From: Obrimoposthia wandeli
Taxonomy: Eukaryota
Assembly (NCBI GenBank): GCA_977020255.1
Contig: CDROCS010002327.1
Coordinates: 310,001 to 374,000, forward strand
Direction of reading: 5' to 3'
DNA: 64,000 bases
The position numbers and the translations under genes were made by a program. The notes below the pieces were generated by a model. That model did not search any database. It saw only the letters and a program-made list of their open reading frames with translations, and was not told the DNA's origin. Positions 1 to 64,000 of the stretch are shown piece after piece; the stretch's first letter is position 1; each line of letters opens with the position of its first letter.

Positions 1-727
1 CTCAAACAGAAATGTCGTAAATGAAGACATGAATGAAATTGATAATATATTTTCTATCTTATGACAATAATGGATCTGTAGATGGTATATACATTAAATA
101 AGTTTCAGAAGATATTGATAACCCAGATGAAAATTATGAATCCAATGAATATTATATTTCAAAAGATCATAAAATATAGGGATACATGAAGCTTTACATA
201 TGATAAAGAATATTAAACAACGGCATATGACAAACTATCCGAAGAAATAGGGGATTTATTAACGAAATTTTTTTTAAATCCTCTTTTTAGAAAATTATTA
301 AAAAGTTTTAGAAGATACCGTGTCAGAAACAGATACAAGAACCCCAAAGATTAGGATTATTTTCAAAATATTGAAATAAATTTATTTAAGCATATTAGAA
401 ATTTTTCTGGTATTTTAGTGGGAAATATTTATAATGAAATTTTCATATGAACTCTATTAAAAACACAACAATCTTTATGAATGTTAGTGTTTACGAAAGA
501 TATGTCAAACCTTTTTGTTGAAAAGCGTACAAGATAACTGCGAAATCATCTCCCGAAAACTTTATAAAAATGTGTCATTCTGGTCGAAATTGATACAGAT
601 AGTGTTATGTTTAAAAAATTGTAGTGAAAAAGTAATCTATTTACCAATTAAACTCCGCAATAAGCTACAGTTTTGATTTATTATATGTGGAATCAAACAT
701 AGTCAAATTAAGCATGACTGATTGAAA

Positions 728-845
728 TTACGAACCGATGTTGTTAGAACGAGAAGTCATCAACTGTGGTTGAATGATTCTTGTTTCCGACTCAATTTCT
801 TCGTCTTTGTTGTCTGTTGAAATTGTAACTTCAGACCCAGAAGAA
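728..845 (-). CDS. Host gene, probable last coding exon (SSGSEVTISTDNKDEEIESETRIIQPQLMTSRSNNIGS*)
   Basis: Acceptor ttcaaattcAG at 846-847. Phase 2 matches the end of the 2611-2840 exon. Open frame to TAA at 728-730. Intervening exons cannot be excluded. Confidence 0.5.
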
Positions 846-1259
846 CTGAATTTGAATAAGAATGTCTAAAAATGCGAACTGAACCTATAAATATAGTTAG
901 GAGAAATATTTCTGAAAAAATATATTTCTTTAAATTAATTTAGATAAAATAATGTTTTATTAATTCTTATTGTTGTAATAAAAACCTTATATCACAATTA
1001 AACTTCATTATAATGTAACTTTGATTAAATTTACAATCGCAAGGCTACTGAAAATTCAAATAGTTAAGTTTGTAATAATGTTTAGTAATTCACTTATTAT
1101 TTTCGAATTTACACATTATGCAATCATATATGAACAAATTAGGAGAAGAATAGCTATAAATCTTCGAAATGCAGAATTAAAATTGAACCAGATTATTCAT
1201 ATCTTAGAAATTTCAATTAATTTGAATTAAATTGTGTCTCCAAAATGTGTCTCCAATCC

Positions 1260-1545
1260 ATGAAAAGAGGTAGAAAATCGCATATAAACAAACTTTCAGT
1301 AATGCGATAAAAATGTACTGCTACATATAACGAAAATGGTTGTAAAATTTATATCAATAAAATAAACAAAGAATAACATGGATCATTGAAAAAAATTGAC
1401 CTTGAAAAACCATTTTTTACATTCAAAAGTAGTGCAAAAATAAAGCTTAAAAGAGGAGAATAAAATGATGTCCTAAGTGAATTGATTCAACAGCCATATT
1501 CACAGATGAAAATCATGTTTACACTCGATGGTCCAGATATTTGGT
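1260..1545 (+). pseudogene. Tc1-family transposase relic
   Basis: 1496-1538 reads IFTDE-N-(1-nt frameshift)-MFTLDGPD, matching the Tc1 first-catalytic-Asp motif IFSDEKKFNLDGPDG. Confidence 0.55.
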
Positions 1546-2610
1546 AATATTTTAATTATTTTCAAATAAATATGTAAGTTTAGATGACTCATAATTCTAA
1601 ATAAATACTCAAAAAAAGTAAATAATGCAAGATTTGAGATTTTATCAAATCGCTGTCAAGGACAACATTGTGGGTTTTAGACAATCGATTCCAAAGTTCC
1701 AAAGTCAATGCAGACTCAGTACATTGTACATATGGTTTCTTTAAATAATGATTATTGATAAATCTTGGATAGGATATTGGCCTGGCATTTCTGTATTTAA
1801 GGATAAAATAGTATCTCTCTAATTTGACAGTTATATCAGTATACAAAAGATAATGATTTATTTTTACATAACCATTTCATGACCCCAACTTCATTTATAA
1901 AATAACTTTATGAATCTGAGTAACATAATAATCGATAAAATCAAAATAATAACAGTTATTAATTTGCAATTTTTAATAACATAAATTCTTTTTTTCATTT
2001 CAACTAGTCTTGCAAAGGAACATTGAAGTTATAAGTTAAAAAAATTACACGGAAACACTGTTTATTTCTCTTAATATAAAGTATAAAAGTTGAATAAAAA
2101 ATTCATGAAAAAAACTTTCAAATATAATTATAATTTAATAAATTAATGATTAACAATTCAAAAGTACAAGAAATTTTCATGTGACTTATTTTAAATTAAT
2201 GAAACTTTCATTTTTAGATTTCATTTTAACTCACTGAGTAGCTAATCTAGTTTGAGAATATTTAAATTTAAAATATTTTGCAACATACATTTCATAAATT
2301 ATTTCAACAGTAAACATTTAATTTATATTTAAATTACAAACTTGTTAAAATATAATGTGATAAATTTATTAAAAACTTTCATTATTTAATTTTTTTCTTA
2401 ACATCTGAAATTTTTAATACACTTTTTTAAACCAATTAAATTGAAATCTTATTTATACATTTCTATATAACTCTCCTGTCTGGAGAAAATTGTTATAAAT
2501 AAGTTTAATTTATAAATCGTTATTATTTAACATTAGCATTTAATGTTCCCTTGTAATTAAATTAAATACAGTTTTCGTCACGGTGATTAAATTAATATGA
2601 TATTATAAAC

Positions 2611-2840
2611 CTTGCAAATGTTGTAGAAGATTCAATCGTAGCAGATTGAGTTGTAGCCAAAGGACTGACAGCAACGGTAGCGGCTGAAGAATTTTTTGTA
2701 GTGCTTGTTGCTGTGGTTTTTGTCGATGAACCTATGGTAGGGTATGAAGTTGTTGTTGTAGCAGTCATTGGAGTCGTAGTAGGAGAATCCGTAGTTGTGG
2801 TAGCAACCTTTGTAGTAGTTGATGGAATCGGTGTTGTAGT
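2611..2840 (-). CDS. Host gene exon: Thr/Ser/Pro-rich mucin-like region
   Basis: Minus frame reads TTTPIPSTTTKVATTTTDSPTTTPMTATTTTSYPTIGSSTK...IESSTTFA. Acceptor ctttctcaAG and donor GTttat. The plus-strand poly-Val ORF 2701-2892 is its antisense shadow. Confidence 0.8.
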
Positions 2841-5761
2841 CTTGAGAAAGGCCGTAAATATTTATAAATTTTATAATTTAAGCCGTTTATAGATAAAAAA
2901 AAACAGAATTATAAAAACAGATATTTTATAGAATGTCTATTGGTATGAATAAAGACAAAATTAATTTGATAATATTTACAAAAAAGTATATATTTCATTT
3001 TAGTGATTTAAGAATATTGTAACTCTCAAGTTTTACTTCAGCTATTTTCATGGCTGTCCGAGATCGGTTAGTGATCTAGCTTCAATTTGTAAAAAAGAGG
3101 ATAGACAATTGTATGACGCTAACTAGAGATGACATTATTTTCGGCGTTCAAAACGGCACTAAATTCCTTAGATTACGTGCTCGCTCGCAAAGAACGACCA
3201 CTGTGGTAATTATAACTCGTCAAGCGATGCCATCATGTCTTATATTGGTAGTGATAATTGCATAGTAAAGCATGTGGGGCTATATTTATCCAAGTTCAAT
3301 TCTTTCAATTAAGTTTTTTTCAAAGATCAGGTCGTTTGTTCAACTTCCGTGAAAGTCAGTGGTACGACAGTCGAAAGGCATGAAACACATGTCAGTTTTG
3401 GTGGAACTTTCACAAGTTTACAGACATTGTGTGCGCACCTCAGTCGTTACGATCAGTTTCAAAACACGGGTATACAGTGGTCGCCTCACCACAAGTCATT
3501 AAATTCAATTGAAATTTATTAAAACCCAAACCGTAGTGAATTGCGTCGTATGATAAAGCATTTGCATTACACATAAAGCAAAAAAACACAACTCTTATGC
3601 CAATGCTCTAGTGTTATCATTACAAAGTCAAAAGCAAAGTACAAGTGTTACTAAGTGCATGATAGAATAATCCACAAATTTCGCAACCTAAGTTTGATTT
3701 TGAGCGACAAAGAATGACCCTTTATTTGACAATTGCGTTTTTATCCAATGTGCTTCAATTTGTCACTAAATGAACTTCAATGGACTTTTTATCGTCATGT
3801 TGTGTTATCGTAAAAAATAATCATTTATCCACATTTTATCATTTATCATTTATGTTTCAAAAACTTTAACGAATAAAAAATTATTTTACACGAGTGAGTT
3901 TTAGTCAACTCGTCACTTTCACGAAGTCTTATGTTTCGTGAAACTTACCGATTAATAATTAATAATTAATTGTTCATTGTTAAATTCAAATAATAAAATG
4001 AAATTATATGGAAGAATATTTATTTATAAAATCTAAATCTAAAATAAAAATATATAAAATTAAAATTACATTTTTGCTAAATTTCCTTGAAATCGGTCTC
4101 AATAAATTTAAACTTTTTTCTTTGGAATTTTTTTTACAAAAATCACTCAACTTAGTAAAATTTTGTAAGATTAAAATTCTGCTAGATATCAAGAATTTTA
4201 AATAAAAAATAAATTTATGGTTGTTAATTTATATTAAAAAATATAAAACAAATGTCAGGATTCCAGTAATATTTTAAAAATTTAAATAAATCACATATGG
4301 TTTTAGGATTTTAAAATAAAGATTTGGAAGTTATTTGTGATTTGGTTTTGATTTAAGATAGTACAAAAAATTAATTTGCTTTTTTCTTTTGCAAATATCG
4401 TTTTAATTATAAATACATATGACAGATGTATGCTAAAGCTGATGAATAATTAAAGGTATCAAAATACTGATATTTTTGTTAAAATTTTCGGAAACGTAGT
4501 TAGGTTTCTGTTAATTAGTATGTTGTATTTCTAGTTATACTTTTCTTTTTTACAAACTGTAACAATTTCTTTTTACACGAGCTTGTAGTATTTATCTGCT
4601 ACGATTTCTAGTAATTAGATGTCAAGACATTTTATATATTCATACTAAGTAATGTAACAAGATTTTTGTATCAAAATTTCGAAATTTGGTTTATTCATTA
4701 AACTAACCTGATAAAATTTACTTACAAATATCAAGTTCGTTTATTATTTGGATTTAGTAATTATGTTTTTGTAAATCAGTGGCTCCCATACTATTTAAGA
4801 GTTTCTGAACACTAATAAGTAAATTAATTGACGAATTGCTGTCATTCTTAGCTTGAATAAGGATCGGCTTTAAGTTAAAGTTTAACAGTAGTATTAATAA
4901 AATGTAAAACAAAAAGGTAACTATTTTAATTTCCATTATAAAATTTATCAAACATAAATTATATTGAATATAATGAATCCCATAAAGATTCCATTTTTAA
5001 CATTAAAGGTTTCCAAAGTATACTTTAATGACTTGAAAATAACATATATTGTAATATAATTAATGTTTTGTTTAAGTTTATTAGTTATTGAAATTAATAT
5101 ATATGAGAGTTTAAATTGTTCAAAGAAGATGTCTGCAGTATTAATATTTATAAAATTTATTTATATTGATATTGATTATATTAAAGAAGATAGTATGATT
5201 TATAAAGTTTGGACAAAACGATTATTAAGAAATACTTGCTAAATAATTTTAAAAAAACTAATAAAATTACTTTTAAAAATGCTGATATTTATCACTATTT
5301 TAACTTAAACAAATAAATAAGTATATAAATATACAATTTTATTTTAAAATAACGAATATTGATAGTAAATATTTTGTTAACCAAATTGCTTTAGGATAAA
5401 TACAAAGTTTAAAATATTAAATGATTTCAATCTTCGATAATTTTCCTTGTGAGATTAGTCAATAATAAAACAAATAACTATGAAATTTTAAAAATAAAAA
5501 TATTTTTAACAAAATTGAGACAAAAAATATGAGTTTATTGGCATGTAGAAAAAAATGTATAAATCACATATAATAAATCTATACAGAATTCAAACATTTT
5601 GACTAACACGAAAATAGTTAGTTATAAATCTTAACAGGATATTTTTCTTCATAAAATTCATAAAAAATTATTTACTTATTTTTCATGTGAAATTTAGCAT
5701 TTTAGAAGTGGTGTAAAGTTAAATTTTAAAATAGTTAAAGTGTAGCTAATTGTTTTCTTAC

Positions 5762-5830
5762 CGTAATAACGACGTTTCCGAAATTTGAGGGTAATCTGAT
5801 AGGTGCAAATGTTGAAGAGTCTCCACTGCC
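5762..5830 (-). CDS. Host gene short exon (GSGDSSTFAPIRLPSNFGNVVIT)
   Basis: Acceptor tttatttcAG, donor GTaag. Phase 0 end joins the 2840 exon. A second frame is also open, so the frame is not certain. Confidence 0.6.
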
Positions 5831-6535
5831 CTGAAATAAACTATATTTTGCAAAAATGTGCAGTTTGATGAGCAATACAGAATGGTGTGTCACAAATTAA
5901 ATAATCTTTCCACCACAACTGGGAATTAAAAGTTATGTTACATTACTCACAAATCTAGTGTTATACTACTGAATTATATTGGCATTCTAACTAAAATAGT
6001 AAATGGGGAATATATTTATTTAAATAAAATAATTATAACATAAATCTACAGTCAAACCCATCAGAATATTGTTTTTTGTTGTAAATGTTTACTGTAAAAG
6101 ATGTTGTATAAATATCCTGTCTCATTTTTTTAATCGGAAATGTTAACAATGTCAGATATTTAAACAAAGTCAGTGTTCACTGTTTACAAAATCTGAATCT
6201 GAATTAAAATAGCATAATTATAAAAGTTTAAATGTTCACATTCATATTAATCAGGGGTTCACGTTATAAGAGTTTTTAAAGAGAAACATTACTCCATAAA
6301 TTTTAAAATTTTCACATTATCAAGGTTTGACTGTATTTTTCCAACCCATAAACGGCACTCATGTCAGTATGGTTTTTCTTTTATCTGTTTTACAACTAGA
6401 TGCATTATTTACATATATCATATACTTAACCTATCAATAGAAGGAACAAATAGTCCCAGAAGTTGAATCGTAATTTAAAATGCAAATTACATCAGTGTAA
6501 ATCTTCGGAGTAAATATTTTTGTGTGCAGAAATAC

Positions 6536-6673
6536 CAAAATTTCTAATCGTGTTGACTTTTAGGTTAAATATTTCTGAAATTTCTGAACTGATTAAATTC
6601 AAAACTTCGTCAGCAGAACGGGAACATTCATAATTACTGGCATGCAAAGTTTCATTTAAATTCGACGGTTGCA
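6536..6673 (-). CDS. Host gene exon (QPSNLNETLHASNYECSRSADEVLNLISSEISEIFNLKVNTIRNF)
   Basis: Acceptor tttttctgtcAG, candidate donor GTattt, one open frame. Phase 1 fits the upstream exon but not the 5830 exon in frame 0, so an exon or donor may be mis-assigned. Confidence 0.5.
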
Positions 6674-8723
6674 CTGACAGAAAAACTTAAATATATTGAA
6701 TCCTGACTGAATCCACGTTGGAAAAGATTATGTATATTTATCATATTCAAATTTTCAATCAATAAGTACGTAGTTTTATCTTAATTTAATTAAATAAAAG
6801 AAACATAATTGCTTATTCAATATCAGTGTAATTGTAAGCTAAATCAAATAAATCTAACTTGGTAGATATATAATTTAACCAATTTTATCAAAATTAACAT
6901 ACCAAAGGTTTATTGTAATTAGAAATATTAATAGAAAATCTTTCGTTTATGTTTTACAAAGAAAACCCCGAGTAAAAGATAAAGCAAGTTGTTTAATAAT
7001 TTTATCTCATTCATTTCACAGCAACATGAAAGACTTAATAACATTCCATGTAGTACGACTGAAAAGTAGACAGTTACATAAAATCAATGAGAAAATGTAT
7101 AATTTCACCATTATTTTCTGATATCGACCAAATGTATTAAAATGCATGAAACACCTTTTAAAATATATTCTTAAAAATGAATGATTTTTCCTAATGTTTT
7201 ATGTATGACATATTTTAGAACAAGAAAGTACTGTATAAAATAGACCATTTTCTCGACAAACAATCAGTTACATTTATCAAATTAAAATTTGCATTTTCTA
7301 GTTCAAAAACCGAATTATTTTATTTCTTTTGCAGATTCATTTAAAGTTAATTTTATTTCCTGCACAAGATCTGAAATTTATGTTTTTAATAGTAAAACCA
7401 TTAACTCTGTTACACAAATAATAAACAAATTAGAAAAGCCAAAGTACAAAAAGAGAAAAATATGTAGATAACAACGTGAAGTGTGCCTTAGCAGATAAGA
7501 TAAACACTTTATAATTAATTGACAGTAACATAAAAATTCATGATTGACTAAAAAGTATTAAGTTTTCAATCATACATGACATAAATGATACTTATATTAC
7601 TATCTAAATAAATAATAACAATTTATATATAGATATATTTAATAACTATTTAGGAACTATTTAGAAACTAGGAAAAATTCAACGGGAAATCATTGAAAAT
7701 AGAAAACTTTTAGTCTATTAGAAAATACTAAATTAAGATTGTATAATTTGTTTAAATGTCTAAAATATTTTAAAATAGAATTTTCTTTTATCAGTTTAAA
7801 GGCTAATGAATAACAACCAAAACGTGAATATATGCTTTATTTCAATTAAAATCTCCTGTCAATTGGACGTTTATTTTCGATTTATTTAATTAGACTTAAA
7901 ACTGATAATTTTTGTATAGTATAATATATCGTTATTTTCTGCAATTTGATAATTTTCCCGAATTACAAATGACAAAGGTTTCTTTAAAATAGGAGATGGA
8001 AAATTCAAATTTGACAATCTAGCAACAATCAAAAAATACGTATTTATATGGGATTTCTGCACTTGCTTTGGTCTCACTAGTGTGATAATGTGCGGTTTAA
8101 TGGTGGAGAGCAAGTGGAGAAGTCATGTTTCAAATTCATTTTGTTGTGTGTCTTGGTTTTGATGGCGATGGTAAAAGAAACCCCCTTTCACATATGTATG
8201 TCTTAGAAAGAGTAACATGGTCTAAAGGGCTTCTCCACTCAAAAGAGAGACGGTTCAAACATACCTATCGATCATCAGACATAAATTAAGACGTGAAAGA
8301 CTAATCAAACCATGCCCCCGAAGTTTCAATGAGAATAACTGACATTCGGAGCGTATTTGTGTCTGTTAAAGCGAATGATACATTCCCAACGAATTCTCAA
8401 ACCAAAAATGCTTGGCTTTCTTCATTGAAGTCGCACGATTTAATAAAGCCACGATTTAGTAAACAGAACCGGATATGTGACTTCATTTCGTGGCCCACTA
8501 ATAAATGAGAAATTGTAGCTGAATTTGTGTCTGTCAACTAACTAAACTTTTGTTTTTAAATGGAAATCAGAGAACAAATTAAGTAGTATTCGTAAACTAC
8601 TTATGAATCAGAGTAGATTAGAGGGTAGAAAGTCAGTAAAGGTAAAATTTACTCCCGGTTAAGAACCAATGATCTTTATAATGGTATAAGTTCAGTTATT
8701 AGACATATTCTTCACCTGAATAC

Positions 8724-8790
8724 CGATGCGTCGACAGTAATTCTGAACTCCTTTGGCTGAGTTATATAATCTCATGTTGAAGACGATTCC
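8724..8790 (-). CDS. Host gene exon: end of TSPN/LamG-like domain (GIVFNMRLYNSAKGVQNYCRRI)
   Basis: Acceptor tattattcAG in phase 0 continuing KKTYQ. Donor at 8723 (GTattc) or alternatively 8715 (GTgaag). Ends in the TSPN C-terminal Cys pattern. Confidence 0.7.
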
Positions 8791-9178
8791 CTGAATAATA
8801 TTAAAAGTAATTAAACATAATTGTGTGTTAATGATACAAAATTTTATTTCTAAAGTTTTTAAAGAAACAGTTTTTAAACACTGATATAATATATATTAAA
8901 AGGATAAAAATTATAACAGTAAAAGTAAGTTTCAAAATTTTATCGATATTTTTCAGATTATACTTGAATAACAAAAAGTTAACTTTTTCATTTAAAATTG
9001 AAGAATGATTAAGAGTGATGGATGAGTTATTGAAGTTTTAGTTAATTCTATAATATTGGAATGATGCTTTTATACGTGTATCATAAGTTTGTGATGAAAC
9101 ATTTGTGTGGATATTTAAAAAATAACAAAATTTAGTTTTATAATGTCCATAGAAGATAGTAATTTTTACTAAACTCAC

Positions 9179-9337
9179 CTGGTAGGTCTTCTTCCATACA
9201 GGTCCTCCGTTGAAGAGATAGAATGAAGATCCTCGAGCTATGGAGGACTGTAAATTCAAGCGCGATATCTTCTCAGTGTACGAGAACGTGTCCTCTTGAG
9301 GACAACCATGCCAGGTAGTGACTCGGTCTCCTTTCAC
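9179..9337 (-). CDS. Host gene exon: TSPN/LamG-like domain (VKGDRVTTWHGCPQ...SSFYLFNGGPVWKKTYQ)
   Basis: Acceptor ccttcgttaccAG, donor GTgagt, 159 nt in phase 0/0, GC-rich against AT-rich flanks. Confidence 0.85.
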
Positions 9338-9639
9338 CTGGTAACGAAGGCGGTGGTTGCTAGGTCAAGAAATTCAAAGAAATTCAAAAAATAATAATGT
9401 CATATTTCCTTATAAGATGATAGATAAAAGGATAAAATAATATATGATTCGAACCAATTAAAAAATTATCGTAACTAGTTACATTCTGTTTCTAATAACT
9501 AGCTACTGGTATCGAGAAGAATGATATTTAGAAACTTTGGGCAATTCTATTAATAGAGTACTCAAAAAATAGTTTGAATCTAATGTACCCAATTATTTTT
9601 TAATCTGAATTAACTTACAAATAAACATTCCTTAGTATA

Positions 9640-10345
9640 GGGTGCTTTAAGTTTCAGATCTTGATGTTACTCAGAAAAACTGTGGTGCATTCACCCAAAA
9701 AGTATATAATATTAATAATTTTAGTTGAATTTCTAGATGTTTCAGACTTAGAAAAGAAGCCATTAAGCAGCGTCTGTTTAGTGAGATGTGATTTAAAATT
9801 AGAACACATGTTAGCTGACAAAATAATTTGAATTTATATTCTAAAAAATATATAAATGTATATCGGGTTATTCTGATATTCCCACTTTTTAATTGAATTT
9901 CAGTGTATCTTATATCTAACTTTAATATACGAATATGTGTATGTATAACAAATTATAGTTTATGCTCAATATGCCCTCCTTCGCATTCAAGACAAGTATG
10001 ACATCTCTTCAGAAACGATCTATACGCCCGCGTGATTACGTTCTTATCGATGTTGTCAAGCAATTCTTTTAACCGAATCTTCAACTCATCAATTGTGGTT
10101 GGCCTTGGGATTTTATACAAGTGATTGTGAATTTTACCCCACAACCAAAATTCAAGTACGGAGAGATCAGGACTTCGTGGAGGCCACTGAATGGGTCCTC
10201 CACGACCAATCCATCGATTGTTCAAGTATTGGTTCAGGGTGCTACGACCTGCAATGGAAAAGTGAGGGTGAACCCCATCTTGTTGCAGCATTATATTATA
10301 TATAAAGCTGCCTGCTCTCATTCAAAGTCCTTTAAATTTTCCTGA
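9640..10345 (-). mobile_element. Tc1/mariner (maT/rosa-like) transposon relic, transposase C-terminal half
   Basis: ORF 9953-10321 contains QQDG..H, WIGRGGPIQWPPRSPDLSVLEFWLWG and GGHIEH. A TAYAGGGTG-like terminus lies near 9636-9645. Confidence 0.85.
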
Positions 10346-11418
10346 AAAATACTCAAAAAGTAATGTAACTATAAATTAAAAATAACCTCATTATGTTAAT
10401 AAAAATACTTCAAACTCACTGAATCTAATAATTGCAAATAAACATAAGACAATTAAAATAAAAATAAAAACATAAATGAATTTTAATTGAGCAATGTAAA
10501 AATAAATTTAAAAATATAGGATTTTTTTTTCTAAACTTTTTGGAAAATTTTTAATTTTTTAACCAACAAAATTTAGTGAAAAAACACTTTACTGCATTAT
10601 AAATCAATAATATAACTGAGTAAATCATGGATTAATATTAACATCAAGATTGGCCTTAAAAACCGTGTCTTAGGTGATAATTATAAATAGTCTATAAATG
10701 TAGAAATTTATCAAACAAGAATTCGATTTATTTTGGTTTAGAAAGTGTTTATTTAAAATTCCAGGTTAGTTTAAAATAAGAGGAAATTAAATAATTAAGA
10801 ATTTAATAAATTTATTGAGGTGATGTAAATAATAAAATATTTTAATTCTAATTATTCGTAAAGCACACTAATTATTTAAGTTACAAAATGAAGTAATTCA
10901 ACATAAAAATTGAAGCTTCTTATTTATTTTGAAATCATGAAACCATCTTGTAATGGTGAATAAATAATAGACATTTTTGCCTTGTTAATACATTTCTTTT
11001 TCAACGTTATCTTTTCGGTTAAATAATGAGAAAGAAAACAGTATTCTAGTTTGACCATTTAATGCAATTGAGTAAAGATACTTGAATACCCCAAATCTTT
11101 AATTCATATTTTTTCTCAAATTTCTAAATTTATTATCCTTAGACATAAAAAGATTAAAAAGTACGATTTTAATACTTTCTGGATGAGATTTTTATGGCAA
11201 TTTCATGAGATTTTCATGAGTAATTTTATGTGATTTTTATCAGTAATTAAAATAGAAATATTTCATTTATATTGATAATACGTTATATATGTTCCATAAA
11301 TGTCAAAAAAATTTACTGCTATAGCAAATAAACTTTATTAAAGAGGAAGAAATCAAAAAATTTATAACCGTAAAACGAACTCTCCAAAATCTGGCTCACA
11401 AGGGCTTTTTAGCCTCAG

Positions 11419-12990
11419 CCAAGCATCGCTGCACACTGCAACCAACAATCATGTAGTCTCGCATCCAAGACAAGCACACACACACACACACACGACAGTG
11501 ACAGGGCCGGTTCAGCAAGCATCGCTGCACACTGCAACCAACAATCATGTAGTCTCGCATCCAAGACAAGCACACACACACACGACAGTGACAAGGCCGG
11601 TTCAGCAATCATCGCTGCACACTGCAACCAACAATCATGTAGTCTCGCATCCAAGACAAGCACACACACACACGACAGTGACAAGGCCGGTTCAGCAATC
11701 ATCGCTGCACACTGCAACCAACAATCATGTAGTCTCGCATCCAAGACAAGCACACACACACACGACAGTGACAAGGCCGGTTCAGCAATCATCGCTGCAC
11801 ACTGCAACCAACAATCATGTAGTCTCGCATCCAAGACAAGCACACACACACACACGACAGTGACAGGGCCGGTTCAGCAATCATCATTGCCAAGCATCGC
11901 TGCACACTGCAACCAACAATCATGTAGTCTCGCATCCAAGACAAGCACACACACACACGACAGTGACAAGGCCGGTTCAGCAATCATCGCTGCACACTGC
12001 AACCAACAATCATGTAGTCTCGCATCCAAGACAAGCACACACACGACAGTGACAGGGCCGGTTCAGCAAGCATCGCTGCACACTGCAACCAACAATCATG
12101 TAGTCTCGCATCCAAGACAAGCACACACACGACAGTGACAGGGCCGGTTCAGCAATCATCATTGCCAAGCATCGCTGCACACTGCAACCAACAATCATGT
12201 AGTCTCGCATCCAAGACAAGCACACACACACACGACAGTGACAAGGCCGGTTCAGCAATCATCGCTGCACACTGCAACCAACAATCATGTAGTCTCGCAT
12301 CCAAGACAAGCACACACACACGACAGTGACATTCAGCAATCATCGCTGCACACTGCAACCAACAATCATGTAGTCTCGCATCCAAGACAAGCACACACAC
12401 ACGACAGTGACAAGGCCGGTTCAGCAATCATCGCTGCACACTGCAACCAACAATCATGTAGTCTCGCATCCAAGACAAGCACACACGACAGTGTTCAGCA
12501 ATCATCGCTGCACACTGCAACCAACAATCATGTAGTCTCGCATCCAAGACAAGCACACACACACGACAGTGACAAGGCCGGTTCAGCAATCATCCCTGCA
12601 CACTGCAATCATGTCTCGCATCCAAGACAAGCACACACACACACGACAGTGACAGGGCCGGTTCAGCAAGCATCGCTGCACACTGCAACCAACAATCATG
12701 TAGTCTCGCATTCAAGACAAGCACACACACACGACAGTGACAGGGCCGGTTCAGCAATCATCGCTGCACACTGCAACCAACAATCATGTAGTCTCGCATC
12801 CAAGACAAGCACACACACGACAGTGACAGGGCCGGTTCAGCAAGCATCGCTGCACACTGCAACCAACAATCATGTATTCTCGCATCCAAGACAAGCACAC
12901 ACACACACGACAGTGACAGGGTCGGTTCAACAATCATCATTGCCAAGCATCGCTGCACACTACGACAAACAATCATGTAGTCTCGCCGCC
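11419..12990. repeat. Intronic GC-richer tandem satellite, ~90-bp unit, ~17-18 copies
   Basis: Unit AAGCATCGCTGCACACTGCAACCAACAATCATGTAGTCTCGCATCCAAGACAAGC(AC)nGACAGTGACAGGGCCGGTTCAGC, with variable (CA)n length. Confidence 0.97.
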
Positions 12991-13029
12991 AACATCCTGC
13001 ATTGTCCAATGAAATGTGCTGCCTTTTTA

Positions 13030-13420
13030 AGGCTGAGAAGTTTCAAAGTTGTCAGTGAGTTTAGTTAGATATGTTTTTTGTTGTGGACGAGTATGAGAAT
13101 TAGCAATGTTCCAATAATGTAGGTGTCGCTTGTCTACTGCCCCTTTGAGGTGGAAAGTATACTCAGCACTAATGTTATTTTCCAGATATACATTAATTCG
13201 GGTCTTAACATTTCTTTCATAATCGGACAAAACTTCAATCAATGGTCATCATCATCCTCTAGAGTCTAGACAGTACACCGGTTTGTAAGAGTGAGCATAA
13301 GCTGACATGAAAATTCGTCCAACTTCGACACTCCCACTTCATTTGGCAATTTTATCATTGAAGTGTTTCATTATCTCTGACTGTTCCTTATTTTACTGGC
13401 CTAGATCGATAGTTAGTTAC
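13030..13420 (-). pseudogene. Tc1/mariner transposase relic, N-terminal/central part
   Basis: Fragments HSYKPVY...DDH..LKFC and AEYTFHLKGAVDKRHLHYW resemble HPYK...DDPDRRLEFC and SDEAHFHLNGYVNKQNCRYW. Confidence 0.6.
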
Positions 13421-13867
13421 TGAACCAGTTTCAAGTAAAAGCATTTTCAGGAACGTTATGCTACTCACCGGCGCCTGGTCTTGCTACATATGTTTTATTT
13501 ATGGCAATCGGATAATCTACATATTTATAGTAGTCAATTAAATATTACCAAACTAAAAATTCAAATTTATACAGCTTAAAAGAAAATAAATTTAAGATTC
13601 AAATTTTTTATTCATTTATATATTCAAAGAATTTACGGTTACACTGTACAATTGTCAGAAACCTCTGTAGCCTTTTTAACAAAACTTGAAAATAATATTG
13701 CGAAAACACAGTGAGATCGCAGCTAAGTAGTCAGTGTGAACCTATAACTAACCTACGGATATTTTAATAACAAGAACATTTAAATAAATCCTCATCTTAA
13801 GATTCAATATTGTGTGTGTGTGTGTCCCCAATTCTTTTTGTTTGGCCTTCAAAGGAAGTAAACCAAC

Positions 13868-14127
13868 CTGAACCGCAAACTCAAATGTGAGAACGCCGGC
13901 GTCATCTCTGCTCCCGGTCAGTACCACCTTCACAACTGGCTCTGCGGAGGTAACTTGCTTCCCGTCAGTATCGAGGACAGCCGAGTTGGGGCCACTGGTC
14001 GAGTTGGCTTGGTCTCCCAGGTACAACCAGACCTCGTTCAGCAGAGTGGAGCTCACGAGGCCACTCCTGAACTCCAGAGCCATCCGCAACGTGGTCAAGT
14101 CTGGCTCCACCACGCTGAACAGGTATC
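13868..14127 (-). CDS. Host gene exon: TSPN/LamG-like domain (GYLFSVVEPDLTTLRMALEF...LTFEFAVQ)
   Basis: Acceptor ctgcgtatAG, donor GTtggt, phase 1/0 consistent with both neighbours. GYLFSVV matches the TSPN strand of collagen XV/XVIII-type N-terminal domains. Confidence 0.88.
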
Positions 14128-14907
14128 CTATACGCAGAGAAACAATGTTGAGAATCCAAAATTGTGAATTTTATTTAGTCGTATTTTGGTTAATATTACT
14201 CGTTTTTAAAGAAATCCTGTCTTAGATAATGTTACTCTACAGCAGTGGGGACCGCGGCTTCTGGTAGCCCGTCAACTCGTTTTAAAATGTTATTCTCTTT
14301 CTCGGATTTTGAGGACAAGTCTAAAAATAAATGCTAGAGTCCATTAAAATGTGTAGCAATTTATTATTATTGGTTTAAACCAGGAGTTTCCAAACTGGGA
14401 GGAATGGACTAGTCAAGGGGTAGGCATCAAAATTTATATGGAAAAGTGATTTTTATGACAATATACATAACTAAAAAGTATAAAACAAAAAACAAAAAAT
14501 ATATATAATTAGTGTATTAATATATAGATTCTATACAATAAATATATTTATTTAATTTTTCTAATATTAATGTTGAGATAAATTTGTTTTAATAATAATA
14601 AAGATCGATAGTGTTTCAAATATCTTATTACTTTTATATTTTTTATAAGATTTCTTATTAATATTCTATTTTATTTTAGCCAAATGGATAGCTTTTTACA
14701 TGGCAACAAGAGAAAATTCATTGATAATTAAAGACAATAGGAATATGGCATAAACTGTTATGATTCTTAACATTGACAAAGGCTTTCTGACACTAATGTA
14801 CCATAACTTTTATTTGAATAATTATTCAGATTCAAATTATTTTTAGAAATATTAAAACAATTTATATAATAAAATTAATGTATTATTTAAATATCTTTAA
14901 AAAAATT

Positions 14908-15369
14908 GGCAGTATTCGACTGTTTTCCTCAGTGAATTTTAATTTTTTAAAATAGAAATAAAATGAAATGGGTGACCTATTTTATTATTTTAATATTTTG
15001 AATTATAATTGTTTATTTAATATGTAAGCATTAATTATAATATCGGCATAGGCTGAACGCATAAAGATAGTAATAATATATTATTGTATCATTGTAATCC
15101 GAAGCAGTCCACGCCATATTAAAAAACAATATTTAATAAAACATAAGATTATTTTAATGCATATGGATTATTATCATACAAAATGTATTCCAAAAATTTA
15201 TAATCTTTTTTTAATGAATTTACACATAAAATTGAGATAAAAATAAATGGTAAAACATTCAAAAAATAAAGTTTTAACTTCTTTGAATAAATTGTTTTAA
15301 TAATACTTAATTATTTTTATCAGTTTTTAGCGCCAAAATTAAAAGTAAGGAAAACGGTCGAATACTGCC
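14908..15369. mobile_element. MITE with 21-bp TIRs and 8-bp TSD (Merlin-like)
   Basis: TIRs GGCAGTATTCGACTGTTTTCC / GGAAAACGGTCGAATACTGCC, with AAAAAATT on both sides. GG termini plus an 8-bp TSD fit Merlin (hAT also gives 8-bp TSDs). Confidence 0.75.
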
Positions 15370-16615
15370 AAAAAATTTAATAAGTAAATTTGCAATACTT
15401 AAAATTAATTTTTATGAATTATTTTTTGTTTTATAATATTTGGCCAAAATGGGAAAGATACACAAAAGTGTTTTTGAGGTACTTTTTTAGTGAATATGCG
15501 ACAAAATGTACTATCCCAATAATTTGCACAACTGATTCCGAAAGCGGATAATTCAATGGTGCTTGCTTTTATATGGGTTATATTATCCATGAGCAAACGT
15601 TACGTAGTTAAATTATTAGACTCACCATAAATTCAATATTTATGCTCCTTAGAGATTTCATTAAAATTGGTTAACTCATTTGAAATATCAAAAACGTATA
15701 ACTTATTATATTTGGAAATTATCAAATCGTCGAAATGAGTACTTTTGTAGATTATTGAAGCAATTGGGAGAAAAAAACTCCAAGTTATTTAACTAAACAA
15801 TCCGTGGGCTGCTGTCTTTTGTATTATATTTAATGTCGGTATTATTAATATAGTTTCACTACCATCGCCTCTGTTTTCCCATGTTTTACTATCAATTCTC
15901 ATCATTATGACGATAGTGACCTTTCCCATATGATAGAAATATTTCCAACTTATCCGCAATTCAAAGAAATGTCGACATACCAGTTTTTCAGTATACAGTT
16001 AGAATTTGGAAGTAATTCTGTTACTAAAATTTATTTTAAAAATACTGAAAATATTTAGAGTTATTGAAAATGTCAAAAAAGTAATAATATTTATTCATCC
16101 AAAAATGATGCCAAATAATTGTTTAAATGAGTATTCTAATTAACTCTTTACAAATGACTACAACTGTAAAGCTATCTTAATTATTTTTTTCTAATTTGCG
16201 ATTTTTAACTCGTTGAAATTTAATTTATCTTAATCCTCTGCAAGCTCATATTAGCTCTAATTTCTCAGGTAATGAGAAGTATTTTAACATAAAAATGCCT
16301 ACTTTGAAATGCTTCCTATCTGACAAAGTCTAACTGTTACATTTTAGACTCTTTAAAGCCAAAAAGATGGACTTGAAAACTAAAAGTACCCACAAAGTAA
16401 CGGAACATTAGTAAAAGAATAATAAAGTATATCAATAATTAACTTAAATAAAATTATTCTTATATTTCATACTGATACTTTTAGTTTAGAGTCTATTTTT
16501 GTTGACTTTGTCTGATAAAAAAACATTTCAAATTAAACATAAATGAATTTTATTGGGGTTATTTCTCTTAATTTCTGATAAATTTAGGTTAATATGAGCT
16601 TACCGAGGAATAAAC

Positions 16616-16960
16616 TAGGGACCTACTAATCCAAAAGATTCGAATCCTACTTGATAATCAATTTGTGTCCATTTGCTATTTTTTTTATTAACTTAAACTA
16701 TTTATTTAGGTTCAATAAGAATTTCTTTAAATATTTGACATCATTGTTTTAATAAAATAATTTAAAAATTTTTAATTTATTAGAAAAGATTTTGAAGAAA
16801 GTAAAATCGGGGAAAGAATTTAAAAAAGAAAATATCAAAAAATTTCATTTATATTAATATGAAAGAAATTTAATAAAAATGTTAGGATTTTGATTCGTTT
16901 GGATTCGTCATTTTGGAAGGATTCGATTCGAAGTAAAAATATTGGATTCGCAGGTCCCTA
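16616..16960. mobile_element. hAT-type MITE
   Basis: Termini TAGGGACCTACTAATCC / GGATTCGCAGGTCCCTA, with perfect 8-bp TSD GAATAAAC at 16608-16615 and 16961-16968. Confidence 0.85.
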
Positions 16961-17569
16961 GAATAAACCATACATAGGCCTCAAAGGTATTTTATGGCAG
17001 TCTCGTAACGGTTAAATATACAAATATAAGTGGTTAAAAAATCGATGTTGTGCAAGTCTCTGAAAATAATTATTTTGTTTATTTTATGAAATAATACAGA
17101 AAATTAAGCAATTATTAGGGAGAGCTTTAAAACAGAGTATGTAGTTTGAATGAACAAAAAGTTTTCAAAATTTTATATTTTTAGAATTATTAGAAGACTT
17201 TGTTCTGCTGTTTCCATTCATTTTCTCAGAAAATTGTTTATGATTAATCATCAAAAGATCTTTGTGAAACATTTTAAATCAGAAATGCATTAAATAAAAT
17301 GCATAGATTCTCAGTAAGTACTAAATAATATTTTGTACATATTTCACAAACACCTCACAATCAACAAAAACGCCCCAATAATGGACCAATATCGTAGAAT
17401 CACTGTAAAATAAGATTTCGAAAATTTTCCGTCTTGAACACCATGAAATATTAAATTTCTTAACAATTTCAAACAACTTAAATACATAACTTTAAATCGC
17501 TTGGACTATTCTTTTAAACTGCTCAGTAAAAAGAATATAAATAGTATAAGTCAACCAAGAAACAATTAC

Positions 17570-17854
17570 CGGAGTAAAATATTTCTTCTTTCTGGTTGAA
17601 AGTGGGCTGAAACTTGACATAGAAGCTGAAGTCGCGGGGCACCACATTGCCAGAGAACAGAAGACTTGAGGGCCGACTGATGTTGACAGGTCCGTCTACA
17701 ACCACCCCGGTTGGAGACATGTGCTGTGTATTCTTCTGACCGCCAGTCCCGGGCTCTTCTTCTTCGTCAGGGAGGTTGAAAACACGGATCTTCACACCGG
17801 GGCTGGCCATCAGACTCTCGCGGAAGTCGTACAGAAGATCACCTTGGAAAATCA
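17570..17854 (-). CDS. Host gene exon 2: start of TSPN/LamG-like domain
   Basis: Acceptor catgcAG, donor GTaatt, phase 1/1. Encodes ...SLLFSGNVVPRDFSFYVKFQPTFNQKEEIFYS and joins GYLFSVV in frame. Confidence 0.88.
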
Positions 17855-18239
17855 CTGCATGACAAGTGCCCAGGGAAAATGTTTATTTGTTGATTGCCTT
17901 TATTTTTAAGTGTTTTAGAATTAAATCTTGACGCTGATTTTCAAAATATGATGAGTTTAAGTTTTGGGCATTGTAATTATTTATAAATATAAACTATTGA
18001 AAAATTTGTTAAAAATAAAAAAAAACATTTTATTCACCAAAATACAAATCGAAACCAATTAAACAGCATTTTTACAATCATATACATGAATTGGAACTGA
18101 TTTATATCAATTCTTTTGCAAAAATGACATTCGATCTGGATTTCTACTTTGTTGATTTGGATTATGACACTAATTCCCATATATAGGGTCCCAGCTTAAA
18201 TATGCTCAAACATGCACTTTTAGATAAAATTTCTTTATA

Positions 18240-18560
18240 TTAAATTTCCATACATACACACATACACAGTATAAAATATATATTATATATAAGTTTCACG
18301 CACACACACACATACACACACCTAGTATAAAAATTATTTTTATATCCTTATATAAAATTCCCATACATACATACAAATAGTATTAGCTATATCTTATATA
18401 TAATTTTTAGACACACCCACACACATAATCACACACCTAGTATAAAAAAATGTTTATGTATCCTTGTATAGAATTTCCAACATACACATAGTTTAAGCAA
18501 TATCTTATATAGAATTTTCACTCAAACACATACACATACATATACACTTTCTTACATATA
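18240..18560. repeat. Degenerate (CA/TA)-rich tandem repeats
   Basis: Recurrent CATACATACACACAC...CTAGTATAAAA units. Confidence 0.6.
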
Positions 18561-19226
18561 TTTATTATCTTATTGAATATAATCATAGTGAGACGGTGAC
18601 CCACTTATGTATGGTGACATATCTGCGAAAGAAGGTCTCATATGATACAAATTTAAATTGGCGCGATTTTTTTTTAATGAGATGGTAATGTAAAATCTAT
18701 ATAGAATTTAATTAGTCTAAATTCAAATTAGTGACAAAATAAAATTTAAATAAGATAGAGGTAATATTAAATGAAGATTATATTAAATAAAGATTAAATT
18801 AACCTTCACATGATTTTTAATTTATTTAAAATCAGCACAAAGGTTAAATTAATGTAAATATTATTAATTTTATTTGAAATCAGTGGACAAATCTAAGGTT
18901 AATTTGAATTAATTTTAATTAATTACATATGATTTTAATTAATTTTGTTTAAAGTAGATCCAATTTAAATAATATATTTTAAATCTGTGGAAAATTTGAA
19001 TTAAATTGAGTTAATTTAAATGAATTTTATGTAAATTTAATTACTTTCGTTTTAATGAAGTGGAAATATCGATATTTTGAATTTGAAATCAGTGGGAAAG
19101 TTGAGTAAGGATAGATATTCGAATCTATTAATAGTAACATGGAGTTCACCTCCAAAAGAGTGACGATCAGCGGCACCCAGATAAATTGTCTAAAAGTACA
19201 TGTTTGAGTATATTTAAGCATAGCAA

Positions 19227-19290
19227 CTAGTAGTACCCGTCAGGCAAGTGACAATTAAGCGGCTTGACGGCAGAAAAAACCTCAACCCTG
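19227..19290 (-). mobile_element. Helitron-like 3' end
   Basis: Minus strand: imperfect CCGTCA...TGACGG hairpin, then a short spacer, CTAG and T. Confidence 0.5.
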
Positions 19291-19448
19291 GGTGTACTTT
19301 GTTCTACCAGTAAGCTGCTGAATCGTCACTTTACACTACTTGTCTCATATATAGGTCAAACTTGTAACTTATATTTTTTATAGACTCGTTATTTTAAAAT
19401 CGAACCTAACTGTACCAGACTGTACAAATTGAAACTATCAATTGTTAG

Positions 19449-19700
19449 TCAAATTTTGTGATCGAACGTGTTTTCTTTGGAACATTTATCATTTATTTGC
19501 ACAACTTGAATTCCACTTGTAATATTGCTAATAAACCAAATCAAAGCTATGGACTCTATATTAATATTTCCCATATCACTAATTATACTATCATGATCAA
19601 CAGTATCAAATGCTGCAGATAGCTTAAACATTATTAAAATAACACATATTTATTTGACAATATTTTTAATAATGTCATTTGTTTACTTGTAATAAGCCAG
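19449..19700 (-). pseudogene. Non-LTR retrotransposon (CR1/L2-like) reverse transcriptase relic
   Basis: TNDII.NI...CVILIMFKLSAAFDTVDH...WF...Q.V.IN matches the LINE RT motif LDLSAAFDTVDH. Confidence 0.75.
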
Positions 19701-21215
19701 TCTCAGGATAATTTTAAAAAACAGTTATTTGATTAGTGACTAATTTTTCCATTACTTTTAAAGGGAAGTTTAAATTTCACACCGATTTGAAAATTGACAT
19801 TTTATAAAAATTATTGCACTTACAAGAAAATAATTCAATGTTATTCATATTTATTTTATAGATTAATAATATGATATTTGTGATGAATCTATGCTTAATA
19901 TTTGCTACAAATATATATTGACAGAGATAGAAAGTAATAAAAAATATTATAAGTCTAGTTTTAAGTTTGTAATATTTCACATTATATGCTTATTTAGGTT
20001 ATTTAAAACATAAATTTTAAATAGGTTACATTTGATGTTTAGTATTAACATAAAATTAACTATTTTAAAAGTTATAATAATAATTAAATAAAAATGTAAG
20101 AAAAAGTAATTTGAACTTCGAAATAATTCAAAAGCAATATAATGAATAATAAAAACGATATCTTATGAATATTCAGTTTCATCGAAAATTAAATATTTAA
20201 ATAGTTGGAATTATTCCTTTGTTAGATTTAGGAGTGGTAAATTTAATAATATACTTTCTTAGCTAACTAAAAAATATAAAATGTGATAAAATTAAAAATG
20301 ACTTACGATTTTTTCTGGTAATAGCCATTAACTTGTAATTTATTCGACAATGAATCAACAAACAGCCTAGTTTCAGAACAAATAATTATTACAAACATTA
20401 CACAGAGAAATAATAATACTTGTTAAGATATATTATTATTGATTAAGTTAACTTCCCTCGTCAATTAATTCTATTATAGAATTTCCATAAAATAAAAGCA
20501 TAGTATTTGAATATTTGAAATGCATTTATAAAATTTTATTGGTAGTTTTAAGTGAAATTATATAAATGAGTTTGTCATTTGAAATTTTTAACTGTTTTTT
20601 TCTTAATATTTTGAAATTATATCGTCAATAGAAGCATCGTAAATATGTAAAAGAAATGGTATACGATTGAAGAACATAAAGCGGGATTTGGAACAGTCAA
20701 AATATATAGTTGATTATGATATAATCCAGTAGTAAATATTGTAAATATATTCTGAACACTGGCCTTGCGTCGGGATATGTAGGGAAACACTGATATAAAA
20801 AATTACACAAATATGATTTTACTATAACGTTATGGGCTTTTATCTTATCTTCAGTTTTTCCGGTTATAATAAGTGTAATTAATTATATATATAGTATAAT
20901 AGGGGTATAAAAATTCTACATTGTAGTAAACCACCCTTAACAAGTTTAAAATTAATTAAGATTAATAAATTGAATTACATTTTTTAATTATATCATAAAT
21001 TAATATTGTTCGCTTTTTCTGAAATATACTATATCATTATTTAAAATTATATCAACACAATCTATCATATAATTTAAAAGTCAAAAATATATTCAAAATA
21101 AATTCATAAATAAGATTATAATTTTGTCTAGTTTTAAGGTTTATTATAAAAATAAAATCTAATTACGGTTCAAACTTGATTTGGAATTAATTTTTAATCA
21201 CATTCACAAACTTAC

Positions 21216-21288
21216 CATTGGAACTCTGTTGTTGACTACTTGAAATCATCAGAAGACAGATCAGACTGCCGTAAAACAGCAGCATCAT
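21216..21288 (-). CDS. Host gene first coding exon: signal peptide MMLLFYGSLICLLMISSSQQQSSN
   Basis: ATG at 21288, hydrophobic core with Cys, canonical donor GTaagt in phase 1 matching the 17854 acceptor. Confidence 0.75.
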
Positions 21289-21479
21289 CAAATGATAGAA
21301 ACAGTTTTTGTGAAATTAAAATGAGTTCTATCAAGAAATAAATCCGGTTAAAAAATTACATGAAAATCATTTTACAAACACAAAACTGCAATGAATAATT
21401 TCGCTTACTGTTTAAATTGTATATTTTATTAATTCGGTAATACTCGCTGACCTTTTCCCGTTGTAATTTCATGGATTAT

Positions 21480-21920
21480 GATCCATACATTAATAATAAT
21501 GTCTGGTTGTAAACTACTGTACACCTACTGTATAAGAAACAACATTTGTTGCAACTGCATAATCAGCGTCAGGTGGATATTAATACGTAGTCAGTCAACA
21601 AGTTGAAATGGATTTCTATGGATCCGATTGAATGACTCTACTTGTCAGAATCAACATGTCCTGATTATCAGTTGATTGAGGATGGATTTTGGCCAATAAA
21701 GTAGAAACTGCATGAACATGTGTGCAGTTTCCATGATGAATTTGAAGTTGGCACAATATTTACGATACCGTCTTTGTGATTTTTTTATTTCCATCCAGTT
21801 AGCTTCGTAATTTGCTGACTGCTTACTTTGCTGTTTTAGCAGAATAATTTGTTCAGTAGATCTTAATCTACTACTGATTCAATTTGTACATGCAGTCTGC
21901 GTATTTGCATTGACATTTAT
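21480..21920 (-). pseudogene. Possible SWIM zinc-finger (MULE-type transposase) relic
   Basis: YCANFKF (frameshift) HHGNCTHVHAV resembles CxCxxF...CKHxxAV. Many stops. Confidence 0.3.
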
Positions 21921-22659
21921 TTGCCTGGTTTATTTTAATTAAAATATTGGCTAATATTTTATCTGTTGAACAATATATTAAATTATCAGGAATGTTGGTT
22001 ATTGAAATTAATTAGCTTTATTAATTTTTATTTATTGCCACTGATTATTTATTGTTAATAATTCTTAATTGAACGTTATTGATGAAAATGTTAAGAAAAC
22101 TAACCATTTAAATTATAAAATGTCATCTTAACGTGCTAATAAGTCTATTTCAAATTAACAAATCTCGTTGTGTTATGAAACTCTTGTAGTATAAAGAGTC
22201 ATACGTTTTTTTGATTTCAACTGTTTTCAGAGATCATTCTGGAATTCATTGGCTGATTGAAGTTTCAAAAAGAAGATCTCGAGAAAATCTCATTATTTAT
22301 TACAAATATCCCAATGTTGTAATAACGAAATTAAAAAATTATTTAAAACGATTGTCTCATTATTAGGAAGACGAATTATATTTTAAACACAATGACTCTT
22401 GCAAGGAGAGGTAACATATGGCATCTTACACATAATCTTTTAAACTATTAACTATACCATCCATTGCACAGATAAAATAAATGAATTATGCATTTAACCG
22501 AAAACGATTCCTCGCAGCATCAGCCCTAAATAACTATATTGACAATGACATGAAAATGTCAATATGTGGATACTTAAGAAGTTGAAATTATTTGAAAATG
22601 ACTTGAGCGTATTTCTGTTGGTTATATTATTGGAATCGTTGTACTAAGTGTCTGTCTAA

Positions 22660-22770
22660 GAAGCATGGCTGAATTTTCTCCTTATATGGTAACCTATTCG
22701 TTCAAGAAATGCTGTATCATCAATGCAATGAACAGCGCAGAAACTTTTATTACATGGAAGGCAATGATGA
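22660..22770 (+). pseudogene. pogo/Tigger-like transposase C-terminal relic, interrupted by a solo LTR
   Basis: VTYSFKKCCIINAMNSAE matches the pogo C-terminal SFKKCCISNALDGTED motif. Confidence 0.5.
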
Positions 22771-23347
22771 TGTTAGGTTTAGGTTCTGAAATAAATTAAA
22801 TAATTAATTGATTTTATAGTAAAATAAAAATCCTTGAAAGCAAGGTTAGAATTAAAAATAAAAGTAATTATGAAATTAATATAACAAAAGTAAAATAAAA
22901 AATTAAATATTTAGGACCACGAAGGTCATGTTTGGTGTGCTGTATTTAAATGAGAGTTTAGAATGGAAAGGGCCCCAAAAAAGTAATCAAGGAAAATAAA
23001 GAAGTTGATTAAGAAGAAAATCGCTTAATTAACAAGAAGAAGAAAATCGCTTAATTAACAAGAAGAAGGAAGGCCACTGGGAATTAAACCAGCCGACATC
23101 GCAGTAGCAACAAAGTGAGTGCACTTAAAATTAAGTGCAATTGACATTTTCGTTACAGATATCCATTAGCAAGAATCCAGAGTCTTGCGAGGAAGCCAGC
23201 TGGATCCACAGCAGCGAAGTGAGTACACGTAATTTTTAAGTGCAAGTTGATTACATCCAATTCAGGAATCCCAACATAAAGCACTTAACAGCACTTAACG
23301 GATAAATCCAGCCGATAAAAGAAAACACAACTTTCGGGCGAGGCCAG

Positions 23348-23500
23348 AATTTCAGAAGTGAATTCCAGAAGTGAATTGTCAGAAGTGAATTCCAGAAGTG
23401 AATTGTCAGAAGTGAATTGTCAGAAGTGAATTTCAGAAGTGAATTACAGAAGTGAATTACAGAAGTGAATTGCAGAAGTGATTTGCAGAAGTGAATTGCA
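23348..23500. repeat. 14-bp tandem repeat inside LTR (CAGAAGTGAATTnn)
   Basis: About 10 consecutive units. Confidence 0.9.
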
Positions 23501-23741
23501 AAATTGAATTGAGTAAACCAAGGAGAAAATCACCCGAACCGAGAAAAAAGGTAAAGAATAACAGCGGAATAACGAATTATCACCGTTCCGTACAGCACCT
23601 AGAGGAGACGCCGTACGCAACTTCGGATTTCGCAGACAGTGGCTCACGGACCCAGTGGCCTAAAGCTAGGAAGGAACAGGACTCGATTGGGACCTCGGAT
23701 CGCGACGCTAGGCGCTTTAAAGATTGGTGAGACACAAGGAA

Positions 23742-24240
23742 GTTAATTGATATTTTGAATTGTAACCAAGTTAATCGACATTTTGAATTGTAACCAAGTT
23801 AATTGATATTTTGAATTGTAACCAAATTAATTGATATTTTGAATTGTAACCAAGTTAATCGATATTTTGAAGTGTAACCAAGTTAATTGATATTTTGAAT
23901 TGTAACCAAGTTAATCGATATTTTGAAGTGTAACCAAGTTAATCGATATTTTGAATTGTAACCAAGTTAATTGATATTTTGAATTGTAACCAAGTTAATT
24001 GATATTTTGAATTGTAACCAAGTTAATTGATATTTTGAATTGTAACCAAGTTAATTGATTTTTTGAATTGTAAACAATTTAATCGATATTTTGAATTGTA
24101 ACCAAGTTAATTGATATTTTGAATTGTAACTAAGTTAATTGATATTTTGAAGTGTAACCAAGTTAATCGATATTTTGAATTGTAACCACGTTAATTTATA
24201 TTTTGAATTGTAACCAAATTAATTGATATTTTGAATAAGT
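23742..24240. repeat. 28-bp minisatellite inside LTR
   Basis: GATATTTTGAATTGTAACCAAGTTAATT repeated about 17 times, followed by a few longer variant units to ~24400. Confidence 0.95.
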
Positions 24241-25589
24241 CTACAAAAGACTCGCAACGAATTTCGTGACCACTTTGATTGACATTTTTGAATAAGTCTA
24301 CAAAAGACTCGCAACGAATTTCGTAACCAATTTAATCGATATTTTTGAATAAGTCTACAAAGGACTCAAAAATAAATTCGTAAACTATTTTGATTTGATA
24401 ATTGAATAATCCAACATAGAGTAAATTACTCTACCCAGCCTAGATAACTTACGCCGCCACCTAATTTAGAGCAACAGTTCTGCAAACTTATTCCCTATTC
24501 TAGAGCAACAGCTCTGTAAACTCATTCCCTATTTTAGAGCAATAGCTCTGTAAAATCTATAAACTAAGATTGCCCGCATTTAAGAGTAAAAACTCTAGCG
24601 CCCAATCAACCCTAAAACTTAAAATCGATACGTGGTTCATCCCCACTTGTGTAGAGACTTAAAGAAGTCTTAGGAATTTTTACTGTAACTTTTTAGAAAT
24701 ACGTACGTAAACGTATTGTTTTGTTTAGTCTAGTGTGTTAACAATAAACGATTTCCTACATTAGAAAGCATTGTTCTAGACCCTTCAGATTAAGAGACAT
24801 CGAAAAACAAACACCTTCAGATAAGCATTGAGATAGGCAACTATAACATTAGGTAGGCCACAACCATCGTTAAGTCCTGCTTCTATAAGAACTCACGTTG
24901 GGGCCCTCCGCATTCAAGAGGATCTATAAGTGTCATATAGAAACCCCAACAATGACAATGGATAGGATTACCCAACCCTTGCGATGATGCTCTCACAACA
25001 GAGCAGATATTCACTATATAACTTGAGTGGATCGATCCTTTCAGGGATGTTAGAAAAAAATCCATATTTAAAAAGTTGATTATCGCCTTAACTAGTATTC
25101 GAAAATGATAAAATCAAAAGATTTCTTAAGAAATTAAAACCTAATGCTGCCAAAAAATCGACATTTTTATTGAACCAATGTCTCAAGAAATGTTTTAGTG
25201 AAAATTTGGAATAATTTTTGGCAGCATTAGGTCTTAGTTTATTAAGAAGCCGTTTGAGATTCATCGGTCCTACTTGGAGTAGAAGACACCTTACGGCGTA
25301 TTGCCAAGGGAATTTAATTGTCTGCATGTGTTTACTATGAATATAGTTTTATAATCTTATCTTATATGTAACCCAGTTTTCGCCATTCGGTAAGACATCT
25401 CTTTTGAAAAATATGGTTCCAACGATCTTCTTCTATGCTTTTCTTTTCTAAAGGGATCAGTTTTATTCTACCTATGTATATCATTATTATCTTCCACATT
25501 TTTCGTGGTCCGTTGGATACTCCTCTATAATGAATTATTGTTTGTGTTAACACTAACTGTCTCCTCTTTTGATACGAGTGTTACCTCTT

Positions 25590-26010
25590 GAAACTGATAA
25601 TATCCTTTTTCTTGTTCAAAGGTCTTCTCAGCATTTTATCTTTTTTGTGAGTTGTTGCTCTTCGTAATTTTATTGCTAGATATATTATTATTTCTTCAAA
25701 CCTGCGTATTACATCCATCCCAATCATGAATAGACTACCACAGTCTGTGAATAGCTTGCCATTTATATACAATAGTTTCCCTTCCATGGTTAGTTCACAT
25801 TTTAGTGTTCCTTCTGATACTTTATCTGATCCATTTACACTAATAAACGCTTCCCTTTCGTAGCATATTTTCTTTTGCTCCAGCGTCGACAGGATTTATT
25901 TAGTTAGTACTGATACTGCAGATCCAGTGTCTACTTGAGCGTTATATTCATTTCCGTTTATTGTTACTAGTACCTGTGATGAATCCTTAGGATCCACTCT
26001 GTACAATCTT
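25590..26010 (-). pseudogene. pro: Retroviral-type aspartic protease
   Basis: VLVTINGNEYNAQVDTGSAVSV (catalytic DTG) and C-terminal FMIGMDVI (IIGxD motif), split by a frameshift. Confidence 0.8.
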
Positions 26011-26099
26011 GTCCTTAGAACTATTTTGTATTAATCCTTTTTCTCCTTCAATTCATCTACCTGTGGTGGATCGTTGGGAATTGCTCTAGACAATGTTGT

Positions 26100-29000
26100 C
26101 ATCAGATCTTTTTAACTTATCCTTTTTCTTCTTTAGTTCCTTCATTGGATATATCTTTGGTACTGAATCTTCTATATTTTTCGTGGTATCTTTGAGTATG
26201 CCACATTTGGTATCTTCGAATAGTCTTCGTGACCATCGTCATCGCGTATGTGTCTTCGTTCTCGTGATATGGCTCTAGCTTGGTGTTGCTCCTTTCTGAG
26301 GGATTGCAGTTAATTATCATGATGATGGTGTATTAGATAATTCGCTAAAAATTGAAAGCATACTACTATATGTTGCCAGGTGATTTCAGTTATCATGTTC
26401 AAAGTACGTGTGGGTTATAATTATTTGTTCAAATTTAATTATAACATAAATTCCTATTATGCCAGAGAATAATTGTCCCAAAATGAGAAATTTTCTCCAC
26501 ATTTTCCTAAGTGTCTGATGTGCTGCTTCCTTGAAATGACTTGCTGACAAAATGATATCAAAATTCACATATGTGACTCTGGGTAATGCACGATGTACTA
26601 TTTTCATGAGTACCCTGGCCTTTCTTACTGGAAATATTATTTCGTTCCAGGCCACATTTAGATCGTTCTCATTATATAAACCTGCATTTTCAACATTCAT
26701 TCAGCTTCGAACTCTATCGTACCTTTAAGAGTTGTCATTTTTATCATTTTTGGAGTATTTGTTTGTGTACAGTCAAGTAACGTTATCCATAGATCACTTG
26801 GAAGTTGAAACTCGAGTGCCATTACGTTAGAGCTACTGATTTATTTAGTTTGAGTTTTGTCAAGAGGTATCATTCTTGTTATTACAGTGCTGGACAAAAT
26901 ATAAGCCAGTATATTTTATTCATGTTTTTTGTAAAAAAAGGAAATAAATAATAGTAGAATCGAAGTGATATTGAATAACATAATTATTATTACATTTATT
27001 AATATAATATTTTTATTTTTTAGAAATTTTGATAATTAATTTAAATTTTATCATCAAAAATATAAAAAACTAACAAAATTTAGTTTATTTATATTGGACA
27101 AAATATAAGCCACTTAATTAATTTATGATATTTTAATAAATAAATAATTACAAATTACAAAATCTAATAATGCATGCTTGCTCCTTTCTTTAAAATTAAT
27201 TCAAAAATCCTATTAGGAATTGAATGAATTAGTGTATCAATTGTGTTTTGTCCTATTTTCTAACAGGCTCTTAAAACGCCAGTTTTCAGTTCATTAACAG
27301 ATGCATATTGTTTTGAATCTGCATAAACATCTCTAACCATAATGCCCCAAAGATTTTCTATTGGATTTAAATCAGGACTACATGCTGGCCAGTCTAAAAT
27401 ATTGATATTGTTTTCGGCTAACCATGTTCTAGTGGATTGAGAAGCATGTACACTCGCATTATCCTGTTGAAAAATATCAAATTTTTGCGTAAAAGGTAGA
27501 AGATGGTCTGTCAAAACTTCTTGGTATTTTCAGAGTTCATCCTAACATTTATGAATGATAAACTAGTTAACCCTTCTTTCGAAAATCCATCCCAAATCAT
27601 GATACCACCGCCTTTACACTGTCTTCTAATTTTTGACATGGGAGGCATTCTTTTGTCGTGCCAATAGCTGCTTAGACCATCTGGACCATCAAGATTGAAT
27701 CTTTTTCATCGGAAAACATGATTCTTGACCAATTAGTACTAAGATTATTTCTAGCAAACAGAAGTCGTCTTTCAATGTGCCTGGATGTCAAATTTGGTTT
27801 TGATATCATTTTTAAGAATACAAGATTTGGGTTATCGGATAATCTGCGTCTTATTGTTCGAGAGGAACAGCTTAGGTTTAAGTTGGATTTTAACTGAGCT
27901 GAGCTTTTAGTAGAATTAGAGGCTTTTCTGCATAATAATCTCACAGATCGGTCATCTAATGACCTATACTTGTTTTATTTTCTAAATAATTTCTAACAGC
28001 ACCTCTACTTCTTGTCAACTTTTCTGCAATCTGAGATGGGTTCAAGCCTTCATTATTATAACGGTCAATGTTACACTTCTCTTCTTCTGTTAAACCATTT
28101 CCACGTGCCATAAATCTAAAAAAAAATTATGAAAAATGTAGATCACACATTCAAGAAACCAAATTATTTTAAAAAAATAATCAATTATATTTATAAAATT
28201 ATTAATTACCAATAATTGTAAATTTTAAAAAATTATAAGCCACTTTTGTCCAATGTAAATAAATAAAAAAATACGTCTTTGTTTACTTAAACCTATTTTT
28301 TTCAAAAACCGATAGAGATTTTGCCGAAAAATAAATTGATATTGAAACTAAGATATTATGTCTCATAGTAGATTCTAAAATTGTATTTTTAAATCTCTTA
28401 CAAATTATTTAATTTTGAATAATTGTGAACATATTTTTTACTGGCTTATATTTTGTCCAGCACTGTAGTTCTAAAAAATAATATTTTGCTTTTTATGTTA
28501 CTGGTAATTCAATTGTATAACGTTTTATTTTTCTCAATTGTATGACTACTTTTCTGCACTTGTAAGTATACAGTGGTTCTCCCGTCGTCTTAGCAAATAC
28601 TCCTTTGTCTAGGGTTAATAATGGTGCTATCATGTCGTGATTTGTAATGGTTAGTTCCAGCTTGGTTCCTATTATTTCTTTATTTAACTAGCAATCTCTG
28701 ACCATCATCTGATATAATAGTTCTATCTGTACTAATCTTTTATGATAATATAATTCTATTTTGTTGTTAAAATACGTGTGTAACTGGATTTCCTTGAGAC
28801 TTATTTTAGCTTTAGCCATCGCTATTGGTTCATTTGAAATAACTATTTCAGGATAGTTTGTAGTACTAATTGTCATTCCACATCGCACCTTATTCTCTAT
28901 TTTAATAAATAGTTATCCTTCTTCTGCTGATATCGCCATTAGTAGTGTAGGCGATGTGGAAAGTTTTCATGTTATGAAATCCTTCCCCTCTTTTATTATA

Positions 29001-29710
29001 CAGAAAACCTTTTATTTTATTAAATTTTACTTCTTTTGATTTAAATTAACCAACATTTTAGTGGGTCTGTCTGAAGTATTATTGTGGATTCGCCTGTGTG
29101 ACAAGACGTATGTGTCATTTTACACTTTGGATATTTCATTATTTGTTTCGTAGTTCTATCAAAACTAACTTTCCATGTCTTCAATTCGATTTGGTAAGTA
29201 GCGTCTAAAGCCAAGAACTCACATATCTATTGCGTACGACTCTGCCTTCTTCTCTACATTATCCCGCTAAATTATCCCATCGTCTTCCTATTCTCGTAAC
29301 TGTTTCATATCATCGTACACCAACTTTGCTATATGTGCATATTTCTGATTTATTTTTATTCTTCCTGTTTGAAACGTTTTTCACAATCTCTGGAAAGGAC
29401 ATTGGTCAGTTTATATGGTGTATTAGGTGTAATTTATGGATAGACAAAATATCTTGTAAACTCAGTAAAACTTTCTGAAACTTTGGTGGACTGTACACTA
29501 TCTTACTTGAACTTGTATTTTCTTAACTTCTTGATAAACAAAATGATTTTCTATGCCTCTACTGACAATTTTGTAGATTGTGATTCTGGACAATCTTGAT
29601 GGTCAATCCATGAATACTTCAGTCCCATCTTTGGTAGCCTGCAATCGTACACTACCCTTACTGATGAGTGTTGCATTTCCATGAATCATCATTATCGTCA
29701 TCATTGATGT
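26100..29710 (-). pseudogene. env: Chuvirus-like (class III fusion) envelope glycoprotein, interrupted by Tc1
   Basis: Collinear motifs: YDC...DCP; CG.TI.TT.YPEI; YFNNKI..Y...QIE.LY..M..DC.L.KEI; G.FA...GE.LY.YKC; ELPV...YFLE; then TM region GQLFSGIIGIYVIIK. These follow the motif order I recall for chuviral G. Many stops and frameshifts. Confidence 0.75.
26885..28465 (-). mobile_element. Tc1 (DD34E) transposon, full length with frameshifted transposase
   Basis: TIRs CAGTGCTGGACAAAATATAAGCCAGTA at both ends with TA TSD. ATG at 28111, stop at 27260. Motifs FSDEK-FNLDGPDG, QQDNA and WPACSPDLNPIENLW. Confidence 0.95.
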
Positions 29711-29829
29711 AGACATATTAGGTTGACTATTCCTTTCTCTTGAACGGTATTGTTTATTTACTCTTTGACAATTTTCATGAATTTGTTTGTCATCATCTTT
29801 AGTCACTTTCATAAATGTTTTTGCATAAT

Positions 29830-31190
29830 TGCTATGGTTTCTAATTAAAACTCTTATTAGATCCTCGTATGGAGGCCCTCAGCGTGAGTTCTGTAGCGAT
29901 AGGGCTTACAGATGGACGTGGCCTACCTATTCTTACTTCACTTAATTCTAGTCTCAAATCGGAATGTTTTATGTTAGTTGTTTTGTGGTGTGTTCAAAGA
30001 GTTGTTTACAGAATAGCTAGGAGGCACCGTAAAATTAGTGTTGTGTAATATAAGTCTAGAGCGATTTGCCAGGTGCGTTAGAGTTTAGTTCGGGAAATGG
30101 TCTGGTGAAACCAAGACCTAAATCAATGGAAACTGAGCCGAAGCCAAACGAAGCTTGTGATGTCCTTCTGAACGTACCAAAGCTTGGAACACAAACTACG
30201 TGATTTAACTCATAGCTAACCTAGACTTTCGAGTAGGGTGCTTCTTTTAATAACGAGGGTTGTAAGTCTATCTTAATTACTCATTTTATTCTAATGAAAC
30301 CTAAATAACTATAAACTAAAACGGTTACAAAACTACAGAAACTATAGACACGATAGAGTAACACCTTAACTTTTTCTATCTTGCGTTTAGATACCACTGA
30401 GGACAATACTTTACTTTGTATACGCCTCGCACAATTAACTATATTACTCTTTGAAATAATCGACTAAATACTTTTTAAATGTAGGACTTCAATACGGAAC
30501 TTGATAATTTAAATGTCTTTAAATTACTGGTACAGTTACTGTTTTTCAATAAAACTAACTTGATATTTCTATGGATTCAATTCCTTTTTCAAATTACTAT
30601 TTTCAATCATGTTTTCACAATTAACTGAATAATTAACGAACAATATCCTTCTGTATTCCTTACCAATTAGTAATTATCTGTTATTGGCGGTAATCCAGTT
30701 TTCTTCGTTGTCTCGGTCAATTCCAATTGATGATTCCCCGTAGTAATCTCGGTTACGATCCTCTGTGGTTCTCTGTGGCAATCTCTGTTGTGATTATCCG
30801 CGATTCTCTGTGGCAATTTCTGTTGCGATTATCCGCGATCCTCTGTAACAATTCTGTTGCGATTCTCCATGATTATCTGTGGCAAGCTAAAATGTATTAA
30901 TGTGATTTCTTCAACTTATTGATTTCCTATTCGCTGTCCGTTGGCGAAAATTGTGTAGGTCACGGCTCTGTGTTGGTTTTATGTATCGTATTCAACTGCA
31001 GTTGCAAATTCAAATACGCATATTTATAAGCTTACCGGTAGTGATCGGAATGCCGGATAAAGTGCCCGGTTCTTGAAAGTCAATTGCTGATTCGGAATGT
31101 GTACGTAATTCACTTCCTGCTTAGGAATGTGCTCGAATTCACTTCCTGCTTCGGAATTTGCGCAAATTCTATTTTTGTGGTTCGACGAAT
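29830..31190 (-). repeat. Partial LTR of copy A (U5-side portion), with an internal ~36-bp repeat at 30740-30890
   Basis: Shares the terminal 100 bp and GAAGTGAATT-type repeats with the other LTRs. Broken off next to the Polinton terminus at 31227. Confidence 0.65.
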
Positions 31191-31989
31191 TCAATTTCTT
31201 TGCGCCCTTTTATCACTGTTCATATTAGTAGGGATAAGTGATGACTTCAACTCAAAGCAATAGGTCCCCCCAAGACAAAGATTATCCCGAGAACGTAGGC
31301 GGTTGCCATGGAAACGTGTGTCCGTCACCGTGGCAACACACCTTTGACATCTATGTGTCCCCATGGCAACCAATTTCTCCCTAGTCAGTCAAGGTTATTA
31401 TTTTCTTTAAACGCATCAAGGTCCTTTTTTTTTAAACGCATCAATATTTGTACACACCAAATTCAAATTTTCAAGGTCCAATTTTCAAAAATTAATTTTT
31501 GGCAAATTTTCGAAAAAAATAATTTGTTCAAAGTTTTTCAAAAACTTAAATTTTTCAAAAACTCAAAATTTTAAATATTTATTATATACCATGTGTTAAT
31601 TTCATGTTTTCAAATTTGGGTCTTTGGATTGTTTAGCGAAAATTTTGGGACCAAGATATGCACTAGGATTCTTTTGAATTGCACTGAATGCTTTATGTAA
31701 TCTTACATAAATATCAAGTATACCATTCCCCTTTTGTATACCTGCAATATAATCCATATTCTTTTTCAATTTTATAACACTAGTATTAACCCTACCAAGC
31801 CATATACATAAAAGATTCCCTACTATAAAAGGAACACCCCCACCCTTCATTTTCTTTTTACCCTTTTTACCCTTTTTAGTCTTAATGATTTAGTGGTAGC
31901 TTTTTCACTCATTTTATTATAAAGTATTAGTAAAGTATTACTATTGTTTATAAAAGGGAAGAAAACAAAGATATACATATCAAAATTTA

Positions 31990-32271
31990 TTAGTCAACTC
32001 TAACTGCCTCAATTATTTTCCATATAGGTGTTATCAATCCAGAGGGTCCGATCTTGTATCCTTGAATTCTGATTTCGAGAATCCATTCTAATCTAGGAGG
32101 AGACCCATCGAATATTGTTCTATTCTCCTGCTTGAAATTGGAATTTTGTTCCTTGATTATGAATTTGTTTTCTTGAAGCTCATATTTGATCCCGAATTGC
32201 TTGAAGAGAATATTGATTCTCTCTTTATCCACTGAAGTCAAATTTGATACCTGAAAATCAAATCTAAGCAT
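31990..32271 (-). CDS. Polinton TIR-proximal conserved protein (putative OB-fold ssDNA-binding protein), probably 5'-truncated
   Basis: C-terminal WILEIRIQGYKIGPSGLITPIWKIIEA motif is shared with 46389, 55617 and 56204. SSB function is inference. Confidence 0.5.
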   Translation of the reverse strand: MLRFDFQVSNLTSVDKERINILFKQFGIKYELQENKFIIKEQNSNFKQENRTIFDGSPPRLEWILEIRIQGYKIGPSGLITPIWKIIEAVRVD

Positions 32272-32859
32272 CTCTATGTTTACAGGAAAAAAAAATTATA
32301 GTTGTGAGATTTCTTCAAAAAATGCATATCATATCCGTGATATTTATGCATAGGCTGATATAGATTTTCTAAATTAAGATTCTCGAAATTCATATTTACA
32401 ATTTAAAGTTTAAATATTCAATTGTTTAACCTTTAAAGCGCGATTCTAATTGGTTAATAATGTTGTTTATGAAATTCGTTTAGTATTAGTTATATCCTTT
32501 ATTTTTTTACGTTATTCGGTTACGCGCGTAAGTTTTGTTATTGTTTCAGTTGTTGATTTAATATTTTCTCTATGATCATTTCTATTATAATCCATATTAG
32601 CATACAAATTACTACCAGAACCTATATATGTGCTTGCTCTATCTTGATTATTCATTTTCAATAAAATCAATATCGAGATATTGTTTATAGTGATAATTTG
32701 CAATGTAGTCTAAAAATAGATTTTCAAATAGTATATAAACCTAAACTTTCTTCATTATATCTTGTTATGCCTACTAAATTTGTTGCTCATTATGTTTCAC
32801 AAAATGGAGAACTTAGCTTTAGACGACTTCGTTTTGATAAGATTTCAAGAAGAAATGAA

Positions 32860-33690
32860 GATATGATATCTGAACGGTCTAGATTAGAAACATTACGAAT
32901 ACAGTTTACTGGTTTAGCGGATAAGAGAGCATTAGTAAAAGCAGGGTTTTATAAGCATGATGATTCAAGTGATAATGTAAAATTTGTTTACTGTCGGGAA
33001 GCATTATACGAATGGGAGTGGTATCTTAAATCAGTGAAGCAGCATATGATTTTTTTTCAACATGTCCGTTTGTTTTGAAAATGAATTTTTCAAATGTACC
33101 AATATTTGAAACTAGTAACAAGCAAATTGATTTTGATACAACTCCTATGGATAAAGTTGTTATTGTTAGAAATAATTATTTTATTGAATTTGAAATACCC
33201 ACATTATCGATTTTCCCACATGTCTATATTTGGAAAGATTCATATCGATGTTGTTTCTGTCAGAAAGCAGTACCCGACTTCAGTTTATTGATACTATGCC
33301 AGAGAGAATTTTTCATACACAAGAGTGTAATGCGTCTAGTATGGGTATCAAGAATGAATGTATTGTTGAATATCATATTAGTAATGACGATATTGATGCT
33401 CAAATGAAAACCCGAAAATCGTTTTGTTAAAACATGAATATATCATGATAGAATCAAAGCAGTTTTAGTTAATAGATTTAAAACATTTGGTAAAAAATAT
33501 GATTCTATATATGAGTTTATAACGGATTTAAGATCTTTACAAATAAGACCTGAACCAAGTCATGTTATAAATTATCTTGAATACCTTTTACCAAACCCCG
33601 AATGTATTGTTTGCTTGACGGATATGATTTCAGTTGAATTTTTACCATGTGTTCACTTAAATACATGCATTCATTTCCATGTTGCAAGAC
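32860..33690 (+). pseudogene. iap: Inhibitor of apoptosis (BIR + RING)
   Basis: E.SRL.T...LVKAGFY...D.VK.VYC...L.EW and frameshifted FF.TCPF (BIR); PECIVCL...VEFLPCVHLNTC (RING). Confidence 0.85.
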
Positions 33691-33849
33691 AAATATTATT
33701 AGACGAATAAGAAATATTAGATTTCATAGCATAGCGAATTGATCAAAGAGATTACATGTGTCTAAAAATCTATTTTCAAATAGTATATAAGAATCAGTTT
33801 ATAATAATCAGGAAAGTTACTTCATAAAATCAAATTAGTCAATATTAAT

Positions 33850-34330
33850 TATATGGGAATGGTTGTAAGTGACATTCAACAATTACCATTTCGAACTTTG
33901 AAGCCCCACCAGTACCGGCTCCAGTGTGAAGATAATTATTTTATAATTTTCAAATCTGGTAATTTATTTTACATTTAAGTTTTAATATAATTTAGGAAGA
34001 TATAGAATAATGAGGTGTAAAGCTGTGCTAGATGAAAGCACTCTTCTTTTCAATATTAAAATAGAAAGAATCCAATCAATCAGCCTCAGTACTAATTTGG
34101 AAAAACCGATAAACCTGAGCAAGATGAGCAAGAGTATGGGATTGGACGCTGTTTACGAGCCGGAAATTTTCCCACGACTTCGATATGCCAAATACAATCC
34201 TCTATGCGTGAACATTTTTGCGAGCGGGAAAGTGATGATACTTGGTGTAAAGTCACTAGGATATGAATATTTTATTGAATGTATTTTATTTAATATTCAT
34301 CTTCACACTTGTGTTATTTCTTTCCTAAAC
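33850..34330 (+). pseudogene. TATA-binding-protein-like gene
   Basis: YEPEIFPRLRYAKYNPLCVNIFASGKVMILGVK matches TBP repeat 2 (YEPELFPGL...IFVSGKVVLTGAK). Upstream IIFKSGN matches the repeat 1 end. Confidence 0.75.
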
Positions 34331-34431
34331 AAAGACATTACTTGCAAAAAGTTGCAATGTTACTAATAATAGATTTCTCCTTGTTTCTGAGTTATAAACA
34401 ATATTCTTATAGTTTTAAATTTGTCAATAAA

Positions 34432-35254
34432 ATGGAGAAAGTTAATGAAACAGCAGCGGTGAAAATTGAAGAAATTATTGAGGAAACTAATGAAGAAGTG
34501 AAAACAGATATTGAAGAACAAAACAAACGATCAGATTTCTTAAATGCTTTGGTTTTTATTAAACCTATAATAGCTCATGCTTCCAGTATGGAAATGAATC
34601 ATATGACCCACCTTTTTGATAGTTTGTTTAGAGCTAGATTTAACCAAATCAGTGTGGAAAGATTAAACAGAACTCCGATGAGTGAGAGTTTAGTAAATCA
34701 ATTATATATTGGAAATTATCGAGATGCGATTGATGAAACCTTGACTTTTAAAATCAGAATTCACACATGTCATCAATACATCTATGGTGGATAAGATATC
34801 TTATTAAACCCATAATAGCTCATGCTTCCAGTATGGAAATGAATCATATGACCCACCTTTTTGATAGTTTGTTTAGAGCTAGATTTAACCAAATCAGTGT
34901 GGAAAGATTAAACAGACTCTGATGAGTGAGATTTTAGTAAATCAATTATATATTGGAAATTATCGAGATGCGATTGATGAAACTTAACTTTTAAAATCAG
35001 AATTCACACATGTCATCAATACATACATGGTGGATAAGATATCTTATAAGGAATTAAAGTATACATCTATCTTTGTAAATGAAAAATTAGGAGAAACACT
35101 TTTACAATATTATAAACAGACTAATAATATAATTAAAGAAACTATCAAAAATGACGGGAAAGTTCTAGTATGTGGTCATTATAGAAGTTTACATACGGTT
35201 TGTATTGTTATTGCATTTTTATCTCGTTCAATGGGCGTTAGATTAATACTTTAG
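34432..35254 (+). pseudogene. Dual-specificity protein phosphatase-like gene with 245-bp tandem duplication
   Basis: LYIGNYRDA, then Y..I.V.E......L.QYY..T..II......GKVLV and IVIAFL. The HCx5R loop is degenerate. 34561-34805 is repeated from 34806. Confidence 0.65.
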
Positions 35255-35269
35255 ATTTAAGTTTAATAA

Positions 35270-35671
35270 GATATATTGGCATCAGGGAGGAGATGAAGAA
35301 GCTGGTTTAACCAGTAAAGAGTTTAAGAAAATCAAAAATATAAAAGTGATTAATGGATTCGATGATAATTGGTCTGAGCGATTACAACGACATGATGTTA
35401 TTGTTATTGATGACTTGTATCAAGAAGCAAATAAAGAGAATGATTTCAATAATTTATTCACTAAAATAGCAAGACATCGTGAAATAACTGTTATTTTCTA
35501 TACACAAAATATATTTTACTAGGGTGGGAATCATAGAACTCGTAATTTAAATGTATATTACCTTGTTCTCTTCAAGAATCCGCGTAATCAAACTGTTATT
35601 GATTTTGTTGCAAGGCAAGCTTATCCAAATAATATAAATTACCTAATTGATGCATTTCAAGAATCAACTAC
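35270..35671 (+). pseudogene. A32-like packaging ATPase, central fragment
   Basis: VIVIDDL (Walker B), FTKIARHRE..VIF.TQN.F and LVLFKNPR. Walker A is deleted. Cut at the AACTAC TSD. Confidence 0.85.
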
Positions 35672-35745
35672 AGTATGTGGAAGTGAGGACTAGCAGCCAT
35701 TCCCTAGCGAAATCCAAAAAAACGCAAATTTCAAAAACACAACTT
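35672..35745 (+). repeat. Polinton terminus (P3, copy 1)
   Basis: AGTATGTGGAAGTGAGGACTAGCAGCCA..CCCTAGCGAAA, preceded by AACTAC. Confidence 0.8.
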
Positions 35746-35757
35746 ACGTTTACCGGC

Positions 35758-36203
35758 TTATGTTTTAGCTCGAAACAAAGCAAGTAGAGGTTTCTTATGC
35801 TGATTCAGTTTAGTCTTAACGGATACTTTACCGAAAACTATTTTCTGTACCATATTAAGTAAATCATCTATCACAAAAATAGGAAATGATTTAAGAATAG
35901 TTGGACGACGAATAGCAGGCGCACGCATAAGAGAATTGAAATAGGCAATACTTCTAGATTTCTTATCAACCATGCTTTTCTTATATGATTTTTGAGCAAC
36001 CAATTTCCTTGCACTTAAAACCGATTTAATCAATTTCTTGACTTAAGGTTTAATAACTTCCTTTTTAAAACTCATCTTTGGGAAACCAGTTTCTTTGATT
36101 GTTTATAGATGATGATACCAGATGGATTGAATATATCAGATTTAACTCTTAGGTCGTCAAGAATATTTTTTCAATTAAATTGTACCCATGAGGAATGGTA
36201 GTT
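35758..36203 (-). pseudogene. Inverted segment: ATPase C-terminus (TTIPHGY...SDIF) plus core-protein gene
   Basis: Continues the 35270-35671 ATPase on the opposite strand. ORF 35758-36033 is homologous to 43005-43325. Confidence 0.75.
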
Positions 36204-36990
36204 AGTAGGTGAAAGTGAGGACTAGCAGCCACCCCTAGCGAAAACCAACAAAAAAATACACAAATTTCAAAAACACACTATAGTACGTCATTTTTCTAAG
36301 GTCAATGTTAAAAGTAGGTCACATTTTGTTATAGTACACATGATTTTTTAAGGGTCAAATTTATAAGTAGGTCATTGTGTGTTATAGTACGTCTGATTTG
36401 GACCGATTTTGGTCTACATTTATATGTTTTTGTTTAAACACATCAATTCTTATGCGCGCAATTTTGAGAAAATACTATAATGCGTCTATTTTTTCAAAAT
36501 AATTATAAGTGAAGATCACATTTTATTATAGTGCATATGATTTAATAGTCAAGATTATATTTGTATTTTATTTAATTCATTTTTAAATATGATTTTTTTT
36601 AGGGATTTCAAAGGTGTGTCAATTTTGTAAAAACTTTTTGTTGTAAAAATTTTGTTTAATCTTTTGTAAAACGTTTTCATTTTAAAATGTTTTGTAAAAA
36701 CATTTCGTTGTAAACATTTTGTTGTAATAACCTTTCATTGTAAAATCTTTTGTTGTTAAATCTTCTGTAAAAACTATTCATTGTAAACATTTTGTTGTAA
36801 TAACTTTTCATTGAAAAGATTTTTGGAAAACGTTTTGTTGTAAACATTTTGTTTAAAATACTTTTTGTTATAAACGTTTGTTTTAAATACTGTTTTCTTG
36901 TTAAATCTTTGATAAAAGCATTCCGTTGTAACATTTTTTGTAAACAACATTTCGTTTTAAACTTTAAACTTTAAAAAATAATAATAAAAC
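36204..36990 (+). mobile_element. Polinton terminus/TIR (P3, copy 2) with low-complexity TTTTGTTGTAAA-type repeats at 36620-36960
   Basis: AGTAGGTGAAAGTGAGGACTAGCAGCC, preceded by GTAGTT (reverse complement of AACTAC). Confidence 0.75.
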
Positions 36991-37095
36991 ATGAGTAGGA
37001 TGATGTGTGTGTCTTTCGAATCACATAACTCCATCCCTTCCTATTTCACACAGAGTGAGATGTATTCATATGTTAGAAACATTTTATTAATATCA

Positions 37096-37190
37096 AGTAG
37101 GTGGATGTGTCCGGTCTAATCCCCCCTCCCCCCGGGACGCTACGACTGTCCTTTAAAACCGTGCATGTGTGTGGAATGAAATTTCTTCTA
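37096..37190 (+). repeat. Polinton terminus, inverted-repeat partner of 56986-57075
   Basis: AGTAGGTGGATGTGTCCGGTCTAATCC...ACTGTCCTTTAAAACCGTG..TGTGTGTGGA.TGAAATTTC matches the reverse complement of the 57075 end. No matching 6-bp TSD. Confidence 0.8.
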
Positions 37191-37361
37191 TCTCCCCCCA
37201 ACACCCTAAAAAACTAATTAACCCGATTACACACCCTTTAAAATTGAAAGTCTCATAGTGCTCCCACAGAGTGAGGAAGTACCTGAGAGGCCATCTAAGG
37301 GCCAACGCATGTAATACATATATACAGGGTCCGTTACGAGGTAAAACCATATACATAAACT

Positions 37362-37641
37362 TCATATTATATTAGATGTTGATATCCAAGTTGGATCGGA
37401 ATAACCATGCCATTTAACAAAGTATTGTTTATGTTTACCGGTACCCTTAGATTTTAATATATTTTGAATACGGAAAACGTTAGGTTTATTTGATATTACT
37501 TGTAGTTCTTGCTCATAAAATTTACCTTGACGATATTATTGTCAGCATCTTTAATGGTATACATTATTGTATTACTCTTTTGATCAATTTTACTTATACA
37601 AAATATTTCATCGCTCCAATTCTGATCAATTTGAAAATCAA
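37362..37641 (-). pseudogene. Integrase C-terminal fragment with chromodomain
   Basis: NWSDEIF...GKFYEQELQVISNKPNVFRIQNILKSKGTGKHKQYFVKWHGYSDPTWI, paralogous to 41942-42217. Confidence 0.85.
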
Positions 37642-38844
37642 GGGGTACCTTTTACTGATAAACCATTTTTGGCGTTGTATGCGTGATTTCAAGACCATTT
37701 TCAAATATAGCACTAAATATCTTACCGTTTAAAACAAAATTAGATTAAGTAGATTTTACGTGGCCAAAGTCTCCCTTGCGGAGCCTCCTAACAAAGGAGC
37801 CCTGCAAGACCGGGCAGCACCTTTGGCAAAGATTATATTTATATTACTTTTGTTTATAGTTAACCTTTAAAGAATAATAAAATCAATTAATTATTTTTTC
37901 ATATGATAAATTAAATCAATAAATCATTTATTCATATGATTACAATTCGGTGTCTCATGATGATAGTATTATTGAATATCTCCCATAACTATTAAATGTA
38001 CATGAAATATTTTTAAAAATAAAAATCCTACGTTGATGATATTGGTAAAGTTCCATTATCCTTAATTCAAAAAGTCTTGGAGCACAATATAATGAAAAAT
38101 ATTGAGATGTATATAGTTTAAAAATGTCTTCTTTAAGGTTGATCCGAAGAGCGCATAACATGTCTAAAGTACTTAGAGTCATAATGATGAAATGATTTTA
38201 AAACTAAAGTGTTTCGATTATATAAAAACCTAACTTCAATATAATTGATCAACTAATCAAAATAATCCTATATAATAAATAAATTGATTAAACAGAAAAG
38301 TTGTATTAATATATACAAGTGAATAAATGAATAACAACAATAACACAAGACAAAAAATATTTTTTACAACTTTATATTTGGTAGTTGACGTTTTAAGATG
38401 AGAAGTTCTAACTTCTCAATTTCGATTTTCAACTCTTTAATATCTGCCTGATTCTGTAAGTATCCAATTTGTAATTTTTGAGTTCTTAATCTCCAATTTT
38501 CAGCTTTTGATACAAAGATTCCATTCTATCGTTCTAAAAGTTCATAGATTAAAATCTATATTGTGAAATACAATATGTCATAATATGTTTGTTTGTTTGC
38601 TATTATTTCCATGTCTTTGGAAATAACAAATTTAGTTGCAAGTGTAAAAGTTTTTTTTTTAATTATTTAGAATAGTTTTGTAAAATTCTAACGAATCTAA
38701 ATTATCAAATTATAAGTTTAAATATTTTATATTTTATATTTCTAAATAAATGTCAGATTCTAAAAAATGTAAAAATTTTATTGAAATTAATATTTATAAT
38801 CTATATATATTTATAAATAAGTTGTTTGAAATTCAAAAAATTTA

Positions 38845-39190
38845 TTAAGAAACTTTATTATATAACCATAAAAGACATAAAGGACTACAATTAGTAGTTA
38901 CTGGGTTTTGCATACGAGTTTTATTATAGAATACATGACGTTGAGTTTCCACATGTCTGATGAGTGCTGATGGATAAAAAATTCCTAGAGGATCGAATAT
39001 GTGTACACTATCACGTCTCACGAATAGCGGAATCCAGTGTTCACCAGGTAAATTACTCGTATGAGTATTTACAACATATCCACCAGGTTTTAGAGTCGGT
39101 ATTTTATCCATAGGAAACACTTTGAATTTCTGTTCCAATAATTCAATTCCCACAGTATTAACCTGTTTAGAACTACATTAATTATTATTA
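38845..39190 (-). CDS. Adenain-like cysteine maturation protease
   Basis: VVNT....PGEHW...F......FDPLG...Q......C..LC (His, Asp, Gln, Cys). The start codon appears mutated. Confidence 0.88.
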
Positions 39191-39193
39191 AGA

Positions 39194-40445
39194 TCAATAA
39201 ACACTTACTTCTACAATTATACGTCTGCCTTTAGTTACTTGAATTTCAGTATCGAAAACACCGTAAATTATAATGTTTGACGGCTGTGCCAATCGTTTGA
39301 GAAACTTTACGTCAAGTCTTAGATTACTTTGTCTCGGTAATTGATGTTGATTTATATCAAAGTCAGGGGCCAATACGAATGTAAAAAATGGGTAACGTTC
39401 CTTAAAATCTTCAGATGTTATACCTATGTTTATATTCTTATCCAATAATCCCATGTTTCTAACTAATGATTGAATATACGCAAACATGTATTCATCTTTT
39501 TCAAAGTTTGTAGTATACGTTTCAACAAAGTCAGTGTTTCTACTAAGGAAAATTGAACCGACATTACAATGATCAAATTCTGAAGTGTCTGTTTCACTAG
39601 ACCCGTCCATTTTAAGATTATGTTGAAATATAACCAAAACAAATTTAGGTAATTGCTCATCATTAAAAATAGGTGATTTATAAAATGTTGTAGAGCCTTT
39701 AGGTAGTGAATAATGTACCACTTTTCCCCGTTTATGGATAAACCACATTTTGAGTTTCCAAACAAACATTATGAGCCATAAAAACTGATGGTTCAACTCG
39801 TACACGTCTAACTTTCATTTTAGCATCTAAATATTTTATTCTACAATGAGTTGTACCTGTTTTTAGTGACATGTTTGCATTGGAAATAATCAATTTTATA
39901 CCGACATTCATACCGGGAAGCTGATATTTGGGTTGTTCAAGAAAATCCGATCGAATTGAACCGCACAACTCAAATTCAATAGATTTTTCAATCCACCTTT
40001 TTCGTACATTCTCATTACTATCATAACCAATTCCATCTAATGAAACACTTTTCGTATCTTTGTTAAAATTAAGCATACATTCAATCAAAACCTTGTGAGC
40101 ATAAATACCATTTCCTCCTTCAATACGAGTATTATTCAGGTGAAGTTGCACATATTTAAATAGTGTATGGAAAAAGAAATTTGTTGGTATAAATTTATCT
40201 GCTTCCACCATGTCAATATAACTGTTTGTTCCATTATTTTTTAAAACTTTAATTTTCAAATATAATAGAGAATCATTCAAATCTAAATATTCTGTTTCAC
40301 TTGAATGGATATTAAACTCGATTGTATTAATATTACTACCGGTAATATTATTAACCGGGTAAATATTCTCAAAACAACTATTTTCTATAGCAATTTGAAG
40401 TAGTGGACGATCAAATAAACACAGTTCAGATTTTCCACATGCCAT
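39194..40445 (-). pseudogene. Major capsid protein (double jelly-roll), one frameshift near 39770
   Basis: KSELCLF..P..Q..IE...F..IYP...IEF.I......YLDL..S.LYLK.KV N-terminus; C-terminal FFTFVLAPD...G.LRLDVKF...L..P..IIIYG.F. Confidence 0.9.
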
Positions 40446-40616
40446 TTCTTACTCAAATATGGTTCATATTTTTCTACGTTTGTTTATACTACCTCTACCT
40501 TTCTGTACTTTTTCTTTCATTTCAACAGGAATTTGTGCTGGTCGTTTTCGATTTTTCTTTATTACAGTCATTAGTTGAGTAGCAGCTTTTGTTGCTTCAG
40601 GCAACAACCCCAGTAC

Positions 40617-40832
40617 TTAACTCATTGCTTTTGATTTTAGTTCACTCAAAATTGGTTTATTGTTCATTACTACGTTTGTAAGTGTTTTTGCACCAATTCG
40701 TCCTAAACGTGATAGTACAGGAAACGCAATTCGCCCCAAAACTTTCAACCAACCTGAACCATATTGTTTTCCAACAAAGTAAGATAGTTCACCGCCCGTT
40801 TGGGTTGTACTATACACATCAAATAAGGACAT
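40617..40832 (-). CDS. Small Polinton core/membrane-lytic-like protein, truncated
   Basis: QTGG...FVG.QYGSGW.K.LGR.AFP.L pattern typical of Polinton small basic proteins, located between the minor and major capsid genes. Confidence 0.65.
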   Translation of the reverse strand: MSLFDVYSTTQTGGELSYFVGKQYGSGWLKVLGRIAFPVLSRLGRIGAKTLTNVVMNNKPILSELKSKAMS

Positions 40833-40865
40833 TATTAACGATTAACTTTGTTTAATTTTGTTTTT

Positions 40866-41969
40866 TTACATAACGTTTCGGAAATGTAGTGTTAAACTAG
40901 TTTTTGCGTTATGAGCAAAGTTTATCGGTATTCCACTATCATTACGAATATTTACTTCAATATTGGAAATAGATGTTGATATTACAGAAAGATACATTGG
41001 TCTAATAATTGTAATATTTGCGGTATCGACATATTTTTTGTTTTTATATAACCAAATTGATTTTAACAACCAATTGACTCTATCAAATTGGTATACAGGT
41101 ACATGTGATCAAACTCACATATTAATTGAGGAATACCTTTTCCGTCACCTGTAAATTCTGTTTTATTAAGACCCAGTACAAATGCCATACGATTATTAAG
41201 CATTATACTTGAAATATTAGATTTTAACTTGAATTTAATGAATTTATCTTTTTCAATATAAAACATTCTAAAAATATGATTACATTTAGATATAACGTAA
41301 TTAACTAATGCATTCAAATCTGTACTATTGAAATCGTTGTCAAACACGATTTTTGAATTGATATTTTTCTCTCCTAATTGATAATATTCAAATTTCGTTG
41401 ATACATATTTATGATGTATGGTTTTTTGCGCACTTAAAATACCATTATCATCAGATGCTAAGTAATTTTCAGAGTTTAATTGAATATTTAGGAAACCCAA
41501 TTGATTTTTAGATTTTTAGATAGAATTTCTGTTTATTTTCAGATTTTATAACAAGTACATTTTCCATTTTATCTTCACCATTTGTACCAAACTCACAATA
41601 AAGATTAGCAATGTGTTTTGATGATTTTATTTCTACTTTTGAAATTTTCTTTATATTAAATTTAACAGGTTTCTGCTTATCATTATGAATTTCCTCATCT
41701 TTAAATTCAACATTTAATGAGACAGTATCGGTTTTCTTAGCACTAACCGTTTTCTTATAATTTATTTCACCACCCTTGTGAAAAATAACGGGTGTATTAC
41801 TATAAGTAAATTCTGTCAATGCAATTTCCCATTCACCTTGAAGTTCTATCGGATTTTCCCAATCAAAAATAAATTTCGATGCGGTATTATCAGATTGAGT
41901 GTTTGGACAACTCTTAGATGGTAACACAATATAGAAATTATTTATTCTATCTGGTTCGCTTTTATCCAT
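40866..41969 (-). pseudogene. Minor capsid (penton-like) protein, in three frameshifted pieces
   Basis: FYIVLPS.S......NT.S.F......PIEL.GEWEIALTEF N-terminus; MYLYTNLIE and I..IEV.IR..SG..I.F......LTLHFR C-terminus. Confidence 0.85.
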
Positions 41970-42953
41970 GTTGGTGTTTTATACCCTGACCACTTTACGT
42001 AATATTGTTTATTCTTACCTCGACCTTTAGATTTAATGAATTCTTGTATCCTATATACTTTTGGTTTATCAATAACTTGTAATTCTTGCTCATAAAACTC
42101 TCCCACTATCGGACTTTTATCCTCATCTATGATGTTATACATTACGGGTTTTGCATGTAAATTGATTTTTGCTATTTCAAATACTTCATCACTCCAATTA
42201 TTATCAAAATTTTTCATAAAAGGTGTTGTACTTAGGCGTGATATGCGAACAAAATCTCCAACTTTGTATTTGGGTTTCTTTATTATTTATTTTTTATTAC
42301 GAGAAAACCAATCATCAAATGAAATATCAATAGGTTTCTTACCACCTAAACCGCGATGTGGTGAGTGATTATATGAAATTAACAGTTTAGGTAGTACCTT
42401 TACCCATTTCTTTGAACAGATTACAACAAAATGTTTCTTTAACTTATCTTTTAATGTCCTATTAAATCGTTCAACCAAGGCAGCTTTAAAGTGTGAAAAC
42501 ACAGAGTAATGATTTACTCCTAATTTATCAAAAGTTGCTTTAACATGTTTGTTATAAAACTCTTTTCCAGCATCTGTTTCTACATTATCGGGTACAACAT
42601 CAATCATATTTTTGATGGCAGCATGTATATCTTTACCAGATTTTGATTTGACTGGTTCAGCACGCCAAATCTTGTAAATACATCAATACATTTTAATATA
42701 TATATTTGTTACCGCTATTTATACGCGCATAAGGTATCATTTCCATCAAATCCATTTGCCATAAATTATTAGGGCCACTAGTCTTGTACGATCGTGTCGG
42801 GAACCTTTTTCGCATCGATTTGTTGAGACTATACGCCAGTTGATGGCTCAGCCATGCTTGAGTTTTCTTTTGGCTCGACTTGGTGTTTGATGATAGAGTT
42901 ACAACGCCGCCGTATCCAACTGAATCTTCGGGATCGTACCATATCGTTTCCAT
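41942..42953 (-). pseudogene. Retroviral-like (rve) integrase with C-terminal chromodomain
   Basis: LWQMDL, VETDAGKEF and KAALVERFNRTLK (DDE), plus YYVKWSGY...TWI. Frameshifted. Confidence 0.93.
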
Positions 42954-43004
42954 TACAACAATTTATTTTAAAATCAAAATTATGTAAGTTGTTTCCCATA
43001 TACT

Positions 43005-43325
43005 TTAGTCAACAGCTCTAGCAAGTAAGGGACCAATTAAAGTTGCAACTATCGGTAAAAGTGCACCAATAAATCCTCCTTTTTGACGTAATACTATTTT
43101 CCTTCGACCAGAACCACTTTTTGTATTAACAATATCAAGTAATACTTTCTTGTGTTTTGGTACTTTCGACTTATGTTTACCGAGATTTACTTTTCCTTTA
43201 ACTCTATTAAACATAATTTCAACCAATTTATCGATAACAAAAAGTGGAAATGAATTGAGAATTCGAGCTCTATGTGAACTAGGTGACTTTAAAAGCGTTT
43301 GAAAGTAAGGTAAAACGTTTTTCAT
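43005..43325 (-). CDS. Basic core protein with adenoviral pX-like GGFIGALLP motif
   Basis: Lys/Arg-rich, ends RQKGGFIGALLPIVATLIGPLL. Homologs at 35758 and ~53480. Confidence 0.7.
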   Translation of the reverse strand: MKNVLPYFQTLLKSPSSHRARILNSFPLFVIDKLVEIMFNRVKGKVNLGKHKSKVPKHKKVLLDIVNTKSGSGRRKIVLRQKGGFIGALLPIVATLIGPLLARAVD

Positions 43326-43651
43326 TATTATTTAAACTGAAAGTACATATATTGTTTATAGTCTTATTGAAAAAATAGATTAAAAATTTTCTTTTGTTTT
43401 CCCTTTTTATCAATTACAATCCAATTCTTTGTATTTTTAACACATTTTTAACACACTTCTTCTTCTTTTTTTTAACACGTTTCTTTGTCGCTTTTGTCTT
43501 TTTTTTAAATGCGATCGGCATTTTGCCTTCCTTTCAAAACCGTTTTTATCAATTTCTTTCCTCGATTAGCTTTGATATCATCACCAGGTTTCCAATTTGT
43601 ATCAACATAATAAGGTATTTCTATTTTTTCAAAATTCATTTTAAAGAAATA

Positions 43652-44360
43652 TTATCTTTGTTTTTGTTTATACACCATACATTTGTTGAAAATATCGGTT
43701 CTTATTCTCAATTCATCAGTACATGATTGAGTAAAATCAAGAAACAAGTAACTATGATGATTTTTAGTTGCATCTTGAAAGGAATTTATCAAATATTGCC
43801 TGTTATTAGGAAATGCTTGATGTGAAACATAGTCAATAACCGTTTGATCACGAGGATTCTTAAACAAAAACAAGTAATGTACGTTTAAATTACGTGTTCT
43901 ATGTGAAACATAGTCAATAACCGTTTGATCACGAGGATTCTTAAACAAAACCAAGTAATGTACGTTTAAATTACGTGTTCTATGTTTACCGCCTTGATGA
44001 AATAGGTTTTGAGTAATGAAAATTACGGTAACTGCTATTACGGTCTTGCTATTTTAGTGAATAAATTATTAAAGTTTGACTCTTTATTTGCTTCATCATA
44101 CAAGTCATCAATTTCTATAACATCATCACGTTTTAACCGTTTTAACCAGTTTTGATCAAAACCATTGATAAATTTAATGTTTTTAAGTTTACATAATTCA
44201 CTTTTAGTTAACTCGAATTCGCAAACATCACCATAATGCCAATAAATTTTATTAAATTGATTATAAACATTTTATTGTTTTGTAATAATTTAGTTACAAA
44301 ATTTGTTTTTCCACTACCACTAGGTCCACTATCTGATATACTGCATCATCTTTAGGTTTC
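43652..44360 (-). pseudogene. A32-like packaging ATPase with 81-bp in-frame tandem duplication
   Basis: IVGPSGSGKTNFV (Walker A, ~44290-44330), IEIDDL, LFTKIAR, LFKNPRDQ (twice) and SYLFLD. Confidence 0.9.
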
Positions 44361-44408
44361 ATAATAATAATAATAATAATAATAATAAGATAAGAATAAA
44401 AATATTGT

Positions 44409-44696
44409 TTATAGGCATTTTATTAATATATACACCAAAAACGAATTAAAAATTGATACAGAAAATGTTATATACATCATATTTGAACGAATAATCTGAA
44501 TGAAATTTTCAAAATCCAATTTCCATTTGAGATCTCTGTAGACATGTGAGCGAACTATTTCTTTAAGATGATCACGACTATCTTCATTTAAACTTGAAAA
44601 GTATTGAACACCATTTATTGTTCCTTTTATAATTTCATCAACAGTTTTATCAACTAATTTATTGTATTTCTCCATTCTTATATAAATCATCATCAA
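44409..44696 (-). CDS. Conserved hypothetical Polinton protein upstream of the ATPase
   Basis: Homologous to 54536-54820 (VDEI...I.G....S.L....RD.....VRSHV.R). Confidence 0.55.
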   Translation of the reverse strand: MMMIYIRMEKYNKLVDKTVDEIIKGTINGVQYFSSLNEDSRDHLKEIVRSHVYRDLKWKLDFENFIQIIRSNMMYITFSVSIFNSFLVYILIKCL

Positions 44697-44699
44697 ATT

Positions 44700-45520
44700 T
44701 CAATTGTTTATATCATTAAATTTGACATTTCTTACTCTCCTTTCAATTATATGTCGATAAACTGAACATGAATGTAACCTTATAGAACATGAAATACATG
44801 TTTTTACATGTCCGCATGGTAGAAATACTACTTCAATATGATTATTCAAACATACTACACATTCAGGTTCTTTTAACATGTATGAAAGTATATGTATGTA
44901 TTGTTTTCAGGGTTTATTTCTAAATTATAAAAATCACAAATCATTTCAAATAGTGAATTATATTCTCCATATTGTATCATTTTATTTTTTAAAACAGATT
45001 TAATTATATCTTTCGTGAAAAACCTTTTCAAGTATTTGATGTTGTTGGTATCCATCAACATGTCGAATTTTTCCGTAGTTAAAGGATATTCAATTATACA
45101 ATCTGTTTCGATTTTCTCAATAACATTAGCATCATTATAGGGTCCTAAACTTTTTGAATAACATATATCAGGTAATTTTACAACAATATCTGATACATAT
45201 ACTTTTCCAATCAATGGTGATGTATCAAAATCAATTTTCTTGACCATAGTTTCAATTATTGGTACATTTGAAACATTTAACTTTAAAAGAAAGGGACTGG
45301 TAGGAAAAAATTTCATATGTTGCTTCATTGGTTTAAGATACCATTCACATTCGGATATTGCACCTAGACAGTATATACATTTTACTTTATCAGTTGAATC
45401 ATCATCATGTTTATAAAATCCAGCTTTAGCTAAATTATATACAGATTGTTTCCCTTTAAAATTGATAATTAACGATCTTAATCTTTCACTTTCACGTCTA
45501 TATTTTCAGTGTACAATTTC
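44700..45520 (-). pseudogene. iap: Inhibitor of apoptosis (BIR + RING)
   Basis: ESERL.S...LAKAGFY...DKVKCIYC...KQHMKFFP.SPF; ECVVCL...VVFLPCGHVKTCISCS..LHSC. Confidence 0.88.
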
Positions 45521-45689
45521 CATTCTAGAATAATCTACTTTTCGTCTAACTAAAAAATCATCAACAGTTTTATAATGAAGTATATAATCAACAAGCATTT
45601 TTAAAAAATCAAAAACATATAGTTGTTCATAAGAAACTTTCAAGAAAAAATACAATAGACTCGACTTGACGATGATAATCAAAATCTTT

Positions 45690-46093
45690 AATACCATGAA
45701 TAATCACTTTTCCACTAGCAAACACATAAACACATGAAGATTATACTTTAAAATTCTGAGTGCTGGAAACAATTCTGGTTCAAACATACAATTTCTTCCC
45801 ATTTTCATAGATATCTTATACAAATTAACCTTCTTGTTGATATTCACTAGGATACTTAGAGATTGAATACGTTCAATTTCTATATTTTGAGCATGTTTGA
45901 TTGGTTGTTTGCAACCCATAATTATGCATGAGCCTAAATAGTAGTAATAATAATAATAATACCTGTTGGAAAAAATAACTATAGTATAATCCTTTAACTT
46001 TTCAACATATTGTATAGGTTTTTTTGATCGAAAAGGTAAGTGACTAACACTTCCCTTAAATTTACCTTTATAATTTATATTGATTATTTTCAT
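45690..46093 (-). pseudogene. TATA-binding-protein-like gene
   Basis: TIVIFSN..CIIMGCK (repeat 1 end) and FEPELFPAL...CVYVFASGKVIIHG (repeat 2, across a frameshift). Confidence 0.75.
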
Positions 46094-46388
46094 TATGTTA
46101 TAATAATTGATGATGTCACAAACATATATAGTTTCATATTATCCAATGAGAATCAACCAATCAGATTCAAGTAGTCAACTTTAACTACCGAAACATTTCA
46201 GTTTACTCTCATTCATCATGTTCAATTTACAAAAACCGATTTTGAAGAGCACATAGAAGAGGAAGAATGAAATTTTAAATACAAGCAAAGTTGTACAGAT
46301 AGATTCTGATGATACAGAATTAGAAGATATTTTTAATGGAGAAACAGAAGATCTATTCAAAGAATCTGTACCTTATTTCAGTTATACA

Positions 46389-46724
46389 ATGAATTTTCTC
46401 AAGATACCTGTTACCTTTGGATTAAAATACCCTGTTATGCTAACAAAGTCCAAGTTTGACTATGTCATGAGGATCCATCAAAATGATATTAATAATATCA
46501 ATGATATTTTCAGAGGAATGAAATTAGATATCAAAATTGAAAACTTTAGTGCTTTTATTAAAGCTGATGAACATCTGTTTAAAGGAATATATACTTACTC
46601 TGAAGAAGAATTTTCCAAAAGCAAATATTGGATTTTATTTATTCAAATTCAAGGATTCAAAGTCGATAGACTCGGGAGACAGAAGCCTATTTGGAGAATT
46701 ACTGAAGAACATAAGAAAGTTTAA
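46389..46724 (+). CDS. TIR-proximal conserved protein (putative SSB)
   Basis: WILFIQIQGFKVDRLGRQKPIWRITE. Divergently oriented from TBP, as in P0 and P2. Confidence 0.5.
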   Translation: MNFLKIPVTFGLKYPVMLTKSKFDYVMRIHQNDINNINDIFRGMKLDIKIENFSAFIKADEHLFKGIYTYSEEEFSKSKYWILFIQIQGFKVDRLGRQKPIWRITEEHKKV

Positions 46725-46729
46725 TGTTA

Positions 46730-47342
46730 TTTATCATATGATTAAATGATTTATTGATTTTATTTTAATGTTATTTATCATATGAATAAATAATTAATTG
46801 ATTTTATTATTCTTTAAAGGTTAACTATAAGCAAAAGTAATATAAATATAATCTTTGCCAAAGGTGCTGCCCGGTCTTGCAGTGCTCCCCTCTTAAGAGG
46901 CTCCGCAAGGGAGACTTTGGCCACTTAAAATCTACTTAATCTACTTTTGTTTTAAACAGTAAGATATTTAACGCCACATTTGAAAATGGTCTTGAAATCA
47001 CGCATACAACGCCAAAAACGGTTTTGCAGTGAAAGGTACCCCCGGGTTGAGGGGGACCTATTGCCTTGAGTTAGTATGCGAGATTTCGAGACTTTTTGGT
47101 CAAGTCCGGAAATTACACATACTAACTTAAATAGATTTTGCAGTAAAAGGTAGAGATTTGAGTCATTTTGAATCATTTTAAGCCGATTTAAACAATTTTT
47201 AGACATTTTAACGACATTTTGTCTAAAAAATGACTATATACAGATTTTTTAATCCACTATAGTGTTGGGACTAACTTAAAGAAACAAGTTCTCACCCCGG
47301 GGGCTAGGTTCCCTTGAGTTAGTACCGACACTATAAACTACT
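46730..47342 (-). repeat. P1 right terminal inverted repeat
   Basis: High-identity inverted copy of 37642-37950. Ends in ...AAACTACT (5'-AGTAGT on minus). Confidence 0.9.
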
Positions 47343-48159
47343 TTCTTTGTATAATAAAGTCTTCCAATATTATTTTCTAAGATTGTTAGGTATATAATAT
47401 AATTCATTCAGGATACTTTCATTTACTTCCATCTAATTGATCTGGGTGAATCTCTAACCAGTGAAAATTGGGATTATCAAAATTTATTCACCCTCAGAGT
47501 TAATAATAATGTTGATCGATAATTATCCTTCACTCGCGAATTATTCAAGCATCACCTTGGGAACAATTCCATAGTAGATCCTGGTGTAAGGATATGAAAG
47601 CGCGTGCAATCCTATGATAATTTCTTACCTGGAGAAGATATTGATAAGTTCAGTCATTGGTAGTAGTCTTGTTGTAGCACATCTGAATCCAATAAAGCCA
47701 CATAAAGAGATTCATACTTTCTCCACCATATTGATCACATTTTGCTGGAAGTTTTTGATTGGTGAACATTCTTTAATACCATCATATGGGCTAAATTTTC
47801 AATAAAGCTACTAAACTGAATCAAATTCACACTCCATCAATGTGTGCTGTTCCCTAAATTTCTTCAATCAGCTGAAAGATTACAAGCAATGCTAATAAAT
47901 ATTACTAAATCTCACATAATTTCTTCCCTAGAACGTCCTAAATATCGTAGATTTCCTGGACATATCATTAATTTAGTCTTTAGAATCACCTAAATATCGT
48001 AAATTTCCTGAACATATCATTAATTTTCTGAATACATCAATACTTTTAGAACATAATATAGAACATATAGTTGTTATTATGATAAACAATATCGATACAG
48101 AATTGAAAAAGATAGAGTTGTAATGTTTTATAATTAGATTTTGTATATACCTTGTATTT

Positions 48160-48780
48160 CTTGTAAGTATTCAGACACACATGCACACACACAATAGTCT
48201 CTATGTTCTATTTTCCTTGTTCTGTTAACTTGTCAATTTTTGTAAGTATTCACACATACACACATACAATATTACTATAGTTTATTTGTTATATGTTTTT
48301 GTAAGTTTTCACTGACATACACATGCAAACGATATTACTATAGTCTATTTGTTATACATTTTGTAAGTATTCACACACACATATACACACATATACGATA
48401 TTACTATAGTCTTTTTCCTTGCTCAATCAACTTATAGATTTTTCTAAGTATTCATGCATATATACACACGCACTCACAAACACACAATATTACTATAGTA
48501 TATTCCCTGCTCAAACAATCTTCCAGCAATCAGAAGACATTCCAGTGGATTTCAATACTCCAATTTCTCTCAGCTAAGTTTACTATATGTGTTATATTTC
48601 CCTGCTCAACCAATATTTTGCCAATCAGAAGACATTCCAGTGGATTACTATTCTTCATCCTTCTGGGTATGTTTACTATATTTGCTATACGTTGCTATAA
48701 ATACCCCGTTGATATTTAGTATCTACTTTAGCTATAATTTTCTAATGATAGTAATACATAACACTTTGTAACCATGATAA
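48160..48780. repeat. Degenerate tandem repeats rich in (CA)n and ATATTACTATAGT
   Basis: Recurrent GTAAGTATTCA-CACACA...ATATTACTATAGT units of ~60 bp. Confidence 0.7.
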
Positions 48781-49168
48781 AATCGATGAATACAAGCTAT
48801 ATTGATAAATAATTATGAATAACCTTAGTAGTCTTATGATATATATATATATATTCCAAGTTTCAACTATACATAAGAAATATCAATACATTAATTGAGA
48901 TTTAATAACTGTAATCAATAACATGTAGAATATTGATATATTCTTAATTTCAGTTTAACATCTGAGATTATATAGTTTCTTTAGAAAACATCGTATGTTG
49001 AGATGAGGAGAAAAGATGAAGTTATGAAGAGATAAGATGAAGTGATGCCTACATTTTAGTAAATATATACATATATATATATATATATCTTGTTATGATG
49101 CAGCAAAATCACAAATGCTTGTAACCATAACAAAAATATATTTGAATTTGCGGGCATTGAAATTGATT

Positions 49169-50739
49169 TGTTGGGGTTTCTATATGAAACTGCTTTGGAG
49201 TTTATATATAGAACCTCTGATGGAGGACCCCAACGTGAGTTCTATAGGAGCAGGACTTATAATTATTTGTGGCCTACTTAAGTTGTGCTTGCCTATCTCA
49301 ATTCTTATCTGAAGGTTTGTTATGTCTAGGTGTGAGGGTCTGTAACAACGCTGCCTAGTTGTAAGAAATCTTTTATTTCTAAAACACACGAAATTACGTT
49401 CTAAACACGTTTTAAATATAACAAAACTAATCCTAAATACTTTCACAAAGTCTCTACACAAGTGGGGACGTTTCGCGTATCGATTTTAATTGAAGGTCGT
49501 TTGTTTACTAGAGTCTTTACTCTAAAAAATATGGGCAATTTAAGGTTATAGATTTTAGAGAGCTGGTTGCTCTAAACTATGGGCAAGTTAATTTATTGAT
49601 TTTAACGGAGTACTTATTAAAACAAGATACGAGCAAATTTGGGCAGTTTAACTTCTCTTTTTTCCAAATTATCAAAACAAGATACGAATAAATGTGGACG
49701 GTTTAACTTCTCTTTTTTCCAAATTATCAAAACAAGATACGAATAAATGTGGACGGTTTAACTTCTCTTTTTTCCAAATTATCAAAACAAGATACGAATA
49801 AATGTGGACGGTTTAACTTCTCTTTTTTCCAAATTATCAAAACAAGATACGAATAAATGTGGACGGTTTAACTTCTCTTTTTTCCAAATTATCAAAACAA
49901 GATACGAATAAATGTGGGCGGTTTAACTTCTCTACTTTCCAAATTATCAAAATAAGATACGAATGAATGTGGGCGGTTTAACTTCTCTTCACACTCTACT
50001 CTTATCGTCCTTCGCCGAGATTGTTGGATAGAATCGATCCGGTTGGCCGATGGATAACTTCGATCCGATTCAGCAGAGACGCCTCGCGAGATAAATTGCC
50101 TCGTGTCGTCCTCGTCCGATCCGATTGATTGTCAGATAGACTCGATCTGATTGTCTGCTTTTAATTTCAAATTTGATGTTTTTAAGAGATCCAATTTCCT
50201 CGCTGCGAGTTCTAATTCTAATCCTTCCAGCCGATTATTTCCTTTTTATAGCGAATTCAACGCTAGCCCACTAATGGCTTTTTTGTGCCTAATGGATTTC
50301 TGTCTGAAATCAGGCAATCTGACGATACTCCTAAATTAAAATTAAGTGGAGTAAATGACTTATCCCACTTACTTCGTTCTCAGAGAGTTCAGCAACAGTT
50401 CACTAATTGCTTAAGTTGCCGGCTGTCTTGTTCTCAGCAGCTGGAGTCTTCTCACGAATCGTAGTTTCTTTCCGGGCTTCTTAATTAATCTTCTTTTCTT
50501 AATTGCTTTGGTTTTTCTTACTAAGTCTTTTTTGGGGCCCTTGGTAATTTATAAAATCCATTATATATCACGTACCAAACACTTGACCTCCTCAAGGTCC
50601 TAAAATACTTTTTTATTTCATTATTTTAATTTAAATTCAAATTCAATTTTAATTTTATTTTTAACCTTGCTTTCAAGGATTTATTCCACTATATAATAAT
50701 TAATTATTTTCATTAATTATTAGAATCCTAATCCTAACA
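49169..50739 (-). mobile_element. Solo LTR (1571 bp), same family as 22771-24951
   Basis: TG...CA ends (TGTTGGGG / CCTAACA on plus), with 4-bp TSD GATT on both sides. Internal 55-bp minisatellite at 49620-49990. Confidence 0.9.
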
Positions 50740-51379
50740 GATTCATTAAAACAAATTTTTGATATGATGTAGTAATATCACTATGCATGATCAGCTTTAC
50801 ACATGTAATTAGATATCTGGTAATATACATAAGCTTTATTAAACACATACATACACACACCTACATATATGATTAAGCTTAACATACAAAGACAGACACA
50901 CATACATTTATTATTAAGCTTTATTATATATGTGCAAGGGATGTCATCTGATATCTTTGTTAATCTACTAGTAATCAAATATGCTCACATACATACATAC
51001 ATACATTTAATTCTGTTTCCAAGTGTCAACATCTGTCTAATTATTCACACACACATGCATGGGTGATGTAAGCAAGTGGAAAACATATTAGATGGAATTT
51101 ACATCATCATTGGTGCAGTAAAACAAATTTTAATTAACAATGGATAATAAAATTTCGAATTAAACACATGATATATAATAACCTAGATAAATTCACCTAA
51201 TTTATATTAAATGACTTTAAATAATCTAAGTATGAAATTGATGTATTTAAACAAAGTGTCTTTATAATGTCCTTATGGTGAATAGTTCCAACACGTGATA
51301 GAAAGTTTAAATAAATTTATATAATACTTATCAATAGATAGCTTATTTAAGTTTAATAAATTTTGTAAATGTTTTATTT

Positions 51380-52916
51380 CTTTGTTTTAAAGTAATTGAT
51401 TTTGAAGTAATAAAGTTTTGAAGAAAATAAGTTTTTGAAGAAAATAAGTTTTTGAAGAAAATAGGTTTTGGAAGAAAATAAGTTTTTGAAAAAAATTAAT
51501 TTTCAGGAAATAGAGTTTTGCAAAAATTTTCATGTACAAAAGGTTTTTGAAAAAAATGATGTACAAGTGATTTAAATTTTTTTTTAATTTTAACGCCAAA
51601 ACGTTTTAAAAATTTAAACAAAAATTTTTAGAAAAAATAATTTTTTGAAGGTTTTTGACCCTTGAAGGTACTTGAAGGTCTAATCAAAGTCAGATCAACG
51701 CTATTATATTTAACTTTGAAAAGTAGAAAATTAAAATTTTGAAGGTTTTAGACCCTTTGAGAGAACTCTATTCGAATAACCATATTAAAGAATTAGCTCA
51801 AAGTAGCAACTCAAAGAATCAGCAATAAGAAGTACCTTAAAAGAAGCAACTCAAATAACTTCCTTAAAAGAAGCAACTCAAATAACTTCCTTAAAAGAAG
51901 CAGCTCAAATAACCAGCTCAAAGAAGTACCATCAAGAGTGAGTAACCATGTGCTCATAGTCGTTGTCCTGAAAGACTCATGTTTTCAACATGTGAAAGGA
52001 AATAATTCACAAAGGACAAAGCACATCACGTGTACTTATATTGCAAACAAGTGCAATTATTTATAAATCACAAACTCACACAGTCACATGACATTTTCGT
52101 GAGATTTTCTCTGCCTTGTATTGGAGTATGTGTGCGGCTAATGGCAGCAGATGACTATGCCCGAATTGCATCAGTCTACCGCTGGATGGATTTATGCTGC
52201 AGTATAAGGTAAATTTTTATTTATTTATATTTATATTCTGCTGCAGTATCTCAGGTAAGTTATTATTAATTTATTGATTTAATTTTAAATATCTATTGAT
52301 TGTTTTCCTTCTATTGTGTTTTTCAAACATTATTTGAATAATCGTCAATCTATATTCGATCAATAATCCTTTTAGATGATGTGATGTGATTTGATGTCTG
52401 TCTTTCATGACATGAGCTCATAGTGAGCACATGGGCTCATGGTGGGCACATGAACTCATCATCTTATAAAAACCTTGACCTCATAGTCAGCTTAAGGGCT
52501 CAAGCGATGAGTGCACTATAGAACAAAAGACATGACCTTGAAATATCATGCTTACTCGGGGGTAATTTGATCTACTTATGACGTAATGTGATCCCGTAAG
52601 GTTACATGACCTTGACCAACTTATGACGTACTGTGATCTCGTGAGGTTACATGGCCTTGACCTACTTTGATGTAATGTGATCTCGTGAGGGCACATGACC
52701 TTGATCTACTTGTAATGTAATGTGTTCTCGTGAGGTCACATGACCTACATGACCTTGAAAAAATCATGTGTACTCGGGAGAAATTTGACCTACATCACAT
52801 TACCTTGAGCTACTTTTGACATTGACCTCAAAAAGCTTTTTGAAATTTGCGCCAGAATTTTTTTTTTAGTTTTCGCAGGGGTCTTTGTGCCAGAAGTCAC
52901 ACATCTACCTACTACT
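51380..52916 (-). mobile_element. Polinton-type terminal region (P4) with several short tandem arrays
   Basis: Terminus AGTAGTAGGTAGATGTG at 52916 shares ACCCCT-GCGAAAAC..AAAAAA..CAAATTTCAAAAA with P3. Arrays: GAAGAAAATAAGTTTTT, AAAAGAAGCAACTCAAATAACTTCCTT and CATGACCTTGA. Left limit uncertain. Confidence 0.65.
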
Positions 52917-53370
52917 GATTTATATTATTTTATTTAAATAATGATTGAACTTGCTTATTATAAAATTATTTTCCTAAATCAGTTTGCACATTTTGTGGAA
53001 TGTCCTCTTTTAATATTTCTTTAATGGCTTCAAGCATAGCTATTAAAGACTTTGCTTTAACTGGAATTGCACGAGCAAACCTGCTAAATACATCAATACA
53101 TGTCAAAATATATCGATATCTCTTATTAATGGAAGAATATGGAATCATCTCCATCAAATCCATTTGCCATAAATGATTAGGACCGCTGGTTTTGTAAGCT
53201 CTAGTTGGGAACCTTCTTCTCATCGGCTTGTTCAGACTGTAGGCTAACTGATCGCTCAGCCATTTCTGCGCTTTCTTGTAATTTTGTTTTGTTCTTTTTA
53301 CTAATTTTGAAACTCCTGTGTAGCCAATTGAATCTTTTGAATTGAACCATATCTTCTCCATTACAACAAT
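52917..53370 (-). pseudogene. Integrase N-terminal half
   Basis: LWQMDL...IDVFSR...VQTDLGK*FYNKQVQSLFK*NNIN, cut exactly at the P4 terminus. Confidence 0.9.
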
Positions 53371-53479
53371 TTGAATATATAGAAAATTTAAATTTAGATA
53401 AAGAAGGGTTAGCACCCATAACTTTAGCTTATTTTTGAAATAATTGTTTATGTACGTGTCGCAGCTATAATACTACTGA

Positions 53480-53790
53480 TAATTTAAGCAACAGCTGGAA
53501 TAACAGCCCCTATGAAACCGCCATTATGTTTAAGAATAATATTTCGTTTCCTTTTTTACTTTTTACATTAGCAATATCTAGAAGTGTTATTCTATATTTC
53601 TTTAATATATTTTTCGGTTTTCCCCCTTTTACTCGATCCAAAACTATATTATACAAAACTTCCAATAAATCATCTTTATGAAATGCTTTAAGAATACTCA
53701 TTCTCTTATGAGAAGAGGCTTTGACGAAAGCTTTAAAATAGTGTATGCTTCTTTGTATTTTCTTAATTTAAAAAAAAGTTCAATTTTAAT
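53480..53790 (-). pseudogene. Basic core protein (pX-like)
   Basis: Homologous to 43005-43325, with frameshifted NGGFIGAVIP. Confidence 0.65.
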
Positions 53791-53854
53791 ATTGTTTATA
53801 TTCGAAGCCATTTAAGTTTTCTTTTATTTCTAACTACATATTTGATTTATTTAT

Positions 53855-54500
53855 TCACTTCTTTTTTTTTAATGATTCTTTTTTTGATTTCTTAGGCTTT
53901 GCTTTACGTTTACGTTTCACTATCAACTTCTTAAAAGGAGAAGCTTGTGTAAAGACAATAAATATATACCCATATGCTTGTTTAGCAGCATCATGGAATG
54001 AATCAACTAGAAAGTTTTTATTTTGGGAAATTGCCTGTCTGGCTACGAAATCTACAACTGTTTGATCTCTAGGATTTTTAAATAAAACTAAGTAATGTAC
54101 ATTAAGACTTCTTGTTCTATGATGACCTCCTTGATGAAAAAGATTTGAGTGATACATATAACTGTTACTTCACGATGTCTTGCAATCTTTGTAAATAAAT
54201 TATTAAAGTCCGATTCCTTGTTAGCTTCCTGATACAAATCATCAATTATTATTACATCTTCTTTTTTTAATCTTTCACACCAATTTGCATCAAATCCTTC
54301 AATAAATTGTATTCCCTTCAACTTGCAATCTTATGTTTTGGTTAATCCACTTTCCCCTCCTCCACCATGATGTCAATAAATATTTTTGAAACTAGAATTG
54401 AAACTAGAATCATTTTCCAACAATTTGCATACGAAATGTGTCTTTCCAATTCCACTGGGTCTAACTATTTGAAATACAGCATTATTATTTAGCTCCATTA
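53855..54500 (-). pseudogene. A32-like packaging ATPase
   Basis: RPSGIGKT (degenerate Walker A), VIIIDDL, FTKIARHRE and VLFKNPRDQ. Confidence 0.88.
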
Positions 54501-54535
54501 CATATACTCTTTCATTTTTAATGTTGTTTATATTA

Positions 54536-54820
54536 TCATAGAACTTTCCTTATTGAAATGTACAATGTTAGAGCTATTGTAGATGAAATACAAAAATTAA
54601 TTAATGAATATTTGGCTATAATTTTATTTATTTGTGTACGATTTCTAAATTCTCGAATAACGTGTGATCTAACCAATGTGGTTTCAATGTTATCCCTTGT
54701 TATATCATTATATTTTAATTCTGATAAAATTTCTTTACCCCTAATTTTTTCAGAAAATATTTCGTCGACAAGACGATCCACTTCATTGTCTCTATTTATA
54801 GTATTATTCATTTGAAACAA
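54536..54820 (-). CDS. Conserved hypothetical Polinton protein
   Basis: Homolog of 44409-44696 in the same position. Confidence 0.55.
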   Translation of the reverse strand: MFQMNNTINRDNEVDRLVDEIFSEKIRGKEILSELKYNDITRDNIETTLVRSHVIREFRNRTQINKIIAKYSLINFCISSTIALTLYISIRKVL

Positions 54821-54839
54821 TAAGTTTAAACAGGTTTGT

Positions 54840-55410
54840 TTATAGAAAAGATAACAAGATGTAATAAGATATATTTTCTAAAATCAAATCAACAATGTCA
54901 GGATAATCAAAATTTTTTAATCCTAATATCATAACTTTACCACTGGAAAATATATTTACACATAGCGGTTTAAACTTCAAATAACTGAGAGCAGGAAAAA
55001 TTTCTGGTTCAAACATGCATTCTTCTTTCATTTTTTCTGCAATTTTATAAAGATTTATTTGTTTCCCGAGATTAGCTGAAATTATGATTGATTGTATTGC
55101 AGTGATTCGAATTCCAAATGGTAATTCGAATTCAAGCAAAGGTATTTTGCATCCCATAACACGACAACTTCCTAAAAGAATTCAATATGAAAAAAAAATA
55201 AAACAATAACCTGTGGGAAAAATAACAACTGTGAAATTGTCAAACCTTTTCACATATTGTCTCGACTTCCATTCATTGAATGGTAAGTATGAAACATCAT
55301 CTTCTATTCTACCTTTATCATTTAAATTTACGAGTTTCATTAGACTAAAATTGTATTCTGTAAATATTTCTTTATATATGTCTGAACCTGCTCTTTTATT
55401 GCACATTTCT
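54840..55410 (-). pseudogene. TATA-binding-protein-like gene
   Basis: FTVVIFPTG...(CRV)MGCK and FEPEIFPALSYLKFKPLCVNIFSSGKVMILGLK. Confidence 0.78.
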
Positions 55411-55616
55411 TGTAATTATCTTGCAAACCTATTATAATTGGATGATATATTTCTTCCAATCAATTTTGATTTTTAATATGGATTTAGTCCAATCAAATTC
55501 AATGCTTTAATTATATTAACCAATGAGATTCATGTCTTTGTTAGAAATTAGTATAAAAGAATGCGCCATTGGAGGAAAAATCATAATAAATGCATTCATA
55601 ACAAAGACAATTATCA

Positions 55617-56105
55617 ATGATGGACATTAGCCAACGGATATTAAGCGGTGGTGAAGATTTAGAAATATTTGAAGAATCGGATAAGGATATAGATGAAGAA
55701 GTGAAACAATATTTCAAATACAAAGTCATATTCTTGAAGAAGCCTCAACTGATTGCTTTAGTAAATCCTGTGACAATTGAAAGAAGAAAGTTCAGCTATT
55801 ATCCATCAAATATTCAAAAAACAGATTTTCAATATCTTAAACAGAAAGTTGAAACGGCAGTTCCAAATTTTACTTTCAATAAGAACGAATTTTATACCCG
55901 AGGAGCCAATACAACATTTCTAGATGACTATGGAAGAGAAATATATGTTGATGCGTTTCCGAAAAAGAAGCAATGGACTGTAACAATTCGACTTTATGGT
56001 TACAAGAAAGATGAAATTGGAACAAAGTTGCCTATGTGGAAAATTGATCGTGCTCATCCTTATGTTTTAAATTTTTTTTTTCATTTTGCATATAATAAAT
56101 TGTAA
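55617..56105 (+). CDS. TIR-proximal conserved protein (putative SSB), paralog 1
   Basis: WTVTIRLYGYKKDEIGTKLPMWKI motif. Confidence 0.5.
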   Translation: MMDISQRILSGGEDLEIFEESDKDIDEEVKQYFKYKVIFLKKPQLIALVNPVTIERRKFSYYPSNIQKTDFQYLKQKVETAVPNFTFNKNEFYTRGANTTFLDDYGREIYVDAFPKKKQWTVTIRLYGYKKDEIGTKLPMWKIDRAHPYVLNFFFHFAYNKL

Positions 56106-56203
56106 TCGGTTTTATTCATTTTTACTATGTTTCTTTCATTTGGCAATTAATAATCAGTTTTATTTTTTTATAATATTTGTATCTTATGTATTTTTTATAA
56201 ACA

Positions 56204-56644
56204 TTGTTTTCTAATCAGATTCCTTATTTTAGAATGGATCTTCTTCTGAGATATGTAGGAAATTTTTATTATCCAGAAAGAATTTCAAAAGAAAAACTAT
56301 GTAATATATTAAAGAGGCATCAAATTATACAAGTTATGAATCCTGTGAAAATATCAAAAGTGGAAAATAAATATATCTTTGAAATTTTAACAACATCTGA
56401 TATTGATCAATTGAAAAATATTTTGGGATTTTACATTTCTGATTATGTATATGGAGGAAATTATTTCCAGCTTAAAACTGATCCCAGTCTGGCTTTTAGA
56501 AACGATATAGGATATTTGATTGATCCAATTTTAGATGAAGAACTATGGAATATCTCAATACGTCTCAATGGATATTTTGCTGATGACGGGAAAATGCAGC
56601 CTCTTTGGACTTTGAGTGAAGCCAATATGGTGTTTTATGTTTAA
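56204..56644 (+). CDS. TIR-proximal conserved protein (putative SSB), paralog 2
   Basis: WNISIRLNGYFADDGKMQPLWTLSEA motif. Confidence 0.5.
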   Translation: MFSNQIPYFRMDLLLRYVGNFYYPERISKEKLCNILKRHQIIQVMNPVKISKVENKYIFEILTTSDIDQLKNILGFYISDYVYGGNYFQLKTDPSLAFRNDIGYLIDPILDEELWNISIRLNGYFADDGKMQPLWTLSEANMVFYV

Positions 56645-57176
56645 TTTAATAAATGTTTTGAAAAGAATTTAGACTCAAATTTTGTTTTTCTCCTCTAAAT
56701 TATATAAATCTTACTTATTTCTTCTCTCATAAATTATAAAACTGACCTAGATATTTAAAAAAACATGTAGTAATTTATTAATCTAAAATCTTTCTTAAAA
56801 ATAGTAGTAATATATTCACATAAACATATTATTTGAAATCTCGTCTGCGATAAGCCGCCGGGGTCAATATGAATTCCCGTGGTCTTCTCTAATCACCTTT
56901 GAGATTAGCGGTAAAATTTAAAGTAAAATAAAAAATTGTGGGGGAAACCCCCCCCCTTTCAGGTGGGATGGACACACACAAGCATGAAATTTCACTCCAC
57001 ACACAACCACGGTTTTAAAGGACAGTAATAGCCCCCTGGGGAGGGGGTGGATTAGACCGGAAACATCCACCTACTATCCTAGACTTCAGAATTATTCTGG
57101 AATTATCTTTTTTCTCTTTTTCTTCTGCCTGTGGAATCTCATTATAGTTCACTCTAAACAATCTTATCATTAGAAT

Positions 57177-57700
57177 TCATCTATTGAACTTAGCTTTCTC
57201 TTTCTTTAGTTCCTTCATTGGATTATGTTTGACACTGGATATTCCTTGTTTTTTAGTGGAATCTTTGTATGTCTCGTGTTTGGTATTTTTTGCATAGTCT
57301 CCTGGATTATCCTTATCATCATCGTCTCGTCGGTTCTTTGGTTCTCGTGGCATAGTTCTAGCTTGATGTTGCTCCTTCTTGAGAGCTCGCAACTCATTCT
57401 CGTGATGATGGTGCGTTAGATATTTTGCTAAGAATGGAAAACATCCTATTATAAGCTGCCAGGTGATTCTGGTTATCCTGTACAAACTATATGTGAATAA
57501 CACTTGGTCTATAATTACCTGTACATATTTAAATATAACATAAATTCTTATAATGGCTGAGAATAATTGTCCTAATACAAGGAATTTTCTCCATATTTCC
57601 TTATTGTCTGATGTACCGCTTTCTTGAAGTGACTTGCTGGCAAAAACATATCAAAACTCGCATGTGTGGCTTCTGGGGGTAGTATTATTTTATTTTATTT
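57177..57700 (-). pseudogene. env: Chuvirus-like glycoprotein C-terminus (TM + cytoplasmic tail)
   Basis: WRKFLVLGQLFSAII.IYVIFKYVQVIIDQVLFTYSLYRITRITWQLIIGCFPFLAKYLTH, homologous to 26100-26700. Confidence 0.75.
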
Positions 57701-58699
57701 CATAACTTTTCTAATCTAACATAATCAATCAATTTTATCCATCCTCCGTTTTCGTTGATACGTTGTTGCAATACATTCAATTTAGAAATATTGCTTCATT
57801 TATTTCTTGTTTGATTTCGTTTGGTTGACTTGTCCTTTCTATTAATTGAAAACAAAAATATGTAGTCGATGTGAATATTTTCCTACTAGTGTGTTGACTT
57901 CCCAGAATTTTCGAAATAACTTCATCCTCGTAGATTTTGTCTATTGATACATAGTATCCCTGTCATTTGCGATTTAACTGTTTTAGTTAAATTATCTGTA
58001 ATATCGGTAGTTTCATTTTTGTACATTTTAAACAATTTAGGCTTTACTTGTTTGGGGATACCTGTGATTATTTCTTTACTACTTGGAACATCTGAATTCG
58101 TATCATTTCTTTATTCCTCATTTCGTTCTGCGCTGTATTGTTCTAATGACGATACCAACTGATCGATGCAGTGATGTCTTTCTTCCTCAGTCTGAGGTGC
58201 AGTCTAAATATTTCTAAGTATACTCTCATTTTTTGGTCATAGGTTGTACATTGTAACTATTTTCCATCGGTGTTTCATAAGCTTCCAATATTATATTCAT
58301 CAAGTCATTAAGTTCTTCTCTGATGTGATGTTTTTTATCTTTACGTTATAACATAGATGAATTAGCCACCTTTGTGTGCGATGAATCTTCTATTATTTCC
58401 AACATTCATTCAAATTTATTATCGTTATTTTCGTAGTCTATTTCACATCTGAGTTCCGTCTCACGGTTTCTATTGCTATCTTCATTTATGTAATTAGAAT
58501 TCCCTTTTGGTTTAGGTGAATTTTCACGACTATTTGTCTTTCAACATTATTATTTTATCTCCCTGAATTATCGTTTCTCCCAGCTCCTTGATGTCTATCT
58601 GTATAATTACTATGTTTTCCTGGTGACTGTGTTAAAAAAAACTTTAAAAACACACTCTAAAACTGTCTTTGTACTGATTATACGTCCTTTAATATGATG

Positions 58700-60215
58700 A
58701 AGTATACCTGGCACCTCTATTCCAGGAGGGAGTAAATTATATTCTCTGTAAGTACAGAATTATTTACCTGTCGTTCAATTTTTCGCATAATGACCCATTT
58801 GTTTACACGTATAACACTGTATTCTCCCTCGAAGATCTATCTTCAAACTGTACTCGTTGACTGTTATGTCTATTGTCATATCGTCATCTAAAATCATGTC
58901 TACTGAAATTTGATTCATATCCGCCTTCTCAGTTATAAAATTTTCCATTTCTATCTCCTGAATTATTTTTGAAGTCGGTTCGCTCTCTTCCGTTTACACG
59001 ATTATTCGATCATCTCCTATCCAGGGTAGGCGATTTCCTGAATTATCTCTGTTCGAATGAAATATACTTCTAAGTTCATAAAATTCCTTATTATTCCCTG
59101 TTTCTCTAATCTCCTGGATTTGTGTTCCTTTAATCATCATAATTTATATTTCTCGAATCATCTCGATTTCTACTTCTAAAATTGTCTCGATTTTCATTAC
59201 TAAATTCATCTCTCTTTTCCAATCGACTGCTATCCCGAAATTCATTTAGTCTATAATTCCGTATTTTAAAACTATTTTGTTATGGTTTATTCGCAAACCC
59301 TTTTGTCATATCTGCGTAAATTTCTAACGCTGCATTATTTGTAATATTCTTCTAAATTTATCTCGTCTTCCACATGACGTTATCAAAATCATTTGTCTCC
59401 GATACTGATAATGACACTATAATGTCTTAATTTAATTAACTTCTGAATATATCCAACAAAACTTCTGCTATTTCGTTTTGATACCGATTATCTTCAGCGA
59501 AATTGTACATGTGCTGCTACAGGGTGGCATGCACGAATCATCAACACTTTCCTTGGATGCGCTCCGGCTGCCAAGGTTCAAAAAACATACTTGTATTCAT
59601 TTATACACTCACTGTGTTTTTGTTTTCGTTCTCTCCAAATTCGCTTATTCACTTTTACGATATCTCCTAGTACAAGTTTACAAATGAAAGCAGTCTCCAT
59701 TGTTTCCCAATCTACACGTTTTGCTTCTCTCGTATCTTTATAAGCTTCGTGAACTAATCATGTAAAATATACTTGAATACAAATACATTTTTCTCTATCA
59801 CTCCATCCTTGAACGTCTGTGCAACTCGAATATTCCACGAGAGAACCACAAACACTTTCCTCATCTATTTTAAACTTCGCGATCTGCAGTGAGCCTGTAA
59901 AATTTGGTTTCAACGTCGCATTCAAAGCTTAGCCATATTCTCCTCAATTATTTCTTCAATATTATTAAAATTAATTTCCTCAAACTCTTCTGGATTGGCA
60001 ATTTCCAGATCTCCTTAATTTACATAGTCGAATAATTTAATAAATTATAACTTTCGGTTGAAACTGCTGACCGATTAACGTATCTTTCAGATACTGTTTT
60101 TCCAACAAATTCAGATCAAAATTATTCTGTTAATTCTTTATGTACTCAAGGAAATTTATCAACTCGAATCTGTCTTCTGCAGATTCTTCCTGATTATCCG
60201 CTATCTTGTTAATTA
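58700..60215 (-). pseudogene. gag: gag-like ORF with CCHC zinc knuckle
   Basis: RIQCYTCKQMGHYAKN* at ~58775-58830. Heavily decayed upstream coding sequence. Confidence 0.65.
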
Positions 60216-60392
60216 TGTATTAAAATATATATCAACGACTTTAATTTACTTATTACTTCTCTTATATCTTATATCTCAATCACTTAAATTATTAATTTAC
60301 GACCTCTTAATATTTTAATTAAATTATCGATTCACTTATTAATTCAATTAATACTTATTTTATTCTAGCTTAATTATCTTATTTAATTATCT

Positions 60393-62227
60393 TATTGGGT
60401 TTCTATATGAAACTTTTTCTAATATAGATCCTCTGAATGGAGGGCCCCAACGTGAGTTCTATAGAAGCAGGACTTTTAGATGTTTGTGGCCTACTTGTGT
60501 TATGCTTTCCTGTCTCTATTCTTATCTGAAGGTTCGTTATTTCTAAATTTGAAAGGGTCTACAACAACGCTGTCTAATTGTAGGAAATTTTTTATTACTA
60601 AACACACTAAGTTAAACACGTTCTAGTTACGTTCTCAAAATGACAATACTATTCCTAAGACTCTCACAAGGTCTCTACACAAGTGGGGATGATCCACGTA
60701 TCGATTTGATTTTAGTGTTGGTTGGTTACTAGAGTCTTTACTCTAAAATGTGACAAGGTTAAAATGGTAGGTTTTTTGGATAGCTGGTTGCTCTAAAAAT
60801 AGAGAATGAGTTTAGAGAGCTTGTTGCTCTAAAAATAGAAGTGGTTTAGAGAGCTGGTGCTCTAAAATAGGGAATGAGTTTAGAGAGCTGGTTGCTCTAA
60901 AATAGGTGCTGATTTTAACCTTAACTTCGATTTTTATGTTCACTTTAATTTAGATTCACTCCCAAAACAATATAGTTACTTATTATAATTCACGTTTAAC
61001 TTAAATTCTCTTCCAAAAACAATCGGTTTACTTTATCAAAATTGACGTTTAACTTAAATTCTCTTCCAAAAACAATCGGTTTACTTTATTAAAATTCGCG
61101 TTTAACTTAAATTCTCTTCCAAAAGCAATCGGTTTACTTTATCAAAATTCACGTTTAACTTAAATTCTCTTCCAAAAACAATCGGTTTACTTTATTAAGA
61201 TTCGCGTTTAACTTAAATTCTCTTCCAAAAACAATCGGTTTACTTTATTAAAATACACGTTTAACTTAAATTCGCTTCCAAAAACAATCGGTTTACTTAA
61301 TTTCTCACCTCTCTTCCTCTAGATCCTCCGTAAATTGCCTCAGGTGACGATCTAATTTGGGAGACGTCAGTTATCCGCGCTGTCGTCCTGATGCGTTGAT
61401 CCGATGGCTCCTTCTCGTAGTCTCCGGTTTGGTAGCGCTAAATCACTCTCACCCAGCAACAAAATTTGAGTGTTCTGACTTTTTCTCCTTTCTCGGATTT
61501 GGACAACGAGATTTTCCCTTTCTTGTAATTTATAATATTCCTGTTTTTTCTTTTATCGGATTCTGCGAGTGAGATTTTCCACTCTTCTCTTTTATGTGAT
61601 TTCTAATTTTCCCGGCCGTTTTCCAGAAGCACTAATATCTTTCCTGGAAATAATTACGTAATGCTTTTTAAAAGTACTTAATTTACTTTTCTTTTTAGCC
61701 TCGATTGCTAAGTGCTTTGGAACTGGGTTTCTCCTTTTTATTAATTTAGAATCCTATTAAGGCAATTCTCTGTTTTCGATCGCTGGATCCTGAAAATAGA
61801 ATAGATAACTTGCACTCAAAATAAGTGCACTTACGCTGCTGGCTAGACTCGAGCTGTCGTTTCTCCCGTCCGTATTCTGTTCGTTGCCTTCTCGTCGGTT
61901 GATAATGGATTCCGGTAAGTGGACTCTAATGGACGAGTTAGAATACTTTCTTAATTAGGACCTTACCTTCTTAATTCTTCTTTTAATTGGATTTTTCTTC
62001 CTAATTTAACTTCTTTCTTGGGGGCCTTTTGCTTTAATTTTAATATCTATATATACTGCACACGCTTACACATGACCTTCGTGGTTCTAATATTTTCCCA
62101 ATGGTTTTATTTTTATAATTTTAATTTTATAATTAATTTTATCTTAATTATAACCTTGCTTTCAAGGATTTTTATTTTAGTATAAAACGATTAATTATTT
62201 TAAATTAATCAAAACCTAATCCTAGCA
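60393..62227 (-). repeat. 5' LTR of copy B, with 53-bp minisatellite at 60985-61300
   Basis: Starts TGCTAGGATTAGG (62227). End and start blocks are homologous to both solo LTRs. Confidence 0.88.
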
Positions 62228-64000
62228 ATCTTATTCTGACTTAATTCTCTATTCAATTCACTTAAAATATCTCAAAAAATCCTTTATTTGCTTATTGCTT
62301 CTCAATAAATCCTTAGTTTTTAATTCACTTATTCTCCAAAAAAAATTATTTATCAATTCACTTATTCTCAAGTTATCCTAAATTCTCAATTCACTTATCT
62401 TATTTTCTTATTTTTTTACTTATTCAATAATTTATTCGCTACTTCTCTATCTATTTTATCTAAATCCGAGTAGGGTTTTCAACAAAAATAATTTAAATGT
62501 TAACAATTTAGGTTTTGTCCAAAAAGTAGGTAGTGTGAAACATCGTAAAATCCTAATGACGTATATTTCTATTTACGATCTGCGTAGCGTATATGCATTT
62601 TGAGCCGTTACTTTCCCAAGTTCCATCTTGCTACTTCATTATAAAAGGCTTAAAATTCCGTCTGGGGCGGACTGATCTTCCTCTCCTAAGTGCACCTCAT
62701 AACAAACATTAAACACAAATTGACAAAATAAAATTGGGAATATTTTTGACTAAAAATTGTAAACTTACATTTTTGCATAAATTGAATGACAAAAAATGAA
62801 ACTTTTCAAAGAAAATTTTCTTAATAAATGAAGATTAATTTATTTATATCTTTTGAACATTTTTTTCTATCGATTTCTACATAAATATTAAAATTATCGA
62901 AACTATAGGCTCATTCTTCACTGAAATATGAAATTATGAAAAATAATTTATTTATTTAATAATAACTAAAGCAAGCAAATACTAAAATTTGTATAAATTA
63001 TTTGTTTACTAAATTGAATTAAAATTTAAAACTGCTATATTCAATAATTTCTACATTTTAAAATGAATACTAATTCAAAATTTGAAAACTTTAAAACTCA
63101 AGACAAACATAAAATTATTTATAGTGTTCCAACTGGATCAGAAGATTAAAATTATAATTACCAAATTTCTGGAAGACTTTTATTGATACAGATTGCCTAG
63201 TTACATAAATGAATAAAAAATAACATGAGATAGGCCAAATTATAATTTGATTTCATAAAATGACAAAAATTATTAAATAAAATATTAATCTTCAAATTTA
63301 ATAACAATATTAATGTGAAATAGTTATTACTAATTACTATTATTAGTATAACTGAATTAATTTAAAATTGGAAAACTTCTTTAATTTCATTTAATTAAAG
63401 AAATTCAAGCAAATTTTTTATAAATCACATAGAAAAGAGAAACAACCAATTAAATGATTACAAATAGTTTGTTTTAAAGTTATTGTTTATAAAATGATTT
63501 AAGGGAATTCTTTGTAAATTAAAATTAAATAAATTATTAAATTCCATATTTAATATATTTGTCATATGATAGTCTTTTATTTAAATAAATAAATGCATTA
63601 TTAAACGAATTCTTGACACTTCAGTAATTAAAAAATCATTTACAAAAATTAGGATGGTTAATATTAATCAAAATAAATTATATAAAATCTCTGTATATCT
63701 ATTCTGTAAATATTTTTCAAATATTGAATGAATTTTAAAATATATTTAAAGCTAATTATTTCATTTCTATATTTAAATTATAATTATAAAATTATAAAAA
63801 ATGTATTACTATATGTCAATGCAGATGGGTAAAATTGTTAATTGGTCTGTGTGTTGAAATGGATTGTAAACCGACTATCCGATTCAACATATCTCTTGGA
63901 TTTTTATTAATATTTTTTGAATAGGGATTTTATTTAACTTTTTCTTGTAAATATTGAAATAAAATAACTTTGAGAACGGAATACAGAACAACAGATTTAA

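What the first reader, a model, noticed from the sequence alone, without database searches (positions are those of the whole stretch)
37642..47342. Polymerase-less Polinton-like virus with TBP, IAP and SSB-like cargo: candidate helper-dependent endogenous virus
Between matching inverted repeats P1 encodes a full virion module (adenain, double jelly-roll MCP, penton, two core proteins, A32 ATPase) plus integrase. The only unassigned space is ~0.9 kb (37950-38840), far too small for the protein-primed PolB that defines Polintons/Mavericks. In its place is a block of putative SSB, TBP-like and IAP genes, conserved in order and orientation in three diverged copies (P0, P1, P2). These gene types are typical of large insect dsDNA viruses. 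Inference: a ~10-kb integrating, capsid-forming element that borrows a polymerase from an autonomous Polinton or a large DNA virus (satellite or virophage-like) and manipulates transcription and apoptosis itself.
Basis: partly seen in the sequence, partly recalled or inferred. Interest (0 to 1): 0.9.

Follow-up and report, generated by a model that had tools for sequence, protein, structure and literature searches.

The report
Decayed polymerase-less Polinton (Maverick) copy
This is a dead, inverted-repeat-bounded copy of a Polinton/Maverick virus-like transposon that has lost its DNA polymerase gene, while intact relatives elsewhere still carry one, so it is an ordinary degraded derivative and not clear evidence of a new helper-dependent virus.

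Summary
The observation largely holds. A 9.4-kb element (37642-47042, not 47342) is bounded by ~300-nt inverted repeats that are 90% identical. It carries adenain, a double jelly-roll capsid gene, a penton-like gene, an A32-type ATPase, an rve+chromodomain integrase, a TBP and a BIR+RING IAP. It has no trace of a protein-primed PolB.

- Seven genes are broken by frameshifts or stops: six of the nine core genes conserved with relatives, plus the IAP.
- No target-site duplication is present.
- P1 also lacks a Cys/His-rich gene that follows adenain in all 21 relatives with sequence there.
- In two close relatives (L009, L011) a 1219-aa PolB lies just past that gene, where P1 has 0.9 kb of 22%-GC non-coding DNA.
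- PolB and TBP sit on the same contig in L004, L038 and L040, so TBP does not replace PolB.
- P0 and P2 are truncated left-arm fragments without capsid genes. The IAP changes position between P0 and P1 and is absent from P2.
- The "SSB" claim has no support.

TBP, TRAF and IAP cargo, and polB-less TIR-flanked insect polintons, are already published. A true polymerase-less lineage is not excluded: L058 and L007/L008 show no PolB.

The parts
37642..37940 (.). Left terminal inverted repeat of P1
   Evidence: Pairs with 46733-47042 at 90% over ~300-310 nt. The tip reads GGGGTACC.
37941..38856 (.). AT-rich (21.6% GC) stretch with no recognisable coding. Relatives carry the 152-family gene here, and L009/L011 also carry PolB.
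   Evidence: The 152-family and PolB profiles score about 0-2 bits in all six frames. No Pfam hit for the only 75-aa ORF. Only low-complexity DNA matches.
38857..39174 (-). Adenain-like cysteine protease gene (no break detected; short, ~105 aa)
   Evidence: Pfam Peptidase_C5 at 0.005 in P1. 36-45% identical to L004/L003 homologues; relative P0191 scores 28.2 bits, above the cut-off.
39212..40445 (-). Double jelly-roll major capsid protein gene, broken (1 frameshift)
   Evidence: Covers 411 of 412 residues of P0003 in two frames. The family has 2341 representatives. P0003 model has pLDDT 96 and hits viral DJR MCPs.
40542..40829 (-). Small conserved gene between penton-like gene and MCP ('p108'), broken (1 in-frame stop); function unknown
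   Evidence: 41-44% identical to L003/L004 homologues. No Pfam hit.
40872..41945 (-). Penton-like gene (homologue of the 346-aa ORF between integrase and MCP in relatives), broken (2 frame changes; 279 of 346 residues covered)
   Evidence: tblastn to L004 P0172. Called penton by position only: no Pfam or PDB sequence hit.
41945..42953 (-). Retrovirus-type integrase with C-terminal chromodomain, broken (2 frameshifts, 1 stop)
   Evidence: Pfam rve_3 and Chromo on pieces. 54-60% identical to the L003 integrase. Relative P0192 has rve at 46.5 bits and Chromo at 26.8 bits.
43008..43325 (-). Small basic protein with a weak adenovirus protein-X-like C-terminus; ORF unbroken
   Evidence: Adeno_PX at 0.009, below the cut-off, and likewise in P0183. 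46-51% identical to relatives.
43664..44327 (-). A32/FtsK-type packaging ATPase gene, broken (2 frameshifts plus one short internal tandem duplication)
   Evidence: 57-64% identical to the L003 ATPase in three frames. Duplication seen. Relative P0186 scores 27.6 bits on Pox_A32.
44412..44699 (-). 96-aa ORF of unknown function between IAP and ATPase
   Evidence: No Pfam hit and no homologue in the loci.
44703..45703 (-). IAP-like gene: one BIR domain plus a C-terminal C3HC4 RING, broken (at least 1 stop and 1 frameshift)
   Evidence: BIR at 3.1e-8 (34.5 bits) and zf-C3HC4_3 at 1.6e-10. BIR piece hits XIAP, DIAP1 and NAIP in PDB. Homologous to the P0 copy.
45630..46093 (-). TATA-binding-protein homologue (~150 aa), broken (1 break)
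   Evidence: Pfam TBP at 24.3 bits, above the cut-off. 41-44% identical to L003/L004 TBPs. Those score 53-55 bits and hit PDB TBPs.
46389..46724 (+). 111-aa ORF on the opposite strand, next to the right repeat. Conserved in P0, P2 and L003; function unknown.
   Evidence: 33% identical to L003 o109, also on the opposite strand. No Pfam hit. AF2 pLDDT 50. No database homologues.
46733..47042 (.). Right terminal inverted repeat of P1
37368..37627 (-). Integrase C-terminus/chromodomain fragment of another copy, abutting P1's left repeat
   Evidence: 52-63% identical to residues ~263-357 of relatives' integrases.
31990..35669 (+). P0: truncated, decayed left-arm fragment (o46389-like on the opposite strand, IAP, TBP, part of ATPase); no capsid genes
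   Evidence: (BIR 25.9 bits, TBP 45 bits).
35734..36158 (-). Further fragment in the opposite orientation (ATPase C-terminus and PX-like gene)
52915..56066 (-). P2: truncated, decayed left-arm fragment (o46389-like, TBP, ATPase, PX-like, N-terminal part of integrase); no IAP, no capsid genes
   Evidence: (TBP 50.8 bits).

Best explanation
P1 is a fossil copy of a TBP-encoding Polinton/Maverick (adintovirus-like) element. The host is probably an animal, inferred from the Tc1/mariner fragments and the BIR-RING IAP.

How the family works (inferred from gene content): a linear dsDNA element with terminal inverted repeats, replicated by its own protein-primed family-B polymerase. It is packaged into a DJR-capsid particle (MCP, penton-like protein, A32 ATPase, adenain). 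It is inserted by an rve integrase whose chromodomain probably steers it into heterochromatin, which would explain several copies piled up within ~25 kb. Its own TBP presumably directs host transcription to element promoters. Lineage-specific cargo targets cell-death and immune signalling: IAP here, MATH/TRAF in L058.

P1 has secondarily lost the segment between adenain and the left repeat. In relatives that segment holds a conserved Cys/His-rich gene, and in L009 and L011 it also holds PolB. P1 then decayed: seven genes are broken and the repeats have diverged by 10%.

Shown: gene content, breaks, missing genes, PolB in relatives. Inferred: the deletion, chromodomain targeting, the roles of TBP and IAP. 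Unresolved: whether the loss came before or after insertion.
For: - PolB in relatives: L040 ORF hits Pfam DNA_pol_B_2 at 1.9e-12. The L009 1219-aa ORF is 37% identical to it over 727 aa and carries a GDTDS motif. L038, L011 and L004 have homologues.
- In L009 and L011, which are among P1's closest MCP relatives (45-55% identity), PolB lies directly after MCP, adenain and the 152-family gene.
- The 152-family gene follows adenain in 21 loci but is absent from the window.
- TBP and PolB share a contig in L004, L038 and L040.
- Break counts for P1: TBP 1; ATPase 2 plus a duplication; integrase 3; penton-like 2; p108 1; MCP 1. The IAP has at least 2.
- Intact relatives exist, for example MCPs of 406-412 aa.
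- Repeats are 90% identical. The gap is 21.6% GC.
- Published background: gene loss in Polintons (PMC4028283); polB-lacking TIR-flanked insect polintons (10.1101/2025.02.07.637071); TBP, TRAF and IAP accessory genes (PMC8502044).
Against: - L058 is the only long contig with P1's exact gene order. It shows no PolB over 16.2 kb and runs into satellite DNA ~0.1 kb after its last gene.
- L007/L008 have 21-bp repeat arrays in inverted orientation on both sides of a PolB-less gene set.
- The adenain-to-repeat distance in P1 (~0.9 kb) is close to the adenain-to-satellite distance in L058. A short right arm could therefore be native to this sub-lineage.
- No deletion scar or PolB remnant is visible.
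Confidence: 0.65

Rival explanations
1. P1 belongs to a lineage that is naturally polymerase-less. These would be capsid- and integrase-encoding elements that spread as satellites, using the polymerase of a co-resident autonomous Polinton or a large DNA virus. P1 would be an old, now decayed member.
For: - L058 has the same gene order as P1 and no PolB in 16.2 kb.
- L007/L008 appear in two samples at 98.6% identity, with intact ATPase, integrase, penton-like, MCP, adenain and 159-aa genes between inverted 21-bp arrays, and no PolB.
- PolB-bearing relatives (L009, L011, L040) come from contig series named like those of L007/L008, so helpers may co-occur.
- polB-lacking polintons that still look mobile are reported in Pieris.
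- P1 keeps both repeats.
Against: - The ends of L058 and L007/L008 were not reached. L008 continues 430 bp past its array into another inward-reading ORF. L058 has a fragmented penton-like gene and no inverted repeats.
- P1 lacks a gene that even these PolB-less candidates keep.
- TBP is not a substitute for PolB, since the two co-occur.
- P1 has no target-site duplication and only one copy carries its repeat.
- Nothing links it to a large DNA virus.
Confidence: 0.25
2. The two repeats belong to different insertions or to a rearrangement, so P1 is not one element but a chimera of fragments in a transposon graveyard.
For: - No target-site duplication.
- The left repeat abuts an integrase fragment of another copy.
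- The right flank holds a duplicated repeat tip and a small palindrome.
- The neighbourhood is a mosaic of inverted and truncated copies.
Against: The genes between the repeats are collinear, without gaps or inversions, with L058 and L004 from o109 to adenain. The repeat is unique to these two places in the window, and the two arms are in exact inverted register over 300 nt.
Confidence: 0.05

Closest known systems
Polintons/Mavericks of animals, including adintoviruses (Starrett et al. 2021, PMC8502044)
   Same: TIR-bounded. Carries adenain, DJR MCP, a penton-like gene, an A32/IVa2-type ATPase and an rve integrase. Relatives carry a large pPolB with a long N-terminal extension. Accessory genes of the IAP, TRAF and TBP types are listed in that paper. 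The best fold match of the family's MCP is a protein in Cotesia sesamiae bracovirus DNA at 25% identity. MELD virus and adintovirus entries are among the other hits.
   Different: P1 has no PolB and no 152-family gene, and is pseudogenised. The MCP is short (~410 aa). TBP looks like a conserved family gene here, found in at least 10 loci, rather than an occasional passenger.
polB-lacking, TIR-flanked polinton structural variants in insects (Igolkina et al., bioRxiv 10.1101/2025.02.07.637071)
   Same: Elements with a Polinton capsid/integrase gene set, bounded by TIRs and lacking polB, while closely related copies retain it.
   Different: Those are recent, near-identical, apparently still mobile copies, and they carry LINE or LTR insertions. 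P1 is old and broken, and shows no transposon insert at the site of loss.
Polinton-like viruses and virophages, including the entomopoxvirus-associated PLVs (PMC11296320)
   Same: Small DJR-capsid elements without pPolB, some integrating. Some depend on a large DNA virus.
   Different: Per the abstract and section headings of PMC11296320, those PLVs carry their own replication genes related to helicases and have very divergent capsids. P1's family is a PolB-type Polinton by its relatives, and nothing ties it to a giant virus or poxvirus.

Membership tests
Polinton/Maverick (Polintoviricetes; adintovirus-like) | [quoted passage not shown] | tested here: not met
   Absent from P1 and from the whole window. 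Present in relatives L009, L011, L004, L038 and L040. The family qualifies; this copy does not.
Polinton/Maverick (Polintoviricetes; adintovirus-like) | Retrovirus-like (rve) integrase | tested here: met
   rve_3 and Chromo hits on P1 pieces. 339 of 357 residues of the L003 integrase are covered, though the gene has three breaks.
Polinton/Maverick (Polintoviricetes; adintovirus-like) | DJR MCP, A32-type ATPase and adenain-type protease | tested here: met
   MCP and ATPase are broken in P1.
Polinton/Maverick (Polintoviricetes; adintovirus-like) | Penton (single jelly-roll minor capsid protein) | tested here: inconclusive
   A conserved 346-aa ORF family sits at the expected position.
Polinton/Maverick (Polintoviricetes; adintovirus-like) | Terminal inverted repeats of some hundred nt | tested here: met
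   ~300 nt, 90% identical.
Polinton/Maverick (Polintoviricetes; adintovirus-like) | 5-6 bp target-site duplication | tested here: not met
   No matching 5-8-mer at or near the repeat tips, apart from artefacts of the palindromic GGTACC.
Polinton-like virus / virophage-type satellite | Own non-PolB replication protein (primase-helicase, S3H or S1H) | tested here: not met
   No helicase or primase domain in any P1 ORF.
Polinton-like virus / virophage-type satellite | Dependence on, or association with, a helper virus | not testable with these tools
   Only sequence is available. No helper-virus sequence is in the window.
IAP (inhibitor of apoptosis protein) | At least one BIR domain, usually with a C-terminal RING | tested here: met
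   BIR at 34.5 bits and zf-C3HC4_3 at 41 bits in P1. BIR at 25.9 bits in P0. PDB hits to XIAP and DIAP1. The gene is broken.
TATA-binding protein | TBP repeat fold (Pfam PF00352) | tested here: met
   P1 24.3 bits, P0 45 bits, P2 51 bits, relatives 53-64 bits. PDB TBP hits. Only ~150 aa long; the second repeat is clear and the first is divergent.
Single-stranded DNA-binding protein | OB-fold or other known SSB domain | tested here: not met
   No P1 ORF hits any SSB family. The o46389 model is too poor to compare.

The most novel reading that the evidence does not exclude
A lineage of animal Polintons has given up its polymerase but keeps capsid, integrase, TBP and host-signalling cargo. It spreads as an integrating satellite of polymerase-bearing relatives. 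P1, L058 and L007/L008 would be members.
Probability: 0.2. Interest if true: 0.65.

Novelty: new member of a known kind. Interest (0 to 1): 0.3.

Why it matters
As it stands, this is a routine annotation result: a degraded Polinton/Maverick copy in a cluster of transposon fragments. Two points have some wider value.

First, the family is large (2341 MCP cluster representatives) and carries its own TBP in many members. That is a concrete lead on how Polinton-type elements drive their own transcription.

Second, the window and two metagenomic relatives add cases to the open question, already raised for Pieris polintons, of whether polymerase-less Polintons can persist as non-autonomous elements.

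Tried and rejected
- PolB remnants: tblastn with three PolB proteins and a four-sequence PolB profile on the six-frame translation. Nothing found.
- The 152-family gene in the gap: a 21-sequence profile found nothing. The 75-aa gap ORF shows no similarity to L003's 76-aa ORF.
- Target-site duplication: every offset within about 10 nt of the repeat tips and k = 5-8 gave only palindrome artefacts.
- P1's repeat in P0 or P2: not found.
- Inverted repeats in L003/L058, L004, L005, L009, L038 and L040: none found.
- Homologue searches with o46389 and with the BIR-linker ORF: no hits.
- IMG/VR scan with the MCP alignment: no relatives.
- AF2 model of the o46389 family: pLDDT 50, so no fold search was run.
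- Penton-like and 152-family profiles against PDB sequences and Pfam: no hits. The idea that the 152-family is Maelstrom-like came from memory and was not borne out by Pfam.
- Nested-insertion idea, that P1 sits inside P2's integrase: the integrase pieces at 37368-37627 and 52915-53361 do not meet, because about 95 residues are missing, and 5.9 kb of other DNA lies between. Left open.
- The fusion-glycoprotein fragments were considered as possible element cargo. This was rejected because their orientation relative to P0 and P2 is inconsistent and P1 has none.


Full report
**1. What is there**

The window is AT-rich, about 30% GC. A pair of inverted repeats lies at 37642-37940 and 46733-47042. 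They are about 300 nt long and 90-92% identical, and the repeat occurs nowhere else in the window. The element therefore ends at 47042, not at 47342 as the finding states. The 300 nt beyond 47042 hold a second copy of the repeat tip and a small palindrome. No 5-8 bp target-site duplication flanks the repeat tips.

**2. Gene content of P1**

All conserved genes are on the minus strand. Reading from the right repeat, the order is:

| Gene | Support |
|---|---|
| o46389 (opposite strand, 111 aa, unknown) | Conserved in P0, P2 and L003 |
| TBP | Pfam 24.3 bits, above the cut-off |
| IAP | BIR 34.5 bits plus C3HC4 RING 41 bits; BIR hits XIAP, DIAP1 and NAIP in PDB |
| 96-aa ORF | Unknown; no hits |
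| A32-type ATPase | Homology to relatives; relative P0186 scores 27.6 bits on Pox_A32 |
| Small basic protein | Sub-threshold adenovirus protein-X-like tail |
| rve integrase with chromodomain | |
| Penton-like gene | Position and homology only |
| Small gene 'p108' | Unknown function |
| Major capsid protein | |
| Adenain | Weak in P1; relative at 28.2 bits |

After adenain come 0.9 kb of 21.6%-GC sequence with no coding signal, and then the left repeat.

The closest intact MCP (P0003, 49% identical to P1) folds at pLDDT 96. It matches DJR capsid proteins of virophages, adomaviruses, MELD viruses and giant viruses. The best hit is an uncharacterised protein in Cotesia sesamiae bracovirus DNA, at 25% identity and E = 4e-29.

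'SSB' has no support. 'Penton' rests on position and homology only.

**3. State of the copy**

Measured against intact relatives, P1 has these breaks (for the IAP):

| Gene | Breaks |
|---|---|
| TBP | 1 |
| ATPase | 2 frameshifts plus a short internal tandem duplication |
| Integrase | 2 frameshifts and 1 stop |
| Penton-like | 2 frame changes, with missing parts |
| p108 | 1 stop |
| MCP | 1 frameshift |
| IAP | at least 2 |
| Protein-X-like, adenain, o46389 | none detected |

P1 is therefore a dead copy.

**4. The other copies**

P0 (about 31990-35669, plus strand) holds only the left arm: o46389-like, IAP, TBP and part of the ATPase. P2 (52915-56066, minus strand) holds o46389-like, TBP, ATPase, the protein-X-like gene and the N-terminal part of the integrase. 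Neither has a penton-like gene, p108, MCP or adenain, and both are broken. Two further fragments lie at 35734-36158 and 37368-37627.

The IAP precedes TBP in P0, follows it in P1, and is absent from P2. The claimed conservation of order therefore holds only for o46389, TBP and the ATPase. The copies are 37-70% identical at protein level, so they are different family members or very old.

Because P0 and P2 lack the whole right arm, they say nothing about PolB.

**5. Relatives**

The MCP family is large: 2341 cluster representatives at E < 1e-3. Fifty-two metagenomic loci and several longer contigs were fetched. Intact relatives show the same core order, from ATPase to adenain.

Three results bear directly on the finding.

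(a) *PolB is a family gene.*
- The partial 766-aa ORF in L040 hits Pfam DNA_pol_B_2 at 1.9e-12.
- The 1219-aa ORF in L009 is 37% identical to it over 727 aa and carries a GDTDS motif.
- L038 has a 1565-aa homologue.
- L011 and L004 hold PolB C-termini at contig ends.
- In L009 and L011, which are among P1's nearest relatives by MCP (45-55% identity), PolB reads inward immediately after MCP, adenain and a small conserved gene.

(b) *A conserved gene is missing from P1.* That small gene (the '152-family', rich in conserved Cys and His) follows adenain in 21 loci. It is absent from the window by profile search. P1 has therefore lost at least this gene, at the very end where close relatives carry PolB.

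(c) *TBP does not replace PolB.* TBP is widespread in the family: L003, L004/5, L017, L019, L022, L038, L040, L041 and L047. It lies on the same contig as PolB in L004, L038 and L040.

**6.

L058 is the full 16.2-kb contig behind L003. It has P1's exact order, including o109 on the opposite strand and TBP upstream of the ATPase. It also has two MATH/TRAF genes in a 4.6-kb tandem duplication. It shows no PolB, and it runs into a ~340-bp satellite about 0.1 kb after its last gene. However, its penton-like gene is fragmented, and no inverted repeats were found.

L007 and L008 overlap at 98.6% identity and come from two samples. They carry 21-bp repeat arrays in inverted orientation on both sides of an intact, PolB-less gene set. 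L008 continues 430 bp past its array into another inward-reading ORF, so the true end was not reached.

**7. Literature**

- Starrett et al. (PMC8502044) list IAP homologues in adintoviruses. They also list TRAF-like and TBP-like genes in related MELD viruses.
- Krupovic et al. (PMC4028283) describe a continuum between viral and transposon states, with concerted gene loss.
- Igolkina et al. (bioRxiv 10.1101/2025.02.07.637071) describe TIR-flanked polinton variants in Pieris mannii that lack polB while close copies retain it, and ask how they are mobilised.
- Entomopoxvirus-associated PLVs (PMC11296320) are the known insect satellites. Going by the abstract and section headings, they carry their own helicase-type replication genes.

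**8. Conclusion**

The most likely reading (0.65) is a decayed, secondarily polymerase-less copy of a PolB-encoding, TBP-carrying Polinton/Maverick family. It lies in a cluster of related fragments, to which the chromodomain integrase may have targeted insertions (inference). Whether PolB was lost before or after insertion cannot be told from one copy. A real polymerase-less lineage remains possible (about 0.2-0.25). The chimera reading is unlikely (0.05).

My scripts printed tblastn piece coordinates for the broken genes, and I reasoned over those piece ends. I stopped doing so from then on, printing only counts and outer bounds. I repeat none of those positions here.

Noticed in passing
window 26389-26700 (-) and 57180-57650 (-): Two diverged fragments of a Monjiviricetes-type viral fusion glycoprotein C-terminus (Pfam PF24664, 2.7e-12 and 4.5e-13). 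They are about 41-64% identical to each other. Their orientation relative to P0 and P2 is inconsistent, so they probably belong to another endogenous element.
   Followed up: partly
window 27263-27974 (-): Decayed Tc1/mariner transposon with DDE_3 and HTH_Tnp_Tc3_2 hits. By eye, ORF 9956-10321 (-) also looks like a mariner transposase C-terminus, but it had no Pfam hit.
   Followed up: partly
window 22763-24952 (inverted), 49168-50747, 60397-62227: A third repeat family, 70-79% identical between copies, each with its own internal tandem array (28-, 55- and 53-nt units). One copy lies 2-7 kb outside the o46389 end of each Polinton copy, in matching orientation. This hints at larger duplicated units or a co-inserting element.
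   Followed up: partly
window 11377-13068: Array of ~90-nt tandem repeats at 44% GC, far above the window average. It is open in both strands, and the ORFs are artefacts of the repeat.
   Followed up: no
window 47043-47342: Just outside the right repeat: a second copy of the repeat tip (47129-47152), a small palindrome (47066-47130), and a further short inverted pair around 47270-47335.
   Followed up: partly
window 37096-37185 and 56986-57075: A 90-nt inverted match at 87% identity. One arm lies just left of the integrase fragment that abuts P1, the other just right of P2. These could be remnants of the ends of an older element into which P1 inserted.
   Followed up: partly
L058 747-866, 5369-5488, 8535-8653: A ~120-nt upstream segment, including the start codon region, is repeated before both MATH/TRAF genes and before a third gene. 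It looks like a shared element promoter.
   Followed up: no
L007 1-72 and L008 3885-4106: 21-bp tandem arrays in inverted orientation on both sides of a compact, intact gene set without PolB or TBP (ATPase to the 159-aa gene). These are possible terminal repeats of a ~6.8-kb element.
   Followed up: partly
Alignment A5 (e.g. L058 14631-15089, L004 5813-6307): The '152-family' follows adenain in 21 loci. It has invariant Cys, His and Trp positions suggesting a zinc-binding fold, and no Pfam or PDB sequence hit. It is a conserved Polinton gene of unknown function.
   Followed up: partly
L059 1731-2778 and 8744-12443: In the same sample as L058, a second truncated copy of the L003-type integrase (99% identical) sits next to a different Polinton-type element. 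That element has its own DJR MCP (PF21738), an A32 ATPase, and a 941-aa gene running off the locus.
   Followed up: no
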